64,000 bases of DNA from Myxococcota bacterium (lineage in GTDB: Bacteria > Myxococcota_A > SURF-8): positions 640,001-704,000 of the forward strand of contig OZ223209.1 of assembly GCA_965140415.1 (NCBI GenBank), read 5' to 3'. The notes beneath the pieces were generated by a model that did no database searches, was not told the DNA's origin, and worked only from the letters and a program-made list of their open reading frames with translations. The translations under genes were made by a program, and so were the position numbers. Shown here piece after piece: positions 1 to 64,000 of this stretch (position 1 is the first letter of the stretch; each line of letters starts with the position of its first letter).

Positions 1-1232
1 TCAACTTCAAGGTTGTCAAGCAGTTCATTACCGAGGTCAAAGAAGCCGCGATGGGCGAGGCGGTGCTCAAGTCCCTCTCCCCCGGCCAGCAGTTCATCAA
101 AGTGGTGCACGAACACCTGGTACATCTGCTCGGTGAAGGCGCGGAGCCGCTTGACCTGAACCAGAAGCCCCCGATCATCATCATGCTGGTCGGTCTGCAA
201 GGTTCCGGTAAAACCACCACAATCGGTAAGCTCGCGAAATATTTGAAAGAACAGCACCGGCGGCCTTTGCTGGTTCCCGCCGATGTTTATCGCCCTGCTG
301 CGATCGATCAGCTTACCCGGCTGTCCGAACAGGTCGGCGTGGCAGTATATCCGTCTACGGTCAACGAGCATCCGGTAGTCTTGGGCGCCAAGGCCAAAAT
401 CATGGCCGAAACCAAGGGCTACGATGTGGTGCTGCTCGATACCGCCGGTCGTTTGCAGATCGACGAAAAGATGATGGGCGAACTGGAACAGATGAAGCGC
501 GCCCTCTCGCCGCAGGAAATTCTGTTCGTTGCCGACGCCATGACCGGCCAGGAAGCCGTCAACGTGGCTGTGAAATTCGATGAAGTGCTGGATATCACCG
601 GTGTCGTGCTGACCAAAATGGATGGTGACGCCCGTGGCGGTGCGGCGCTTTCCATTAAGGCGGTAACCGGCAAGCCCTTGAAATTCGTCGGTATCGGTGA
701 AAAGCTGGATGGCCTGGAGATCTTCCATCCGGATCGTATCGCCAGCAGTATCCTGGGTATGGGCGACGTGCTCAGCCTGGTGGAAAAAGCCCAGAAGGTG
801 GTGGACAAGAAAGAGGCCGAGCAGATGCAGCAGAAGCTGCGCAAGGCCCAGTTCACGCTGGAGGATTTCCTTAAGCAGATGCAGATGATGAAGAAGATGG
901 GCTCGCTTTCCAGTGTGATCGGCATGTTGCCCGGCATGAAGAGCGTCGCTCGCGCTTTGGACGAGGGCAAAGAGGGCGCGATGGCCGAGAAGGAGCTGAA
1001 GCACATCGAGGCGATCATTCAATCGATGACGGCCAAAGAGCGACGCAATCACGCATTGCTCAACGGTTCTCGCAGGCGGCGCATTGCGGCGGGTAGCGGA
1101 ACCAGCGTGCAGGAAGTCAATCGTCTGGTGAAGCAGTTCACACAGATGAAAAAGATGATGAAAAAGATGAATAAGATGGGCCCCAAAGCGCTGATGCGCG
1201 AATTGGGGGCGCTTGGCAAGAATATACAGTAG
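1..1232 (+). CDS. ffh: Signal recognition particle protein Ffh (5' end outside window)
   Basis: GLQGSGKTT, DTAGR, TKMD motifs and Met-rich M domain; frame is open from base 3 (NFKVVKQF...). Confidence 0.97.
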   Translation, partial: NFKVVKQFITEVKEAAMGEAVLKSLSPGQQFIKVVHEHLVHLLGEGAEPLDLNQKPPIIIMLVGLQGSGKTTTIGKLAKYLKEQHRRPLLVPADVYRPAAIDQLTRLSEQVGVAVYPSTVNEHPVVLGAKAKIMAETKGYDVVLLDTAGRLQIDEKMMGELEQMKRALSPQEILFVADAMTGQEAVNVAVKFDEVLDITGVVLTKMDGDARGGAALSIKAVTGKPLKFVGIGEKLDGLEIFHPDRIASSILGMGDVLSLVEKAQKVVDKKEAEQMQQKLRKAQFTLEDFLKQMQMMKKMGSLSSVIGMLPGMKSVARALDEGKEGAMAEKELKHIEAIIQSMTAKERRNHALLNGSRRRRIAAGSGTSVQEVNRLVKQFTQMKKMMKKMNKMGPKALMRELGALGKNIQ

Positions 1233-1327
1233 CTTCGATTTCGGAACTATTTCCGATAGGAATGAAAATTACTGTTGCAAACAGAGTTATGGTTTGATAC
1301 TCTGTTGACATTCAAGGAGGATTTGAA

Positions 1328-1573
1328 ATGGCGGTAAAGCTTCGGTTGACGCGGATGGGTGCGAAGAAACGCCCGTTTTACCGGGTAGTGGCGGCGGATT
1401 CCCGCTTCCCGAGAGATGGTCGGTTCCTCGAACTGCTGGGAACCTACGACCCCCGCAACGACGCCAATATGGTAAACTTGAAGATGGATCGGGTCAATTA
1501 CTGGCTGGAGCAGGGCGCGGAAATCTCCGACACTGTTAAAAGCCTGGTGAAGAAAGTGAATATCGCCGGCTAG
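1328..1573 (+). CDS. rpsP: 30S ribosomal protein S16
   Basis: MAVKLRLTRMGAKKRPFYRVVAADSR; AGGAGG RBS; synteny. Confidence 0.98.
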   Translation: MAVKLRLTRMGAKKRPFYRVVAADSRFPRDGRFLELLGTYDPRNDANMVNLKMDRVNYWLEQGAEISDTVKSLVKKVNIAG

Positions 1574-1677
1574 GCGATTGCTCGATATGAACAATGTGTG
1601 TGGGTGGGTAGCTATGTCGTAGTACGGTGTAGTTCTCGTTTGCAGTTGTGCTTCACCTTTTACATCAGAGGGTTTCC

Positions 1678-1911
1678 ATGCTAAAAGATCTTATTGAGTT
1701 CATTGCGAAGGCGCTTGTAGACGATCCTGATTCTGTTGACGTTTCGGAAGTCGAAGGCGAACAAACTTCCGTGATCGAACTAAAGGTTGCCAAGGACGAC
1801 CTCGGAAAAGTGATCGGCAAACAAGGGCGTACGGCTCGGGCGATGCGTACCATTCTCAGTGCGGCTTCCACCAAAATCCGGAAGCGTTCCGTACTGGAAA
1901 TCATCGAATAA
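1678..1911 (+). CDS. khpA: KH-domain RNA-binding protein KhpA (UPF0109)
   Basis: [17 protein letters not shown]; between rpsP and rimM; ATG at 1678 preferred over the longer ORF. Confidence 0.93.
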
Positions 1912-1961
1912 TTCCGAGCTGAAACACGGGCTGCGGTGTGGATACGAATACCGCGAGGAGC

Positions 1962-1997
1962 AGGGCAAGACGCGATAGTGCGGCTTGTCCTTTTTTG
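1962..1997 (+). terminator. Probable intrinsic terminator after khpA
   Basis: GGGCAAG...CTTGTCC stem followed by TTTTTT. Confidence 0.55.
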
Positions 1998-2021
1998 TCT
2001 TTTACTCTGTAGTAAAATGCA

Positions 2022-2540
2022 ATGAAATACATCGAAATCGGAAGAATCATGGGGGCGCACGGCGTGCGTGGGGACGTTCGCGTTATGACCTACAACCCGG
2101 AAAGCCCGCTGCTGGTTCAAGGCGGCAGCCTCTATCTTGAAACAGACGAAGGATATCAAGAGGTTATACTCACCTTCGTACGCACCGCCTCGCGTGGCTG
2201 GGTGGCGCATTTAAGCGGAATCGAGGATCGTGAGCAGGCCAAGGCGCTGTATCAGGAGTCACTGTATGCCTCCCGTGAACAGCTTGGACCGTTGGGTCAA
2301 GGCGAGACGTACATCTTCGATTTGATCGGGTTGACGGTCAAGGATGCGGAAAGCGGAACGGCATACGGTCAGATTCGCGACGTGTTGCAGACCGGTGCGC
2401 ATGACTGTTACGAAGTCTACGACGGAAAACGGGAATTGCTCGTTCCCGTAACGGAAGAAGTCGTGCGCAAGGTCGATCTGCAAAAGGGTGAAGTGCTGGT
2501 CATCTTGCCCGAGGGATTGCTGGATATCTATGAAAATTGA
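2022..2540 (+). CDS. rimM: 16S rRNA processing protein RimM
   Basis: IGRIMGAHGVRGDV, YIFDLIGL, QTGAHD; synteny. Confidence 0.95.
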   Translation: MKYIEIGRIMGAHGVRGDVRVMTYNPESPLLVQGGSLYLETDEGYQEVILTFVRTASRGWVAHLSGIEDREQAKALYQESLYASREQLGPLGQGETYIFDLIGLTVKDAESGTAYGQIRDVLQTGAHDCYEVYDGKRELLVPVTEEVVRKVDLQKGEVLVILPEGLLDIYEN

Positions 2541-3264
2541 GATACTGACCATTCTGCCGGGAGTGCTGCATTCCTATTTGCAGGAAGGCATGATCGGGCG
2601 TGCCGTGCGCGACAAGCGGCTGACGATCAACCTGGTGAATGTTCGAAATTACGCCGAAGACCGGCATCAAACGACCGATGATACTCCTTATGGCGGTGGT
2701 CCCGGTCAGTTGATGAAAGCGGAGCCTTTGGCCAATGCGGTCAAGTCTCTGCGGCCCATGAAAAGCAGTCGCACGATCTTTTTAACGCCGCAGGGAAAGC
2801 CGTTTGCGGCGACGGATGCGAAAAGGCTGGCTAAGTACAAGCGGTTGGTTCTGGTCTGTGGGCGTTATGAAGGCGTGGATCAGCGTTTTCGAGATCGCTA
2901 CGTAGACGAAGAGCTGTCGATTGGCGATTATGTATTGACAGGCGGTGAATTGCCGGCTTTAGTGGTATTGGATGCGGTGGCGCGCTTCGTTCCCGGTGTG
3001 CTGGGAAATCAGGATTCGGCGGAGGCGGACAGCTTTTCCAATGGATTACTGGAGCATCCGCAGTATACCAAGCCGCGCGTGTTCGAAGGCCTGGAAGTTC
3101 CCGCCGTGTTGCTGTCGGGCAATCATTCCAAGATCGAAGCCTGGCGGCAGCAGCAGTCCGAACAGCGGACCAGGCAGGTACGACCGGATCTATTGAAAGG
3201 TGAAATCGAGGCGGAAAATCTCCCTGTGCCGGAGAGAAAAACAGGAAAGCAAAAAAAAGGTTGA
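2530..3264 (+). CDS. trmD: tRNA (guanine-N1)-methyltransferase TrmD
   Basis: DDTPYGGGPG, CGRYEGVDQR, SIGDYVLTGGE; start MKIEILT at 2530 overlaps rimM. Confidence 0.97.
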   Translation: MKIEILTILPGVLHSYLQEGMIGRAVRDKRLTINLVNVRNYAEDRHQTTDDTPYGGGPGQLMKAEPLANAVKSLRPMKSSRTIFLTPQGKPFAATDAKRLAKYKRLVLVCGRYEGVDQRFRDRYVDEELSIGDYVLTGGELPALVVLDAVARFVPGVLGNQDSAEADSFSNGLLEHPQYTKPRVFEGLEVPAVLLSGNHSKIEAWRQQQSEQRTRQVRPDLLKGEIEAENLPVPERKTGKQKKG

Positions 3265-3363
3265 TTTTTAATCTGAGTTTCCTGTATAGTTCCGCGTCCG
3301 ATTGGATGACTACTCGCTTTTGTGAAAAAGCAGGTAATAGACGATTTAGGAAAGGGTACTCCG

Positions 3364-3720
3364 ATGAAGGCGCATGAAGTGATTCGAGAGTTCGAGCAGA
3401 ATCAGATCCGTATGGACATCCCGGATTTCCGGGTCGGTGATCGCATTCGCGTATACATTAAGGTTCGCGAAGGAGACAAAGAACGTCTACAGCCCTTCGA
3501 GGGCGACGTGATCCGCAGAACCGGTGGAGCCGCGAGAGCGACGTTTACCGTTCGCAAAGTGTCCTATGGAATCGGCGTTGAGCGCATCTTCCCGGTCAAC
3601 TCGCCGTTGATCGCCAAGATGGACATCATCACGCGCGGTAAAGTGCGTCGCAGCCGTCTGTACTACCTGCGCGAACTGCGCGGCAAAGCGGCTCGCATCA
3701 AGGAGAAGCGTTTCCGCTAA
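3364..3720 (+). CDS. rplS: 50S ribosomal protein L19
   Basis: [34 protein letters not shown]. Confidence 0.97.
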
Positions 3721-3726
3721 GCCTCC

Positions 3727-4401
3727 ATGCCCGATCGCGTCTCCCAGTTATCGTTCGGTTTTACCGATGAGTTACAAAACCTGGGAGACGTCGAACGCTG
3801 GGCGGCGACTCGAACTATCCCCTACATTACAGGTGTAGACGAAGCTGGCCGTGGGCCACTGGCGGGACCGGTGGTTGCTGCGGCCGTTTGTTTTGCGCCG
3901 GATATCCGCATCGAACGACTGGACGATTCAAAGCGTTTAAGCGCCACCCTGCGCGAGGCGCTCTTTCCCGAAATCCGCAAACAGGCGTTGGGCTGGGGCG
4001 TGGCCTACGGCTCTCCCGCCTTGATTCACGAAAAGAACATCCTGCAAGCAACACGCATCTGTATGCGTCGGGCATTCAGATTGGCGCAGACTCGCGGTGC
4101 TGGCGATGGCCTGGTGGTGATAGACGGCAACCAGCGCATCGACATCGAGCAACAGCAGTGGGCGCTTGTGGGTGGCGATCGTTTAAGCGTGGCGGTGGCG
4201 GCGGCGTCGGTATTGGCCAAGGTGTTGCGGGATCGCTGGATGACGGTAGCCGCCAAGCGCTGGCCCCAGTACGGCTTCGAGCGTCATAAAGGCTACGGCA
4301 CCAAAGCGCATCTGCTGGCCATCGCTGAACACGGCCCCTGTCCGATTCACCGCCTCGACTTCCGTGGCGTGCGCGAGCACGTGAAGAATAGCAACGAGTA
4401 G
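3727..4401 (+). CDS. rnhB: Ribonuclease HII
   Basis: GVDEAGRGPLAGPVVAAAV, DSKRL, AASVLAKV, HKGYGT. Confidence 0.96.
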   Translation: MPDRVSQLSFGFTDELQNLGDVERWAATRTIPYITGVDEAGRGPLAGPVVAAAVCFAPDIRIERLDDSKRLSATLREALFPEIRKQALGWGVAYGSPALIHEKNILQATRICMRRAFRLAQTRGAGDGLVVIDGNQRIDIEQQQWALVGGDRLSVAVAAASVLAKVLRDRWMTVAAKRWPQYGFERHKGYGTKAHLLAIAEHGPCPIHRLDFRGVREHVKNSNE

Positions 4402-4476
4402 ACATATAGGAACTTCGATTGTTGGAGGGAAATCTGTTCGAACTGGCTACAATACCGTTTCGCACAATTCTCTCAT

Positions 4477-6057
4477 TTACCATGTTACATGAGAAATCAT
4501 TGAATTGATGGGTTTAGTAATCAACCACGCTTGTCGTTCACCTCGCCATACTTTGCTCAGAAGAAACGCATCGTAGGAGTTAGCATAATTTTGAAAATCA
4601 AACATGGAGAATGGATCCCATTGGTCGATGATAATACTACTTGTCTTTTCCATGTAGTTACGGGAAGGTTCTATCAAATTGATCGCAACTATAAATGCAT
4701 GATTAGTTGCTATCATTCCCACATAATAAGGATTATAGGTGGCAACCATCAGCGGCCAGCCGCCCATGCCGGTGCTCGCCATAACTCTGTCCCCCCAATA
4801 GCTGTCAGGGAGAGGTAACTCATCATAAAAAGATACTGACTCATCGTTTAAAGGGTTAAACCTTAGCAGATCATTTTGGATTCGATAATCTGCTGATTCT
4901 GTTACTATAGAAGAATGCCTTGCGATCCACAGGCCGTTTTCATCGACACCAACCAGACGGGAAACATCGTCTCCGAAATCGACACTGAAATCATGGGCTG
5001 AAGAGCAGTCTGTGGAATTGGGGGTCAACGCATAGAGCCGGTTGCCTCCCATCAGGTAATAGGTTTCTCCAAACCAGTAACCGACTTCGTTGAGTTGTGC
5101 TCGCATACCCTCGCAGGCCGGGACACGGTTCCATGCCTGGGTGTCGGTGAAATAGAAGTAGGTCGAATCATACTTACGGTGATCCTGCAAAGCGACATTT
5201 AAGGTGACTACAGCATCTTGTACTTTCAGGCTGTACGGATGTTTCACTTCTTCGGCGTTCTCAGAATCGACGGTTGTTTCGTTCGGCACGAGTTCCGCAG
5301 GTAGATCGAAAAAACTCCATTCACCTTGATACAGGCGTCCGAGCCGGGTTGCCGTCGCGATCCAGATTTCCACCTGGTCTTCCAGCAGTCTGCCATCCAG
5401 CGTGAAAACGTACTCATTCACCCGTTCGTCACAGCGCAGTTCGTTGCCGGCTTCATCGTATTCCCAGAAATGATTGCCTGCAAACCAGGCTTTACCTGCA
5501 TCATTTGACCAGACATCCGCAACGCGAAACCCCCTACCATCCTCACAGCGAACAATGGTGGTATCTTCAAAAGGAAAAGTATCCATGCTCAGGTTCAGGG
5601 TCTCAATATCCGGTTCCTGTTCCATCTCGGAGGCACTATCCGATTCGGTTTCCACATCCGGTTCGATTTCGATATTGTCCACACCGTCCGGGTCGGCGTC
5701 GAATTCCAAGATGTCTCCATCCGTTTCCGGTGTTTCGTTATCGAGATCACGATCGCCATCCGCATCGGAATCGCCATTTGCATCTGTATCACCATCTGAA
5801 TCCAGATCGGTATCCCGGTCTCCATCCACCGGTGTTTCATCCATATCGGCGGGGGGAGGATCGCTGTCGGGAAGATCGGCTTCCAAATCGCCGTCGGAAG
5901 GATTCTCACGATCAACGAGTTCCGTATCCTGGTCGGCGGGCGGCAGATCGCCATCCGCCGAGGAACCGTCGTCCGAGCAGGCAGGCAACAGCAGCAGGCA
6001 GGCAAGCAGACCCAGTAGAAACATGACGAATCGTTTGTTAAAGAAAAGAGAGGACAT
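4477..6057 (-). CDS. Hypothetical lipoprotein with acidic DGD linker and beta-rich C-terminal domain
   Basis: Lipobox LLPAC; Asp/Gly/Glu-rich linker with many DGD; AGGAGG RBS. Confidence 0.75.
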   Translation of the reverse strand: MSSLFFNKRFVMFLLGLLACLLLLPACSDDGSSADGDLPPADQDTELVDRENPSDGDLEADLPDSDPPPADMDETPVDGDRDTDLDSDGDTDANGDSDADGDRDLDNETPETDGDILEFDADPDGVDNIEIEPDVETESDSASEMEQEPDIETLNLSMDTFPFEDTTIVRCEDGRGFRVADVWSNDAGKAWFAGNHFWEYDEAGNELRCDERVNEYVFTLDGRLLEDQVEIWIATATRLGRLYQGEWSFFDLPAELVPNETTVDSENAEEVKHPYSLKVQDAVVTLNVALQDHRKYDSTYFYFTDTQAWNRVPACEGMRAQLNEVGYWFGETYYLMGGNRLYALTPNSTDCSSAHDFSVDFGDDVSRLVGVDENGLWIARHSSIVTESADYRIQNDLLRFNPLNDESVSFYDELPLPDSYWGDRVMASTGMGGWPLMVATYNPYYVGMIATNHAFIVAINLIEPSRNYMEKTSSIIIDQWDPFSMFDFQNYANSYDAFLLSKVWRGERQAWLITKPINSMISHVTW

Positions 6058-6255
6058 GGGAGCCTCCTGATAGTCGATTGGAACGGACGCTTGAAGTCTA
6101 TTTGTATGGTAACTGCATGCTTATCATGAATGCAAGAGAAATCAAGAATATACAAAGGTCGCGCATTGCCTCTTAATTGAGTATGTACTCTGATCGGGAA
6201 TCCGCCGACTCACAAAGACTACCGTTAGAAATCAGTACAACACAGCTACATTCAT

Positions 6256-6291
6256 AAACGAAAAACGCCCGATCCCTTGCGGGACCGGGCG
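6256..6291 (-). terminator. Intrinsic terminator of the giant lipoprotein gene
   Basis: Minus strand CGCCCGGTCCC-GCAA-GGGATCGGGCG followed by TTTTTCGTTT. Confidence 0.8.
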
Positions 6292-6313
6292 AGGCTCACG
6301 GGCGAGAGCTGGG

Positions 6314-9300
6314 CTATTCCAGGCCCTCGAATTCACCGTCGGTGGCGATCGTGGCCACCAGGCGGCTGGTAGCGGGGGACAGAACCACGACCTCATCATC
6401 ATCGGTATTGGCGATCACGAAGTTGCCTGCGGAGTCGAAAGCGAAACCGCGTGGGCCGTTGAGTCGTTTGCTGCCGAACAGAATCTCGCGCGAGGCGGGG
6501 CCGCCGTAGACGAGCATCTGTTTGGTTTCATCGCCGTGGCGAATGATGTTCGAGCTGGTGGCATGGGCCAATACGGCGGCGGGAACTTTGCTGATGTAAC
6601 CGCTCTTGGCCGGTACCTGTCTGTCACTGTAGCTGCCCACGAACGGCCACTTGTTGCTGGTGCCCTTCTGATGCAGGATGTAAAGGTTACCGGTGGCATT
6701 GAATTTCATCGCGCTGACGTTGCGGAAGCTGTTGCCGTCGGAAAGCTGCTCGGGCGATTGCAATTCGCCATCGATCATGCGCTGGCGGTACAGGCGGTTT
6801 TTACGGATGTAGTACAGGTTGCCCTGCGCATCGATAGCCGGAGCAGTCAGCGAGCTGTTGAACTGGGCGATCAATTCGCCGTTCTGGCCCTGCTCGTCGG
6901 AGACGGCACCGTTGGTTTCCAGCGCGAAGCGGACGACCTGCTTGGCGTTGCTGCGGGTGACGTAGATCCAACCACCATTGTTATCCACGACGTTGCCGCT
7001 GGTGCGGTCGATACCGCGCTGGGTGTTGTCACCCATGAAGAAGCGCTGGGTCGAACCGGCGTCGCCGTTGCGGAAGTCGGGAGATTGGCTCTGGCCAAGC
7101 TGATTGGTGCGGCTGTTGCGCACGATTTTCCAGATGCCGTCGTCGGAGCTGCTGCCGGTGTCGGTGACGTACAGGTAACCCTGCGGCGACAGACTGACCT
7201 TATTGGGGCGGAAGTCTTCGTATTGCGTGTTGGCGCTGGTGTCGTCGGCCAACTGGACCTGGCCTGTGCGTCGGTGCAGATCGTTGATGGACAGCACCGC
7301 ACCGGTTTTGCTCTGGTCGCTGCTCAGAATCGTAGAGCCGTCCTTGGAACCGGCGACATAGATACTGCCGTCGTTGTCTACTACGACATCCCAGGGGCGC
7401 GACAGGCCGGCGTAGGTCACTTCCAGATTCTCGCCATCGGGGTCGCAGGCTTCGCCGTGGCCGTCCAAGTCCGGGTCGGCCTGATCGGAGTTGGCGGCCA
7501 GCGGGCAGTTATCGTCTTCATCGAGCACGTCGTCGTTGTCATCATCATCATCCACACAGTCGGCCACGCCGTCCTGGTCGGTGTCATCGAAGCCCTCATC
7601 CACTTCGCCGTCGCCGGTGTTGTCCACGCCGTCGCAGACTTCCGTGACCATCGTCGGTTCGACCCAGTCCATCACGCAGCGGAAACCGATGTTGTCCGAT
7701 TTCAGCAGCGCCGGGCGCTTTTCGCGCTGGAAGATGCGCAGCTGGCGAGCGTCGGAGAGGAAGGAGCCACCGCGAGTGACCTTGTTGGAACAGTTGGCCA
7801 GACACGCCGTGTCGCCGTGGCAACCCATGCGGCATTCTTCTTCGCCGTCCACGTAAGGATGGCTGACGGCGCTGTCCTCATCGGGGGCGTCGGGGTAGGT
7901 ATGGTAGTTGTCGGCCACCCATTCTTCCACGTTACCAGCCATGTCGAAGATGCAGCGGGTGCCGTTGCAGGTGGAGCCGTCTTCGTAGCCGGGATTCTTG
8001 CCGTTGAACTGACCGACCTTCATGGTGGTGTTCTGGCCCATATCCATGCCGTTGGCGGCGGTTTCTTCGTAGGTGTCGCCCCAGGGGTAACGGCCTTCGC
8101 CACGCGGCTTGGCGGCCACTTCCCACTCGGCTTCCGTCGGCAGGCGCAGACCCTGGCTGATGCAGTATTTCTTGGCGTCGCTCCAGTCTACGTAGGTGAC
8201 GGGATGCGTATCGCGACCGGCTCTCCAGTAATCGGCTTCCTGAGTAGGCTGATGCTCGCAGCCGGTGGCGCAGTAGTTGTTGTCATTGCAGTAGTGCATG
8301 TTCGGACAGTCCGTGTCAATTTCGCAATGCTGAGGCGTCTGGTTGTACTTGGTGACGCATTCACGGTACTGCCGGTTGGTGGTTTCGTATTGCATGATCA
8401 GGATCGGACCGACTTCCACATAATGCTGCTTTTCATCGGTGTAGCACTGTTTGCCGTCGGGGCAGCCCATCTGGTAGACGGCGCGCGCTTCGAAGGAGTA
8501 ACCCGGCGGGATGGTCGGCTCGGGCGCATCGGCATCGGCGATGACGAAGTGGAAGTGCGTCGGTTCGCTCCACAGACCGGCGTTGTTCTGGCCGCGCACA
8601 TGGAAGTAGTACTCGCCCGGTTGCATGTCGGTGTAATCCATTTCGGACACGGTGCTGTCGATCTGCTCGTTAGGCATCGTAGCAGGTTCCGTATCGACCG
8701 TGTAGGAGTAGCCCGCGATACCGGACAGGTCGCTCATGGTCCACACGAAGCGCGGATCGTTGTTCTGGTATTCCATGTCCTGCGACACGTGGGTCGGGGA
8801 ACTCACCACCGGGGCTTCGGGGGCGCTGGCGTCGATCTTGACCATGTAGTGAGCGGTTTCGCCCCAGTTACCCGAATCATCGACGGTGCGCACGTGGAAG
8901 TACCAGATGCCGTCGGCGACGTCTTCGTACACGGCGGAACCTTCTTTACTCGTCACGTGCTCGGAAGGATCGGGGCAGGCGGGCAGATCGGGATCTTCGC
9001 TGCCGATCACGTCGCGACCGGCCTGTAAGGTGAAGCTGTAGAGTCCTTCCACCAGCATACCCGATTTGATCTTGTGCTGAATCGAACCCAGGTGTTGCGG
9101 GCCCGGCTCGATCTGGATGTTGAACATCAACACCGCCGGTTCATCCTGCGCTTCCAACGCTGCCAGCATGGAGCTGTCGATGTCGTTGGTGACGGTGACG
9201 TCATCCAGCTTCAACCAGAAGCTACCATGATTGCCCTGCGCGAAGATGTACTCGTTGGCGGTTTTCAGGCTGCCTTCAGCCACGGTCTGGTAACTGCAAT

Positions 9301-12004
9301 CGTCTTGCAGCAGTTGCAGCGCGAAGCCGCTGGTGACGGTGGTTTCGACGAAGGCGAAGCGGTTGCCAGTGTAGCTGGCGGGATTCAGTTCAACCGAATT
9401 GAGCAGCACACGGCTTTTGGGCAGGAAGCAGGCGAAGTCGATGCCGCTGTAGGCGTGCAGCGCGTCGGATTCGGGTGCAACGCCGCTGAGCATCTGGTCG
9501 CCCTGGAAGGTGACGGTTTCGCTGAAGCCGTCGGAGTTCTCGTCCGTGATGCGGAAGGCACCGCTGGCGGTAGCCGTCACATCCGATTCCAGGTCCATAT
9601 CACAGGCGCAGGTGGTTTCTTCCTGAGTGTAATCGAACTCCAGTCCTTCCACGTCGGGCAGTTCGATGTCCGGAGTGATGGTTTCCACGACCACGCCGTC
9701 GGTCGGACGAATCTTGGCGATGGGCGGATAGTCGTTGCTGGTATTATCGATACCTGCGTACAGGAAGCCGTCCGGATGCCATCCCAACGATTCCACATCG
9801 GTGTTGTAAGGCAATTCGGCGATATCTTCGATTGTTTCACCGTCGATGTCGATGCGTACCAGTTTGGAGTAGCTGCCGGAGTTGTCCAGGCCGTACAGGG
9901 TGCCGCTGGGACCGAAGGCACAACCTTCGATGTTACCGGTGACGTTCATCACGCGGGTCAGTTGTGCCGTTTCCGTATCGATCGTGTACAGGCGGTTGGT
10001 GGCGGTGGAGATCGCATACAGCAGGCCGTCGGGTGAAGTCGCCAGGCAGTCCAGATCCTGAACGGTGGAACCGTTGTCCTTAAGCCGACCCACTTCTTCG
10101 GCTCGGATGTTGATGCCGCTCTTGTTGGTCGGATCGATGCGGTACAGGCGGTTGGCGATGGTGGAATGACCGGTGTTGTTGATGCCGTAGAACTGGCCGT
10201 TCAGGATCGCCAGCGATTCCAGGTCTTCCAGGGTGCGGTTATTCGGGCTGCGCACGCGACCCAGTTCGGTCACCTGCGGTTCGTCGTCGTAGAGATCCAT
10301 GTAGAACATGGTGCCGTCGCCGTCGTTCACGCCATAGGCGCGGTAGTTGTAAGCGCCCGCACCGTGACCGGAGCAACTGCATACCGGGGCGCTGGTGGCA
10401 CCGGCGGCGGGATTGGAAGGCAGCAGGAAGCGGTCTTTCGGAATGATTTCTTCGCTGCCACCCGGAGGCGTCCACCACACTTGCAGTGCGATCAGCACAC
10501 GCGGTCCTTGGAAGTACTCCACCACGAAATCATGCAGACCCGCTTCCAGGTAAACACTGCCAGTTTTTACTACCGGAGCATGTACGCCGTCGTTGTCGAT
10601 AACCTTGTTGCCGTCGATCCACAAAATCGAGCCATCGTCCGAATTCATTTTAAAGCGATATGTACCACTTCTGGGCACGTCCAGACCCGCCGTGAAGCGA
10701 ATGGTGAACCATTCCAGCAGGGTGTCGTCCACACCGGGGAAACCTTCCTCGAAACGGTGTGTAGGAACGTTCAACTGGCAGGCGGTGATGGTCGATTGCG
10801 GCTCGCCCATGGTGTCAAAATCGGGCATACGGCAACCCCAGTCGTAGCAGCCCAGATCGTAGACTTTGCCCAACAGACCCTTGCCGATTTCAAACTCACC
10901 GTCCGGGCAGAAGGCGGTGTCGCCAACGACTTCCAGCGAGCGCTCACAGGTTGCTTCTCCTTTGGGATTGAAGATTTTCACTTCATAAGAACCCAGCGTC
11001 ATAGGCGCTTCCAGTACGATCTGCGTGGGCTGCACGCTGATAATGCTGGCCGGTTCATCATTCAGAGTCACCGTGATGGTCGAGGTCCATTGACCGAAGT
11101 TCGTGCCGTACACAGTGGCCATGCCACCCTGCAATACCACCGTCGGTTCGACTGTCGCGCAGGTCGGAGCGTCGGCGTAGGTACTGGGTTGACATTCGGC
11201 GGCGGCTTCATCTTCCACCGTGTGATCGGCGACTTCGTCGGGCACCGTGGAAGGAACTTGATCGAAGGAGAAGGAGAATCCATCTACGCCGATGTCATCG
11301 GTAGCAGTCCAATGGAATTCGGCGGTATTTTCGGGGGACCAGGCATCGCTGTCGGGATGTGAGGGGGAATCCACGACGGGAGTCGATGGGGGCGTGCTGT
11401 CCAGTTCTTCGGTGCGATAACTGCGAATGTGGATGACCGGATGCAGAATGTAGCCTTCACCCGGCGCGTAATGCACGGAAGAAGACGCATCCCAGTCGAG
11501 CAGCATGGTAGAGACGGTTTCGTCGTCTGCCTCGAAGTGGAACTTGATTTTCACGCCGCTGCTGGAGCCGCTGGGCACGAACAGGTCGTAGGTGTCACCC
11601 TCGACCACGATCGAGCTGTCCGTCACCAGCAGGCGCAGTTCGCTGTAGGAGCCCGCCGGGATGGAGGTAATGCCCAGGGTGCTGGCCACACCATAGCGCA
11701 ATCCCAATAAATCCAGTGTTTGCGTCTGGTTAGAGATCGTGATCCAGCCGCGCTCATCGTGATGTGCAGCAACTTCGCTGATCGTTAGCCAGACGTTATC
11801 GACATTATCCACCGGTTTGTCGGTCAACTGCACCCGCAAACGGGGCGAGATGTCCGTCAGATCCGGATCATTATAAATGTCTTCGTCCAGCGGTGCACTG
11901 GGGTCGGAGTCACCGGCCTGTTGCCCGCAACCGACAACCAGCAGCACTACAGCGATCAGCAACCACAGCGCCTTGCTCGTTTTGTTTCGTGTTATGTTGC
12001 TCAT
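6314..12004 (-). CDS. Giant multidomain surface lipoprotein (~1896 aa): DUF4382, split Ig-like module, IPT/TIG, PA14, beta-propeller, Ig-like repeat, FGE/SUMF1-like domain, thrombospondin type 3 repeats, NHL-like propeller
   Basis: Lipobox LVVGC; LTDKP..VPSGSSSGVK (DUF4382); SDDGSILWIDGNKVIDNDGVH (PA14); RLPTEAEWE, DMAGNVEEW, RGGSF, IGFRC (FGE-like); DNCPLAANSDQADPDLDGHGEACD (TSP3); start set at ATG 12004 with GAGGGA RBS, downstream of the sigma54 promoter. Confidence 0.85.
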   Translation of the reverse strand: MSNITRNKTSKALWLLIAVVLLVVGCGQQAGDSDPSAPLDEDIYNDPDLTDISPRLRVQLTDKPVDNVDNVWLTISEVAAHHDERGWITISNQTQTLDLLGLRYGVASTLGITSIPAGSYSELRLLVTDSSIVVEGDTYDLFVPSGSSSGVKIKFHFEADDETVSTMLLDWDASSSVHYAPGEGYILHPVIHIRSYRTEELDSTPPSTPVVDSPSHPDSDAWSPENTAEFHWTATDDIGVDGFSFSFDQVPSTVPDEVADHTVEDEAAAECQPSTYADAPTCATVEPTVVLQGGMATVYGTNFGQWTSTITVTLNDEPASIISVQPTQIVLEAPMTLGSYEVKIFNPKGEATCERSLEVVGDTAFCPDGEFEIGKGLLGKVYDLGCYDWGCRMPDFDTMGEPQSTITACQLNVPTHRFEEGFPGVDDTLLEWFTIRFTAGLDVPRSGTYRFKMNSDDGSILWIDGNKVIDNDGVHAPVVKTGSVYLEAGLHDFVVEYFQGPRVLIALQVWWTPPGGSEEIIPKDRFLLPSNPAAGATSAPVCSCSGHGAGAYNYRAYGVNDGDGTMFYMDLYDDEPQVTELGRVRSPNNRTLEDLESLAILNGQFYGINNTGHSTIANRLYRIDPTNKSGINIRAEEVGRLKDNGSTVQDLDCLATSPDGLLYAISTATNRLYTIDTETAQLTRVMNVTGNIEGCAFGPSGTLYGLDNSGSYSKLVRIDIDGETIEDIAELPYNTDVESLGWHPDGFLYAGIDNTSNDYPPIAKIRPTDGVVVETITPDIELPDVEGLEFDYTQEETTCACDMDLESDVTATASGAFRITDENSDGFSETVTFQGDQMLSGVAPESDALHAYSGIDFACFLPKSRVLLNSVELNPASYTGNRFAFVETTVTSGFALQLLQDDCSYQTVAEGSLKTANEYIFAQGNHGSFWLKLDDVTVTNDIDSSMLAALEAQDEPAVLMFNIQIEPGPQHLGSIQHKIKSGMLVEGLYSFTLQAGRDVIGSEDPDLPACPDPSEHVTSKEGSAVYEDVADGIWYFHVRTVDDSGNWGETAHYMVKIDASAPEAPVVSSPTHVSQDMEYQNNDPRFVWTMSDLSGIAGYSYTVDTEPATMPNEQIDSTVSEMDYTDMQPGEYYFHVRGQNNAGLWSEPTHFHFVIADADAPEPTIPPGYSFEARAVYQMGCPDGKQCYTDEKQHYVEVGPILIMQYETTNRQYRECVTKYNQTPQHCEIDTDCPNMHYCNDNNYCATGCEHQPTQEADYWRAGRDTHPVTYVDWSDAKKYCISQGLRLPTEAEWEVAAKPRGEGRYPWGDTYEETAANGMDMGQNTTMKVGQFNGKNPGYEDGSTCNGTRCIFDMAGNVEEWVADNYHTYPDAPDEDSAVSHPYVDGEEECRMGCHGDTACLANCSNKVTRGGSFLSDARQLRIFQREKRPALLKSDNIGFRCVMDWVEPTMVTEVCDGVDNTGDGEVDEGFDDTDQDGVADCVDDDDDNDDVLDEDDNCPLAANSDQADPDLDGHGEACDPDGENLEVTYAGLSRPWDVVVDNDGSIYVAGSKDGSTILSSDQSKTGAVLSINDLHRRTGQVQLADDTSANTQYEDFRPNKVSLSPQGYLYVTDTGSSSDDGIWKIVRNSRTNQLGQSQSPDFRNGDAGSTQRFFMGDNTQRGIDRTSGNVVDNNGGWIYVTRSNAKQVVRFALETNGAVSDEQGQNGELIAQFNSSLTAPAIDAQGNLYYIRKNRLYRQRMIDGELQSPEQLSDGNSFRNVSAMKFNATGNLYILHQKGTSNKWPFVGSYSDRQVPAKSGYISKVPAAVLAHATSSNIIRHGDETKQMLVYGGPASREILFGSKRLNGPRGFAFDSAGNFVIANTDDDEVVVLSPATSRLVATIATDGEFEGLE

Positions 12005-12073
12005 TCCCTCGCTCCCTTGTTTGCGCCATGGTCCCCATTTTGCCATGGCAGTTTCAACACGCCTATTAGTAGG

Positions 12074-12090
12074 AGCAAATTCAGTGCCAA
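12074..12090 (-). promoter_or_regulatory. Sigma54 (-24/-12) promoter of the giant lipoprotein gene
   Basis: Minus strand TTGGCAC-TGAAT-TTGCT matches TGGCAC-N5-TTGCW, 70 bp upstream of the ATG. Confidence 0.88.
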
Positions 12091-12202
12091 ATCGGCCCAT
12101 TTTTTGAATTAATTTTTCCACAGTCATTCCAACATGTTTCGACTTTGCAATGAATACAAATTTCGCAGTCAATTTTTCTCAGTGTTAACAAGCTGACATT
12201 CT

Positions 12203-12221
12203 GTGTTAAGAATGTTAACAC
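12203..12221. promoter_or_regulatory. Putative enhancer (UAS) for the adjacent sigma54 activator
   Basis: Palindrome GTGTTAA-GAATG-TTAACAC ~150 bp upstream of the predicted start site; weaker companion site at 12183-12198. Confidence 0.72.
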
Positions 12222-12346
12222 TCATGGTCTTCCAGTGAGTATAGAGAATACGTAAGAAAAACATACAATTCCCCGATGCCGCAGGGCGGTTCAAGGAAAT
12301 TGTTTGGTGCGCCAAACTGGCCGCGGAAAGGCTGAGTCGTTGGGCG

Positions 12347-13648
12347 TTAATTGTTTTCTTCCGGTTTTTCCAAGTTGTAGTTTTTAATTTTCTTATAAAG
12401 CGTAACTCGCGATATCCCTAGAACTTCACTAGCTTTTTTTATGTTCCAATCCGTGATCTTCAGAACGCGCCGAATATGCTGACGTTCTACATCCTGTAGA
12501 TTATAGCTCTTCAATTCCGTTTGTGTCACGCGTTTACGGTAACTTCTCAGCATTTGGTCTACGTCCTGGGTCAATATCGTCGTGTCCTTGGCCATAAATG
12601 CCAGGCGTGTGATGACGTTTTCCAGTTCGCGAACATTGCCGGGCCAATCGTAACCTTGCAGTTTGGCAAGCGCCCCATCCTCGAATTGACGCGACCAGGG
12701 GTCTCCGTAGTTTTCCTTCGAATGGCGTTGCAGAATGTCGATGGCAAGCACCGGAATATCGTCCGGGCGTTCGCGCAGCGAAGGCAGATGAATCGGAAAC
12801 ACGTTGATCCGATAAAACAGATCTTCCCGGAATTCCCCGGTTTTTACCATTTCTTCCAAGGGGCGATGCGTGGCGGCGATCATGCGCACATCCACTTTGA
12901 TACTTGCCGCGCCGCCCAGCCGCTCGAAGGTTTTGTTTTGCAGCACGCGCAACAGTTTGACCTGGTTGGCGATGCTCAATTCTCCCAACTCATCCAAAAA
13001 CAGCGTTCCGCTGTCCGCCAGTTCAAAGCGACCCAGCTTGCGTCCGCTGGCACCGGTAAACGCCCCTTTCTCGTGGCCGAACATCTCCGTTTCAAACAGC
13101 GTGTCAGGCAACGTCGCGCAGTTTACGGCGAAGAAGGGATTGAGCGCCCGTGGGGAAAGTTCGTGGATGGCGCTGGCTACCAGTTCCTTTCCGGTGCCGG
13201 TTTCGCCGTGAATCAGCACGGTGGCGTCTGAACGAGCGATAGTGTGGATCATTTCGAAGACGAGCTTCATTTTCTCGTCTACGCCGATCATTTTGGACAG
13301 GTATTTTTCCTGCACCGCCGAACGTTTTTCTACCAGGCTTTTATTGTCGCTTAGAATCGAGCTGACGTTTTCCAGCAGGCCGTTGTCACCGGCATTGCGC
13401 AGACGATAAGCGCGGCCACCGGGAATCGGGACTTCCTCCACGATTTCCTCGGAAATCATCGGGGCCAAACAGGCCATGACATCGCGCACCAGTACCCCGG
13501 ATTGTTTGGATAAGCCCCCGATATCGTATACCCTTGTAGGATCTTTGGCGAAAATCGAAAGTAAATGAAGGCGTAAAGGCGAACGCATCTGATGGTACAA
13601 GGGACTCGACTTGCCCAGTTTCAGATCCCAATCGACCGTATTTACCAT
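12347..13648 (-). CDS. Sigma54-dependent transcriptional activator (bEBP) with wHTH-like N-terminal domain
   Basis: GETGTGKE, GAFTGA, LFLDE, FREDLFYR, WPGNVRELEN, C-terminal Fis-type HTH; no receiver/PAS/GAF domain recognised. Confidence 0.93.
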   Translation of the reverse strand: MVNTVDWDLKLGKSSPLYHQMRSPLRLHLLSIFAKDPTRVYDIGGLSKQSGVLVRDVMACLAPMISEEIVEEVPIPGGRAYRLRNAGDNGLLENVSSILSDNKSLVEKRSAVQEKYLSKMIGVDEKMKLVFEMIHTIARSDATVLIHGETGTGKELVASAIHELSPRALNPFFAVNCATLPDTLFETEMFGHEKGAFTGASGRKLGRFELADSGTLFLDELGELSIANQVKLLRVLQNKTFERLGGAASIKVDVRMIAATHRPLEEMVKTGEFREDLFYRINVFPIHLPSLRERPDDIPVLAIDILQRHSKENYGDPWSRQFEDGALAKLQGYDWPGNVRELENVITRLAFMAKDTTILTQDVDQMLRSYRKRVTQTELKSYNLQDVERQHIRRVLKITDWNIKKASEVLGISRVTLYKKIKNYNLEKPEENN

Positions 13649-13702
13649 TCATCGACTCCTTTCGCGTTCTCGTGACAAGCTCTCTCACTGTTGTTGAAAG
13701 CT

Positions 13703-13740
13703 GTGTTAAGAATATTAACACTCCTTTTCTGCGGCGTCAA
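13703..13740 (-). promoter_or_regulatory. Sigma70-type promoter of the activator, overlapped by a second copy of the palindrome
   Basis: Minus strand TTGACG-N17-TAATAT with TG extension; GTGTTAA-GAATA-TTAACAC at 13703-13721 covers the -10. Confidence 0.7.
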
Positions 13741-13834
13741 GAGATTTGCTTTTGGTAGTTATTTCAGGTGTTTCTGGAAAATTGCAGAATGCTGTTGGTA
13801 AAGTTTAATATGGGTGCCACTGTCTTCGAGCAAC

Positions 13835-13921
13835 GGGTGGTATGGGCGAAGCGAAGAGAAACGGAGCTTGCCCATGTGATTCTCGAACACGGGCAAGCCT
13901 GCGGCTTTGCCCGTGCCACCC
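13835..13921. repeat. Inverted pair of REP-like palindromes
   Basis: GGGTGGTATGGGC...GCTTGCCCATG facing CACGGGCAAGCC-TGC-GGCTTTGCCCGTGCCACCC. Confidence 0.55.
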
Positions 13922-14219
13922 CGAGTTCAGATAAGTTTGCAATCTTTTGCGATGTACTCCCCGATATAATCTGGTATTTAAAAAGGGTTGCAAGCATCAT
14001 TTAATATGAAGTAGTATGAGTGACGATTCATCAAGCCATAACGGCTTACTTGGAAATGGGATTTCGCACCGGGTAACGTGAACGCCAAAAGACGAATGTG
14101 GAGGAGTATCGATTCTCCAAAGCGGCGGTCTGAAATGGGGATGTTCACTGTTGTAAAATGACCGGTCCCGTTCGTTCTCTTGCATGATGACGCAACGGGT
14201 TTTCGCAAGGAGTAGTGCT

Positions 14220-17045
14220 ATGACACGCGGTATCTTGGTGGTGTGTTTGGGATGGCTGATGTTGCTTTCAGCCTGTTCGAGTGGTGACGATCCGGCGGCA
14301 GTAGCCTGTTTAACGGACAGTGATTGTCCGCTTGGGCAGGTCTGTGACGGCGGTTTTTGCGGTGAGCCTGCGGATGACCGCATTGCCTGCACGATCTCGG
14401 AAGAATGTCCGGCGGGATATTTCTGCCTGAGCGGCTATTGCGTAGAGCAGAGCGGCACAGACGGCGATTCGTTTGTGGGTGAATGTCGCGAAGACTACGA
14501 CTGCGACAGCGGCTATCATTGCGAGGATAATTTCTGTATCCCCGATAACCTTGTGGACGGCGACCATTCCGATGGCGACACGCCGGATGGCGATCAGCCT
14601 GATGGGGACCAGCCGACCGATGGCGACACGCCGATCGACGGCGATACGCCGATCGACGGAGATACGCCGATTGACGGTGATACGCCGGTGGACGGTGACA
14701 AGCCGGTGGATGGTGATCTGCCCGATGGTGACGGCCCCGACTGCACCAGCAGTGCCCAGTGTAACGACGGATTGTATTGTAATGGCACCGAAACCTGCGT
14801 GTTAGGCGTTTGCGAACCTGGCGAAGCGCCCTGCGACGATGAGATTTCCTGTACCGACGATGTCTGCAACGAGGAAAACAACAGTTGCGCTCATACCATC
14901 AACCACACCACCTGCAACGACGGCGATCCCTGCAACGGCGTGGAATACTGCGACAACGTGCTTGGCTGTCAAAGCGGTTCGCCGTTAAACTGCGATGATC
15001 GTATCGCCTGCACCGACGACAGTTGCGTACCTAATGAAGGCTGCTCCAATGTCGCCAATAACGGCAATTGCGACGATGGTGACCCTTGCAACGGCGAGGA
15101 AGTCTGCGACGTGATTCTGGGTTGTCAACCCGGCACAGCGCTAACTTGCGACGATTCCATCGGTTGCACCACGGATCGTTGTCTGACCGGCCAAGGCTGC
15201 GAAAGTACGCCGGATAACAGCTTGTGTACGGGAGAAGATGTCTGCGAGCCGGACCGCGTTTCCGCCGATCCGCTGACCGGTTGCGCTCCGCCGCGCAATT
15301 GCACGACCGATGCGGATTGTCAGGACAACACGCTGTGCAACGGCGCGGAAACCTGCAACGACGATCAGATCTGCGAACCGGGCACGGCGGTTAATTGCAA
15401 CGATGAAATCGACTGCACCGAAGATACTTGCGATCCCGGCACGGGACAATGCAGCAACACGCCGAGAAACAGCCTGTGCACCAATGGCAACGCCTGCGAC
15501 GGTGAGGAAATCTGTTCCGCAATCGAAGGCTGTCTGCCGGGTACGACGCTTAACTGCGACGACAACATCACCTGCACCCAGGATAGCTGCAACAGCGACA
15601 CCGGTTGCGTACATCAGCCGGTCAACGGCCTATGCAACGACAACGTTCGTTGTACGTTAGACACCTGCGATGCGGCCACAGGTTGTGTCAATACACCGGA
15701 CAATACTTTCTGCGACGACTTCGTTCCCTGTACCGTCAATACCTGTGATGCTACGCAAGGCTGCGTGTTTATACCCAATGACGGCGCCTGTAACGACGAT
15801 TTCGAATGCACCACCGATACCTGTTCGGAGCAATATGACTGCACCTACGTGCCCGACAACAGCGCCTGCGACGATGGTATCGATTGCACCGACGATCTGT
15901 GCGAGATCGGCGTCGGCTGCCGTAACAACGCCGAAGATTCCAACTGTCCCAGCGGTCAGATCTGCGATGCGGAGTTGGGCTGTGTCGATCCGCCTCCTTG
16001 CGTAATCGACAGCGACTGCAACGATAACGACGCCTGTAACGGTGTGGAAACCTGCGTAAGCAATGAATGTGTGGACGGTACGCCGCTTAACTGCGATGAC
16101 GGCATTGCCTGTACCGTCGATTCCTGCGACCCGGCCAATGGTTGCGTCAACCGGGCGGATCATTCCGTCTGTAACGACAACAATGCCTGCACCGTGGATC
16201 TGTGCGACACCGAAGAGCAGTTCGCCTGCGTACATTTGCCGTTTAAAGACGATGACAACGACAATCACAGCGATGTGTTCTGTGGTGGCGACGACTGCGA
16301 TGACAGCGACCCGAACGTCTATCCGGGTCACGAGGAAATTTGCGACGACGGCGTAGACAATAACTGCGACGGTAACACCGACCAGGAAGAAGCCATTTGC
16401 GCGCCCTGCTCGGGAAGCTGCCCCACCGGTTATGAATGCTGTGGCGGTCAGTGCGTGGACGTGCGCTACAACAATACCCATTGCGGTGCCTGCGATACAC
16501 CCTGTTCTACCGCCTGTTTCAACGGCGAATGTCTGCCCGCCGGAAAATGTGCCAACGCGCTGAATAACTTGATTACGGACAACTACCGCGACAATGGACG
16601 CACCACCTGTGGCCAGGGTAACAGTTTCAATCCCAACAGTTGCAGCGTAAACGCCAGCGGTGAGGATCGTGTATACGCCATCAAGCCGCGAGCGGGCAAC
16701 CTGATGGAAGTAGTCATGTATCCGGATAATTCGGAAGACTACGATGTCTTGTATTTCCTTTCCGACTGCCGTGACATGAACTCCTGCATCGATTACGACA
16801 GCAGCGGCAACTGGTCGAACTTGGAGTATTCCGATTCCAACACCGGAGAGATCTTCTTCGCGGTGGTCGATTACACCCAAAGCGATTGCGGACGTTACGA
16901 TTTCGAAGTCAACTACGACTACACTCCCAGCGATTGTCGCCAGGGCGGCCTGTTGCCCTTCGGCGGTCCCGCTTCTACGGTAACGGGTGTGCTGGTCTGG
17001 CTTGGCATTCTGCTATTACTCTATCGTCGTCGGCAACGGCAGTAA
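14220..17045 (+). CDS. Cys-rich repeat surface lipoprotein with DGD linker and C-terminal sorting-like tail
   Basis: Lipobox LLSAC; repeated CDDxIxCTxDxC and CNDGxxCNGxExC units; DCDDSDPNVYPGHEEICDDGVDNNCDG motif; Cys-TM-RRRQRQ tail; AAGGAG RBS before ATG 14220. Confidence 0.85.
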   Translation: MTRGILVVCLGWLMLLSACSSGDDPAAVACLTDSDCPLGQVCDGGFCGEPADDRIACTISEECPAGYFCLSGYCVEQSGTDGDSFVGECREDYDCDSGYHCEDNFCIPDNLVDGDHSDGDTPDGDQPDGDQPTDGDTPIDGDTPIDGDTPIDGDTPVDGDKPVDGDLPDGDGPDCTSSAQCNDGLYCNGTETCVLGVCEPGEAPCDDEISCTDDVCNEENNSCAHTINHTTCNDGDPCNGVEYCDNVLGCQSGSPLNCDDRIACTDDSCVPNEGCSNVANNGNCDDGDPCNGEEVCDVILGCQPGTALTCDDSIGCTTDRCLTGQGCESTPDNSLCTGEDVCEPDRVSADPLTGCAPPRNCTTDADCQDNTLCNGAETCNDDQICEPGTAVNCNDEIDCTEDTCDPGTGQCSNTPRNSLCTNGNACDGEEICSAIEGCLPGTTLNCDDNITCTQDSCNSDTGCVHQPVNGLCNDNVRCTLDTCDAATGCVNTPDNTFCDDFVPCTVNTCDATQGCVFIPNDGACNDDFECTTDTCSEQYDCTYVPDNSACDDGIDCTDDLCEIGVGCRNNAEDSNCPSGQICDAELGCVDPPPCVIDSDCNDNDACNGVETCVSNECVDGTPLNCDDGIACTVDSCDPANGCVNRADHSVCNDNNACTVDLCDTEEQFACVHLPFKDDDNDNHSDVFCGGDDCDDSDPNVYPGHEEICDDGVDNNCDGNTDQEEAICAPCSGSCPTGYECCGGQCVDVRYNNTHCGACDTPCSTACFNGECLPAGKCANALNNLITDNYRDNGRTTCGQGNSFNPNSCSVNASGEDRVYAIKPRAGNLMEVVMYPDNSEDYDVLYFLSDCRDMNSCIDYDSSGNWSNLEYSDSNTGEIFFAVVDYTQSDCGRYDFEVNYDYTPSDCRQGGLLPFGGPASTVTGVLVWLGILLLLYRRRQRQ
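14556..14733 (+). repeat. Intragenic 15-18 bp tandem repeat encoding DGDTPI/DGDQP units
   Basis: GAYGGNGAYACGCCG units read directly, with synonymous variation between copies. Confidence 0.85.
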
Positions 17046-17048
17046 CGC

Positions 17049-18872
17049 ATGTCGATGAGATTCTCATGTCAAACAGGGTTGCAGGCCGTCATGCTTGCGG
17101 CCCTGTTTTTGTTTGGTCTGGCATCTTTTCCCGGTTGTGCGCCGAGTCGCCTTTTGCTGCCTCATGCCACTTCGGAATACGCCGCCGCGGTGCAGTTGAC
17201 ACGCATTGCCGCAGAAGACCGGCTTTGGGCGGATAGTTTGGCGCATATTCGAAGTGACAAACCGGATGCGGCATTGCCGACTCCCGCCGCAACGCTCGTG
17301 CGCGCCGCGCGGGATCTGGCGGCTTTGTCACTGGTTGCGGATGAAACCTACAGCCCGGAGGACTTTTTAGAACCGGTTCTGCTTCGCAACGGCATTGTGG
17401 AGCGCCCGGCGCGCGCGTACTGGTTTACCGGAACCGGCGGCGGCCTGGCCTACGATGGCTCCTCCCGCATCGCAGGGAAGATTCTGTTTTTAAAGCAACA
17501 GGGCTATACACGGATCGGGTTGGGTGTGCATGAGCGCGACGACGGCGAATGGGCGGCAGCGCTGGTGGCGACGCAACGCCCGGTGCGTTTGACTCTTCCC
17601 GTTGCCAGAATAATCCCGATCGGCGGAAATCTGCGCCTGATCGCGGAAACGGGAGATGAGATCGGCGTTTTGTGGATTACGCTGAAATCGCCCAACGGCC
17701 ATCTTTTCGAACAGTCGGTTCCCTATCTTGCCGGACAACTGGATTGGGGCGTTCGCCTGCATTGGCCGGGGAATTACGCCATTGAAATCCGTATGAAAAC
17801 GCCGGCGGGCGATATCAAGCGTGTCGCGCATTTGGTGGTGACTGTCGGTGAACGAGCCACGCAGATTCCGTTGTTTCCGCCGCCGCCGCAGGTATCCGGC
17901 AAGCAATATCCCAGCGCCGCGCTGGGGTACATCGACGAGTTGCGCACGAAAAGTGGTATGGATACGCTAACTTCGTTACCGCGAGCCGATGAACTGCTTG
18001 CACCCTGGTTGCAGATGGAAGCGCAGCATCTGCGCTTTAGCGACGACGGCATCGAGCGGCAATTGTTTGTTTCCGGTTCCGAAAGCGATCCGCCGCTGAG
18101 TTGCTTGTATCGCAGCTCCGTGACGAATAATCCAGGAGCGTTATTGGCGCGTGAATTCGGGCGACCCAGCGTGTTGAAAGCCATGATTCAACCGGCGTAT
18201 CAAGGTTATGCCGCGCTGTCACAGTTGCTGGAAGAGGGCGAGCGCATCGGGGAATTGCTTTGCGGTGTGGCGCAACCTTCTCAAATGCTGCTTACCCGTT
18301 TGCCTGCGCACGAGGATCGTCTGGCGTTTTTAAAAGAACTCGATGCCCGGTTAATGAAGCAGATGGGACTGGATTACGTGGCCGATCCACAGCAGCGCCT
18401 GATCGAGTGGACGCTGGCGCAGGCGGTGCTATCGATTGAAGAAGCCGAAGCAAGGAAAGAAAGAAATACCGCCAAAGACAGTGAGAAAACCCCAACGCTC
18501 CCGCATCGCGACCGCTATGAGCAACAACTGAACGAGACCTACGCTTCCTTGTGGTGGGTGTCCTGGCAGTTGCAGCAGCGTTTTGACAGGCAGGATCCGC
18601 GCCGGGCGGCTGTGTCGCTGTTATTGCTTAAACTGTTGTTGTTACAGGATCGCGAGGATGACTACCTGGCCGAGATGCGGCGCATGGAAGAGACTTCTCC
18701 CACCCAGGGCCCCTGGCGGGAAGCGCGATTGGCGGTGGCACAAGCCTGGATGGCTTCTCGACGCGGTGATATGAATCAACGAAAAGAGGCGCTGCTTCGC
18801 GCCATCGAATGCTACCAGCACCTCCAATTCTCCAGCTTTGCCCAGCAGCTTTGGTTGCAGGCGTCGGAATAA
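17049..18872 (+). CDS. Hypothetical lipoprotein with degenerate CAP/SCP-like segments and helical C-terminus
   Basis: Lipobox FPGC; GYTRIGLGV and YIDELRTKSGMDTL resemble CAP-domain motifs; 3 bp after the upstream gene. Confidence 0.55.
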   Translation: MSMRFSCQTGLQAVMLAALFLFGLASFPGCAPSRLLLPHATSEYAAAVQLTRIAAEDRLWADSLAHIRSDKPDAALPTPAATLVRAARDLAALSLVADETYSPEDFLEPVLLRNGIVERPARAYWFTGTGGGLAYDGSSRIAGKILFLKQQGYTRIGLGVHERDDGEWAAALVATQRPVRLTLPVARIIPIGGNLRLIAETGDEIGVLWITLKSPNGHLFEQSVPYLAGQLDWGVRLHWPGNYAIEIRMKTPAGDIKRVAHLVVTVGERATQIPLFPPPPQVSGKQYPSAALGYIDELRTKSGMDTLTSLPRADELLAPWLQMEAQHLRFSDDGIERQLFVSGSESDPPLSCLYRSSVTNNPGALLAREFGRPSVLKAMIQPAYQGYAALSQLLEEGERIGELLCGVAQPSQMLLTRLPAHEDRLAFLKELDARLMKQMGLDYVADPQQRLIEWTLAQAVLSIEEAEARKERNTAKDSEKTPTLPHRDRYEQQLNETYASLWWVSWQLQQRFDRQDPRRAAVSLLLLKLLLLQDREDDYLAEMRRMEETSPTQGPWREARLAVAQAWMASRRGDMNQRKEALLRAIECYQHLQFSSFAQQLWLQASE

Positions 18873-19069
18873 GCTTCCCTTTCAACGCCACCGGTTCGGC
18901 CTTGAAAAAAGTCGGATAAATTTCGGAATAATTATGTGATAACACCTGTTTATGCTAATTGAGATCCGGCTGAAGTATAATCAATAGCGTTGACTTGAGT
19001 TCCCGACCTATGATATACACAGGGGTCAGTGCATTGAGCGGATTCATTGAAGCAACCGGGAGGTAGATC

Positions 19070-19807
19070 GTGACTCACGCCGTCGTGCAAGCCGCATCGG
19101 ATCTGGTGCAGGCTAGTGTTTCTCAGGAGTTGGATTTCTTCGCCCTGATTTTCAATACCGGGATCGTTGTGGCGACGGTTCTGGTGCTGCTGCTGTTTTT
19201 CTCGATCACATCCTGGGGCATCATTATTTACAAGTACCTGTTTCTGCGCAAGGCGCACCAGCAGTCCATCGAATTTCTGGACTTGTTCTGGAAAAGTCGC
19301 AGGCTCGATCATATTTACGAAACCAGCGAGGAACTGACGCATTCGCCCATCGCGCAGGTTTTCAGAACCGGTTACGTCGAGTTAAGCAAATCGCGCCGCA
19401 AAGATGAAAACAGCGAAACAGACAGCCGCGCCTTCGGTGAAATGCGCGATCTGGATTCACTGGAACGCTCGTTGCGCCGGGCGGCTACCAGTCAGGTCAC
19501 GGTGCTGGAAAGCCTGGTTTCGTTTCTGGCGACCACCGGTTCCACCGCTCCTTTCGTAGGGCTGTTTGGAACAGTATGGGGCATCATGGAGTCTTTCCAG
19601 GAAATCGGTCGCGCCGGAAACGCCACCTTGGCGACGGTCGCTCCCGGTATTTCGGAAGCCTTGATCGCTACCGCTACCGGTTTGGCCGCCGCAATTCCGG
19701 CAGTTGTCGGTTACAACTATTTCGTACAGAAAATCAAGGTGCTCGACGCAGAAATGGAGAATTTCTCCATCGATTTCCTGAACATCGTCAAGCGTCACTT
19801 CTTTTAG
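19070..19807 (+). CDS. tolQ: Tol-Pal protein TolQ
   Basis: [34 protein letters not shown]. Confidence 0.93.
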
Positions 19808-19822
19808 CGGGCGGAAACGAAA

Positions 19823-20271
<449 letters not shown>

Positions 20272-20275
<4 letters not shown>

Positions 20276-21039
20276 GCGCCGCGACGATCAGTCAGGGGGA
20301 GCATAGCTATTTTCTCTCGGCGCAGAGAAATCGCTACGTGCCCTGGTTGCTGATTTCCTTCCTGCTGCACGTGCTGCTTTTCGGTCTGGCCTGGATGGAA
20401 ACGCGCCGCATGCAGGCGCCGAATCTGGTGCATCAAACGGCGATCATGGTTCAGCCGGTGCGCTGGGCGCCGGAAGAACGTCCCGAGCATTGGCTGCCGC
20501 GTGTGGAGGCGACGCCCGAACCGGCCAAGCCGGAGGCGGTCAAAGTCAGCCCCAATCCGGAGACTCCGAAAAAGAAGCCGGACCCGCCGAAAAAGGAACC
20601 GAAGAAAGAGCCGCCCAAAAAAGATCCCAAGCAGCGGAAAACGGCCATGAACAAGGCGCTGGAGAAAATCCGCAACAACTATAATAGTTGGGACGGCAGC
20701 CCCAACGGCGTTAAGGGCGCGCCGTCTGCGCGGGCGTTGCAGATTCTGGGATCGGTCTATGCGGGGCAGTTGCGGGAAGTCTTTAGTTCCCATTGGACGG
20801 TCCCCAAAGTGATCTCGGAAAGAGACCTGGAACACCTGACCTGTAAAATACTGGTAAAAATCGACAGAACAGGTACAATCAGCGGTCACAAGCTGGTGAC
20901 CTCTTCGGGCAATGCGCAGTTCGACAGTTCCGCCATGCGCGCGGTGAAATTGACACCGAAAGTTCCTTTGCCCGATGAGATGCTGCGAGACGTGGTGTTC
21001 AACGACGGTATTTTGATCAATTTCTCGAAGAAAGACTGA
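20272..21039 (+). CDS. tolA: TolA/TonB-family protein
   Basis: TM helix with S..LH, Pro/Lys-rich linker, SSGNAQFDSSAMRAV C-domain; between tolR and tolB. Confidence 0.8.
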
Positions 21040-21042
21040 AAC

Positions 21043-22371
21043 ATGGGTAGACAACCCTTCATTTTTGCACTTGGAAGTATGTTGGTTTTTCTGCTGTTGC
21101 CCAAGCTTGCGTTGGCGCAACTGGTCATCGATGTCGATCCCTCTCAATTCCGTCAATATCCGATCGCGGTGACGGCGTTGAAGAATTTCGGAGAGACCGA
21201 AGACAGCCAGAACCTGGCGCAGGAAGCCCAGAAGATCATCATGAACGATCTGGCCATCGCCGGCTTGTTCGACGTGCTCAATCCCAAGGCTTTTCTGGAA
21301 GATCCCAAAACCGCCGGAATTACCGAGGCGACCATCAATTTTACACAGTGGTTGCAGGTCGGAGCGGAAGGCTTGATCAAAGGTGGCTTCTGGATTATGG
21401 ATAAGCGCATCAAGCTGGATCTGCGCCTGTTCGATGTCGCATTGGGACGTGAAACCCTGAAAAAGACGTATGAAGGCGATCTCGGTGCGCTACGCAACAT
21501 GCTGCACGCTTTCGATGATGAAATCGTTAAGTTTTTCACCAAGGAAGAAGGGGTCTTCTCTACAAAGATCGTGTCGGTGCGCCTGATCAACAAGCGTAAG
21601 CAGATCTATGTCATGGATTTCGACGGCGCAAATGGTCGGGTCTTGGTGGATAATGGTAGCATCAATCTGCTACCCGCTTTCTCCGCCGATGGCGCTCACG
21701 TCTATTTCACCTCGTACATGAACAACAATCCCGACCTGTTCCGCATCCCTTCGGGCGGTGGCAAAGCCACCACCATTTCCAGCTATCGCGGCTTGAATGT
21801 GGGCGCAAGTTTGAGTCCCGATGGGAAGAAGGTTGCGGTTACCTTATCTAAGGATGGAAACAGCGAAATCTACGTGATGGACGCTGAAGGCGGCAACCTG
21901 CGTCGACTGACCAATACCTGGGGTATCGATGCGTCGCCCACCTGGGCTCCCGACAGCCACCGGGTCGCCTTTGTTTCCGATCGTTCCGGTACGCCGCAGA
22001 TTTACTATCAGGAAGCCGCTGGGGCTACTGCCGTGCGCTTGACCTTCCAGGGAAACTATAACCAGTCGCCAGCCTGGTCGCCTAAAGGCGACAAAATCAC
22101 CTTCTGCGGTCGCGACGAACGACTGGTGTTCGATCTGTTTTTAGTCGATGTGGAAACGCGGGAAATCACGCGCTTGACACAGGATCAGGGTACGAACGAA
22201 GATCCCACCTGGTCGCCCAACGGCAGGCACATCGTGTTCACCTCCACCCGCAACGGAGGCAGCAGTATCTGGATCATGAACGCGGATGGTACCAACCAAC
22301 GTCAGATAAGCAGCGGCCAAGGCGTCTTTTCCACTCCCGACTGGTCTCCTCGCTTTAAGGAAAACAACTGA
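21043..22371 (+). CDS. tolB: Tol-Pal beta-propeller protein TolB
   Basis: TolB N-domain plus PD40 repeats (SPDG, WSPKG, WSPNG). Confidence 0.95.
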   Translation: MGRQPFIFALGSMLVFLLLPKLALAQLVIDVDPSQFRQYPIAVTALKNFGETEDSQNLAQEAQKIIMNDLAIAGLFDVLNPKAFLEDPKTAGITEATINFTQWLQVGAEGLIKGGFWIMDKRIKLDLRLFDVALGRETLKKTYEGDLGALRNMLHAFDDEIVKFFTKEEGVFSTKIVSVRLINKRKQIYVMDFDGANGRVLVDNGSINLLPAFSADGAHVYFTSYMNNNPDLFRIPSGGGKATTISSYRGLNVGASLSPDGKKVAVTLSKDGNSEIYVMDAEGGNLRRLTNTWGIDASPTWAPDSHRVAFVSDRSGTPQIYYQEAAGATAVRLTFQGNYNQSPAWSPKGDKITFCGRDERLVFDLFLVDVETREITRLTQDQGTNEDPTWSPNGRHIVFTSTRNGGSSIWIMNADGTNQRQISSGQGVFSTPDWSPRFKENN

Positions 22372-23129
22372 TGAAGAATTCGTTATCCAAGCGAACGTCG
22401 AAACTGTTGCGCACGGTCATGATTCTGTGGGTCGCCGTGCTGTTGCTGGCGCTGGCGGGTTGCGTGGGCAAGCCACCCAAAGAGGAGCGCGAGCAGGCTG
22501 AGCAGGCTTTCCTTGCTGCCAAAGCGGCGGAGAAATGCGCCACGGTGCGGTACACTTCCGCAGAAAAAGCGTTGCAGAATGCGCGCCGGTTGACCACGGA
22601 AAAGAAATACGAAGAGGCTCGGCGCTATTTCAATGTGGCCAAGGAGCTGTCTGAAACCGCGTTGAAGGAAGCGAATGCCAATCGCGACTGCATGAATCCT
22701 CCCGATCCGAACGAAACGACCAAGCCGGTTGTGACCTCCGGTGGCGAGGATGATAACCTGACTCCCGAAGAACGCATGCTGCGCGATCCGGAGTATGACT
22801 TGAAATCCGTGCGTTTTCCCTTTAACAGCGAGGATATCACCGAGGAAGCCAAACAGATTCTGCAACAGAATGCGGCCTGGCTGAACAACTTCCCGGACAT
22901 CAATGTTCGTGTGGAAGGGCATTGCGACTCGCGAGGCAGCACCGAGTACAATCTGGCGCTGGGTGAGCGCAGAGCCTATGCCGTGCGCAAGTTCCTGATT
23001 ATGCTCGGCGTCAATCCCGATCAGCTTTCGGTGATGTCCTACGGAGAAGAAAGTCCGCTAGTCGACGAAGAAAATGAAATGGCATGGGAACAAAATCGTC
23101 GCGCCGAGTTTAAAAAAGTCGGTCGCTAA
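22371..23129 (+). CDS. pal: Peptidoglycan-associated lipoprotein Pal with helical DUF4398-like N-terminal domain
   Basis: Lipobox LAGC; VEGHCDSRGSTEYNLALGERRA, SYGEESP, NRRAEF. Confidence 0.9.
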   Translation: MKNSLSKRTSKLLRTVMILWVAVLLLALAGCVGKPPKEEREQAEQAFLAAKAAEKCATVRYTSAEKALQNARRLTTEKKYEEARRYFNVAKELSETALKEANANRDCMNPPDPNETTKPVVTSGGEDDNLTPEERMLRDPEYDLKSVRFPFNSEDITEEAKQILQQNAAWLNNFPDINVRVEGHCDSRGSTEYNLALGERRAYAVRKFLIMLGVNPDQLSVMSYGEESPLVDEENEMAWEQNRRAEFKKVGR

Positions 23130-23317
23130 GGCGGTTGCCATAATCCAAATTCTCCAATAGAATCAATATGGATTGCTTCGTACGGAAAGCTTTGGAATCG
23201 CTGTTTTCCAAACGTTTTTTTTCGTTCTGTGAGAATTTGGGAGAAAACTCTTGACAATAGGCGTGAATTAATCTAAACACTCAGTCCTTGCGTTGGACTG
23301 AACGACGGAGTTTTACG

Positions 23318-23749
23318 ATGTCAACATATACACCAAAGCCTGGAGAAGTAGAGCGGAAATGGTACCTCGCCGACCTTAACGGGGTTGTGCTTGGTCGTGC
23401 CGCCACTCAGATCGCTACCATCTTGCGCGGCAAGCACAAAGCGGAATTCGCCCCTCACGTGGATACCGGCGATTTCGTAGTCGTGGTCAATGCGGATAAA
23501 GTCGCCGTGACCGGAGCGAAGCTGACTGACAAGAAATACTACCACCACACCGGTTATCCGGGCGGTATCAAGAGCATCACCTTGGAAAAGCAGCTTGAGA
23601 AATCGCCTGAAGACGTAATCACGGCGGCGGTTAGAGGAATGCTTCCCAAGAACAAGCTTGGTCGCAAACTTATCAAGAAACTGAAGGTATACGCGGCGCC
23701 TGAGCATCCGCATGAGGCCCAACAACCTGAAGTTCTGGATTTAACTTAA
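23318..23749 (+). CDS. rplM: 50S ribosomal protein L13
   Basis: [41 protein letters not shown]. Confidence 0.98.
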
Positions 23750-23761
23750 GAGGATAGAAGC

Positions 23762-24163
23762 ATGTGTGCATTGGGATGGAATTGGCATGCTATCGGGCGT
23801 CGTAAAACGGCGGTTGCCCGTGTATGGATGAAGCCCGGCAGTGGTAACATCTTGATCAATGGCCGCAATATCGACGAATACCTGCGTCGTCCGGTCGCCA
23901 AGATGATCGTGAACCAGCCGCTCGAACTGACTGCAACGCAGGGACAGTTCGATATCAACTGCGTATGCCGCGGTGGTGGTATCAGTGGACAGGCCGATGC
24001 GATCAAGCACGGTATCAGCCGCGCCTTGTTGGCGGTGGATAGCGAAAAATATCGCCCGCTGCTGAAGAAAGCCGGGTTCATTACCCGTGACGCGCGCCAG
24101 AAAGAGCGTAAGAAGTACGGTCTGCGCGGTGCCCGTCGTCGCTTCCAGTTCTCCAAGCGTTAA
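23762..24163 (+). CDS. rpsI: 30S ribosomal protein S9
   Basis: [34 protein letters not shown]. Confidence 0.98.
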
Positions 24164-24192
24164 TCGCTGCTTCGTTTCGTGTGTTTGTAATG

Positions 24193-24226
24193 CGGCCTTC
24201 CCGTTGCGGGGAGGCCGTTTTTCTTT
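24193..24226 (+). terminator. Intrinsic terminator after rpsI
   Basis: CGGCCTTCCCG-TTG-CGGGGAGGCCG followed by TTTTTCTTT. Confidence 0.85.
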
Positions 24227-24359
24227 GCCTGGAAGGCGCTGTTTGGGGAGAATCGGTCACAATTCAAGGCCAACTGTTGACTTTCCATGGCCTATGTGCT
24301 AATTTCCCCCGAAAGTTGTCTACTAGGTCGAAAAGATTCGAGAAATCAAGAGGTGGACC

Positions 24360-25286
24360 ATGAAGTTTGGCGTGCTTGGGATGAAGGTGGCGATCCTTCT
24401 TGCCGTGGTGTCTGTACTGATGATCGGCTGTGGGCCGTCGTCGTTCGAGCAGGGGCAGGAACTGTTTAACAAGGGATTGTACGAGCGAGCCATTCCGCTA
24501 TTGGAAAAAGCCAAAGAAGACGGCGAACAGTACATCAAAGCCGAGGAAATGATCCGTCAGGCTAAGGTCAAGATGGAAGAAGAAGCCGACGCCGATTGCG
24601 TGCGCCGGGCCGAGAACTACTTGAATGTACTGGGCGAAACCAAAACGGTAGGCACCTGGGACAAGATCGTGGAAGAGTTGAAGGCTTTCAAGTGCCGCAA
24701 GCTCAACGCGAAACCCTATGTCGACAAAGCCTATTACCGCTTCATCGCCTACCTGGCCGAATGGGATGCCTATCCGCAGGCCGTCGAAAAGTTCTGTCAG
24801 TTCACCGGTTGTGAGACGCAGCCCCCGCATATTCTGATTCGGGAAGAAGAACTCACGATTACCGATGACAAGGGCAAGGAAAAAGAAGAAGTCATTCAAC
24901 AGGAAATTCCCATCGCCGAGCATTCCACGGCGGTCAAGATGTTCCAGTGGCTGTCAAAAAAAGACCCGAAAAACGGACGCTGGTTCGATCGTTATGCGAA
25001 ATTCCTGTATGATAACGAGCGTTATCAGGATGCGTTGGATGCCTACAAGGCGATTTCCGAAATCGAGGAATTGGGATACGAAGTCAAATCGCGCGCCAAG
25101 CTGGCTGCCGAACACCTGATGAAGGGTGGAAGGCGTCCGCGTATGGAAGGCGAAAAGCTGCGCTTTTTCTGGATTGAAGACGTAAAGAAAAAGAGCAAAC
25201 TCAAAGCTCTGCGCAAGGATCTGGAAAAAGCTCGCAAGGAACGCGAGCAGGCCGAACAGAAGGAAAACGCCGGTAACGTGAAGTAA
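24360..25286 (+). CDS. TPR-like lipoprotein of unknown function
   Basis: Lipobox MIGC; TPR-like helices; GAGGTGG RBS. Confidence 0.7.
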   Translation: MKFGVLGMKVAILLAVVSVLMIGCGPSSFEQGQELFNKGLYERAIPLLEKAKEDGEQYIKAEEMIRQAKVKMEEEADADCVRRAENYLNVLGETKTVGTWDKIVEELKAFKCRKLNAKPYVDKAYYRFIAYLAEWDAYPQAVEKFCQFTGCETQPPHILIREEELTITDDKGKEKEEVIQQEIPIAEHSTAVKMFQWLSKKDPKNGRWFDRYAKFLYDNERYQDALDAYKAISEIEELGYEVKSRAKLAAEHLMKGGRRPRMEGEKLRFFWIEDVKKKSKLKALRKDLEKARKEREQAEQKENAGNVK

Positions 25287-25309
25287 GTTTGTAAGGGTGA
25301 CTTATCTAC

Positions 25310-25336
25310 GGGCTCCTTTTGGAGCCCTTTTTTATT
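25310..25336 (+). terminator. Intrinsic terminator
   Basis: GGGCTCC-TTTT-GGAGCCC followed by TTTTTT. Confidence 0.85.
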
Positions 25337-25352
25337 CAGGAAATCTGCGGAC

Positions 25353-27257
25353 ATGCGGCTTGAATCCACCCTGAATGTGGTCAAAGAGTTTCGAAACCGC
25401 TTTCCATGGTTAGCACTTGTCGTACTGATCGTTTTTACGCTGCTGATTCTGCGTTTGGCGCAACTCCAGCTTTTCAAAGGCGAGCACTATCATTCGCTAA
25501 GCGAGCATAATTTCGTGCAGGAGCGCGTGGTTATTCCACTGCGCGGCAACATCTACGATGCACAACACCGTCCCTTAGCGGAAAACATTCCTGCTTACAA
25601 TGTGTATGTCACACCGGCTTTCATCAAAGATCTGGATGATATCCTGATCAAGCTGGAAGGCTATTTGAACCTAAGCAGCGAGGAGAGCCTGCGCATTCGC
25701 CACTCTGCCGAAAAAAGCCGGGGATTGTTACGCTTTCGGGAAATTATGGTCGATAGCGACATTTCACGCGATCAACTCGCTGTTTTAGAAAGCCATAAAC
25801 TTGAATTAGCTGGAGTCGCCGTGCGGCCCGGTCCCCGCCGACATTATCCGCAAGGGGAACTGACTTCGCATGTAGTCGGATACGTCGGGCGCATTTCCGA
25901 CCGCGAAATCAAGCAGAATCCCGAGTATTTCCCGACAGATCAAATCGGCAAGAGCGGAATCGAACTGGCGCTTGAAAAACCGTTGCATGGCTCCTACGGT
26001 TTGCAACGTGTGGTGGTGGATGCTACAGGTCGTGTAAAGAGCAACAAACAGGCAAACCTGCTGCTAAAAGGGGATTCCGGTTCCGCATCGGAACAGGGAA
26101 AAAATGTAGTGCTGTCGCTGGATCTGGACTTGCAAAAGGTCGCGGCGGCGACCTTCAATGCCAAGGCCGGAGCCGTGGTGGCGATCGAGGTGAAAACCGG
26201 TTTCGTCAAAGTGTATTACTCCGCACCCGGCTTCGATCCCAACCAATTCGTCAGCGGGATTTCCCAACTCGAATGGGAACGGTACCGAAATTCCATCCTG
26301 GACCCGATGATGGATAAAGTAGCGCAGGCGTCCTATTATCCCGGATCGACATACAAGGTTATCCCTGCGCTTGCCGGTCTGCAACAGCCGGAGATCGACG
26401 AGCATTGGGGCGCTACCTGCAACGGTGTGAAGTTCCTTGGGAAACATGGATTCCATTGCTGGAAACGCGTCGGTCATGGCTGGGTCGATCTGCGCAAGGC
26501 CATCAAGGAATCCTGCGATGTCTATTTCTATAGCGTGGGTGAAACCATCGGTTTCGAACCGATTTATCAACTGGCCATGGATTTCGGTTTCGGAAAAAAA
26601 AGCGGGATCGGTATCAACAACGAAACCGACGGCGTCTTGCCGAGTGAGAAGTGGCATCGAAAAACGCACAAACGTCCCTGGTCCACCGGCGACACGTTTT
26701 CGCACGTCATCGGGCAAGGAGACTTGAAAGTCAATGCCTTGCAGTTATCCTTGGCATATGCAGCCATCGCCAACGGCGGCACGCTTTGGCAGCCGCAGGT
26801 GATTCGAGAAGTGCGTCAGCCTGATGGACAGTTACTGGAGGTTTCCCAGCCCAAGATAAAACGTAAACTGTCGCTGGTTCCCGAAGCGTTAAAAGCGGTG
26901 CAGGATGGCTTGGCGGCAGTTCCCAATGAAAAGGGGGGAACCGGGTATCTCTCGCGCTTGATCGTGCCGCAGTTTGCCGGAAAAACCGGTACCGCGCAGG
27001 TCGTTCGTTTGCAGAAAGACAAGCGTATGCAAGACGACTACCTGCTCAAAGACCATGCCTGGTTCGTTGGTTACGGTCCGGTGGAAGATCCCGAACTGGT
27101 CGTGGCGGTGATTGTGGAGCATGGCGAACATGGAAGCTGGGCCGCGCCTATCGTGCGTGAAGTGCTGGCGGCCTGGTATGAAAAAAAGACCGGTCAGCCG
27201 GCGGAACGTCCTCCCTATAGTTATTATTCGCCCATTACCCAGCCACCTGAGCCCTAG
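25353..27257 (+). CDS. mrdA: Penicillin-binding protein 2 (class B transpeptidase)
   Basis: RGNIYD, PGSTYK, ESCDVYFY, GKTGTAQ, DHAWF. Confidence 0.93.
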   Translation: MRLESTLNVVKEFRNRFPWLALVVLIVFTLLILRLAQLQLFKGEHYHSLSEHNFVQERVVIPLRGNIYDAQHRPLAENIPAYNVYVTPAFIKDLDDILIKLEGYLNLSSEESLRIRHSAEKSRGLLRFREIMVDSDISRDQLAVLESHKLELAGVAVRPGPRRHYPQGELTSHVVGYVGRISDREIKQNPEYFPTDQIGKSGIELALEKPLHGSYGLQRVVVDATGRVKSNKQANLLLKGDSGSASEQGKNVVLSLDLDLQKVAAATFNAKAGAVVAIEVKTGFVKVYYSAPGFDPNQFVSGISQLEWERYRNSILDPMMDKVAQASYYPGSTYKVIPALAGLQQPEIDEHWGATCNGVKFLGKHGFHCWKRVGHGWVDLRKAIKESCDVYFYSVGETIGFEPIYQLAMDFGFGKKSGIGINNETDGVLPSEKWHRKTHKRPWSTGDTFSHVIGQGDLKVNALQLSLAYAAIANGGTLWQPQVIREVRQPDGQLLEVSQPKIKRKLSLVPEALKAVQDGLAAVPNEKGGTGYLSRLIVPQFAGKTGTAQVVRLQKDKRMQDDYLLKDHAWFVGYGPVEDPELVVAVIVEHGEHGSWAAPIVREVLAAWYEKKTGQPAERPPYSYYSPITQPPEP

Positions 27258-27372
27258 TGCAATATCTCACGGGTTACAGTCGAACGCAGTGGCGTTTTTC
27301 CTGTTTCTATGGCAGAATACGTCCGGTTAATTGGAATAATGCAGAAAACTCAGCCGTGTATAAGGGGGTTGT

Positions 27373-29361
27373 ATGTTCTGGTGCACAATGAAGTCTTACG
27401 CAATCAACGTTCTCGTCATCGGTTTGCTGCTTGTCGTGCAGGCTTGCTACCAGAACCCGGAACTGCCCAAAGCGTATGATTCCGCCAAAGCGGGTGATAC
27501 GAAGGCGGCGCACGAGCATTTCCAGCAAGCGATACTGCAAGGAAAAGGTGATGTTCTCCCGTTCAACGCCTACATCCGCTGGCAGATTGAAGCCCTGGCC
27601 CCTAGACTGGATGCTGCTCGGCAGGAATTCGATCAGGCGAGCGAAGCGACTTTCTTCGACGGGCTACAGACATCGATGCACGAACTGTTACAGGAACTGC
27701 GGGGCACGGAGGAGTTTCTACGCGAGCATTGCCAATGCGACCGCCAGGAAGATCTGAATTCCTTCAACTGGTTTCGTCAAAAGGCGCAGGAGCACCGCAA
27801 CCTCGCCCATTACCTGATCAATGAATCGAAACTTGCTGCAAAGAAATACCGTACCAAATCTAACCGGTTAACGATTTCCGGCGAGAATTACTATCGTTCC
27901 AATCAATTCGGACCGGCTTTCGACGCGCTGGATAAGGCTCTTCGCTATGACATTGGAAATCGTAAAGCGGCGGAACTGTTAGCCAATATCGAGCGATATC
28001 GAAAAGGTACCGAGTTGATCGAAGGAGTGCAACTCAAGCAGGCAGACGAGCACTTCATGGCAATGGTTGCCGATGGCGTACTGGTTCAGGCTGCAAAAGG
28101 GCAGCTTGACCTGATCAAACGTCGGCGTATCATGAGCCAGCATCACATTCATCAGGCGGAAATGTCGCTTGCTCGCAAGCAGTTTTCTGCCGCCCGGAAG
28201 TCGTTCTCGAATGCCAAGTCGCTGGATCGTGACCTGGAAGAATTGCTGTCCAAGCGCATTGTGACGGTGGCTTTACTGGAAGAAGCCTGGCTAAAGACCG
28301 ACCAAAACAACTATGAACAGGCTCTGGAACTCTTTCGACAGGCAGAAAAGGACTGGCCGGAAAATAAAACCATCCAAGCCTGGCGCAAGCGGAGCGAAGC
28401 GCAAGTCAATCATGATCAAGCCAAGCGCCTTGTCGCACAGGGCGAGACCTTGTTACTCGCCGGTCAGATCGAGGATGCCGAAAAGGCGTTTGCGGCAGTG
28501 TTGCAGATTCCAAAAGAAGGAAGGCGCGCCAAACGCGATATTCGCAAAGCACGCACGAAGGCTCGCAAACAGTTTGTAAAGCAGGCCCAAAAAGCCACTA
28601 AAGACGGAGACAAACTGACTGCCCGGAACAAGTATCGGCTTTGCTATGAAGCCTCCCAATACAAGCCCTGCATGTCCAAGCAAAAAGCCTTGGAAAAGAA
28701 ACTGATAGGTGGCTTGCTAAAGGATGGGAAGAAAGCGCTGGAAGCCAAGGAAAGCTTCTTGGCCTATGCCGCTTTCCAGGCGGTGCTTCAAATGAATGGC
28801 GAAAATGCCGATGCTCAAGCCGGTTTGCAACAGGCACAAGAAGCCTGTCAACCGGCCAGTTCGCTGGTTTTACACCTGGATTCGGAAATCGGTCATACGG
28901 TTGACCCGACCTGGCCAAGTTCGCTGGAAGAAGTTCTAAAAGCGAAAAACCTGCGTTTTCACTGGGCAAATCCGGAAGAGACAAGCACTACTCCTGGACG
29001 GCATGTGTTGATTACCGTGCTGGCTCCGGCGCCGCCTGCCAGAGAAACTCAAGCTGCTCAGGAAAAGTCCACTGAAGATGAAAAGGCTGAAAACGCTCAG
29101 GAAACTTCGGAGTCTGTTGAATCAGTTCCCGAAGCAAAAACAGCGGAAGGGTTCGAGTTGTATACCGTACTCGATTTTCGCACTGTTCCCGAAGGAGGGA
29201 TGGCTACGCTGTTGGAATCCTATGTGAATTCGGAAATCCTGGCTCACATCGATGCGCCGCAAGAAGGCGCATCCGCCAAGCAGGTCGTGCAACGCTATCT
29301 GCTTCACCTTACCCCCGCTTCCAAGGTGGATTGGCTGTCTGTGGCCTCATCCGGTCACTAG
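27373..29361 (+). CDS. Large TPR-like lipoprotein of unknown function
   Basis: Lipobox VQAC; long all-helical TPR-like body. Confidence 0.65.
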   Translation: MFWCTMKSYAINVLVIGLLLVVQACYQNPELPKAYDSAKAGDTKAAHEHFQQAILQGKGDVLPFNAYIRWQIEALAPRLDAARQEFDQASEATFFDGLQTSMHELLQELRGTEEFLREHCQCDRQEDLNSFNWFRQKAQEHRNLAHYLINESKLAAKKYRTKSNRLTISGENYYRSNQFGPAFDALDKALRYDIGNRKAAELLANIERYRKGTELIEGVQLKQADEHFMAMVADGVLVQAAKGQLDLIKRRRIMSQHHIHQAEMSLARKQFSAARKSFSNAKSLDRDLEELLSKRIVTVALLEEAWLKTDQNNYEQALELFRQAEKDWPENKTIQAWRKRSEAQVNHDQAKRLVAQGETLLLAGQIEDAEKAFAAVLQIPKEGRRAKRDIRKARTKARKQFVKQAQKATKDGDKLTARNKYRLCYEASQYKPCMSKQKALEKKLIGGLLKDGKKALEAKESFLAYAAFQAVLQMNGENADAQAGLQQAQEACQPASSLVLHLDSEIGHTVDPTWPSSLEEVLKAKNLRFHWANPEETSTTPGRHVLITVLAPAPPARETQAAQEKSTEDEKAENAQETSESVESVPEAKTAEGFELYTVLDFRTVPEGGMATLLESYVNSEILAHIDAPQEGASAKQVVQRYLLHLTPASKVDWLSVASSGH

Positions 29362-29391
29362 CAAAGTGTTTGAAATAATTTGGGAAATTAG

Positions 29392-29421
29392 GATGGTTCA
29401 AGGCTCCCGTCTTGAACCATC
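29392..29421. terminator. Perfect 11-bp hairpin, possible terminator
   Basis: GATGGTTCAAG-N8-CTTGAACCATC; U-tract is weak. Confidence 0.5.
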
Positions 29422-29509
29422 AGTTTCCGGCTAGGGATTGTGTCCCGACCATGAAGACAAACGTGAGGAGCAGGGCAGGAGCCCATGCTCCAACGCGGGA
29501 AATCCTACT

Positions 29510-29537
29510 GGATTCCTCCGCATGCGCGGGGAATGAC
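29510..29537. repeat. Single REP/dRS3-like palindrome
   Basis: GGATTCCTCCGCATGCGCGGGGAATGAC resembles the GGATTCCCGC...GCGGGAATGAC repeat class. Confidence 0.45.
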
Positions 29538-29763
29538 ATTCGCTTCGCAAAAATGAAATTAGGACCCTTCCAACCATACACATCTTATAAAATTACTTAT
29601 GACAATTCTGTGACATACCGAAACATGTATGCTACTCTAATAGAATACGAGCCGCAAAAATACGGCGGGCTCACGCTTTTTGGAATGAAGACCTGCACCA
29701 ATCGGTTCTAACATCTATGATGGGTATTCGATTTCGCCGAATGCAAACCAGGATAAGAAAGGG

Positions 29764-31830
29764 ATGGGCACCATGGCAAATGGTCAAAAACTTCTCGATA
29801 CTTTATCCAGTCGACTGGATCAGGAAGTGTTCCGCAACCTCAATTGGGAAGGCTCGCTGGAAGATTATTTCGACATCGTTCGCCAGCAGCCGGATATTGT
29901 GCGGACCGCATTCCAGCGTATGTACGACATGATCATCTCCTACGGCTTCACGGAATACGTCGATGCCAAGAAGAAGATCACGCACTATAACTTCTTCGAT
30001 GATCCCATTGGCAAGGGGCGCGACGCCGTTTTCGGCATCGACATTCCACTGATGAAGCTGGTCAACCTGTTCCGCTCTGCCGCGCAGCAATATGGAACCG
30101 AAAAGCGTGTCATTCTGCTGCATGGTCCGGTGGGTTCCGCCAAAAGCACCATCGTGCGACTGTTGAAGCGCGGCATGGAGGCTTACTCACGCCAGAACGA
30201 AGGCGCGCTATACTCCTATGCCTGGGATATTCCAAAGGATTTCGGACCGGATGGTCTGGTTCCCTGTCCGATGCACGAAGAACCGCTGCACCTGATCCCG
30301 GAAGAGTATCGCGAGGAATTGCTGGCGGATCTGCTGCCTTCCAGCGGCAGCGACAGCAAACCCTATCGCTACAATGTAGAGGGCGGGCTGTGTCCGGTTT
30401 GTCGTTATTACTTCCACAACCTGCGCAAACGTTACGATGGCGATTGGGCCAAGATGCTGACCAAGCACATCAAGGTGCGCCGCATTTCGTTAAGCGAAAA
30501 AGACCGTGTCGGCATCGGTACTTTCCAGCCCAAGGATGAAAAGAACCAGGATTCCACCGAGTTGACGGGTGATGTCAACTACCGCAAAATCGCGGAATAC
30601 GGTTCCGATTCCGATCCGCGCGCCTTTAACTTCGATGGTGAGTTCAATATCGCCAACCGGGGTGTGATCGAGTTCATCGAGGTGTTGAAGCTCGATGTGG
30701 CCTTCCTCTACGATCTGCTGGGAGCGTCGCAGGAGCATATGATCAAACCGAAGAAATTCGCCCAGACCGATATCGATGAAGTCATCATCGGTCATACCAA
30801 TGCGCCTGAATACAAGAAGTTGCAGAACAACGAGTACATGGAGGCGCTACGCGACAGAACCGTCAAGATCGACATTCCCTACATCACGCGCATGACGCAC
30901 GAAACGAACATCTACAAGAAAGACTACGAAAAGAAGAAGATTCCCATGCACATCGCGCCGCATACCTTCGAGGTTGCCTCGATGTGGGCGGTGCTGACGC
31001 GTTTGGAGGAACCGACGCAGGGCACCATTACGATGCTACAGAAAATGAAACTGTACGACGGTCGCTCCCTGCCCGATTTCACGGAAGACACCGTAGTGGA
31101 GCTTCGTAAAAGCGGCAGCAGCGAAGGCATGCAGGGCATCAGTCCGCGTTTCATTCAGGACAAAATCAGCAACACGCTGGTGCGTTTTGCCGACGAGGGC
31201 CACATCAGCCCCTTCATGGTCATGAACGAACTGGAAGCCGGATTGCGGCACCATTCGCTGATCACCAACGAAAAGGATCGGGACCGGTACCGGGAACTGC
31301 TTTCGGTGGTCAAGAAGGAATACGAAGAGATCATTAAAAACGAAGTGCAGCGCGCCATCAGCGCCGATGAAGACGCCATCCGCAAATTGTGTTCCAACTA
31401 TGTGGACAACATCAAGGCGTACACGCTGCGGGAGAAGATCAAGAATCCTTACACCGGTCACTTCGATGAGCCGGACGAGCGCCTGATGCGTTCGATCGAG
31501 GAGAAAATCAACATTCCCGAAACGCGTAAGGATGATTTCCGGCGGGAGATCATGAACTACATCGGCGCGTTGGCTTTGGATGGCAAGCAGTTCGATTATC
31601 GCAGCAACGAGCGGCTGGATCGCGCCTTGGAAATGAAACTGTTCGAAGATCAGAAAGACGCCATCAAGCTGACCAGTCTGGTCTCCAATGTGGTGGACAA
31701 AGAGGCGCAGGAAAAGATCGATATCGTGAAAAGCCGCTTGATCAAGAACTACGGGTACAACGAGCAGTCGGCCACCGACGTGCTCAATTACGTGGCGAGC
31801 ATCTTCGCTCGCGGCGACTCGAAGGGCTGA
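29764..31830 (+). CDS. prkA: PrkA/YeaG family AAA+ protein (annotated serine kinase)
   Basis: [40 protein letters not shown]. Confidence 0.95.
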
Positions 31831-31871
31831 AAGCTGCGTCATAGATAGCGATAACCGGGAAGCGAGGAATC

Positions 31872-32987
31872 ATGGGCGTCCTGACTATTCGAGGAGATCA
31901 CGCTCGATTCAAGCAGATTGTGCGCGGTGCGATCAAGCGGGATCTGAAAAAATACGTCACCAAAGGCGAGATGATCGGTCGGCGCGGCAAGGATACCATT
32001 TCCATTCCGATTCCGCAGATCGACATCCCGCGTTTCAAATTCGGTCCGCAGGAGCAGGGCGGTGTCAGCCAGGGCGATGGCGAACCGGGCGATCCGCTGG
32101 ATAGCGGCGAAGAGGGTGAAGGTTCCGGGCAGGGTGAAGCCGGAGATCAGCCCGGCGAACACGAACTGGAAGTGGAAGTCACCTTAAAAGAACTGGCCGA
32201 GATTCTGGGCGAGGAGTTGCAGCTTCCGCGCATCGAACCGAAAGGTGCGGACAAGATCCGTTATACGGTCGACAAGTACCGGGGCATCCGCAAAACCGGT
32301 CCGGAGTCGTTGCGCCATTTTAAACGGACCTACCGCGAAGCGCTCAAGCGTCATATCTCGACCGGCATCTACAATCCCGATCGGCCCATCGTGGTGCCGG
32401 TGCGCGAAGACAAGCGCTACCGGAGCTGGAAAACCATTCCGGAGCCGCAGTACAACGCCGTCATTTTCTACATCATGGATGTTTCCGGTTCGATGGGCGA
32501 CGAGCAGAAGGAGATGGTGCGTATCGAATCCTTCTGGATCGATACCTGGCTGCAAAGCCAATACAAAGGCTTGGAAAGCCGTTACATCATTCACGACGCC
32601 ACCGCCCGCGAGGTCGACCGGGACACCTTTTTCCGTACCAAGGAATCCGGCGGCACCGTGATTTCATCCAGTTACAAACTGGCGTTGGAGATCATGGAAG
32701 AGGATTACCCGACCAGCGACTGGAACATTTACGTGTTTCAGTTTTCCGACGGCGATAACTGGTCCACCGACGATACCCAGCTTTGCATGGAACTGCTGGA
32801 AAAGAAATTGCTGCCTGCCGTTAACCTGTTTGGTTACGGCCAGGTGCGCTCCTTTTTCGGTAGCGGGCAGTATATTCTGGATTTGAAGGCGTCGATCAAG
32901 GAAACGGAAAATCTGGTGTTGAGCGAGATCCCCGATAAAGAGGCGATCTACAACTCGATCAAGGATTTTCTGGGTAAAGGAAAATAA
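31872..32987 (+). CDS. yeaH: YeaH/YhbH (DUF444) vWA-like protein
   Basis: [23 protein letters not shown]; operon context. Confidence 0.93.
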
Positions 32988-33026
32988 GCTGTCGGACTTG
33001 GCTTCGGCGGCAGGAAAGGATTTGCG

Positions 33027-34550
33027 ATGCTGACTCCGGAACTGGAAGCGATACGCACCCAGATCGAGCAAATCGCTAAAGATTACGGCCTGGACTTCTA
33101 TACCACCATTTTCGAACTGCTGGATTATCGGCAGATTTCGGAAATCGCCGCCTATGGCGGATTTCCTACGCGCTACCCGCACTGGCGCTACGGCATGGAA
33201 TACGAAAAGCTCTACAAAGGGTACATCTTCGGCGGGCAGCGGATCTACGAAATGGTGATCAACAACAACCCCTGTTATGCCTATCTGCTAAACAGCAATC
33301 CGGTATACGATCAGAAAACCGTGATGGCGCATGTGTATGGCCACTGCGATTTCTTCAAGAACAACCTGTACTTCAGTGCTACAAACCGCAAGATGATCGA
33401 CGAAATGGCCAATCATGCCGCCCGCATCCGGCGCTATATCGATCGTTTCGGCATCGAAGAGGTGGAAACCTTTCTCGACCAGGCGCTCTCCTTGGAAAAT
33501 TTGATCGATCCTCACGCTACGCATATTTCCCGCAAGGCGCGTCCTCTGACGGAAGAAGAGCAGAAGCTGGCGCAGGAAATCCCGCGCATCAAAACCAAGA
33601 AGTACATGGAAAACTATGTGAACCCGAAGGAGTATATCGAGGCGCAGCAAGAAAAGATGCGCAAGGAAAAGGAAGATAGCGAGCAGCGTTTTCCGGTGGA
33701 ACCGGTGCGCGACGTGCTTGAGTTCCTGATCGATCACGCGCCGCTCAAAGACTGGCAGCAGGATATTCTTTCCATTATCCGCGAAGAGGCCTACTACTTT
33801 GCGCCGCAATGGATGACCAAGATCATGAACGAAGGCTGGGCGGTGTACTGGCACAGCCAGATCATGACCAAGCATATGGTCGATGCCTCCGAGATCATCA
33901 GCTATGCCGATCATCACTCCGGTGTAATCGCCATGAGCAAAGGGAATTTCAATCCGTACAAGGTGGGGTTGGAGTTGTTCCTGGATATCGAGGAGCGCTG
34001 GAACAAGGGCCGCTTCGGGCGCGAGTATGCCGAATGCGACAATATGAGCGAAAAACTCAATTGGGACAAGCAACTGGGCCTGGGTAGGGAGAAAATGTTC
34101 GAGGTGCGCAAGCTCTACAACGACGTGACCTTCATCGATGAGTTTCTTACGCCGGAATTCTGCATCGAACACAAGCTGTTTACCTACGGTTACAACAAAC
34201 GACAGGAACGCTGGGAAGTCACCTCGCGGCGCTTCGAGGACATCAAGCAGATGTTGCTGACAAACCTCACCAATGGAGGAAATCCCTTCATTTACGTCAC
34301 CGACGGCAACTATCAGAATCGCGGGGAACTGTATCTGGTTCACCAGCACGAAGGGGTGGACTTGAAACTGGATTATGCGCGCGATACGTTGCGGAACCTG
34401 GAACGCGTCTGGCATCGCCCGGTGGTGATCGAAACGGTGATTCAGGAGAGTATCACGCAGATTCGCTTCGATGGGCAGAATTACTCGATTGAACAGATCG
34501 GCGAAATACCCAAAGCGGAAGAACCACATGCCAATGGAATCGGAATCTGA
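33027..34550 (+). CDS. spoVR: SpoVR/YcgB family protein
   Basis: [48 protein letters not shown]. Confidence 0.95.
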
Positions 34551-34588
34551 TGTGATTCCGGTTGGATAGAGTAATTTTGGATTTGTAG

Positions 34589-34620
34589 GATGGGCATTTA
34601 CCATGCCCATCTTTTCCTTT
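34589..34620 (+). terminator. Intrinsic terminator after spoVR
   Basis: GATGGGCAT-TTACC-ATGCCCATC followed by TTTTCCTTT. Confidence 0.8.
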
Positions 34621-34670
34621 CGATAGAACAGCGCACAGCAAAATTCCCCTCAAATTTTCTTTCCCACAAA

Positions 34671-34704
34671 ATTGATTGACAAGTCAATCAATGGCTGTTA
34701 GCTT
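34671..34704 (+). promoter_or_regulatory. Putative TetR operator overlapping the -35 of the catabolic operon promoter
   Basis: Perfect palindrome ATTGATTGAC-AA-GTCAATCAAT (34671-34692) containing TTGACA; TG-N-TAGCTT 17 bp later. Confidence 0.82.
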
Positions 34705-34745
34705 TTTTACCGGATTAAAAAATCAATCTGGAAGGATGTAGCAGC

Positions 34746-35363
34746 ATGGGTAAGCAGAACGGCCACACACCCAAAGGTGAGGCGCGTGAGGATCTGATAT
34801 TACGGGCGGCCTGTCAGGTCATCCGGGAAAAGGGCTTTCATCGCGCCCGCATGGCGGATATTGCAGACCGGGCGGAGATCAGCTATGGGTTGGCCTATCA
34901 CTATTTCGCCAATAAAGACGGCGTGTTCGACGCCATTTTCGCCCGCTGGAACGAAAGCCTGTTTGCAGAGCTTGACCGCATCGCAGAAGATGTGCACGGC
35001 ATCGAAAAGCAACTGGCCAGCTTGATCGAATACTTTCTGGATGCCTACGAACACCAGCCGGATCTGGTGCATATTTTCATTACCGAATTCAGCCGTTCAA
35101 GCCACAACCTGAATCCCGAACGCCTGACGCATTTTAAAAACTTCATCGCCCGCACAGTGAACCTGATTAAAAATGCTCAGGAAAACGGAGAGTTACGCAC
35201 GGATATCAAGGCGCATTATCTGGCCTATCTTTTTTTGGGTGGTTTGGAAACGTTCTTGTCGTCGATGGTGCTGGAAAACCAGGCCATCGATGGCGCGCGC
35301 ATGAAGCGCAACATTAAAGATGGATTACTGGATCTGTTTTTATCGGGAGCACGTCCCCGATAA
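34746..35363 (+). CDS. TetR/AcrR family transcriptional regulator
   Basis: ILRAACQVIREKGFHRARMADIADRAEISYGLAYHYFANKD. Confidence 0.93.
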   Translation: MGKQNGHTPKGEAREDLILRAACQVIREKGFHRARMADIADRAEISYGLAYHYFANKDGVFDAIFARWNESLFAELDRIAEDVHGIEKQLASLIEYFLDAYEHQPDLVHIFITEFSRSSHNLNPERLTHFKNFIARTVNLIKNAQENGELRTDIKAHYLAYLFLGGLETFLSSMVLENQAIDGARMKRNIKDGLLDLFLSGARPR

Positions 35364-35392
35364 CAGCGATTGTATAACCTGTGGAGGAAGCC

Positions 35393-36535
35393 ATGGACTT
35401 TGCATTGACCGAGGAACAACGCCTGTTTAAAGATCAGGTTGTTAAGTTCGCACGCAAGGAGATCGTGCCGCGCGTACTGGAGCACGAGCGCGCCCAGCAA
35501 TTCGACTTCGAATCCTGGCGCAAAATGGGGGAAATGGGCCTGTTGGGTCTGCATTTCCCGGAAAGCTACGGCGGTAGCGGCGCGGACGTCATGACCTGCA
35601 TTCTGGCCGGCGAGGCGCTAGGCGAGGCCGGAGTCGATGGCGGGTTGACGCTCTCTTATGGCGCGCATACCTATTTGTGCGCGGACACGATTTTCAGTCA
35701 CGGCAGCGAAGAGCAGAAACAGAAATACGTGCCAAAACTGGCCAGCGGCGAATGGATCGGCTGCATGGGGCTGACCGAGCCGGGTGCTGGCAGCGACGTG
35801 GCCGCCTTGCGCACGCGGGCGGATAAAACGGATGAAGGCTACGTGCTGAATGGCAGCAAGATCTTTATCACCAACGGTTCCATTGCGGATGTCGCCGTGA
35901 TCTACGCCAAGACCTCGCCGGAAGGCGGCCACGCAGGCATCAGCGCGTTCATCGTGGAAAAAGGCACGCCCGGTTTCAGTGTCAGCCGCAACCTGCATAA
36001 AATGGGCGTGCGTACCTCGCCAACTTCCGAACTGGCTTTCGAAGACTGCCTGATCCCGCACGAGAATCTGCTGGGTTTCGAGGGAGCCGGATTTTTAATG
36101 GCCATGCAGACGGTCGAATGGGACCGCTCGGCCTTGATCGCACCGTTTATCGGAAGCGTACAGAATGTGCTGGAAAAATGCGTGCGCTATTCGCAGGAAC
36201 GGGAGCAGTTTGGTCGGGCCATCGGGCAGTTCGACGCAGTGAAAGAGAAAATCGCCAACCTGAAGATCTTCATGGAGGCGGCGCGCACTTTGGTCTATCG
36301 CATCGCCTGGTGCAAGGATCAGGGGCGGCCCTTGAATCATCTGGAAGCGGCGGTGGCCAAGCTGTTCGTGGGTGACTGGTCGCTGGCACCGTTGAATGAC
36401 GCCGTTCTGTTGCACGGCGGCTATGGCTATACCGATGAATACGAGGTGGAGCGCGTTTTCCGCGACGGTCGCCTGGCGCCGATCGGCGGAGGCACCAGCG
36501 ATATCCAGAAACTCGTCATTTCCAAATTAATGTGA
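35393..36535 (+). CDS. Acyl-CoA dehydrogenase
   Basis: LTEPGAGSD, LNGSKIFITNG, KMGVR, HGGYGY, ERVFRD. Confidence 0.93.
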   Translation: MDFALTEEQRLFKDQVVKFARKEIVPRVLEHERAQQFDFESWRKMGEMGLLGLHFPESYGGSGADVMTCILAGEALGEAGVDGGLTLSYGAHTYLCADTIFSHGSEEQKQKYVPKLASGEWIGCMGLTEPGAGSDVAALRTRADKTDEGYVLNGSKIFITNGSIADVAVIYAKTSPEGGHAGISAFIVEKGTPGFSVSRNLHKMGVRTSPTSELAFEDCLIPHENLLGFEGAGFLMAMQTVEWDRSALIAPFIGSVQNVLEKCVRYSQEREQFGRAIGQFDAVKEKIANLKIFMEAARTLVYRIAWCKDQGRPLNHLEAAVAKLFVGDWSLAPLNDAVLLHGGYGYTDEYEVERVFRDGRLAPIGGGTSDIQKLVISKLM

Positions 36536-36545
36536 GGAGCGGGCA

Positions 36546-37643
36546 ATGAACTTCGAATGGCCCAAGCAAAGTAAAGAACGGATCGAATCCATCCGTGAAC
36601 TGTTTACCGAGGAGATGCTTTCGGCGCTGCTATTGGCGTCGCAGGCAGACGATAAAGAACTGGCGGCGCGCTGGAAAACATTGCTGCAAAAGCTGGAAAG
36701 CTGCGGATATTGGGAACTGGCGCAGCAGCAATTGAAAGAGGCGGACGTCAGTCTGTTGGCCGCGCTGGAAATCGAACTGGCCAAGCAAAACGCCGCACTG
36801 GCACTGGCTGCACAACAAACGCGCCTGTTCACGCAGGCGGCGTCTCTGCTGCCGGACTGCTATCCACCCAAACCGGGTGAGGCGCTGGTAAGTACCGTGC
36901 TGGTCGATTCGCAGTCTGCGCCAATTTTGGAGGAAAGCGGAGAAGGTTACAGCCTGTCCGGCCATGCGAGCATGGTTCCATTGGCTGCGCTGGCGGAATG
37001 GTTCGCCATCGAAGCACAGTTTAACGATAAGCCGGTGCTGGTGCTGGTCGAAGCGAGCGCTCATGGTGTTTCACGAAGCAGCGGAGTGCGCTGTAGCGGT
37101 TTGCATGCGCTGGCCTTTGCCGATGTTACCTTTGAACAAGTTGCGATCAGCCGGGAACGTTGCAGCAACCCGGACAAATCAAGCGGAGCGTTGCAGCAAC
37201 TACACGCCTTGCAGGATCTGGGATTGTGCGCAGCGGCGGCAGGCGTGATGCAGGCGGCGTTTACTGCCGCTCGCGCCAATGCGGAGAAAACCACGGAGCA
37301 GGGGCGCTCCAAGATGGCGCGTCAGCAGGTGCGCTATAAACTGGCGGAATTGTTGACTTTGAACCAGACGGCGGAGTGGATGCTGCTTCGGGCGGCGTGG
37401 CTGTTGCAAAGCGGCGATTTCGAAGCGTCAACGGTGGTGAAAAGCGCCAAAGTCTTCTGCGGGGAATCGGCCCACGAAGTCGCGCAGGCGGCGCTACAGA
37501 TCGCCGGTGTGGAAGGCTATCGCAGCGGTGCGGATTTCGAGCGTTTCGTGGCCGACAGCCGCTATCTGCTGCTGGCAGGAACGACGGCGGGTCAGGCCAA
37601 GTTGCAGATCGCCGATGATTTACTCAAGCGCTACGAGGTGTAA
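36546..37643 (+). CDS. Divergent acyl-CoA dehydrogenase-like protein (possible partner subunit)
   Basis: C-terminal ACAD helices (QQVRYKLAE, AKVFC, ALQIAGVEGY) but no TEPxxGSD motif. Confidence 0.75.
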   Translation: MNFEWPKQSKERIESIRELFTEEMLSALLLASQADDKELAARWKTLLQKLESCGYWELAQQQLKEADVSLLAALEIELAKQNAALALAAQQTRLFTQAASLLPDCYPPKPGEALVSTVLVDSQSAPILEESGEGYSLSGHASMVPLAALAEWFAIEAQFNDKPVLVLVEASAHGVSRSSGVRCSGLHALAFADVTFEQVAISRERCSNPDKSSGALQQLHALQDLGLCAAAAGVMQAAFTAARANAEKTTEQGRSKMARQQVRYKLAELLTLNQTAEWMLLRAAWLLQSGDFEASTVVKSAKVFCGESAHEVAQAALQIAGVEGYRSGADFERFVADSRYLLLAGTTAGQAKLQIADDLLKRYEV

Positions 37644-37645
37644 CG

Positions 37646-39262
37646 ATGCCGGTGTTGGATAGTCGGATCGATCCGGATAGTGCGGTATATCGTACAAATT
37701 TCGAAGCGATGGAGAAACTCGTTTCGGAATTGAATGAGGAGCTGCGCATTGCGCGGGAACAGCGTTCGGAAAAGGCGCGCAATCGAAACGCCCAGTTGGG
37801 AAAGTTGACTGTTCAGCAGCGGCTCGATCGCCTGTTGGATAAGAATACCCCCTGGCTTGAGCTGGCGCCCCTTGCCGCGCGCGGCATGTACGACGGCAAA
37901 GTGCATGGCGCTGGTGTGCGTTCTGGAATCGGCGTGGTGAGCGGACGCGAAGTGATTATCAACGCCAACGACCCGATGATCAAGGGCGGCACGATCTACC
38001 CGATGGGCGTGAAAAAGAATCTGCGTATCCAGACCATCGCCATGGAAAATCACCTGCCGATGATCAACCTGGTGGATTCGGGTGGTGCGTATCTGCCGCT
38101 GCAATCGGAAATCTTTCCCGATATCGATGACGGCGGGCGCGTGTTCTATAACCAGGCGATCATGAGCAAGCTGAACATCCCGCAGATCACCGCCGTGATG
38201 GGGCTGTGCACCGCCGGTGGAGCCTACGTCCCTGCCATGAGCGATCATGTCGTACACGTCAAGAAAACCGGTGCGATCTTTTTAGGCGGACCGCCGCTGG
38301 TATTGGCGGCCACGGGAGAAGTCGTAAGCGCGGAGGATCTGGGTGGAGCTTCCGTGCATTGTTCGGAAAGTGGGGTAAGCGATTACATCGCCGAGGACGA
38401 TGCCGACGCCATCGAGCAGTTGCGGGAGATCGTCGCCATGCTGCCGCCGGGCGAGCGGTTCAGGATTCCGATGCGCGAACCGGCAGCTCCCTTGTACGAC
38501 AGCAAGGAAATCTACGGCATCGTGCCGGAGAAGCTCAGCACACCATACGACGTACGCGAGGTCATCGCCCGCATGGTGGACGGCAGCGAGTTTCTGGAAT
38601 TCAAAGAGCTATACGGACCGACGCTGGTCTGCGGCTGGGCGCATATACACGGTTACATGGTTGGCATTCTGGGCAATAACGGCGTGCTCTTTTCAGAAAG
38701 CTCGTTAAAGGCCACGCAGTTTATTTCTTTGTGTGACCGCCAGGGCATCCCACTGATATTTTTGCAGAACATCAACGGCTATATCATCGGGCGCGAATAC
38801 GAGCGCGGCGGCATCACCAAAGACGGCCACAAGATGGTGCATGCTGTCAGCACCGCCACCGTGCCGAAATTCACCGTGATCGTTGGGGCTTCGTTCGGTG
38901 CAGGCAATTACGGCATGTGCGGGCGGGCGTATTCGCCGCGCTTTTTGTGGATGTGGCCCAACGCCAAAATCGGCGTCATGGGCGGCGAGCAGGCGGCGGA
39001 TGTGCTGGTGACGGTGAAAAACGACCAGCTCAAGCGCGAAGGTCAAGATCCATTGCCGGATGAATTCGTCCAGGCCATCAAGCAGCCTGTCGTCGAAACA
39101 GCCGATAAGGAAGGCAATGCCTATCACAGCACGGCCAACGTCTGGGACGACGGCATTATCGATCCGGCCAAGACCCGCGATGTGCTGGGCCTGGCGCTTT
39201 CGGCTTCGCTGAATAATCCCCTGCACGATCGCAAGCAGGGTCACGGCACCTTCCGCATGTAG
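37646..39262 (+). CDS. Acyl-CoA carboxylase carboxyltransferase subunit (MccB/LiuB-like)
   Basis: VDSGGAYLP, GLCTAGGAYVPAM, GASFGAGNYGMCGRAY, WDDGIIDP. Confidence 0.92.
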   Translation: MPVLDSRIDPDSAVYRTNFEAMEKLVSELNEELRIAREQRSEKARNRNAQLGKLTVQQRLDRLLDKNTPWLELAPLAARGMYDGKVHGAGVRSGIGVVSGREVIINANDPMIKGGTIYPMGVKKNLRIQTIAMENHLPMINLVDSGGAYLPLQSEIFPDIDDGGRVFYNQAIMSKLNIPQITAVMGLCTAGGAYVPAMSDHVVHVKKTGAIFLGGPPLVLAATGEVVSAEDLGGASVHCSESGVSDYIAEDDADAIEQLREIVAMLPPGERFRIPMREPAAPLYDSKEIYGIVPEKLSTPYDVREVIARMVDGSEFLEFKELYGPTLVCGWAHIHGYMVGILGNNGVLFSESSLKATQFISLCDRQGIPLIFLQNINGYIIGREYERGGITKDGHKMVHAVSTATVPKFTVIVGASFGAGNYGMCGRAYSPRFLWMWPNAKIGVMGGEQAADVLVTVKNDQLKREGQDPLPDEFVQAIKQPVVETADKEGNAYHSTANVWDDGIIDPAKTRDVLGLALSASLNNPLHDRKQGHGTFRM

Positions 39263-39272
39263 GAGCAGATCG

Positions 39273-40787
39273 ATGTTCGATTCATTACTGATCGCCAACC
39301 GGGGAGAGATCGCCGTCCGTGTGATGCGCACGGCCAAGGAAATGGGCATTCGTACCATCGCGGTATATTCGGATGCCGATAGCGACACCCCGCATGTATT
39401 GCAGGCGGATGACGCCGTGTGTATCGGTTCGGCGGAGCCCGCTCAAAGCTATTTGAATATCGAGGCCATTTTAAAGGCCGCCAAAGAAAGCGGTGCCAAG
39501 GCTATTCATCCAGGCTATGGATTCCTTTCGGAAAACCCGGAATTCGCTCGGGCGGTAGATGAGGCGGGCCTGATTTTCGTCGGCCCTGCGGCAGAGGTGA
39601 TGGCCGCACTGGGCGATAAGACCTCCGCGCGCGAACTGGCGCGTTCGCAAGGTGTGCCGGTGACTCCCGGCTTTGAAAAGCGGGATGCCAGCGCAGAAGA
39701 ACTGGAAGCGGCGGCCAAGGAAATCGGTTATCCGGTTTTGATCAAAGCGGCGGCGGGTGGTGGCGGAAAAGGAATGCGCGTGGTAAGCGATCCTGCTTTG
39801 CTTGTCGAATCGGCAAAGCAAGCGGCCAGCGAAGCCAAAAGCGCGTTTGGCGATGGCACGATCTACCTGGAAAAATACCTGGAACGTCCGCGCCACGTCG
39901 AAATTCAAATTATGGCCGATAAAAACGGCCATGCCATCCATCTGTTCGAGCGGGAATGCTCCATTCAGCGCCGTCACCAGAAAATCGTGGAGGAATCGCC
40001 CTCGCCGGTGCTGGATGCGGATTTGCGCGAACGTATGGGCCAGGCGGCGGTGGCGCTGGTAAAGGCGGCTGGCTACGTCAATGCCGGAACGGTGGAGTTT
40101 TTACTGGATGAAAACAACAACTTCTATTTTCTGGAGGTCAATACGCGCCTTCAGGTGGAGCATCCGGTCACGGAGATGATCACCGGCCTGGATCTGGTGC
40201 GGCTGCAATTGCAGATTGCAGACGGGCAGGCGCTGTCCTTGCAACAGCAGGACGTAACCTTGCGAGGGCACGCCATCGAATGCCGCCTGTATGCGGAAGA
40301 TGCGGCCAAGGGCTTTCTGCCTTCGCCGGGGAAGATCCTGTTGGCGATTGTGCCGGAAGGACCGGGGGTGCGCTTCGATCATGCCATTCGAACCGGTCTG
40401 GATGTGCCGGTTTATTACGATCCGATGCTGGGCAAGCTGATTGCCACTGCGCCGGATCGGAACAGTGCGATACAACGCATGATTCGGGCGCTTGAAGAAT
40501 GCGTGATCCTGGGTGTGGCTACGCCGGTGGAATTTCTGCTCGACGTGCTGCGCTCGCCCGCTTTCAGACAAGGCGAAACGCATACGCATTTTATCGAGCA
40601 GCATTTTTGCGAATGGACGCCGAGTGATGACGCGGATGTGGAAGCGGCAGTCGGTTATACACTTGCTCCCGCTGTTTCAAGAAGTTCCGTACAATACAAT
40701 GGTGCAGCACAGGGTATCGCGACGCCTTTCGAACGCCTGGGTAAATGGGATCTGTACGATCCGAGCGGGAAAGGAGAGCGGTCATGA
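39273..40787 (+). CDS. Biotin carboxylase subunit
   Basis: ANRGEIAVR, HPGYGFLSEN, GGGGKGMR, ERECSIQRRHQK, EVNTRLQVEH. Confidence 0.94.
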   Translation: MFDSLLIANRGEIAVRVMRTAKEMGIRTIAVYSDADSDTPHVLQADDAVCIGSAEPAQSYLNIEAILKAAKESGAKAIHPGYGFLSENPEFARAVDEAGLIFVGPAAEVMAALGDKTSARELARSQGVPVTPGFEKRDASAEELEAAAKEIGYPVLIKAAAGGGGKGMRVVSDPALLVESAKQAASEAKSAFGDGTIYLEKYLERPRHVEIQIMADKNGHAIHLFERECSIQRRHQKIVEESPSPVLDADLRERMGQAAVALVKAAGYVNAGTVEFLLDENNNFYFLEVNTRLQVEHPVTEMITGLDLVRLQLQIADGQALSLQQQDVTLRGHAIECRLYAEDAAKGFLPSPGKILLAIVPEGPGVRFDHAIRTGLDVPVYYDPMLGKLIATAPDRNSAIQRMIRALEECVILGVATPVEFLLDVLRSPAFRQGETHTHFIEQHFCEWTPSDDADVEAAVGYTLAPAVSRSSVQYNGAAQGIATPFERLGKWDLYDPSGKGERS

Positions 40788-41284
40788 CGGAAAGCATTCG
40801 CATCACAGAACGCGACTTCGAACTGGAGCAGCTTGACGGTCAGATCCGGCTTGGTGAGAACGTTTACAAGGTCGAACCCTGCCTGCAAAGTGAAAACAAG
40901 CAGGTCGTTCGAATCGACAATCGCATTGCCACGCTCTACACCGTGCGGACGGATACCGGTGTTTGGGTGTTTTCGCGGGGCAGGGCGCGCTTCGTCGAGG
41001 ATCTGTCCAAAAGTGGCAGTCGGCGAAAAAGCAAAACCGGTCAGAGCGAACAGGTAACGCCGCAGATGCCGGGCGTCGTGGTGAACGTACTGGTAAGCGT
41101 GGGTGAAGCGGTTACGAAAGGCCAGGGGCTGGTCGTGGTCAGTGCGATGAAAATGGAGGCGGTATTGGCCGCGCCGTTTAACGGCGTGGTGGAGGCTGTG
41201 AACGTCGAAGCGGGAGATAAAGTCTCGCCGGGTGAAATCCTGGTGGACGTTACCCGGGATGCGCAAGGAGGCGACGATGAGTGA
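40784..41284 (+). CDS. Biotin carboxyl carrier protein with N-terminal BT-like domain
   Basis: PQMPGVV, SAMKME biotinylation motif; ATGA overlap with the upstream gene. Confidence 0.88.
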   Translation: MTESIRITERDFELEQLDGQIRLGENVYKVEPCLQSENKQVVRIDNRIATLYTVRTDTGVWVFSRGRARFVEDLSKSGSRRKSKTGQSEQVTPQMPGVVVNVLVSVGEAVTKGQGLVVVSAMKMEAVLAAPFNGVVEAVNVEAGDKVSPGEILVDVTRDAQGGDDE

Positions 41285-42044
41285 CGAGTTGCTCTATGAA
41301 GTGAAAGGACATGCGGCCTGGATCACGTTGAATCGGCCCGAAAAACGCAACGCCATCAGCGTGGCCATGATCGAGCGCTTCAACGAATACCTGGACGCCA
41401 TCGAAGCGGACGAAAGCATTCGTGTCGTCTGCTTAACCGGCGCGGGGGATACGACGTTTTGTTCGGGTGCGGATCTGGCCGGTGCATTCGAAGGCGGCCC
41501 GCAGCAGGGCGCATTGAAATACGCAAATCTGTTATTGCGACTGAACCGTTTTTGCAAACCCTTGGTGGCGCGGCTCAACGGTCATTGTCTGGCTGGCGGC
41601 ATGGGGCTGATGCTCTCCTGCGACATCGCTTATGCAAAAGAAGGCATCTACATCGGTACGCCCGAAGTTAAGGTAGGGTTGTTCCCAATGATGATCGGAG
41701 CCCTGATTTTCAAAAACGCCATACGCAAGCAGGCGTTGGAGATGATTTACACCGCGCGGATGCTCTCGCCGTTACAGGCCGAGCGCATGGGATTGATCAC
41801 GCGCACCTACGAAGCGGAAGATTTGGACCGCGAAGTGGAAGAAACGCTGGCGGATATAGCCAAGAATGCGCCTTTGGCGATTCAGGCGGGACGGCAGGCG
41901 CTGGCTGCGGCGGAAGAAATGGACTTGGAAAATGCCTTTCCTTTTCTGGCGGATGAACTGGGAAAAATCTTTCAAAGCGAAGACGCCGCCGAGGGACTTT
42001 CCGCCTTTTTCCAGAAACGCGAACCGGTTTGGAAGAACCGATAA
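41277..42044 (+). CDS. Enoyl-CoA hydratase/isomerase family protein
   Basis: ITLNRPEKRNA, FCSGADL, AGGMGL, PEVKVGL. Confidence 0.92.
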   Translation: MSDELLYEVKGHAAWITLNRPEKRNAISVAMIERFNEYLDAIEADESIRVVCLTGAGDTTFCSGADLAGAFEGGPQQGALKYANLLLRLNRFCKPLVARLNGHCLAGGMGLMLSCDIAYAKEGIYIGTPEVKVGLFPMMIGALIFKNAIRKQALEMIYTARMLSPLQAERMGLITRTYEAEDLDREVEETLADIAKNAPLAIQAGRQALAAAEEMDLENAFPFLADELGKIFQSEDAAEGLSAFFQKREPVWKNR

Positions 42045-42071
42045 TCGAACTCATACAAAAGGAAGCCTGCT

Positions 42072-42956
42072 ATGTCGATGTGGATCAAAGACAATCAGAA
42101 TTACGAACGCCCCTGCATGATTACCTGCGCGCTTTCCGGCGTGGTGGCCAATCGCCAACAGTGCCCGGCGATTCCTTATACTCCCGAAGAATACGCCGCC
42201 GAAGCCAAGCGCGCCTATGAAGCAGGTGCGGCGGTGGTGCACATTCATGCCCGCACGCCCGACGGCAAACCCAGTTACGACGTGCAGGACTATCGCAACA
42301 TTCACGACGCCATCGTCGATGCCTGTCCCATCATCACCAATTTCTCGACCGGTGCGGTCGGCATCACAACCGATATGAAAGTCAACCCGATCAAGGAAGT
42401 CAAACCCGCCATTGGCGCATTGAACATGGGTTCGATGAACTACGCCAAGTATCATCCCAAGCGTAAGGACTTCGTCTTCGAGTTCGTTTTTCCCAATCCC
42501 TTTTCGGAAATCAAGGCGATCGTCGAAGCCATGAACGGGGTAGACGTCAAACCCGAGATGGAATGCTTCGACATGGGGCATATCGGCAACAGTTACCCGC
42601 TGATCGACATGGGTTTATTGAAGCCGCCGTACCAGTACAGCCTGATCATGGGTGTACTCGGCGGCATTGCGCCCACGGTGCCGAATCTGGTGCGTATGGT
42701 GGAGATGCTGCCGCCACAGAGCGACTGGGAACTGATCGGCATCAGCCACGATCAGTGGCGACTGGTAGCCGCCGCCATCAGCCTGGGCGGCAACGTGCGC
42801 GTGGGACTGGAGGACAACTTCTATCTTTCCGCCGGCGAAATGGCAGAGAGCAACGGCGATCTGGTCGCCAAGGCCGCACGCATGGTGCGCGATCAGGGGC
42901 GCGAAGTGGCCACGGTCGAGCAGTGCCGGGAGCGCCTGGGACTGCAACATCGCTGA
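42072..42956 (+). CDS. Beta-keto acid cleavage enzyme (BKACE/DUF849, Kce family)
   Basis: IPYTPEE, AGAAVVHIHAR, STGA, RVGLEDN. Confidence 0.92.
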   Translation: MSMWIKDNQNYERPCMITCALSGVVANRQQCPAIPYTPEEYAAEAKRAYEAGAAVVHIHARTPDGKPSYDVQDYRNIHDAIVDACPIITNFSTGAVGITTDMKVNPIKEVKPAIGALNMGSMNYAKYHPKRKDFVFEFVFPNPFSEIKAIVEAMNGVDVKPEMECFDMGHIGNSYPLIDMGLLKPPYQYSLIMGVLGGIAPTVPNLVRMVEMLPPQSDWELIGISHDQWRLVAAAISLGGNVRVGLEDNFYLSAGEMAESNGDLVAKAARMVRDQGREVATVEQCRERLGLQHR

Positions 42957-43083
42957 AGCTTTCGCAAACGATTGACGTACAAGCGGCAATCGCCTAGACT
43001 GGCGTTGTGAATAGAGTAGGTATTACTCATTTCTGTCCATCGAGTAATCACGATGTGCCATGGTCTCACGGAATGGAAATTCC

Positions 43084-43123
43084 GGAAGGCCGTGTGTAAC
43101 TACAAGAAGACACACAGCCTTCC
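43084..43123. other. 14-bp inverted repeat downstream of the catabolic operon
   Basis: GGAAGGCCGTGTGT-N12-ACACACAGCCTTCC, one mismatch. Confidence 0.5.
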
Positions 43124-43217
43124 ACGATCTTCGATCGCGTAAGACTATGGCACACATTATTCAAATTAATGGCTAAAAATGATTGAGAACCGCTATACAA
43201 GCGCTTCGGGGTCGGAT

Positions 43218-44477
43218 ATGTCCGAAAAGGTTTCCTCAAGCCGCGTGGCGGTGCTGCTGTTTTTCCTGCTGTTGATCGCCGCTCCGGCGCTGTGGCTGGG
43301 TCTGTCTCAGCCGCCCGATCTGGATGAACCGGCCTTTCACCTGCCCGCCATCCAGCAGTACATCGACCAGTTTCCGGCATTCGATCTGCAACACTATCAC
43401 AGCGCCTCCGGTCCCGTGCCTTACATGCTGTGGTCCGTATGGGGGCAGCTTTTCGGCGACAGCCTCCCCGCATTGCGACTGCTTTCCTTGTTGCTTGGTC
43501 TGGGTTGCGTAGTCATTCTATGGCGCGTATTGCGGGACGAACCGACCGGAAGGACCGCGCTGCTACTGGGGTTGATCGTATTGCAACCCTATTTTCTGTA
43601 TCGCTGCTACACCATTTACACCATGATTCCGGCGCTGGTTACGGCCTTACTGGCGCTGGCGTTCTATCTTCGTTTCGAACGGAAGAAGGAATATTCCAGC
43701 CTGCTTGTATTTGCGCTGTTCGCGTCACTGGCCGTATGCAGCCGCCAGGTCTATCTTTCCTATGTGGCCGGAGTGCTGGCGCATTTCACCTTGTTTCACC
43801 TGCTGCCGTCCTGGCGCAAGGACCGTGGCCGCAGTCTAGCCCAGGGCGCGCTACTAATGCTGCCGGTGTTTGCGCTACTGGGACTGTTCTGGTTGTGGGG
43901 TGGCAGCAATCCACCTGATTTTCGCGAAAACGCCGTGCGCGGAATCAATTGGCGCATGCTGGATTTCGTGCCGCTCTTTTTGGGATTCTGGTTTCTGCCG
44001 GTGGCCTGGACGCTTGCCCGGCGCGTGTCGCCGGTGTTATGGCTCCTTGCTGCCGTGGCGTCACTGCATCTGATTTTCTGGCCCTATATCGCCGATCCGG
44101 TGGGCATCGAGGCGGGAAACGTTTCCGGTGTGATCGCCAAGCTGTTTCTGAAAGCGGCCAGCAAGGGACTGCCACTGTGGCTATTGGGACTGGCCCAGGC
44201 GGCGTTGTGGTCCGCCGGAGTCATTGTTTTGGCGGCTCTGTTGTACCGGCTGAAGCATGTCGGCAGTTGGATCGCGTTTGCCCATTTCGGCTTATTGGCC
44301 TTTATCCCGCATACCTGGGAACGCTTTTTCCTGCCGGTGATTCCGATTTTGTGGCTGAGCCTGCGTGACACCGTGAAAGCAAGGCCGATCTTTTTGCTGT
44401 GGCTGGTCTTTCAGGCACTGCTTACCGCCATGTATGTTGCGCAAAAAAGCGGCGTATTCGGCGGTGCATCCTTTTAA
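43218..44477 (+). CDS. Polytopic membrane protein, GT-C-fold glycosyltransferase-like
   Basis: DE in first loop (PDLDEPAFHLP), LRLLS, RQ motif, many TM helices; start may be 43179. Confidence 0.65.
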   Translation: MSEKVSSSRVAVLLFFLLLIAAPALWLGLSQPPDLDEPAFHLPAIQQYIDQFPAFDLQHYHSASGPVPYMLWSVWGQLFGDSLPALRLLSLLLGLGCVVILWRVLRDEPTGRTALLLGLIVLQPYFLYRCYTIYTMIPALVTALLALAFYLRFERKKEYSSLLVFALFASLAVCSRQVYLSYVAGVLAHFTLFHLLPSWRKDRGRSLAQGALLMLPVFALLGLFWLWGGSNPPDFRENAVRGINWRMLDFVPLFLGFWFLPVAWTLARRVSPVLWLLAAVASLHLIFWPYIADPVGIEAGNVSGVIAKLFLKAASKGLPLWLLGLAQAALWSAGVIVLAALLYRLKHVGSWIAFAHFGLLAFIPHTWERFFLPVIPILWLSLRDTVKARPIFLLWLVFQALLTAMYVAQKSGVFGGASF

Positions 44478-44540
44478 TTGCGTGCAAATTCCGCTACACT
44501 GACGCGTCGAATAGATTATCTGCAACGAGGAGTCGCTTAC

Positions 44541-44795
44541 ATGCCCAAAATCGATATTTACACCACTCAGTTCTGTCCCTACTGCGTTCGAGCCAAGAAA
44601 CTGCTGCAATCCAAGGGTGCAAGCTACAACGAGATTCGCCTGGATCAAGACCCCTCGCGCTCGGAAGAATGCCTTACGCGCAGTAACGGTGGGCGCACCG
44701 TGCCGCAGATCTTCATCGGCGATCTGCATGTGGGCGGTTGCGACGATCTCTATGAATTGGAACGTCAGGGCAAACTGGATACGCTATTGGCTTAA
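44541..44795 (+). CDS. grxC: Glutaredoxin 3
   Basis: CPYC, TVPQIFI, GGCDDL; GAGGAG RBS. Confidence 0.95.
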   Translation: MPKIDIYTTQFCPYCVRAKKLLQSKGASYNEIRLDQDPSRSEECLTRSNGGRTVPQIFIGDLHVGGCDDLYELERQGKLDTLLA

Positions 44796-45973
44796 CTTTT
44801 GATGCGCACCACGCCATCGTCACACAAGGCGGCTATATCTGTTTCGGTATAGCCGCTCTCCATTAGAATTTCGCGAGTATGTTCTCCCAAAAAGGCCGCC
44901 GGGGATAACGATGCGCCGTGCTGCTGCAAGGCTGGAACGGCCCGAGCGCGCGTCAGTTTGGAATCCCCGACTGCGACATCCTCGAACAGCTTGTGCGACT
45001 TGAAATGCGGGTGCTCAGGTACATCTGCAAGGTTCAGCACCGGCTCGCAGCAGGTGTCGACGTCTGCGAGAATCTCCACCCATTCTTTCTGTGTGCGGCT
45101 GCGGAATTGCGCCTGCAATTCTTGATACGCCACGGTATTTTCCGCGATGCGGTCGTATTGATGCTCCATCAGATCCGGTCGCTTGAGCAACTCACACAGC
45201 GTTTGAAAGAATTTGGGTTCCAGTGCCGCCAGCGACATGTAGCGCTGATCTTTCGTTTCGTACAGGTTATAGCAGAGATAGCGCCCCGATAGCAGCGTCT
45301 CGCCGCGTGCGGGCCGCTGGTTTTGCGCCATGACTTCCGCCAGTTGAATTGGCATCAGCGCGATCTGCCCGTCGCACATCGACACATCCAGATGTTCGCC
45401 TTCGCCGGTGCGCATACGACGAAACACCGCCGCCAGGATGGAGAGCACGGCGGCATAGGAACCGGCCAGATCGGACATCTGCGTTCCCGGCATGGCGGGT
45501 GCGCCGTTACGAACGCCGGTCATTTCCACCAGCCCCACCAATGCCTGGAAATTCAAGTCGTGTCCGGCGCGGGTGGCGAATGCGCCCTGCTGGCCGTAAC
45601 CGGTCAGCGAGCAATAGATGATTTCCGGGTTGACTTCGCGAAGATCTTCGTACGAAAGACCGAAGCCGGCCATGGTGCCGGGGCGGAAGCCTTCCAATAC
45701 GACATCATAGTGCTTCACGAGACGCCAGATCACTTCACGGCTTTTGGGATGCTTGAGATCGATCGACAGATTCTTTTTCCCGACGTTCAGGCTTTCGTAC
45801 AGCGCCCCGCGCCCTTCGATCAGTGGTGGCGCCATCCGGGCCGGATCGCCCACGCCCGTGTCTTCGACCTTAATTACTTCCGCTCCCATTTCAGCCAGCA
45901 TCAAACTGGCGAAAGGTCCGGGCAATAACCTGGAAAAATCCAATACGCGCAAGCCTTGTAAATACGCGGTCAT
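44792..45973 (-). CDS. CaiB/BaiF family III CoA-transferase / alpha-methylacyl-CoA racemase-like protein
   Basis: RVLDFSRLLPGPF, EGFRPG, TGYGQ, AGHD, SDLAG. Confidence 0.9.
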   Translation of the reverse strand: MTAYLQGLRVLDFSRLLPGPFASLMLAEMGAEVIKVEDTGVGDPARMAPPLIEGRGALYESLNVGKKNLSIDLKHPKSREVIWRLVKHYDVVLEGFRPGTMAGFGLSYEDLREVNPEIIYCSLTGYGQQGAFATRAGHDLNFQALVGLVEMTGVRNGAPAMPGTQMSDLAGSYAAVLSILAAVFRRMRTGEGEHLDVSMCDGQIALMPIQLAEVMAQNQRPARGETLLSGRYLCYNLYETKDQRYMSLAALEPKFFQTLCELLKRPDLMEHQYDRIAENTVAYQELQAQFRSRTQKEWVEILADVDTCCEPVLNLADVPEHPHFKSHKLFEDVAVGDSKLTRARAVPALQQHGASLSPAAFLGEHTREILMESGYTETDIAALCDDGVVRIKS

Positions 45974-46111
45974 CTTCGTTCACTCCGGAAAAGCAGCAGC
46001 TTGTTTTTGTTGTAGGCACTGTAGCACGGAGACGAGTGACCGGCCAAGGATTCTTGTCAAAGGGAGTCGGTATCGGGATTTTTGTTAAACCGAAGGTTCG
46101 GTTCTTGCGGC

Positions 46112-47509
46112 TTATTTGATCTTGTCGCGGGCTTCGGCAAAGCGCACTTTGGCGACTTCGATCCAGGTTCCCTGCGGGTATAGAGTGATATACGCCAGGT
46201 AGGCGCGCAGGGCGTCGCCGTGCTCTTGCAGGTTGTGATGACATTCGCCGAGCAGGAAACGCGCTTTCTCGCTCTCCGGACCGGGATGCTGACTGATGAA
46301 GTTTTTCAGATTGGCAATGGCCCGCAAGGTATAGCCGGAGCGCATCTGCTTATCCACTACGGAATAAAAGCGTCCGATGGCGTCGCGTTGTGGCATTGCC
46401 AGGTTTTCCAGCGTCAACTGCCAACTGGTGCGCTGCACAACCGCTTTTGGGCGAGCTTCGAGAACCGGATCGGTTTCGAGGCGGTTACGTGGGTCATTCG
46501 TTTTCGGCGAAGGCGTATTGAGCTTCATGCGCGGATCGGGACGATTCAGGTTTTCCACCTGCCGCGACTGTTCCGGTGTAAAGCCGAAACGTCGTTCGAA
46601 CAGATCGCGACCGGTCAACCCGGTGCCCGCTTGGATCTGGTTCTGTCCGATTTGCCAGGACGCGTTTTCGCCTTCCCGGATGTCGATCTGCTGTCGATTG
46701 CCGCGCTGAACCTGAACGGCTCCCTCCAGAACGTCTACCGAGCCGTTGCCGTTACGGTCGGAGCGGACGATAAAGCGGGTGCCGATATCGACGAGCCGTG
46801 TTCCCTGTGAGAAAACGAGGAAGGGATCGTTTTCATCATGTAGAACATCCACTGCCACTGCGCCGTGATGCAGGTAGGGATGAACCTTGCCACCGCTTTC
46901 GTGAAAGCGAAGTTCCGAACGTTCACCCAAAGTCAAGGTGGCGCGTTGATTCAGCCGGAAACGCAGTGTGGTTTTGGCATCGGTCTTCAAAATATCTCCG
47001 GCGCGCACCAGTTGGCCGTTCGGATCGATCAAAGCAAGCTTGGCTTGATCGCCGGAATCCAGGTTTTCTATTGAAGCGGTCAGCCCGCTGGAGTCTTCGC
47101 TGCCGGTATCGATTCCGATCAGGTTGTCCAGCGAGGCAATTCCAGGTTGTGTAGCGCTTTGTGGAGTAACGTGGAACAAGCCGGTGGTAATTGCGATCAG
47201 TGCGATGGCCGCCAGAATGGCAGGCGCCCAGATCAAGCCCCAGCGTGCTCTGCTGCGGCGCGATTGGCGCTGCTCCGTTCGGAGGCTTGTAAACAGGCGC
47301 TCTTCGATGCGCTCCCAGTCTGTTTCGCTGGGCTGGTAGAGATCCAGCGCCTGGGGAAGCAAGTGGTCGAGATTACGAAGGGTATCCAATTCCAGTCGAA
47401 GCGCGGCGGAGGTTTGCAACTCCTGCTCAATGCGCAGGGCTTCATCTTTAGGGACTTCCCCATTGATGTAGCGTTGCAATTGTTCGGTTGTGGTGCGGAT
47501 TTCGGTCAT
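46112..47509 (-). CDS. FecR-domain anti-sigma factor with C-terminal TPR
   Basis: N-terminal anti-sigma helices, one TM, DIGTRF and VLEGAV FecR motifs, TPR ending YPQG. Confidence 0.85.
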   Translation of the reverse strand: MTEIRTTTEQLQRYINGEVPKDEALRIEQELQTSAALRLELDTLRNLDHLLPQALDLYQPSETDWERIEERLFTSLRTEQRQSRRSRARWGLIWAPAILAAIALIAITTGLFHVTPQSATQPGIASLDNLIGIDTGSEDSSGLTASIENLDSGDQAKLALIDPNGQLVRAGDILKTDAKTTLRFRLNQRATLTLGERSELRFHESGGKVHPYLHHGAVAVDVLHDENDPFLVFSQGTRLVDIGTRFIVRSDRNGNGSVDVLEGAVQVQRGNRQQIDIREGENASWQIGQNQIQAGTGLTGRDLFERRFGFTPEQSRQVENLNRPDPRMKLNTPSPKTNDPRNRLETDPVLEARPKAVVQRTSWQLTLENLAMPQRDAIGRFYSVVDKQMRSGYTLRAIANLKNFISQHPGPESEKARFLLGECHHNLQEHGDALRAYLAYITLYPQGTWIEVAKVRFAEARDKIK

Positions 47510-47514
47510 GTTTA

Positions 47515-48120
47515 CTATTCCACTGTTTCTTCCGGTCCGCTGTCTACTCGACTGCTTTCCAAGAGCGCCTTCTGGCGCAGTTTCTTGTAGAAATCCTTTT
47601 TGGCGTAAAACAAGCGCGATTTAACGGTCAGTTTGGAAGCGTTGACGATCTTCGCGATTTCTTCCGGGCTGTGCCCTTCGATTTCATGCAACACGAACAC
47701 GATGCGCTTTTTCGGAGCGATATCCTGGAGTATTTCGTTCACGATTCGAAGCTGCTCGCGATGGTTTACCTGCTTTTCCGGTGGATCTTCCGGATTGATC
47801 AACTGGTTGGCCCGTTCCGAAATATCTACCGGTTCAGGGGTGCCTTTTCGCTTGCGAAGATGCTGCAACGCCACATTGACCACCAGTCGATACATCCAGG
47901 TCGAGAATTTGCTGTCTCCCCGGAAACGTGGCAGGGAGCGGAAAATCTCCATGAAAGCGATTTGCATGATGTCTTCGAGTTCGGAGTCTGGACCGATGGT
48001 ACTGATCAGCACGCGGTGAACGTCCGTTTTGATCAGACGAAAAAGCTGATTATATGCCGTCTGATCGCCGGATTGGCAGCGATGAACAATTTTGTTGAGT
48101 TCATTGATGGATTGATCCAC
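47515..48120 (-). CDS. ECF RNA polymerase sigma factor
   Basis: EDIMQIAF, FRGDSKFSTWMYR, EIEGHSPEEIA, TVKSRLFYA; GTG start inferred. Confidence 0.92.
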   Translation of the reverse strand: MDQSINELNKIVHRCQSGDQTAYNQLFRLIKTDVHRVLISTIGPDSELEDIMQIAFMEIFRSLPRFRGDSKFSTWMYRLVVNVALQHLRKRKGTPEPVDISERANQLINPEDPPEKQVNHREQLRIVNEILQDIAPKKRIVFVLHEIEGHSPEEIAKIVNASKLTVKSRLFYAKKDFYKKLRQKALLESSRVDSGPEETVE

Positions 48121-48380
48121 GCCGTCATTCTCCCCAGTGAACGGTACCAAAAACGATAACACAGCATGGTTCCGAACTCAAGACGCCAAATCGGATTAAC
48201 ATGTAAAAGAACCAACGCCTTCTCCCAATGAGTGACGAATCATTGAGAAAAAGATCAAGAAAAACATTAATTTGTGGAATAAATCATTAAACAGAAGTAA
48301 ACCATCAAGTCTCCTTTTAAACAAAGGCCAGGAAAGCGAATTATTTCACGTTGTTATAATTGAGAATGATTGTGGATGAA

Positions 48381-49334
48381 TTAGAAGACTTTTATCGGGA
48401 ATCCTCGTTTTGCAGCGAAGGTGAACACCTTCAGCGCGATATCGCACTCCACTCCGATTTTTTTTGCGGTGTCCAGATTCAACGCGATTTCCATTCCTTC
48501 CGGAGGAGTGACCGGAATCAGAGTTGGGGAAACGCGATCTTTCAAAATACGTTTGGCAATGGTGGCAGCCTGTTTGCCGATCAGGGTGTAGTCCGGGGAA
48601 AGCGAAACCAGTGCGCCTACTTTCACGAACTTGGAAGTTAATGAAAAGAGTGGGATTTTCATGCGCACGGCGAAATCGACCAACGAAGCATGCGCGGATT
48701 GATTCAGAATCAGGTTATCCGGCACCACCCACAATGCATCCACTTTCCCTCGCATTCGCGCCAGGGCTTCGGCAACCTGGTTGCGGCTGTCGATTTCTTC
48801 AGCAACCAGTTGCAAGCCGATCGCCGCAGCAACTTGCCTGGATTCCTCGATGATTCTTCCGGTGTGTTGCTTGTTATAAATGACACCGACCGATTGCACG
48901 TTCTGAGCCATCAGTTTCAGAACTTTCAGTTGGGTCTTGATGGGTAACTGCATGGAAATACCGGTGATATTGTCAGCCTTCAAGCTTTTCAGGCTACTGT
49001 CGGGCACCAGGCAGAATACGATTGGAACGTCTTTCAATGCTTGTTTGGCAAGTGACGCAGCCAGGGGACCGACTGCCAGCACCAGTTCGGGCGGTGTTGC
49101 AGCCAGCAACTCCATGACCCGTTTCCCTTTATTGACATTGCGACTTAGATTGTACTCGACAACCGTATCGTTGGAGTTCACCGTAAACGAGGTAATGACG
49201 CTGTTGTAGCTATCCAGTTCGGCGCTTTTCACCACCGCGATTCTAGCTGCGAACGCAGTTGAGATACCGCCGCTGACCAATGCGATCCAAGCGGCACAGA
49301 GTATCCAAGTCAATCGTACGATCACGTGCATCAT
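48381..49334 (-). CDS. Orphan periplasmic solute-binding protein (ABC_sub_bind-like)
   Basis: Signal peptide; PIVF, NITGIS, VGVIYN, VDALWVVPD, LNLDTAKKIG. Confidence 0.8.
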   Translation of the reverse strand: MMHVIVRLTWILCAAWIALVSGGISTAFAARIAVVKSAELDSYNSVITSFTVNSNDTVVEYNLSRNVNKGKRVMELLAATPPELVLAVGPLAASLAKQALKDVPIVFCLVPDSSLKSLKADNITGISMQLPIKTQLKVLKLMAQNVQSVGVIYNKQHTGRIIEESRQVAAAIGLQLVAEEIDSRNQVAEALARMRGKVDALWVVPDNLILNQSAHASLVDFAVRMKIPLFSLTSKFVKVGALVSLSPDYTLIGKQAATIAKRILKDRVSPTLIPVTPPEGMEIALNLDTAKKIGVECDIALKVFTFAAKRGFPIKVF

Positions 49335-49731
49335 TCGTTTTCGAGTTCCCGGTTATGTTGGAAGATCCTAGCAATGAAAATACTATCACAACATATTTGC
49401 GAAACGCAACTTTGCGTCGCAGGTTTTTTATCGGCGAAAGATTTGAAAACATTAATGATATCGGCAATATACTCAATGTCTTCTTGTCGGGTGCGCCGCG
49501 AGGTAACCGTGATCGAAGGCGTTTTGAACATTGAAATGTGAGTGTGCCACTTTTTAAAAAATGATGATTTAGTACGAAAAACACTTTTCTTTTTAAATTC
49601 TTGTGGTATCATCCCGGCCCTTTCGAGATCCGGGCGGCTGTTCGCTGCGACTAGTGGATCTCACTGTTGTTTTTTTGCTTGCACATGGCCCGTCACGCAG
49701 CCCGTCGATTGGTCATACATGGAGAAAAGAG

Positions 49732-51807
49732 ATGGGTATCTCGACCGCACGAAACATTGGTATTGCTGCACACATTGACGCTGGAAAGACGACTGTTACC
49801 GAACGCGTTCTCTATTATACGGGAATGACACATAAAATCGGGGAAGTGCATGATGGCCGCGCCACCATGGATTTCATGAAACAGGAGCAGGAACGTGGGA
49901 TCACCATTGCGTCCGCCGCGATTTCCTGCAAATGGAAAGACCATTCCGTTAATATCATCGATACACCCGGACACGTGGATTTCACCATCGAAGTGGAACG
50001 TTCCATGCGCGTACTCGATGGCATCGTGGCAGTATTCTGTGCGGTTGGTGGTGTGGAAGCGCAAAGTGAAACCGTGTGGGGCCAAGCCGATCGTTATCAC
50101 GTGCCTCGCATCTGTTTTATCAATAAGATGGATCGTTCCGGCGCGGATTTCCTTCAGGTTGTCAAACAGTTGGATGAGCGCCTGGGTGCCAGCCCGGTTC
50201 CTTTCCAGTTGCCGATCGGAGCGGAAGACGATTTCGAGGGTGTCATTGATCTGGTGCGCATGGTTGCCGTTCGTTTCCCGGAAGGTCTTGTAGAAGAGTT
50301 TGAAATTCCGGAAGAATTACTGGCCGAGGCGCAGCAATGGCGTACCAATCTGATCGAGCATCTGAGCGAATTCGATGATGAACTGGCGGAATTGTACCTG
50401 GAAGATGGTGAGATTCCTGTAGAATTGTTGCAACGGGTAACACGTCATTGTGTGGTGCGTTCGTTGTTTACGCCGATTTTCTGCGGCGCGGCCTATCAGA
50501 ACCTGGGTATTCAGCCTTTACTGGATGCCGTTGTCGAATATCTGCCCAGCCCCTTGGACAAGGGAGTCGCAACCGGAGTGGATATCAACGATCATGAAAA
50601 GCCGATCACCCGGCCTCCCAGTAGCCAGGAGCCGTTCTGCGGTCTGGCGTTTAAAGTCATTCACGATCCCTACGTCGGTCAGCAGACCTTCGTGCGAACC
50701 TATTCCGGTACGGTCAAGGCTGGCGATTCGCTGATGAATGCCACCACCGGCAAGAAAGTGCGTGTCAGCCGTATTCTGCGCATCAAAGCCAAAGATCGTA
50801 TTGAAATGGAAGAAGTGGGACCGGGCGATATCGTTGCGTTTATCGGACTGAAAGACACCTTTACCGGCAACACGCTGTGTGACATCGAAGCGCCGGTGCT
50901 GTTGGAGTCGGTGCGTGTGCCCGAACCGGTGATCAGCATTAAAGTCGGAACGGAAACCCGTAAAGAACTGGAAAAGCTGCATCAGTCGCTGCGCAAGATT
51001 TCAATGGAAGATCCTTCTTTCAGTGTGCGCGTTGTGGAGCGTACCAACGAAACGATCATTGCCGGTATGGGAGAACTGCACCTGGAAGTCATCGTGGACC
51101 GGTTGAAGTCCGATTTCAACGTGCAGGCCATGGTCGGGCAGCCTTCGGTCGAGTATCGGGAAACCGTAACAGCCGAGTATCGTCACAACTACAAGTTCGT
51201 CAAACAATCCGGTGGACGTGGCCAGTTCGCACATACCATCATGCAGATCGAACCGAACCCCGGCGGCGGATTCGAATTCCATAATCAGGTGGTGGGCGGA
51301 AACATTCCGACCGAGTATATTCCGGCAGTGCGCAAGGGAATCGAAGACACCTTGAACAGTGGAATTCTGGCGGATTACAACGTGGTGGATGTTAAAGTGA
51401 CCCTGATCGACGGTTCCTTCCATCCGGTGGACAGTTCGGAAATGGCTTTCCGTACTTGTGGTTCGATCTGCTTTAAAGAAGCCTTCATGCGCGCCAAGCC
51501 GCAGTTGATGGAACCCATCATGCTGTTGGACATCGCCACGCCGGACGATTACATCGGAGATATCGTGGGCGATCTCAATCGCCGTCGCGGTCACATTCAC
51601 AACATGCGACGTTTCCGCAAGGGCTCACAGAAAATCACCGCCGAAGCGCCGTTGATGGAGCTGTTCGGTTACGCGACCACGATTCGTTCGCTCTCTTCGG
51701 GTCGTGCCAACTATTCGATGGAAATGAAGCGCTTCTCGCCGCTACCCGAATCCTTGCAGGCCAAGGTGCTGGAAGAAGCTCACAAACGCATGCGCGGCGA
51801 GCAGTAA
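49732..51807 (+). CDS. fusA: Elongation factor G (stand-alone paralog)
   Basis: [44 protein letters not shown]; no rpsL/rpsG/tuf neighbours. Confidence 0.93.
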
Positions 51808-51850
51808 TCGGTTGTAAGGATTAGATATATTTGCTCTGTTGGCAAATTTG

Positions 51851-51882
51851 AGAGGATGGGATTTCCCATCCTCTTTCTCTTT
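51851..51882 (+). terminator. Terminator between convergent fusA and htpX
   Basis: AGAGGATGGG-ATTT-CCCATCCTCT followed by TTCTCTTT. Confidence 0.8.
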
Positions 51883-51934
51883 GCGCGCTACGAGTTTGTT
51901 GGGGGGTGTACTGGGGTGCAAGTGGTTTTTGAAT

Positions 51935-53020
51935 CTAGCCTGCTCCCATTTCTCGGAGACGCTGGATACGATCCTCCAAAGGCGGATGGGTGTTGAAAAG
52001 GCTGCTTTTGCCGGAACTGGCGGCTTTCAACGGATTGACGATATACATATGCTGGGTAGCGCGATTGGCGGAGAACAACTCTCCCTGCTTTCCTGCGATT
52101 TTGGCAAGTGCGCTGGCCAACCCATTGGGATTGCGGGTAAAAGCCACCGAGCGGGCGTCGGCCATGTATTCGCGCTTTCGCGAAATCGCCATTTGCAGCA
52201 TCATGGAAAACAGCGGAGCCAATATCGCCAAAACGATGGTGGCGATCAAAATGATAATCGCCAGCCGCCCGTCGATTTTACTGGAGCGCGAACGGCGGCT
52301 GAAGATGCCGTAGCGCAGGAAATAGTCGGACAGCAACGCGATCACGCCCACCAGCGCGGTTGCCAGCATCATGAAGCGGATGTCGAAGCTGGCGATATGC
52401 GCCATCTCATGCGCGATAACTCCCTGAAGTTCATCACGATTCAATGTTTCCAACAGTCCCCGCGTAACGGTGACGGCGCTATGCTCCGGGTCGCGCCCGG
52501 TGGCAAAGGCATTCGGAGTCGGATCTTCAACCACAAAAACATGCGGGCGGGGAAGGCCGCTGGCGATGCTCATTTCCTCAACTACATTGAACAATTGCCG
52601 AAATTCGGTTTCGTCTTCGGTGACCTCGCGCGCGCCTGCCATGGCGATAATCAACGCTCCGCCGCGATAGTAGGCCAGCAGCATGTAAATGCTGGAAAGC
52701 ACGGCGGCAATGCCCAGACCGATCAGGCCGCTTTGCACCGTCATGCCGTGACTGAAACCGACACCGAACCCCAGGGCGCATAAAAGCAGCATGAAAACAA
52801 GCATCAGCACGCGACTGCGCCGTCGATTGCGTCGAATCTCCGCTACGAAGTCTGCCCGTTCGGCAGGACCAAGTGTATTGGGAGAGGCTGTTTGCGGGGC
52901 GGAATCGGTCGCCTGCGGCGCAAGCGGTGCAAAAGTCGCCAGGCACAATTCGCAATAGCTCGCGCCTGCGGGGTTAGCGTGGCCGCATTTCGGGCACGGG
53001 ATCTGTTCGGAAGCGTTCAT
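51935..53020 (-). CDS. htpX: HtpX-like M48 zinc metalloprotease with N-terminal zinc ribbon
   Basis: PNAFATG, HEMAH, SRKREYMAD, THPP; CPKC...CELC. Confidence 0.9.
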   Translation of the reverse strand: MNASEQIPCPKCGHANPAGASYCELCLATFAPLAPQATDSAPQTASPNTLGPAERADFVAEIRRNRRRSRVLMLVFMLLLCALGFGVGFSHGMTVQSGLIGLGIAAVLSSIYMLLAYYRGGALIIAMAGAREVTEDETEFRQLFNVVEEMSIASGLPRPHVFVVEDPTPNAFATGRDPEHSAVTVTRGLLETLNRDELQGVIAHEMAHIASFDIRFMMLATALVGVIALLSDYFLRYGIFSRRSRSSKIDGRLAIIILIATIVLAILAPLFSMMLQMAISRKREYMADARSVAFTRNPNGLASALAKIAGKQGELFSANRATQHMYIVNPLKAASSGKSSLFNTHPPLEDRIQRLREMGAG

Positions 53021-53039
53021 GATGATTCAGATCGCGAAA

Positions 53040-53600
53040 TCAGAATTTAACTTGAACGTTCTGGCGCTCTTCCTCGGGCGCTTCGAATAGTTCTTCTTCC
53101 TTGAAGTTGAACATGTTGGCGATGATGTTGGAAGGCACCACCTCGCGCTTGGTGTTGTAGCGATAGACGCTGTCGTTGTAATACTGCCGCGCAAACGCGA
53201 TCTTGTTTTCGGTGGCGGTCAGTTCTTCCTGAATCTGCATCATGTTTTCGTTGGCGCGTAATTGCGGATAATTTTCCGATAGCGCAAACAGGCTTTTCAA
53301 TGCGCCGGAAAGCATGTTTTCCGCTTTGGCCTGCTCGGCAACGCCGTTTGCATTGATGGCCATATTGCGCGCCTGGATCACCGCTTCCAGGGTTTCGCGT
53401 TCGTGCTTCATGTAGCCTTTGGCTGTTTCAACGAGATTCGGAATCAGGTCGTAACGGCGTTTCAGTTGCACGTCGATTTGCGCCCAGGCATTTTTTACAC
53501 CGTTGCGCATGGCGACCAGGCCGTTATAAGCCGTCACCGCCCAGATGATTACGAGCAGAAAGAGTCCCAGGATTACCAGAAGCGCGTATAGCATCGTCAT
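53040..53600 (-). CDS. lemA: LemA family protein
   Basis: IDVQLKRRYDLIPNLV, ENYPQLRAN, ENKIAFARQYYN. Confidence 0.95.
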   Translation of the reverse strand: MTMLYALLVILGLFLLVIIWAVTAYNGLVAMRNGVKNAWAQIDVQLKRRYDLIPNLVETAKGYMKHERETLEAVIQARNMAINANGVAEQAKAENMLSGALKSLFALSENYPQLRANENMMQIQEELTATENKIAFARQYYNDSVYRYNTKREVVPSNIIANMFNFKEEELFEAPEEERQNVQVKF

Positions 53601-53632
53601 TCCCCTTTATAAATCCGTGTAAAAAGATGGTG

Positions 53633-54334
53633 TCAGCGCCAGTCGCTCGGTGTCGTCTGTAACAACGACAAGACCTGCTCGGTGTCGGATAGGTTTTCGA
53701 GCACCGTGCAGGGACCGGCGGCTTTCAATTCCGCTTCAGTCGTCATTCCGGTCGTGACCGCCAGGCAGCGCAGGCCGTTGTCATCGGCGCAACGCACATC
53801 GCCGACACTGTCGCCGAGGATGATGGCGTCCCGATCTCCGAATGATACACCATAATACCTCGTGGCGCGCCGAATGGCAATGGGAATCAAATCCGCGCGG
53901 ATGGCGCTGTCGGAGGCGAAACCGCCTACAGGGAAATAGCGATTGAGATCAAAGGGGGTGAGTTTCAGCCGTGCGCCGCGTTCGTCGTTGCCGGTTACGA
54001 GCGCCAGATACAAGTCCTCGGTGGCCTCGATGCGTTGCAGCAGTTCGCGCACACCAGGCAGTAAAATCCAGTCCTGCGCCTGTTGCTGTTCCTGATCGAG
54101 ATAAGAGACGTACAACTTCATGAACGGTTCGTAGTCTTCTGGTTTATAGGGAAGTTGATTTTCCGCGAAGAGTTGCGGAACGATAATCGGATCGGTTTTT
54201 CCATCGGGTCGCACGGAAACCACCGGACCATTGTAGCCAGTGTAATCGGACAGGGCGCGCGTCATGGCGCGCAGACCGGCACCACCGGTCTTGACCATCG
54301 TCAGATCGATATCGAACAACAGCAGCGTAGCCAT
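53633..54334 (-). CDS. HAD-superfamily hydrolase
   Basis: LFDIDLT, TGN, GDSVGD. Confidence 0.88.
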   Translation of the reverse strand: MATLLLFDIDLTMVKTGGAGLRAMTRALSDYTGYNGPVVSVRPDGKTDPIIVPQLFAENQLPYKPEDYEPFMKLYVSYLDQEQQQAQDWILLPGVRELLQRIEATEDLYLALVTGNDERGARLKLTPFDLNRYFPVGGFASDSAIRADLIPIAIRRATRYYGVSFGDRDAIILGDSVGDVRCADDNGLRCLAVTTGMTTEAELKAAGPCTVLENLSDTEQVLSLLQTTPSDWR

Positions 54335-54511
54335 CAATGCTCCTTTTACATCGTTGCGATCAAGTAGCTTAAAACGGGAATCACCTTATCACAACCGAGT
54401 GTCGAACAGAACCAATTACAATCCGATTCAACCTCTTTCTAATGTATGTCACGTTCATCGAGCAGGAATGGCTCTCTGTCTTGACGCCATCCTGACCACA
54501 GGGATTACTCC

Positions 54512-54540
54512 TTGACGCATACGGCAGATAGCCGTATAAT
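54512..54540 (+). promoter_or_regulatory. TA operon promoter with internal operator
   Basis: TTGACG-N17-TATAAT; palindrome ATACGGC-AGATA-GCCGTAT at 54519-54537. Confidence 0.85.
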
Positions 54541-54567
54541 CCAGGTAATGAAAGAAGGAGGTGTCCC

Positions 54568-54849
54568 ATGGGAACCCCGACACTTGAAATGAAACGCCTT
54601 GAAGCCCGGATTCCGGCCAAAATAAAAGACCTGCTCGAACAGGCCGCCCTCTTGGAGGGAAGAAGTCAGACGGATATTATTATCGAAGCCCTGCGGACCC
54701 AAGCGTATAAAATCATACGGGAACATGAAGCCATTCATTTAAGCAGAGAAGATCAGATTCGTTTTGCCGAGTCGCTGCTCAATCCTCCCGAACCCACCGC
54801 CAAACAGAAACGTACGGCCAAATGGTTTAAAGAGGAATTCGGCAAGTGA
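54568..54849 (+). CDS. DUF1778 RHH antitoxin (TacA/AtaR-like)
   Basis: RLEARI..KDLLEQAALLEGRSQTD, LLNPPEP. Confidence 0.9.
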   Translation: MGTPTLEMKRLEARIPAKIKDLLEQAALLEGRSQTDIIIEALRTQAYKIIREHEAIHLSREDQIRFAESLLNPPEPTAKQKRTAKWFKEEFGK

Positions 54850-55364
54850 GCCGGAAAAAACTGGGAGAATTATATCGTTTCGAACCCCTCGACAAGTCTC
54901 ATGATCGTAACGTTTTCGATTGCGGGAACGAACGGCTGAACACCTATTTCCGACAACAGGCATTGCAAGATCAAAAAAGGAAAGTTTCTACTGTTTTCGT
55001 GGCGGTAGAAAAGAAAACGAGGGCCGTTCACGGTTTTTACACTCTTTCGGCGGCTCATGTAAAACTCAACGACTTTCCCGCATCAACGGCGAAGAAGCTG
55101 AGCAAATACAAGGATCAACCCGCTATCCGGCTGGGTCGTTTAGCCGTTCATAAGGACGTTCAGGGAAAAAAACTGGGAACCTTTCTGCTTTACGAAGCCA
55201 TGTTGAAAATTATCGCACAGCAAATCGGCTGGGTGGCTTTCATCGTGGATGCCAAGGGTGACAACGCCCGCAATTTTTATCTTGGTCATGATTTTCTGTC
55301 TTTTAAAGACGATCCTCTCCATTTGTACCTGATGAGGTACACCATCGAAAAGTTGCTGCGATAG
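54846..55364 (+). CDS. GNAT acetyltransferase toxin (TacT/AtaT-like)
   Basis: FDCG..LNTY, GFYTLS, LGRLAV..QGKKLG, VDAK, FY; GTGA overlap with the antitoxin. Confidence 0.9.
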   Translation: MSRKKLGELYRFEPLDKSHDRNVFDCGNERLNTYFRQQALQDQKRKVSTVFVAVEKKTRAVHGFYTLSAAHVKLNDFPASTAKKLSKYKDQPAIRLGRLAVHKDVQGKKLGTFLLYEAMLKIIAQQIGWVAFIVDAKGDNARNFYLGHDFLSFKDDPLHLYLMRYTIEKLLR

Positions 55365-55404
55365 GGTCTGCGCTTCAATGAAAAGAAGCGGAGAATAGCT
55401 GAGC

Positions 55405-57129
55405 CTACATATCGATGACGATCGGAATCACCACCGGTTTGCGGTCGAGCTTTTTATTGAAGAAGCGGCGCACGGTCAGCCGGATTTCCTCTTTGACTTC
55501 CTCCAGGTCTGTGCGCGAGATAGACGGCATCGCGTTCAGCGCGGCAAGCACCGCCCGGCTGGCTTCACCAAACAGCGGCTTGGCTTCGTCCTCGAACAAA
55601 AAGCCACGGGAAAAGAGTTCCGGTCCCAACAGCAGTTCTCCGGTCGTGCGGTTGAAAATGACCAGGGCGGAAATGATGCCGGTTTCGCTGATCTTGCGGC
55701 GTTCACGCAACTGGTCCGGCCCGACGTTGCCCACGCCTTTGCCATCGACGTACACTCGCCCCGTCTCGATGCGATCCACCAGCGTGCCCACGCTATCTTT
55801 AAACTGCACCACATCACCGTCGTTGATGATCATGATGTTTTTCTCGGATACGCCGCAATCCACAGCCAGTTTTCCGTGGGTGACCAGGTGCCGGTGTTCG
55901 CCATGCACCGGAATGAAGTAGCGTGGCTTGATAAGATTGAGCATCGTAGCCAGTTCACCGCGATGACCGTGACCGGAAGTATGCACGATGTGTGTGCGCT
56001 CGGTAAAGACTTCCGCGCCGCAACGCGACAGGTGATTCAGGATGTTGGAGACGGAACGCTCGTGTCCGGGAATGATGCGCGAGGATAAAATCACGATATC
56101 CCCTGGATCGACCTTCAATGCCTTGTGGTTGTTCAAGGCGATGCGGGTCAGCACCGAGCGAGGTTCTCCCTGGCTTCCTGTTGCCAGAATGCAAACCTGC
56201 TCCGGTGGCATTTTTGCGACCTGGTCTTCATCGATCAACTGGGCGCTGTCTAATTTGAGCAGTCCCAGGTTGCGCGCAATACTGGTGGTGCTTTCCAGGC
56301 TGCGCCCGGCAATGTGAATTTTGCGTCCATAGCGGCGGGCCAGATCGCAAATATGCTGAATGCGGGGAATCGAACTGGCAAATAGCGACACGAAAATCTT
56401 TTTATTGGCGCGATGGAAAATCGTGTCGATTTCTGCGGCGACTTCGCGTTCTGGACGAGTGAAGCCGGGCCGCTCCACGTTGGTGCTGTCACTCAACAGG
56501 GCCAGCACACCACGCCGTCCAAGCTCGGAAAACCCGGAGAAATCAAAGACATCAGAATTGGTGGAGGTGGTATCGATGCGGAAATCTCCGGTATGAACCA
56601 CCAGCCCCTCCGGGGTATCCAGCGCCAGGGAAATGGCGTCGCAGATCGAATGATTCACGGATAAAAACGAGGCGCGGAAATGCTCGAACTCGATATGCTC
56701 TCCCGCCTTGATTTCATTCAGGTAGGTGTAGCCAATACGGTCGTGTTCTAACAGTTTTTCCTTGATCAACTCCAGCGTAAAACGGGTGCCATAGACTGGT
56801 ACGTTGAATTCCTGTAGGAAAAAGGGAACCGCACCGATATGATCTTCATGACCGTGGGTTAGAATCAACGCCTTGATTTTACCGCTGTTTTCCCTTAGAT
56901 AGTTGAAATTGGAGATGACCAGGTCGATCCCTAAAAGGGAAGAATCGGGGAATAGACCGCCGCAGTCCACGACGATGATTTCGTCGTGGTAGTGGTAGGC
57001 CATCATATTCATGCCGATTTCGCCTACGCCACCCAGTGGAACGATATGCAGTGCCTTTTGCTGGTATAAATGAGTTTTGTATTCCTCAGGCAGCTCGACT
57101 TTTTCTGTATTCTGTTCGTTTTGCATCAC
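55405..57129 (-). CDS. rnj: Ribonuclease J
   Basis: PLGGVGEIGMN, THGHEDHIG, HTGDF, SDSTN, TGSQGEP, HTSGH, PVHGE. Confidence 0.96.
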   Translation of the reverse strand: MMQNEQNTEKVELPEEYKTHLYQQKALHIVPLGGVGEIGMNMMAYHYHDEIIVVDCGGLFPDSSLLGIDLVISNFNYLRENSGKIKALILTHGHEDHIGAVPFFLQEFNVPVYGTRFTLELIKEKLLEHDRIGYTYLNEIKAGEHIEFEHFRASFLSVNHSICDAISLALDTPEGLVVHTGDFRIDTTSTNSDVFDFSGFSELGRRGVLALLSDSTNVERPGFTRPEREVAAEIDTIFHRANKKIFVSLFASSIPRIQHICDLARRYGRKIHIAGRSLESTTSIARNLGLLKLDSAQLIDEDQVAKMPPEQVCILATGSQGEPRSVLTRIALNNHKALKVDPGDIVILSSRIIPGHERSVSNILNHLSRCGAEVFTERTHIVHTSGHGHRGELATMLNLIKPRYFIPVHGEHRHLVTHGKLAVDCGVSEKNIMIINDGDVVQFKDSVGTLVDRIETGRVYVDGKGVGNVGPDQLRERRKISETGIISALVIFNRTTGELLLGPELFSRGFLFEDEAKPLFGEASRAVLAALNAMPSISRTDLEEVKEEIRLTVRRFFNKKLDRKPVVIPIVIDM

Positions 57130-57197
57130 AACTCTTCAATCACCTTGAACTCGATAAACAACATTAACAACAACAACTCCATCAGGTAACAGAGACT

Positions 57198-58028
57198 TCA
57201 TCTTCTAGAAGGCAGCAAGGGGCGCATGGTGCGTCGTTTTTGCTTGCGCGGATTCAGTTCGTCCGAACGCTTTTGAGCCCGGCTGGCTTCGCGATTGCGT
57301 CCGCGTCGCTGGTAAAACTGCGCCAATCTCAAATAGGCAAGCGAGGTATTGCCCTGTAGCCGAATCAGCTGTTTCAGCGTCTCTTCGGCTTTTTGATATT
57401 GTTTTGTATCCTCATATAGTTTTGCCACAATAGACAACACGGAGACATTGTCCGGTTGTCGTTGCAGCAACCAGTCGTATTCGCTGATCGCCTGGGCGGA
57501 ACGTTCCTGTTCTCGGTACAGGTTGGCCAGGCGAAGATGCGCGTCTTCGAAATCGGGATTGCGCCGGATGGCCTCTTGAAAACGCCGCTCGGCCACGTCA
57601 ACCTGACCCAGATGATACTGGGTAATGCCCAATAGATAATATGTCCTGGGATTTTCGTGGTTTATCTCCAGGGCTCGCTGCAATGCATGTAGCGCCGCCT
57701 GCTGGTCGTTGTCGTACAGGGGGTGTGTCAGTGCCAATTGAAGATAGGGCAGATCCCATTCGGGAACCATCCAACTGGCTCGCTGCCAATGATGAAACGC
57801 CTCGCGCATGTCTCCCTGCTTGAAGCTGCGATGACCTGCCTCGAAGTGAGCGATCCCGCTGACTCTGCGATCGTAAGCCTGCTGTGCCCGTAAGACCTCG
57901 ATTTCGAACAACTCTTTCTCGTTCAGAAACGAAGGTGGCTCTAAGGTCCGACATCCGCCGCAAAGGGAGCAAAGCAACAACGGAATAAACAGGAAATGTA
58001 CAATTCTGGTAAAATACAACGTGTTCAC
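57198..58028 (-). CDS. TPR-repeat lipoprotein
   Basis: Lipobox-like CGGC; tandem TPRs. Confidence 0.8.
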   Translation of the reverse strand: MNTLYFTRIVHFLFIPLLLCSLCGGCRTLEPPSFLNEKELFEIEVLRAQQAYDRRVSGIAHFEAGHRSFKQGDMREAFHHWQRASWMVPEWDLPYLQLALTHPLYDNDQQAALHALQRALEINHENPRTYYLLGITQYHLGQVDVAERRFQEAIRRNPDFEDAHLRLANLYREQERSAQAISEYDWLLQRQPDNVSVLSIVAKLYEDTKQYQKAEETLKQLIRLQGNTSLAYLRLAQFYQRRGRNREASRAQKRSDELNPRKQKRRTMRPLLPSRR

Positions 58029-58169
58029 GAAACCACTATTAGCCTTAGTTTGTATTCCAAGCTGTTTGAGCAGCCTTACATAAATCAGTTTACTATATCG
58101 AACTTCCGATATGATCTCAATGAAAAATAACGAAGCTTTGAGTTGGTTTTTACCGGATTTTGTGGCGAA

Positions 58170-58677
58170 TTACCGCTGCGTGGTCGCCAAGATAGAAAAG
58201 CACGAGGGCGAGCTTTTTACAAGGGTCGGTTTTGTCGTAAACAACATGAGCGCCGGAATGAGGGGGTGGTCCATTTCTACAATGGATTCGGTACAGCCGA
58301 GTTGTGGATCAAGGAGGGCAAGTACGCCCTGAACTAGACGCGGCTTTCCTGCAAGCGGTTTGTTTCCAACCAGGATGGATTGACCCTGTTCGTGTTGGCT
58401 TACAACCCGGGGAATTTCCTACGGCGTCTGGTGCTACCTTGCGCGGATCAGGCGATTGCGATGCTGTGCTGCGTAGCTTCTATGCGAATCCAGTACCGTC
58501 GGGGGATTGGTTTGAAAACGACACTTTGGTTTGTGAAAACGGTTGATTTCCAAGCTATACAGGAGTACGATACCCCGCCGCAATGGAGGTTAGAACAAGA
58601 TCAGGAGGTCGAAGGAAGATTTTGCCGGACACGATGTCCGGAAAATCCACTTCGGAAGTTGATATGGGGAATACCGG
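58170..58677 (+). mobile_element. Degraded IS1380-family element (transposase C-terminal fragment and probable right end)
   Basis: VVAKIEKHEGELFTRVGFVV, frameshift, FYNGFGTAELWIKEGK, TAG stop, TRLSC, LAYNPGNFLRRL; ends ATATGGGGAATACCGG. Confidence 0.85.
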
Positions 58678-60237
58678 ATGAATCTGCCTGATATCAAAAA
58701 ATTTGATAAGGCGACGAGACCCGGGGCATCCTCGTGCATTTTAGGGCTATTCAGTTTATTATTGCTTGTTGTACTGATTGTTCTCGCTTTGAGTTATCGG
58801 ATTTATGCCGATGACACATGGTGGCATATGGCCACTGGCCGGTATATCTTGGAAACGGGCAGTGTTCCAAGCGCCGATTTGTTTAGCTTCACCTTTTTTG
58901 GAAAGCCCTGGGTCAACTGGGAATGGTTGCCGGGCGTCTGCTTTTACCTGGCATATGACTTCTTTGGACCGGTTGGTCTTCAGATCTTGCGCTTTATACT
59001 GGTGGGCCTGTTGGTTGCTCTAGCCTGGAAGAGGAGTTCGAATTTCCCGGGCGCTGGAGGCACTTTCAGTATAGTATTGCGTTTTACGTTGGTTGCGATG
59101 TTGATTGTTGTTCTTACCAGCCGAGGTCTCGACCGGCCACACCTGTTCGGATATATTTATTTTGCGGGATCTTTTCTGTTGGCCGAGAGGCTGAGAGACA
59201 AGGTAACCTGTTTTGGAGGCATTGCCTGGTTTTTACTACTACTTGTTTGGACTCAATCGCATCCTTCCTGGATTCTTGGCATATCCTTTTCCGCGGCCTT
59301 GATTGCGGATCCGATGTTGGATGAATGGAAAACGTCGGGGTTTTACCACACAGTAAAGCGATATCGGTACCAGCTTTTTATTCTGATTCTGATGCTGATA
59401 TTGACTCTTGGACTTCGCTTCTTCAGCTCCTATTCGGAGGCGGTCACCGATCTTTTCGCTTCCAAGAATCTTGTCGAATGGCAATCCGTTTTCACGCTGA
59501 TCTCCGATTCGAGACTTGGGATGAGCTTGCCGCTGGCCGTGTTCCTGATCGTGTGGGGTTTACTGTTTAGTGCGTTGATCGTATCGCCGCGCAGTTTCCT
59601 CAAGCCTTCCAGTATTTTATTGGCCGCGCTTGCCATCCTCAGTGTTTTATATGCCCGGTTCGCACCATACCTGGTGCTTGCGGCCATCGGACCGATCGTA
59701 TCCGTGTTTTGTCCCCGACTCGCGAAAAAATTGATGCCGGTGCGCACTGCGGTATTGGTTCTGGTTGTAATTGGCGTATTGGCTGCCGGAATCGTAGGGA
59801 ATATCAACCTGGTTCAAAACAAAAAGTTCGGTTTCGGTTTGGATCGAATCAACTTGTCTGCCGATGCCGCCGATTTCATGCAGGAAGAGAATGTTAGTGG
59901 GAATCTTGTTACCAATTGGTTGCCGCTGCATGCCTTTTTCTCGTATCGATTATATCCCGACATTAAGGTTTTCGTGGATGGTCGAACACCTCAACTGTTT
60001 CCTTTGTCCTTCGTTGCATCCTGGGAGCGCGGAATGCGACCGGAGGGAATTGATGACCTGCTTCGAGTCCATCCGATCGACCTGGTATTGATCAATCGCA
60101 CCCTCAGTGTAGATGCGATCAAACTTTTCGAAGCGATGAAAACTCGTAGTGATTTTGAAATCATTTATGCAGATTCGATTAGCGTGATTTTTAAAAGGAA
60201 CAGTTTGCCTCCGAAATCCAACCGAACGGATTTTTAA
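58678..60237 (+). CDS. Polytopic membrane protein, putative GT-C glycosyltransferase
   Basis: DDTWWHMATGRYI..DLFSFT..WVNWEWL, RPHLF, EWQS, FVDGR; lower GC than core genes. Confidence 0.7.
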   Translation: MNLPDIKKFDKATRPGASSCILGLFSLLLLVVLIVLALSYRIYADDTWWHMATGRYILETGSVPSADLFSFTFFGKPWVNWEWLPGVCFYLAYDFFGPVGLQILRFILVGLLVALAWKRSSNFPGAGGTFSIVLRFTLVAMLIVVLTSRGLDRPHLFGYIYFAGSFLLAERLRDKVTCFGGIAWFLLLLVWTQSHPSWILGISFSAALIADPMLDEWKTSGFYHTVKRYRYQLFILILMLILTLGLRFFSSYSEAVTDLFASKNLVEWQSVFTLISDSRLGMSLPLAVFLIVWGLLFSALIVSPRSFLKPSSILLAALAILSVLYARFAPYLVLAAIGPIVSVFCPRLAKKLMPVRTAVLVLVVIGVLAAGIVGNINLVQNKKFGFGLDRINLSADAADFMQEENVSGNLVTNWLPLHAFFSYRLYPDIKVFVDGRTPQLFPLSFVASWERGMRPEGIDDLLRVHPIDLVLINRTLSVDAIKLFEAMKTRSDFEIIYADSISVIFKRNSLPPKSNRTDF

Positions 60238-60717
60238 GATCGCTTCCTGTATCTCATTGATAGAAATTGGTCGTTTCAATTCTATCTATCTGTCAACTTC
60301 TCCATCGTCGAATATTACTCGATATACGGGTGAATCGATGGCAGTGGTACCTACTGGTTCTGCCGTGTCATCTGCTATAACGACCGCTTAGAGTCCGTAT
60401 TACTTGAAATGCGCTACTGTTGCCACTCCTCATTCTGAGGTTAAGCAGAAGAATCTTTAATAAATTCAGGCAGATCCTTCGTTTTACTCCGGGTGGCTCC
60501 ATGCTATCCAAAACCTGAAATAAATAATATTGGCTATGAGCTTTATGAAAAGAGCATTTAACATCTGGATAACTATTCGTTGATTTGTGCTTTCTCCAAT
60601 TATGATAAAATCCGTTATTAATGGTTTTTTAGCGAATCAGTCATTGCCAATACTGTCGTTCTGTATATATTGTATGCGTGTCAGGTGTGTGATCTACCGT
60701 ATGAAATGGAGTAGCAG

Positions 60718-62205
60718 ATGGGTAATTGGGGCCTTCTACGTTTGTCGATCGCAGTTGGGATCGTCATGTTCTGTATGGTTATCGAGCCAACACAGCCCTT
60801 GGCTCAAGAGAATTCCGGCAATGTTGCACAGAACCCCGAAATGTCTTCCACAACGGAGACTCCTGCGGCTTCTGAACCGGTGGCATCGACGGAAGCGGCA
60901 CCTGCTCCTGAGCTGGTGAATACTGATGAAACAGCTGCTCCTGAGCCGGTCGAAGCAACGCCTGTTGCGGAACCTGAAACGTCTCCAAGCGTTGAGCCCA
61001 CGGTCGCTCCGACGGAGCCGGAAAGCGTCGAAACGGCGAAACCGGAAGACACGGAAAAGAAGCTGGATTACAAGGCCGGGCAGCAACTTGTCAACCGTTC
61101 GGTGCGGGAATTCTTTGACGGTCAAACCCATGCAGCCTGGAAGTATCTCCGTCCTTACCTGCTGCTTAGAACCGGTGTCATATACGAGCAGTTCGATGAA
61201 ACCAACGTCGTGCTGCGTCGTGCGGGTTTCAAACTCTTCGACGCCCAGCTCGGCTTCCGTAGCGCCATGGACCCCTTCCCGATTTCAAAAAACTGGGACT
61301 TTGAACTTGCTTATAAGTTCACTGCCAGCTTCGCCTCCGGCGCGTCGGTATCGGATGCATATATCGAAGCGGCGATTAAAAATTACTGGTTTACGCCACG
61401 GCTGCGCATAGGATATCAGAAGGTTCCCTTCATGTGGGCCGAATTGCAGAGCGACAGCGAACTGTATTTCTACGACCGCCCGCAGTATGCGCGCCCCTAC
61501 GGTGCGAAATATGCCTCCTTCGAAATAGGTCTACATCGTAACGCCGGTGCCGGGCTGAAGCTGGGCTTTTTCGACGAAGTTTTCTGTGTCGAAGGCGGAA
61601 TCTATTATCCCAGCAATCCCAAAGAGGAAAACTGGGGAGTCGGTATCGTCGCGGTGCGAGCCGAATTGGATACGAAAAAGCTGATTCATGACAAGGTGCG
61701 CATCGAAGCCGGTGCGGGATATTATCGCCAGGAAAAGATGGCGCAATATTTCGAAAACAGCCGCGAAGCCGTTGCGGTGGACGCCCGCCTGCACGTATAC
61801 GGAGCCTTTATCGGGGGTGAATGGGTACTGCACGAAATGAACGACGGTGTCAACAATAAGGAATACCGCCGACTGAGTTACAAGAACAACTACACTCATG
61901 CCATGGGATACCAGGTTTTCGCGGGCTACTCTTTTCCGAACCGGGAATACGAACTTGCCGTGCGTTACCAATGGTACGACCCGGATGATACCAACCTGAT
62001 CATGCCGATACCGCAAAGCGCCAACCAGGCATTGCGCTGGGTCACGGCAAGCGTTAGTTGGTGGCCGATCGATCTGCTGCGTATTATGGTCAATTACACG
62101 CACAAGCAGGAACTCGAAGCCGCTGAAACCACAGAATATTCGGAAGAACGCTTAAAGGATCTCAAGAACGACGAAGTGATCTTGCAGTTGCAGCTTCTGC
62201 TGTAA
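60718..62205 (+). CDS. Outer-membrane beta-barrel, OprO/OprP porin-like, with Pro/Glu/Thr-rich N-terminal linker
   Basis: Signal peptide; DAYIE, LRIGYQKVPF, ELAVRY, terminal strand VILQLQLLL. Confidence 0.65.
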   Translation: MGNWGLLRLSIAVGIVMFCMVIEPTQPLAQENSGNVAQNPEMSSTTETPAASEPVASTEAAPAPELVNTDETAAPEPVEATPVAEPETSPSVEPTVAPTEPESVETAKPEDTEKKLDYKAGQQLVNRSVREFFDGQTHAAWKYLRPYLLLRTGVIYEQFDETNVVLRRAGFKLFDAQLGFRSAMDPFPISKNWDFELAYKFTASFASGASVSDAYIEAAIKNYWFTPRLRIGYQKVPFMWAELQSDSELYFYDRPQYARPYGAKYASFEIGLHRNAGAGLKLGFFDEVFCVEGGIYYPSNPKEENWGVGIVAVRAELDTKKLIHDKVRIEAGAGYYRQEKMAQYFENSREAVAVDARLHVYGAFIGGEWVLHEMNDGVNNKEYRRLSYKNNYTHAMGYQVFAGYSFPNREYELAVRYQWYDPDDTNLIMPIPQSANQALRWVTASVSWWPIDLLRIMVNYTHKQELEAAETTEYSEERLKDLKNDEVILQLQLLL

Positions 62206-62232
62206 TCGCCTCGTAAGTTAGGAGGATTACCT

Positions 62233-63612
62233 ATGAAACAGATCATCATGCTTTTCATCTTGTTGACGTTGCCGCTGGCTTTCTGTTCCAGCGCCCAGGC
62301 TGAACTGAAAAAAGGTCCGTACCTGCAAAAACTGACGAAGACGTCGGTTACCGTGGTTTGGGAAACCACCAACGATGCCGCCGGGGCTGTGGAATGGGGG
62401 GCGGACGAATCGCTGGGAAATCGCGTGGAAGCCGGTGCATCGAGTATGCACGAAGTTTCCATTGAAGGTTTGCAGCCGGATACTGCGTATTATTACAAGG
62501 TTTCCAGTGGTGGAGAGGAAACCCAAACCTACGAGTTCTGGACTGCTCCGGAAGGCAACGTTCCCGTCCGCTTTGTGGCTTACGGCGATTCCCGCTCGGG
62601 AGAGAACGATCATCGCCGCGTGATATCGCGCATCATGGAAGAAGATCCGGACATCTACAGCAATAGCGGTGATATCGTCCCCACCGGTGAGGACGAAGTC
62701 GGCTGGCAGACGCATTTCAATGTCGAGCGCGACATCATGGCCACCCGTCTGATGCTGCCGGCAATCGGCAATCATGATGTCAATGGTCTGAATTTCGAGC
62801 AGTATAAAAAATATTTCGTGTTGCCGACCTACGCCGACGGTGAAAACAGTGATTACGAGGAAAATTATTACTATGCGGACTGGGGCCCGGTGCGCGTCAT
62901 CACTTTGGACACGACACTTGCGCCGCTTAACTTGGGTAGCCCGCAATACAACTGGTTGATCCAGACCTTGGAAGACGCCAAAAACAATGATTACACACTA
63001 CACGTCTTCATCAACACGCATATCGGTCCCTACACCGCCAAAGCCGGACGCAGCGGCAGTCAATACCTGCGGGCGCTGTCTCCGACCTTAGTGGAATACG
63101 ACGTGCGCGCGGTGATCTCCGGTCACGACCACCATTATTACAGGGCAACCGATCCCAACGGATTACATGTCATCGTTACCGGTGGCGGCGGCGCGGGTCT
63201 GTATGACTGCGATCCCAAACCGGATTTCGGCGTGATCAATCATGCCTGCGAAAAAACGTTCAACTACGTCGTGTTCGACATCAACGGCAAGTACGTCAGC
63301 GCGACCGCCAAAGATTCCGAAGGCAATGTCCTGGAAACGTTCGAATGGGAAGGCTTGAAAGAGCCGAAAAGCGTCGTTACTCCGGATGGCGATGACACCG
63401 TACCGGTGGTGGATGGCGACGACAGTATCGATGTTCCCGACGGTGACACCAGCGGCACCGGTGAAGTGGCGCCCTACGATCCTGAATACGGATTCGCCGG
63501 TTGCCAGCATACCGACAATAGCCTGTCGGCTGGATTGTTACTGGTTGCATTGTTTGCAATCACCCTCTGGCGCAGACGGCGCACCGGGGCGCAAGCCATT
63601 CGCCAGCGGTAA
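62233..63612 (+). CDS. Purple-acid-phosphatase-like metallophosphoesterase with FN3 domain and C-terminal sorting-like tail
   Basis: GPYLQ, GLQPDTAYYY, YGD, GDIV, GNHD, SGHDHHY; DGD linker; Cys-TM-RRRR tail. Confidence 0.88.
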   Translation: MKQIIMLFILLTLPLAFCSSAQAELKKGPYLQKLTKTSVTVVWETTNDAAGAVEWGADESLGNRVEAGASSMHEVSIEGLQPDTAYYYKVSSGGEETQTYEFWTAPEGNVPVRFVAYGDSRSGENDHRRVISRIMEEDPDIYSNSGDIVPTGEDEVGWQTHFNVERDIMATRLMLPAIGNHDVNGLNFEQYKKYFVLPTYADGENSDYEENYYYADWGPVRVITLDTTLAPLNLGSPQYNWLIQTLEDAKNNDYTLHVFINTHIGPYTAKAGRSGSQYLRALSPTLVEYDVRAVISGHDHHYYRATDPNGLHVIVTGGGGAGLYDCDPKPDFGVINHACEKTFNYVVFDINGKYVSATAKDSEGNVLETFEWEGLKEPKSVVTPDGDDTVPVVDGDDSIDVPDGDTSGTGEVAPYDPEYGFAGCQHTDNSLSAGLLLVALFAITLWRRRRTGAQAIRQR

Positions 63613-63672
63613 GTATTGCGAACGGAAATCAACGAATTACGAACTAATAGTAGTGTAGGTAAGGACGGAAGC

Positions 63673-64000
63673 ATGAACGCAAGTATGAGCCGGGTTTGGG
63701 TAAAACGAACCCTGATTTCGCTGTTGGTATTTGGATGGGTCTGTTCCGGTTGTCACAGCAATGGAAAAATTACTCAGACAGACGGCGATGTGGATGGAGA
63801 GCTTACGGAAAGTCAAACGGAGGCGGCTTCGTTGGAAGTTTCCAAATGGTTTTCCGGCAATGGCTCCGTGCTTGCCAAAGATGCCGATGGACGCCTGGTT
63901 TCCGTTTCCAAGGCTGGGTTGGTGATTCTGGATACCCAGGGTACGCCTGCCGATTTTTCCGATGACACCAAGACGGTTCATACAGAATTGACCGACGAAA
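63673..64000 (+). CDS. Partial lipoprotein with DGD motif (runs off window)
   Basis: Own translation MNASMSRVWVKRTLISLLVFGWVCSGC..TDGDVDG, open to the window end; absent from the ORF track. Confidence 0.65.
   Translation, partial: MNASMSRVWVKRTLISLLVFGWVCSGCHSNGKITQTDGDVDGELTESQTEAASLEVSKWFSGNGSVLAKDADGRLVSVSKAGLVILDTQGTPADFSDDTKTVHTELTDE

Follow-up and report, generated by a model that had tools for sequence, protein, structure and literature searches.

Is one Ig-like domain of a giant lipoprotein interrupted by a cassette of whole domains, and if so, what would the cassette do? The question arises from a window of 64,000 nucleotides of a Myxococcota bacterium (assembly GCA_965140415.1, contig OZ223209.1, positions 640,001 to 704,000), in which a first-pass annotation had proposed a split domain with a sugar-binding, possibly disulfide-clamped and strain-exchangeable arm. 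The host gene (6314..12004; minus strand, as for all features below) encodes a 1,896-aa lipoprotein (P0002), as judged by ORF analysis and the length of the database protein. The open reading frame 6314-12172 contains every motif quoted by the first-pass annotation. Residues are numbered after its product P0001, in which TTG 12172 is residue 1; translation probably begins at ATG 12004 (M57). A signal peptide and lipobox Cys82 (11927-12004) are read by eye, and the lipobox Gly-Cys is kept in 5/5 aligned sequences. The lipoprotein, found in uncultured myxobacteria, is probably surface-exposed.

Outside the region in question, the protein consists of a DUF4382 domain (11423..11842, aa 111-250; Pfam E 1.4e-29), an FGE-sulfatase-fold domain (7673..8473, aa 1234-1500; Pfam E 1.1e-37), thrombospondin type-3-like acidic repeats (7433..7645, aa 1510-1580; weak match to the MtsC TSP3 region, E 1.2e-06, with Pfam TSP_3 above cut-off in the homolog P0038) and a C-terminal NHL-type propeller (6317..7420, aa 1585-1952; Pfam NHL). 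The catalytic cysteine pair that follows the RGGS motif in formylglycine-generating enzyme is absent from the FGE-fold domain; aa 1462-1482 contain no Cys in 11/11 alignment rows.

Sequence comparison confirms that the first of two FN3-like modules is cut after strand C/C' by 756 aa. BLASTP and HMM analyses place its N-half at 11213..11404 (aa 257-320; strands A, B and C with the C' stretch) and its C-half at 8834..8950 (aa 1075-1113; strands E, F and G), followed by an intact second module (8540..8836, aa 1113-1211). As self-BLAST of the whole protein yielded the self match only, the modules were compared pairwise. The intact module matches the 100 aa from 11401 (37% identity over 75 aa, E 8e-16) and the 100 aa preceding it (36% over 45 aa, E 8e-09), and these two BLASTP matches span complementary, non-overlapping parts of it. 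The first-pass annotation had located its motifs correctly: DSTPPSTP begins at 11401 and the intact module at 8833, and DEVADHT and AVYED..KID end at 11219 and 8831, respectively. Its estimate of the insert size likewise agrees with the spacing excess of 756 aa obtained with half-module HMMs, which were derived from 139 intact copies. On these HMMs the N-half scores 65.0 bits and the C-half 63.7 bits, i.e., at the 40th and 91st percentiles of the 139 intact modules. When pairs enclosing another N-half were removed, 245 distinct N-half/C-half pairs were scored in the sequence set compared; the excess was at most 30 aa in 232 of them, 53-117 aa in 3 and more than 200 aa in 10, all 10 belonging to the lipoprotein family. 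The intact module matches Pfam fn3 (PF00041) over profile positions 2-83 of 84, below the cut-off (E 4e-04, 21 bits, cut-off 25); its Atlas neighbors carry fn3, Big_13 or Ig_Rha78A_N on 11-94% of members, and sequence searches revealed no solved relative of the module. The split module is overlooked entirely by standard annotation.

An assembly chimera, the artifact that the first-pass annotation had named, has next to no probability. The junctions recur unchanged in other assemblies, in 6 further long forms and 3 short forms at 35-56% identity. The C-junction is also covered by a contig from a second sample (8875-9071), and the N-junction by a contig of 198 nt from another study that shows 17 differences (11103-11300). 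Nothing was found in favor of a chimera, although the only run to span the entire stretch may be where the window itself came from.

The first-pass annotation had also reckoned with homologs bearing an empty or different insert at this loop, and such homologs exist. The insert is 753-756 aa in 7 distinct long forms, 503-504 aa and devoid of IPT-PA14 in 3 short forms, and 0 aa in two distant family members (P0040 and P0041), in which the module is intact and two ordinary FN3-like modules stand in tandem. These empty forms carry two barrels at another loop, within the NHL propeller (6752-6778, aa 1799-1807; BLASTP break at 1799/1807, with barrel matches in both proteins). No further empty members were found: in a phylum sample of 401 genomes, P0041 has matches in at least 6, a lower bound under a stricter filter, all of the window's own class, and a separate word-based search returned P0041 alone. 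The proposal of a split domain with a branch looping out is thus borne out by the empty/short/long series, with weak support from two-chain folding.

The two halves are predicted to pair into one domain. In a 966-aa model (pTM 0.40; alignment of 10 sequences) the halves are confident and the linkers are not, with pLDDT of 84-90 over the three strands of the N-half and 88-91 in the C-half. This model leaves strand pairing undecided because it came with neither coordinates nor contacts, and fold searches with it gave PA14, propeller and IPT matches only, none informative on the split module. Folded as two chains, the halves reach a score of 0.49, versus 0.00 for the best control, and a pLDDT of 72/77, versus 41-43/42 with unrelated partners; the runs agree in at least 95% of contacts. 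The 0.49 mark is reached by 116/157 solved complexes and 2/215 mismatches, and scores between the mark and 0.60 comprise 18/157 solved complexes and both mismatches. The pass is therefore a weak one, and may stem from likeness to solved FN3 folds. The neighbors of both halves are themselves complete domains (the IPT, the barrel that occurs free-standing in PEP-CTERM proteins, and the intact second module).

Could the halves instead be unfolded relics of a module wrecked by the insertion and serve as linkers only? The low confidence of each half with unrelated partners (pLDDT 41-50) would fit, but the halves keep their core aromatic residues, score like intact modules and are conserved as much as or more than the intact module (identity to four homologs of 38-64% for the N-half and 53-76% for the C-half, versus 42-54%), which makes this very unlikely. 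A domain swap is nearly as improbable. Here the C-half (1075-1113) would pair with the N-part of module 2 and the N-half (257-320) with its C-part, giving interlocked sandwiches with the insert still looped out. Both halves are homologous to module 2, the pairing is sterically plausible, the 966-aa model has no contacts that would exclude it, and the two-chain test included no competing half; against this, module 2 is contiguous, complete and would fold locally first, the empty homologs have two ordinary tandem modules, and the halves pair in the two-chain test, weakly, with module 2 absent.

Pfam confirms the IPT/TIG, PA14 and propeller domains that the first-pass annotation had recognized in the insert, and the fourth domain, which has no Pfam match, is a beta-barrel. 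The IPT/TIG extender (10922..11176, aa 333-417; Pfam E 8.3e-06), which contains C338 and C409, matches the fold of 1qho (Z 14.5, rmsd 1.5, 82 aligned). The PA14 domain (10409..10909, aa 422-588; Pfam PF07691 E 1.9e-20, 73.6 bits versus a cut-off of 24) matches 6qe7 (Z 17.3, rmsd 2.4, 144 aligned), 6m8m (16.8) and MpPA14 (16.3). Its D512-D513 pair (10634-10639) occupies the position of the DcisD calcium/sugar site and aligns, in sequence position rather than cis geometry, with the DcisD pair of the clostridial domains 6qe7 PA14-A and 6qdi PA14-B. The domain resembles PA14 lectins and sensors (MpPA14, 6m8m and clostridial RsgI PA14; PMC6852018) in fold (Z 16-17) and in the DcisD pair, at an identity of 17-25% over the fold. 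As the aspartates are kept in 7/7 distinct long forms, a sugar-binding arm is likely, and the branch may mediate glycan adhesion. IPT and PA14 are absent from the short forms (G006/G009); PA14, missing in the 3 short and 2 empty forms, is thus dispensable for the core role of the family.

The insert propeller (9623..10360, aa 605-850; Pfam DUF6923 E 4.7e-08; C709/C751 inside) has 20 strands in the 966-aa model and is probably five-bladed. Its best fold matches are SCAN nucleotidase (Z 18.1), glutaminyl cyclases (17.0 and 16.9) and YjiK (16.7), which are five-bladed. The barrel, here termed the DGFS barrel (9017..9595, aa 860-1052), is modeled at pLDDT 89.1 and pTM 0.82. Its best Z is 7.0, to up-and-down barrels (rmsd 3.2, 117 aligned, 3% identity), with none of 8 or more among 48,161 chains; on comparison with dirigent/AOC, streptavidin and lipocalin families, this value lies in the range of common arrangements. 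Foldseek gave no match at E 0.001 and the ESM Atlas none at 0.8 or above. Sequence searches found 20 matches among 1.84 billion representatives, 5 of them with PEP-CTERM tails. Scanning metagenomes with the barrel alignment gave 128 candidates, none of them a relative; with propeller plus barrel, 1 locus was found. The propeller-barrel unit also occurs C-terminally in unrelated proteins (P0053, L025). Elsewhere, the same propeller is interrupted by a barrel or a LamG domain, and is even divided over two adjacent genes (in L025).

These fold matches could also be read as signs of an enzymatic or sensory branch, with the propeller acting as a hydrolase or cyclase that depends on calcium and PA14 targeting the substrate, in a surface glycan-processing complex under sigma-54 control. 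The best matches of the propeller are enzymes, the nearest PA14 structures belong to polysaccharide-sensing parts of anti-sigma factors, and the weak barrel matches include dirigent/cyclase-type enzymes. Yet the propeller is only 12-18% identical to the matched enzymes, the acidic residues at its blade starts differ even between long forms, with few left in the short ones, the barrel Z is at most 7.0, the FGE domain lacks the catalytic cysteines, and there is no transmembrane or cytoplasmic part for signaling. We regard this possibility as rather unlikely and favor adhesion.

The first-pass annotation had noted a Cys near each end of the insert; C327 (in AECQP; 11192..11194) and C1066 (in PACPD; 8975..8977) are indeed present, but the insert contains 16 cysteines, six of which, not two, lie in linkers. 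C327 is present in 7/7 distinct long forms, and short forms have a Cys at C327-like spacing from the preceding Pro-Asp. The motifs C598-x-C600 (10373..10381) and C855-x-C857 (9602..9610), and C1066, are invariant in 11/11 alignment rows (10 distinct proteins). In the 966-aa model, pLDDT is below 50 in every segment that holds a hub cysteine. A C327-C1066 clamp would belong to one of two possible pairings, a ladder (327-1066, 598-857, 600-855); the other, a petal arrangement (327-598, 600-855, 857-1066), fits equally well. A C857-C1066 pairing was argued from P0048 and P0053, where single cysteines flank the barrel; this argument is weakened because their propeller comprises the last three blades only and is maybe completed by another chain.

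Exchange of the insert between strains, also proposed by the first-pass annotation, finds no support in the homologs. Insert and host have diverged in parallel in 10 homologs (r=0.97, computed over 45 pairs that are not independent), and the barrel tree reproduces the well-supported groups of the host tree. The long forms group together at 69/87 only. The GC content of the insert, 0.58, matches the host. Within the insert, conservation is highest in PA14 (63% mean identity across the 7 long forms, as for DUF4382). Insert variation is old, at the family/order level. No in-register duplication or terminal inverted repeat was found at the junctions, and no transposase or intein families are present in the protein (Pfam, NCBIfam). 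A 27-nt, 78% repeat (8913-8939 and 11226-11252) is taken as chance; it is out of register with the split because excising the stretch between its copies would remove strand E. An apparent 111-aa insert in L024 was discarded, as it reads as a compensated frameshift. Nor is there a sign of a diversity-generating retroelement: BLASTN of the gene against the genome (G000, 94% complete) hit the acidic repeat region alone, over 40-66 nt, and a crude one-motif scan found no reverse transcriptase.

The same data bear on whether the lipoprotein is a TraA-like kin-recognition receptor whose branch is an identity cassette swapped between strains. In myxobacterial TraA a polymorphic PA14-like domain sets partner choice (PMC3820747), ligand-binding domains are swapped in RTX adhesins (bioRxiv 10.1101/2025.09.30.679566), and three insert states exist. 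The strong conservation of PA14 across species (one strain of each compared), the insert/host correlation and the matching GC oppose such a role; no read or contig joint bypassing the insert was seen in 4 runs, and MYXO-CTERM and Myxo Cys repeats are not matched in P0001. Like TraA, the lipoprotein is a Myxococcota protein, probably at the surface, with a PA14-type domain and many cysteines, but TraA has an N-terminal, hyper-variable, homophilic PA14-like domain, Cys-rich repeats and MYXO-CTERM (PMC3820747), whereas the PA14 of the lipoprotein is internal, conserved across species and keeps the DcisD pair, and its anchor is an N-terminal lipobox. A kin-recognition role is accordingly given little credence, and vertical inheritance is preferred.

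Directly upstream on the same strand, a sigma-54-dependent activator gene (12347..13648; Pfam Sigma54_activat E 7.7e-70 plus HTH_8) is the probable regulator of the lipoprotein gene. A homolog lies directly upstream of the lipoprotein homolog in L016, L017 and L031, and none lies beside short-form genes among neighboring ORFs of at least 250 aa. A promoter-like site at 12074..12090, 86 nt before ATG 12004, matches exactly the sigma-54 -24/-12 consensus; sites with at most one mismatch occur in 3/5 homolog loci (L016, L017 and L031) and in neither L018 nor L019. Exact sites number 12 genome-wide, versus about 6 expected. An RNA run contained short contigs only, too little to speak to expression of the gene.

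In Gram-positive pilus tip adhesins such as RrgA, the chain folds back, and discontinuous Ig-like domains hold a binding domain that lies mid-sequence; isopeptide bonds stabilize these split domains, which are stacked into a stalk bearing the adhesin on its tip. In the lipoprotein, unlike RrgA, the branch exits sideways from one module and the chain continues for 840 aa. The insulin-receptor FnIII-2 has an insert of about 120 aa in its C-C' loop. In this eukaryotic receptor, the FN3 domain is interrupted by one short, partly disordered, cleaved segment with disulfide-forming cysteines, which carries no folded multi-domain cargo (PMC2577065). A close parallel is with RTX adhesins (FrhA SBD-UKD, MpIBP and AhLap), in which PA14/CBM domains project from split Ig domains (PMC10865825 and PMC12077191), with a second level of nesting where a vWFA or beta-roll serves as the split domain (the same sources and bioRxiv 10.1101/2025.09.30.679566). 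A discontinuous Ig-type sandwich, predicted in the case of the lipoprotein, with budding domains of ligand-binding type, PA14 among them, is common to both systems. The lipoprotein would work like the RTX split Ig domains but is not an RTX adhesin. Its host is an FN3-like module, there are no RTX repeats and no type I signal, and no RTX-type family is among the 13 Pfam and 11 NCBIfam matches of P0001, which bears a signal peptide, lipobox and DUF4382 at its N-terminal end and the NHL propeller at its C-terminal end. Instead of a long tandem extender array it has two FN3-like modules and one IPT only. The cut is central, with three strands on each side, whereas RTX schematics put it behind the first strand or ahead of the final two (bioRxiv 10.1101/2025.09.30.679566). 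The cargo comprises four domains, 756 aa and a six-cysteine hub, and empty, short and long states exist at one loop. A literature search, mostly of journals outside subscription, returned nothing relevant on the lipoprotein family, with DUF4382 mentioned in archaeal glycoproteomics only; FN3-type or multi-domain split cases may be published in subscription journals.

On balance, we consider it probable that this is a lipid-anchored, multi-ligand surface protein with a split FN3-like module carrying a vertically inherited four-domain branch. Strands A-B-C of the first module would be made first, and the chain would exit at the C'-E turn; four independent domains would then fold, and the chain would return with strands E-F-G to complete the beta-sandwich. 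As the ends lie close together in PA14, propeller and barrel, the branch would be a bouquet rather than a chain, with IPT raising PA14 off a hub that putative disulfides among the conserved linker cysteines 327, 598, 600, 855, 857 and 1066 would tie after export. A calcium-dependent, sugar-binding PA14 and two candidate binding domains would thereby be shown sideways from the main axis; added to the FGE-fold domain and the terminal propeller, they might let the cell grip glycans of matrix, prey or partner cells, the biological role that we infer. A preformed propeller-barrel cassette would have entered an intact two-module ancestor in a single ancient event, with IPT-PA14 gained or lost later and vertical inheritance since.

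A broader idea is speculative, and we hold it to be doubtful: that the protein belongs to a plug-in system in which an insertion-tolerant FN3-like module (its B-C and C'-E turns accepting entire domains) and cysteine-clamped hubs allow propellers, lectins and new ligand-binding barrels to be nested at will, split domains to be completed in trans, and the barrel, which PEP-CTERM matrix proteins share, to act as a new adhesin domain. Pfam gave no name to the B-C-loop inserts of giant proteins, whose motifs suggest a tentative 'CBM4/9-like' label.

Split host domains now serve as a marker for ligand-binding domains in RTX adhesins. With the present case, this rule would also cover lipoprotein FN3-like modules from an uncultured class of Myxococcota, and larger, multi-domain cargo, the branch being a larger version of the arrangement known from bacterial adhesins. 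Two domains, the propeller and the barrel that lacks a Pfam family or clear solved relative, emerge as candidates for binding. With natural versions that hold 0, 503 and 756 residues at one turn, the family would allow a test of sandwich folding from halves separated by 750 residues and of the contribution of disulfide clamps, which may be useful for domain-insertion engineering.

The first FN3-like module of the lipoprotein is, taken alone, very probably split by a large insert, with its N-half at aa 257–320 and its C-half at aa 1075–1113, followed by the intact module 2 (aa 1113–1211). Module 2 matches aa 258–332 at 37% over 75 aa (BLASTP, E 8e-16) and aa 1069–1113 at 36% over 45 aa (E 8e-09), and the motifs from which the first-pass annotation had read the split all lie at the positions it quoted. 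The module is termed FN3-like because module 2 covers nearly the whole Pfam fn3 profile with a score below the cut-off. Half-module HMMs built from 139 intact copies place the N-half at the 40th percentile of these same copies and the C-half at the 91st, the copies being a training set that includes the family's module 2. In 245 distinct N-half/C-half pairs, spacing is normal in 232, exceeded by 53–117 residues in 3 and by >200 in 10, all ten of which belong to this lipoprotein family; the excess in the window protein is 756 aa. A 27-nt in-frame repeat (78% identical; 8913–8939 and 11226–11252) occurs close to each junction; it does not share the register of the split and is probably due to chance.

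An assembly artefact as the source of the split is ruled out by homologs and bridging contigs. Among 41 genomes, G001 and G002 align across the entire region at 56% and 53%, and in G006 and G009 query positions 1–71 and 340–954 are matched nearly back to back; protein searches add homologs at 51–56% (P0003, P0004, P0006 and P0008, full; P0009, N-terminally incomplete). On the proposed check of read coverage, contigs cross both junctions, the C-junction being bridged by a second sample and the N-junction by a diverged 198-nt contig from another study, although the one contig that spans the whole stretch may be the window's own source. No joint skipping the insert is seen in four runs, all of them surveyed as contigs.

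A search for homologs with an empty or different insert finds both, giving three states at one turn. In the long state (7 distinct proteins), 753–756 aa are inserted; in the short state (L018, L019 and P0038), 503–504 aa, without IPT and PA14; in the empty state (P0040 and P0041), the first module is uninterrupted. The empty forms have the domain order of the window protein (DUF4382, module, module, FGE, TSP3-like repeats, propeller) and carry two barrel copies of the insert's type in a terminal-propeller loop, with the break at aa 1799–1807. In a host tree built on the shared aa 1113–1798, the empty and the short forms each make one group (100/100), whereas the long forms reach only 69/87 and long branches adjoin; IPT–PA14 may therefore have been either gained in long forms or lost from short forms. 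The intact module would be the ancestral state, given its prevalence.

The suggestion that the cassette is exchangeable between strains is not supported by these homologs. Insert and host identities correlate with r = 0.97 over 45 non-independent pairs of 10 homologs, PA14 is conserved to the same degree as DUF4382 (63%), the GC of insert and host is alike, the barrel tree reproduces the host's supported groups, and no mobile-element ends are found at the insert junctions. Within the range of the homologs compared, the cassette appears to be old and its inheritance vertical.

In the giant 9,713-aa ORF of the window's genome (G000:C1:4896167–4925305, minus strand; L043 covers part of it), the same module (aa ~3415–3725 and ~4572–4829) is split in the B–C loop by ~190-aa domains, as in its G008 counterpart (L020 ORF, aa 196–485); these inserts, which have no Pfam match, presumably resemble jelly-roll carbohydrate-binding modules. 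In the Coriobacteriia-labelled P0027 (aa 838–1236), ~296 aa containing an LVIVD repeat match interrupt the module's B–C loop, a separate insertion event in this scaffold. The L024 ORF (G009) has ~117 and ~53 extra residues following strand C (aa 979–1192 and 1578–1732), and a module copy resembling a compensated frameshift (aa 81–302). The varied inserts that this module carries in other proteins suggest that it is a generally insertion-tolerant scaffold.

Within the cargo, the IPT (aa 333–417) forms a complete fold (Z 14.5, rmsd 1.5). The propeller (aa 605–850; 20 strands in the model), probably five-bladed, best matches the five-bladed SCAN, glutaminyl cyclase and YjiK (Z 16.7–18.1, identity 12–18%). 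PA14 (aa 422–588) reaches Z 16–17 to the RsgI, 6m8m and MpPA14 structures, and its D512–D513, kept in 7/7 distinct long forms, aligns with the DcisD calcium pair (PMC6852018). The remaining domain, originally unrecognised, models confidently as a barrel (aa 860–1052; pLDDT 89.1) without a close solved fold: its top match among 48,161 chains has Z 7.0, and Foldseek returns no match. The barrel profile has 20 matches among 1.84 billion representatives, three of which (P0045–P0047) resemble repeat noise; PEP-CTERM tails on five mark it as an exported stand-alone domain. The propeller–barrel pair also ends unrelated proteins (P0053, L025), and the short insert is therefore a pre-existing pair. The FGE-fold domain is without the cysteine pair and is putatively non-catalytic.

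In P0043 (aa 25–467), the propeller (132–371) is nested within the barrel (25–129 and 377–467), not in tandem. A second barrel-domain gene of the window's genome (G000:C1:2669028–2671382, plus strand; L044) groups with P0042 as its sister, and P0042 bears a MYXO-CTERM-like tail. In G006, one gene (L025:8614–10293, minus) encodes the first two blades of an insert-type propeller, interrupted by a LamG domain, and the adjacent gene (L025:5469–8744, minus), resembled by L026 and P0053, the last three blades and the barrel; the two possibly share one propeller, completed in trans.

All six linker cysteines of the hub lie within segments of pLDDT <50. C598, C600, C855, C857 and C1066 are invariant in 11/11 rows (10 distinct proteins), and C327 occurs in all seven long forms, with equal spacing in the short forms. 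A ladder pairing (327–1066, 598–857, 600–855) fits; it includes the clamp first proposed between the insert's ends (C327–C1066) and accounts for the 14-residue linker preceding C1066. A petal pairing (327–598, 600–855, 857–1066) fits equally well, and P0048 and P0053, with single cysteines on either side of the barrel, speak for it.

An AlphaFold2 model of aa 250–1215 (10 sequences; mean pLDDT 77.8, pTM 0.40) has three strands in the N-half (pLDDT 84–90), three in the C-half (88–91) and linkers <50, as read from its confidence and strand assignments. Modelled as two chains, the halves score 0.49 versus 0.00 for the best control, with pLDDT of 72 and 77 together versus 41–43 and 42 with unrelated partners, and contacts agree at least 95% between runs. 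Of 157 solved complexes, 116 attain this mark, as do 2 of 215 mismatches; with scores ≤0.60, however, only 18 of the 157 attain it, along with both mismatches, so that the result weakly backs pairing, and it may stem from resemblance to solved FN3 folds. Completion of the halves by adjacent sequence finds no candidate among the flanking domains, as the IPT is full, the barrel is free-standing elsewhere and module 2 is complete. Less probably, the halves swap strands with module 2. The prediction favoured here is one sandwich from two halves.

In RTX adhesins, ligand-binding domains including PA14 bud from split Ig-like domains, and second-level nesting occurs (PMC10865825, PMC12077191, bioRxiv 10.1101/2025.09.30.679566). 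The lipoprotein shares this working principle of a split domain projecting cargo, but differs from the adhesins as there described: RTX roll, retention module and extender array are all absent, and membership is rejected. Insulin receptor FnIII-2 likewise bears a cysteine-carrying insert (PMC2577065), and TraA is a myxobacterial PA14 precedent whose anchor and variability differ (PMC3820747). The literature searched, Graham et al. 2024 not among it, contains no central FN3-like cut that combines a four-domain, cysteine-hubbed cargo with a natural empty/short/long series.

The lipoprotein is encoded by a single 1,952-codon open frame (6314–12172, minus strand; P0001, the source of residue numbering). 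The true start is likely ATG 12004 (M57), because the database entry is 1,896 aa long and a presumed sigma-54-type promoter, 86 nt upstream of this ATG, falls within the longer frame. The adjoining sigma-54 activator gene, also upstream in L016, L017 and L031, probably controls expression. The family is present in 5/10 genomes of the window's class, and under a strict filter none is found in other classes in a 401-genome phylum sample. Nearby lie a 526-aa ORF directly downstream on the same strand (4477–6057, minus) and a 607-aa ORF (17049–18872, plus), both without Pfam or NCBIfam match; a cysteine-rich protein of 953 aa (14184–17045, plus), divergent from the activator, that has Dictyostelium-type repeats and weakly matches the Myxo Cys-repeat; and the housekeeping genes SRP54/ffh, rimM, trmD, rplS and rnhB (51–4401, plus).

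Domain anatomy, the three states and conservation are directly established. The complete reading, a split sandwich with a disulfide hub, sideways binding domains and sigma-54 control, is reasonably likely. The lipoprotein would first be exported and its cargo domains would then fold, after which disulfides would tie the hub and the sandwich would close. PA14, propeller and barrel would stick out sideways as binding domains, beside the FGE-fold domain and the terminal propeller.

Follow-up and report, generated by a model that had tools for sequence, protein, structure and literature searches.

What completes the pathway when a catabolic operon carries a carboxylase of the leucine type but ends in a gene other than that for HMG-CoA lyase (HMGL)? 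The Liu pathway of leucine and isovalerate degradation uses isovaleryl-CoA dehydrogenase (IVD), the α and β subunits of MCC, methylglutaconyl-CoA hydratase, and HMGL; the Atu pathway of acyclic terpene utilization in Pseudomonas uses geranyl-CoA carboxylase (GCC; AtuC/AtuF) and the hydratase AtuE. The locus under study lies in a Myxococcota genome consisting of a single 5.98-Mb contig (93.7% completeness), in a stretch of 64,000 nucleotides that is here called the window (GCA_965140415.1 OZ223209.1:640001-704000), at positions 34671 to 42956. An earlier note had described it as a cluster of genes for a TetR regulator, an acyl-CoA dehydrogenase (ACAD), a degenerate ACAD (ACAD'), a carboxyltransferase (CT), a biotin carboxylase (BC), a BCCP, a crotonase (ECH), and a BKACE. 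ORF and Pfam analyses confirmed all eight genes at this place, tightly packed on the plus strand and of the families named (Table 1), with spacings of 17, 10, 2, 10, and 27 nt between successive ORFs and overlaps elsewhere.

Table 1. Features of the BKACE-containing locus (positions in the window)
Feature	Position	Strand	Supporting detail
20-bp perfect palindrome, probable TetR operator	34672..34691		55 bp upstream of TetR start
TetR-family regulator	34746..35363	+	TetR_N, 55 bits
ACAD, catalytic subunit, IVD-type C terminus	35381..36535	+	All three ACAD domains (Pfam)
Degenerate ACAD paralogue	36546..37643	+	C-terminal domain Acyl-CoA_dh_1 alone above cutoff, 66 bits
Carboxyltransferase (CT, β subunit), MCC/GCC lineage, Gly163	37646..39262	+	Carboxyl_trans, 481 bits
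Biotin carboxylase (α subunit, N-terminal part)	39273..40787	+	Biotin_carb_N, CPSase_L_D2, Biotin_carb_C
Separate BCCP (α subunit, C-terminal part)	40745..41284	+	Biotin_lipoyl, 59 bits, residues 107-168
Crotonase-fold enoyl-CoA hydratase (ECH)	41232..42044	+	ECH_1, 172 bits
BKACE	42072..42956	+	PF05853, 309.9 bits (cutoff, 24.8), model positions 1-274 of 274

The palindrome at the head of the cluster is the sole site with three or fewer mismatches in the genome and is kept, with zero to three mismatches and 40 to 110 bp upstream of the TetR gene, in all 12 relatives checked; it is probably the operator of the TetR regulator. The best NCBIfam match of this regulator is the Bacillus-type fatty acid regulator FadR, at 68 bits (cutoff, 200), and a TetR gene is found upstream in 10 of the 27 related loci having sufficient DNA.

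The motifs quoted earlier for the BKACE (S22-G-V-V-A26, H57-I-H59, and G245-L-E-D248) are present. Residues H57, H59, E164, R243, E247, and D248 are invariant in all 90 aligned BKACEs from the loci and align to H46, H48, E143, R226, E230, and D231 of Kce, which are the Zn ligands and catalytic residues of that enzyme. The protein belongs to the BKACE family, and its predicted activity is the conversion of a β-keto acid and acetyl-CoA to acetoacetate and an acyl-CoA. In Kce, the acidic loop residue Glu14 binds the substrate amine. The corresponding loop here, C-A-L-S-G-V-V-A-N, is hydrophobic and has Val at the place of Glu14, in keeping with the earlier argument that a loop without an acidic residue speaks against the lysine fermentation substrate. 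Assignment as a 3-keto-5-aminohexanoate cleavage enzyme (NF052387) was rejected on this Val and on a score of 258 bits against a cutoff of 382, the best result among four NCBIfam equivalog models for BKACE, all of which scored below cutoff. The catalytic Glu and Arg correspond to E171 and R254 of Paracoccus BKACE15, for which E171 is described as the base and a crystal structure with acetoacetate and acetyl-CoA bound together is reported (PMC11961710).

The absence of an HMGL gene from the window, as claimed in the earlier note, was verified and extended to the 5.98-Mb genome: the HMGL-type model NF004283 gave no match at an E value of ≤0.001, and PF00682 gave two weak matches alone (22 and 21 bits), both far from the window. 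That note had allowed for leucine catabolism with a lyase encoded elsewhere; these searches found no ordinary lyase in the genome. The single HpcH/CitE-like protein of the genome is unlinked to the cluster and does not co-occur with it: a search of 40 relatives found it in only 2, and 1 of these has no such cluster.

Conservation was assessed in 44 related loci fetched by BKACE similarity (58 to 82% identity), with the loci having enough upstream DNA as denominators. The BKACE and the cluster are conserved together: the gene immediately upstream is ECH in 34 of 39 loci, and CT (at least 60% identical), BC, BCCP, and ACAD lie upstream in 26 of 32, 28 of 34, 29 of 36, and 21 of 29, respectively. 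The order ACAD-ACAD'-CT-BC-BCCP-ECH-BKACE is kept in relatives, and in some of these the cluster is followed by genes for an ABC importer in which an acyl-CoA ligase is embedded, another ACAD, and a MaoC-SCP2 protein. HMGL was looked for in all 44 loci and seen in none, and in a phylum sample of 301 genomes, 11 of the 12 with a BKACE at least 69% identical gave no HMGL match at an E value of ≤1e-60. The arrangement is not uniform. In two genomes (G006 and G009; loci L016 and L018), the BKACE stands alone, ACAD-ACAD'-CT-BC lie elsewhere, and neither BKACE, ECH, nor BCCP adjoins the ACAD-CT-BC genes. In four genomes belonging to a single family (G156, G286, G216, and G241), HMGL occurs along with a BKACE of 64 to 68% identity that lies away from CT, and one further genome (G002) has both BKACE and HMGL. 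Of all 301 genomes in the phylum sample, 208 have an HMGL match over the cutoff and 201 a BKACE match at an E value of ≤1e-40.

The CT belongs to the MCC/GCC lineage, with scores of 651 bits to Mycobacterium tuberculosis AccD1, 648 to Pseudomonas aeruginosa MCC β, and 470 to GCC β (5ikl). Its motif reads FPDIDDGGR versus [RK][ED]HFGR in MCCs. D-D-G-G-R is aligned to [ED]-H-F-G-R in the human, P. aeruginosa, and M. tuberculosis MCC-type chains, and Gly163 falls on MCC Phe191 (F191 of human MCCB, the Phe of D-H-F-G-R), replacing the canonical pocket-blocking residue. For MCC, Phe191 is reported to block geranyl-CoA, and the F191G variant to acquire activity on geranyl-CoA while being essentially inactive on 3-methylcrotonyl-CoA (PMC4673880). 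Gly at the selectivity position implies a larger 3-methyl-2-enoyl-CoA substrate. The CT departs from a canonical MCC β subunit in Gly163 and in the lack of linkage to HMGL. In the comparison with AtuC, it combines the Gly with the three-residue insertion that MCCs have relative to GCC just before the selectivity position, with no gap relative to MCC chains; other BKACE-linked CT lineages do have a three-residue gap. Because the CT keeps this insertion and is closer to true MCCs than to GCC, its pocket may be only modestly enlarged. The genome encodes two carboxyltransferases, and as the sole one of MCC lineage, this CT may be needed for leucine breakdown as well.

The residue at this position tracks the neighboring cleavage gene. 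CT loci were picked by neighbor from coordinate lists before the motif was seen, and among 89 distinct Myxococcota CTs, Phe occurs in all 20 that adjoin HMGL and in none of the 57 that adjoin BKACE (49 have Gly), a contrast that overstates the number of independent events because related genomes are not independent. BKACE-linked CTs form at least five lineages on the CT tree, and BKACE adjoins ECH and CT in several gene orders across them. One Phe CT (L137) lies inside the Gly clade of the tree and adjoins neither BKACE nor HMGL. Canonical Myxococcota liu clusters (for example, L071, L100, L107, and L119) run CT-ECH-BC-HMGL; HMGL and BKACE therefore hold the same terminal position. Many genomes contain a canonical MCC-HMGL cluster plus a separate Gly-type CT-BKACE cluster. 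The loss of the MCC-defining Phe, the shared terminal slot, and the association of Phe or Gly with the type of neighbor are observations beyond those of the earlier note.

The remaining enzymes have features of their own. The C-terminal motif of the first ACAD, I-G-G-G-T-S, resembles I-G-A-G-T-S of the isovaleryl-CoA dehydrogenases 4kto and 4o5m, and the Y-E of the butyryl-CoA dehydrogenases 4l1f, 5ol2, and 5lnx is lacking; for structural reasons, the IVD type is typical of enzymes handling 3-branched substrates. Its paralogue has L-A-G-T-T at the place of the catalytic Glu, with Ala at the MCAD-Glu position, and is 26 to 39% identical among relatives, versus 66 to 80% for the first ACAD. Adjacent complete and degenerate ACADs are kept in 18 of 29 loci, and the degenerate protein is probably a noncatalytic partner subunit in a heteromer with the first. 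The BC exceeds the cutoff of NF006367 (646 bits), and the BCCP carries the biotinylation motif A-M-K-M. Their split is genuine rather than a frameshift, with stop codons between both genes in all nine relatives examined. From ORF coordinates and translations, the BCCP more likely starts at the ATG at 40784, overlapping the BC stop codon, than at 40745, and a start near 41277 is likewise favored for the ECH. Glu144 and Glu169 of the ECH are presumably its two catalytic glutamates; of 45 ECHs adjoining a BKACE of at least 64% identity, 44 have Glu144 together with Glu or Asp at position 169. The ECH is only 28 to 32% identical to liu-cluster ECHs, and the liu-cluster ECH of one genome (G017) found no match in the genome at an E value of ≤1e-20.

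These findings support the earlier reading of the cluster as an uncharacterized route for β-branched acyl-CoAs, with BKACE as the putative enzyme of the final C-C cleavage. On balance, we favor a route of the Atu/Liu kind whose substrates would be 3-methyl-branched acyl-CoAs larger than isovaleryl-CoA and whose BKACE would yield acetoacetate and a shortened acyl-CoA. From sequence comparison, we infer a TetR-repressed catabolic operon that would remove a β-methyl branch from substrates such as short isoprenoid or 3-methyl fatty acids. In the first step, the IVD-type ACAD, which probably forms a heteromer with its degenerate paralogue, would produce a 3-methyl-2-enoyl-CoA, the γ-methyl group of which would be carboxylated to give 3-alkylglutaconyl-CoA by a carboxylase with a split BC and BCCP α subunit and a wide-pocket Gly163 β subunit. 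Hydration by the crotonase would give 3-hydroxy-3-alkylglutaryl-CoA, and retro-aldol cleavage on the CoA side would then release acetyl-CoA and the free β-keto acid R-CO-CH2-COO−, precisely the two substrates of a BKACE, from which R-CO-SCoA and acetoacetate would be formed. BKACE may catalyze this last step alone, after another lyase activity, or both the cut and the transfer in one active site. Overall, the chain would be shortened to beyond the methyl branch, and the acetoacetate also formed could be activated by a CoA-transferase A/B pair, the genes of which lie at another place in the genome. The literature searched yielded no description of a BKACE in the context of a biotin carboxylase operon.

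The strongest rival is ordinary leucine or isovalerate catabolism, in which a working MCC and the crotonase would make HMG-CoA and BKACE would be a nonhomologous replacement for HMGL, producing acetoacetate and acetyl-CoA. The CT fits this role in being the only one of MCC lineage in the genome, in scoring highest against true MCCs, and in its 56 to 60% identity to canonical HMGL-linked CTs, as do the IVD-type ACAD, the lack of a detectable HMGL-type lyase in the genome, and a fused E1 2-oxoacid dehydrogenase encoded there. With almost no PF00682 domain, the genome probably lacks LeuA, and leucine would therefore come from outside; a nonhomologous HMG-CoA lyase reportedly has a precedent in M. 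tuberculosis. We nevertheless consider this explanation unlikely. Gly163 replaces a Phe whose loss is reported to leave MCC essentially inactive on 3-methylcrotonyl-CoA (PMC4673880). With R as methyl, moreover, the canonical BKACE reaction becomes a null exchange, and new lyase chemistry would therefore be needed. The presence of both cluster types in the same genomes argues for a different substrate range.

We give still less credence to a scheme in which carbon from leucine passes through the ACAD, carboxylase, and hydratase to HMG-CoA for use in the mevalonate route and BKACE is a coregulated neighbor acting on an unrelated β-keto acid. HMG-CoA reductase and HMG-CoA synthase genes do lie side by side at 5.644 to 5.647 Mb of the genome, BKACE stands alone in the two genomes mentioned above, and BKACEs are widespread across the phylum. 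However, the adjacency of BKACE to ECH and CT across at least five CT lineages and several gene orders would be difficult to account for if they did not share a pathway, none of the 44 related loci showed an HMGL, and the Gly163 pocket argues against methylcrotonyl-CoA. An unbranched C4/C5 route, from crotonyl-CoA via glutaconyl-CoA and 3-hydroxyglutaryl-CoA to acetyl-CoA and malonate semialdehyde, both used by BKACE, is highly improbable: the lineage of the CT is related to glutaconyl-CoA decarboxylase α (171 bits), and BKACE15 is described as accepting malonate semialdehyde and acetyl-CoA (PMC11961710), but the ACAD is of the IVD type, the CT pocket is hydrophobic and widened rather than narrowed, the BKACE loop is hydrophobic, and formyl-CoA would have no other user in the cluster.

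Read as a route for larger 3-methyl-branched acyl-CoAs, the cluster can be set beside four known systems. It shares with the Liu pathway the order of chemistry (dehydrogenation, carboxylation of the γ-methyl group, hydration, and cleavage), an IVD-type ACAD, a CT of 54 to 60% identity, and a terminal C-C-cleaving gene. It differs in its terminal BKACE, in Gly163 for Phe191, in the split α subunit, in the second, degenerate ACAD, and in its distant ECH; the full set of a Liu operon is not found, the lyase being missing and the CT not being of the Phe type. The Atu pathway resembles the cluster in its logic of branch removal and in its carboxylase, which is of the same lineage and likewise has Gly at the selectivity position; unlike there, the CT keeps the MCC insertion, is nearer to MCC than to GCC (648 versus 470 bits), and is accompanied by BKACE as the cleavage gene. 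With the BKACE family (Kce, PDB 2Y7F; Paracoccus BKACE15, PDB 8RIO/8RIP/9HNF), the protein shares a full-length PF05853 domain, the Zn ligands, and the catalytic Glu and Arg, scoring 187 bits to 3LOT and 156 bits to Kce; Kce has Ala-Glu14 where Val-Val stands here, and the gene context here is a biotin carboxylase operon. In the leucine cluster of M. tuberculosis, the CitE-like β-hydroxyacyl-CoA lyase Rv2498c reportedly takes the place of HMGL. This would be a precedent for an MCC cluster in which a protein of unrelated fold stands in for HMGL, but the fold in that place in the Myxococcota locus is a Zn TIM-barrel BKACE, and the HpcH/CitE-like protein of the genome is unlinked to it.

Eight co-directional open reading frames on the forward strand, between 34.7 and 43.0 kb of the window, encode a TetR regulator, a complete and a degenerate acyl-CoA dehydrogenase (ACAD), a carboxyltransferase (CT), a biotin carboxylase (BC), a separate BCCP, a crotonase-fold enoyl-CoA hydratase (ECH), and a BKACE. 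All eight were assigned by Pfam and are spaced by 2 to 27 nucleotides or overlap slightly, which bears out the tightly coupled TetR-to-BKACE operon described in the earlier note. The ACADs, CT, ECH, and BKACE all scored below the cut-offs of the NCBIfam equivalog models. That BC and BCCP represent one frameshifted gene was ruled out by stop codons, in varying frames, between them in nine of nine relatives.

Coordinates of the features discussed (window positions unless a contig or fetched locus is named; G000 is the source genome)
Feature	Position	Remark
SpoVR gene and the two open reading frames before it	29764-34550	SpoVR by Pfam
Terminator-like hairpin	34587-34613	
20-bp perfect palindrome	34672-34691	
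TetR	34746-35363	Pfam
Acyl-CoA dehydrogenase, complete	35381-36535	Pfam
Degenerate ACAD	36546-37643	Pfam; C-terminal domain alone above cut-off
Carboxyltransferase	37646-39262	Pfam
Biotin carboxylase	39273-40787	Pfam
BCCP, separate gene	40745-41284	Pfam
Crotonase (ECH)	41232-42044	Pfam
BKACE	42072-42956	Pfam; 310 bits, full-length model
PMT_2-type glycosyltransferase-like membrane protein	43179-44477	35 bits
Second BKACE paralogue	G000:C1:136380-137186 (L001)	35% identical to the window BKACE
HpcH/DUF6986 protein	G000:C1:3247893-3249155 (L058 1195-2460)	421 aa
HMG-CoA reductase and HMG-CoA synthase	G000:C1:5644277-5646756	adjacent
MaoC-SCP2 fusion	L015 10893-11705	after BKACE
Region of genome G099 with SpoVR/YeaH-like genes and an ECH-BKACE pair	L085 9286-11954	ECH-BKACE pair, 54% identity

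A terminator-like hairpin was found 3' of the SpoVR gene that precedes the operon, and a perfect palindrome lies 55 bp 5' of the TetR start. The palindrome is the sole such site, at up to three mismatches, in the 5.98-Mb genome and a copy with zero to three mismatches precedes TetR in all 12 relatives checked; it is likely to be the operator of this TetR. The two open reading frames before SpoVR are, judging from their sizes, presumably PrkA and YeaH-like, and in genome G099 an ECH-BKACE pair is likewise found some 3 kb away from SpoVR/YeaH-like genes. In relatives, the cluster does not include the PMT_2-type gene that follows the operon here.

Fetching by BKACE similarity returned 44 loci (58 to 82% identity); the MAGs that carry relatives of the window gene have labels such as Myxococcota and Deltaproteobacteria. 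Among loci with enough upstream DNA, ECH lies directly 5' of BKACE in 34 of 39, and the upstream genes also include BCCP (29/36), BC (28/34), a CT of at least 60% identity (26/32), an ACAD (21/29), the degenerate ACAD (18/29), and TetR (10/27). An HMG-CoA lyase (HMGL) gene was found in none of the 44. BKACE is thus conserved with the cluster, and the gene order recurs in genomes G001, G004, G012, G063, G215, and G148. The exceptions are G006 and G009, in which BKACE (80 to 81% identical) lies among unrelated genes and ACAD-ACAD'-CT-BC (ACAD' being the degenerate ACAD) lies elsewhere; L014 and L056, which have insertions or are missing ECH; and L053, L054, and L055, in which a partial gene set alone is visible. 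Downstream of BKACE, loci L022, L030, and L032 carry another ACAD as well as a Liv-type ABC transporter in which an AMP-binding acyl-CoA ligase is embedded, and L015 carries a MaoC-SCP2 fusion. Such flanking genes are consistent with a hydrophobic acid being taken up and activated.

The window CT scored highest against the methylcrotonyl-CoA carboxylase (MCC) type, with 651 bits for Mycobacterium tuberculosis AccD1, 648 for the MCC β subunit of Pseudomonas aeruginosa, and 637 for human MCCB, compared with 470 for the β subunit of geranyl-CoA carboxylase (GCC). By sequence, it belongs to the γ-carboxylating MCC/GCC lineage. As Jurado et al. (PMC4673880) describe, Phe191 of MCC β occupies the pocket that receives the geranyl group, the GCC equivalent is Gly162, and MCC carries a three-residue insertion just ahead of Phe191; the F191G variant of MCC gained activity with geranyl-CoA and had essentially no activity with 3-methylcrotonyl-CoA. 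Alignment with the full-length human chain places residue 191 as the Phe of D-H-F-G-R, and all five best PDB chains read E- or D-H-F-G-R at this place. The window CT reads D-D-G-G-R, with Gly163 aligned to Phe191 and no gap, so it retains the MCC insertion but not the MCC Phe. The predicted carboxylase is not a canonical MCC. A "del-GG" CT lineage was considered as true GCC orthologues and found unsupported, with 553 and 543 bits against MCC-type chains compared with 506 against GCC.

CT loci adjoining an HMGL or BKACE match were picked from coordinate lists of a 301-genome phylum sample before the motifs were known, and 89 distinct CTs were compared after identical sequences and alignments of fewer than 400 residues had been removed. 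Position 163 is Phe in all 20 HMGL-adjacent CTs and in none of the 57 BKACE-adjacent CTs, of which 49 have Gly and 8 have Ser, Ala, His, Thr, or Tyr; the sampled genomes are related, so these counts exceed the number of independent events. Seven of the eight non-Gly sequences belong to a distant lineage (32 to 35% identity) in which the alignment column is uncertain, and the eighth, with Ala, is from L066 (41% identity). The 12 CTs with neither neighbor have Gly (9), Phe (2), or Tyr (1).

In a FastTree phylogeny rooted with the PCC-like CT of the source genome, a single clade (support, 0.997) unites the Phe-type, HMGL-linked CTs, and the BKACE-linked CTs fall into at least five groups, namely, D-D-G-G, E-H-G-G, N-R-G-G, a group with a three-residue gap, and the distant lineage. 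One Phe-type CT (L137), adjoining neither HMGL nor BKACE, groups within the D-D-G-G clade, a placement that is weakly supported. Canonical clusters read CT-ECH-BC-HMGL and the others (ACAD)-CT-BC-(BCCP)-ECH-BKACE or BKACE-CT-BC, gene orders in which HMGL and BKACE hold the equivalent end position. The distant CT lineage adjoins ECH-BKACE pairs at L012, L054, L084, L086, L087, L088, and L091; the BKACEs there are 50 to 59% identical to that of the window, mostly no BC gene was seen in the stretch, and one such CT locus comes from a MAG labelled Solirubrobacterales.

HMGL exceeded the cut-off in 208 of the 301 genomes. A BKACE at least 69% identical to that of the window was found in 12 genomes from six families (G000, G001, G002, G004, G006, G009, G012, G043, G063, G148, G215, and G223), and 11 of these have no HMGL match at an E value of ≤1e-60, an outcome of the proposed co-occurrence check that agrees with the earlier note. 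In the twelfth, G002 (6% contamination), an HMGL gene adjoins a second CT on another contig. A single family contributes four genomes (G156, G286, G216, and G241) that carry both HMGL and a BKACE of 64 to 68% identity lying away from the CT. Many other genomes, such as G017 and G038, have two clusters, a canonical one with MCC and HMGL and a distinct one pairing a Gly-type CT with BKACE.

The source genome is a single contig with 93.7% completeness. The HMG-CoA lyase model NF004283 had no match in it at an E value of ≤0.001, and PF00682 matched just two places, both weakly (22 and 21 bits) and both far from the window; in all 14 control genomes, unlike the source genome, PF00682 exceeded the cut-off. 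The reported lack of an HMG-CoA lyase in the window therefore holds and extends to the whole genome, in which neither model found an HMGL-type lyase. PF00682 is nearly absent, so no LeuA/CimA-type enzyme is seen either, suggesting possible leucine auxotrophy. The genome encodes two CTs in all (the window CT and a PCC-like CT), a fused E1 2-oxoacid dehydrogenase, and a CoA-transferase A/B pair. It also has two BKACE genes, the second of which is near neither CT. A protein with HpcH/HpaI, malate-synthase-like, and DUF6986 signals was rejected as the partner lyase: relatives were found in 2 of 40 relatives searched (G004 and G008, the latter without the cluster) and in none of the cluster-bearing G001, G002, G006, G009, and G012. 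This patchy presence, mismatched with the cluster, makes it an unlikely catalyst of a retro-aldol cut.

The C terminus of the first ACAD reads I-G-G-G-T-S, as in the isovaleryl-CoA dehydrogenases 4kto and 4o5m, and not I-Y-E-G-T, as in butyryl-CoA dehydrogenase; the isovaleryl-type arrangement would leave room for a 3-branch. The ECH retains Glu144 and Glu169, which we take to be the catalytic pair of hydratases. With these hydratase-like acidic positions and an HCHL-model score of 138 bits, below the cut-off of 276, ECH is unsupported as an obvious hydratase-lyase, although it may still have lyase activity. In the BKACE, the Zn ligands and the loop without an acidic residue were confirmed: the counterparts of H46, H48, E143, R226, E230, and D231 of Kce, the lysine-fermentation BKACE, are conserved without exception in the 90 BKACEs of the fetched loci, and the loop at the place of Kce Glu14 reads C-A-L-S-G-V-V-A-N. 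Hydrophobic BKACE substrates belong to G1 of the ASMC groups G1 to G7 in the table of PMC4922564, and by that table the hydrophobic loop fits a G1-like enzyme. The BKACE15 structure is described as binding acetoacetate and acetyl-CoA together in a single-channel site, with E171 as the catalytic base (PMC11961710).

In the most probable reading, dehydrogenation, γ-carboxylation, and hydration by the cluster enzymes would yield a 3-hydroxy-3-alkylglutaryl-CoA, which a retro-aldol cut with the regiochemistry of HMG-CoA lyase would convert to acetyl-CoA and a free β-keto acid, both of them BKACE substrates; BKACE would then form acetoacetate and R-CO-SCoA. Without BKACE, the free keto acid would be a dead end whenever R is larger than methyl, which would explain the presence of BKACE alongside wide-pocket carboxylases. 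In HMGL-bearing genomes, HMGL could make the retro-aldol cut. The source genome has no assigned lyase, so either BKACE would perform both steps or an unrecognised enzyme would perform the first. We tentatively raise the possibility that BKACE is bifunctional, carrying out retro-aldol cleavage of 3-hydroxy-3-alkylglutaryl-CoA and Claisen-type acyl transfer at one Zn site to give acetoacetate and a shortened acyl-CoA. Ordinary leucine breakdown, in which BKACE would act as an analogue of HMG-CoA lyase, appears unlikely; with R as methyl, the case of leucine, the BKACE step would be a null exchange, and HMGL by itself would be enough. The adjacent HMG-CoA reductase and synthase genes indicate a mevalonate route, and a supply of HMG-CoA to this route, with BKACE unrelated, is distinctly improbable. 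An unbranched glutaconyl-type route is very improbable indeed.

The earlier reading of the operon as a route for a β-branched acyl-CoA, with BKACE making the final C-C cleavage, is supported as far as sequence allows. A full-text literature search found no paper tying BKACE to an MCC- or GCC-type pathway, and the sole paper found with both BKACE and carboxylase terms concerns synthetic CO2 fixation. A G1 context cluster 22, described as one "that remains to be discovered," appears in the NetSyn preprint, with its gene list in the supplement, and this cluster may or may not be the present cassette.

If the proposed chemistry is true, it would give a physiological role to a large branch of the BKACE family that acts on hydrophobic substrates, and would offer a candidate route for turning over isoprenoid and branched fatty acids anaerobically in sediments and in groundwater. 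MCC-like carboxylases are now routinely annotated as methylcrotonyl-CoA carboxylase; an annotation rule would follow, with Phe going with HMGL and Gly with BKACE. The wide-pocket γ-carboxylase and BKACE would also be parts for pathway engineering, in which BKACEs are already in use (PMC11961710). Were BKACE bifunctional, the cluster would be a lyase-free, thiolase-free bypass of β-methyl branches and the common Myxococcota solution for degrading isoprenoid-derived and other 3-methyl-branched acids, with HMG-CoA lyase kept for the Phe-type leucine enzyme.

β-Oxidation is blocked by β-methyl branches, and to our knowledge the only described bacterial carboxylation route past them is the Liu/Atu type, which ends in an HMG-CoA-lyase-type enzyme. 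The cluster differs from Liu/Atu in its terminal enzyme, a BKACE stably associated with the pathway across many lineages, and from Liu, the leucine route, in that the BKACE-linked carboxylase is always without the Phe that restricts the enzyme to the leucine intermediate.
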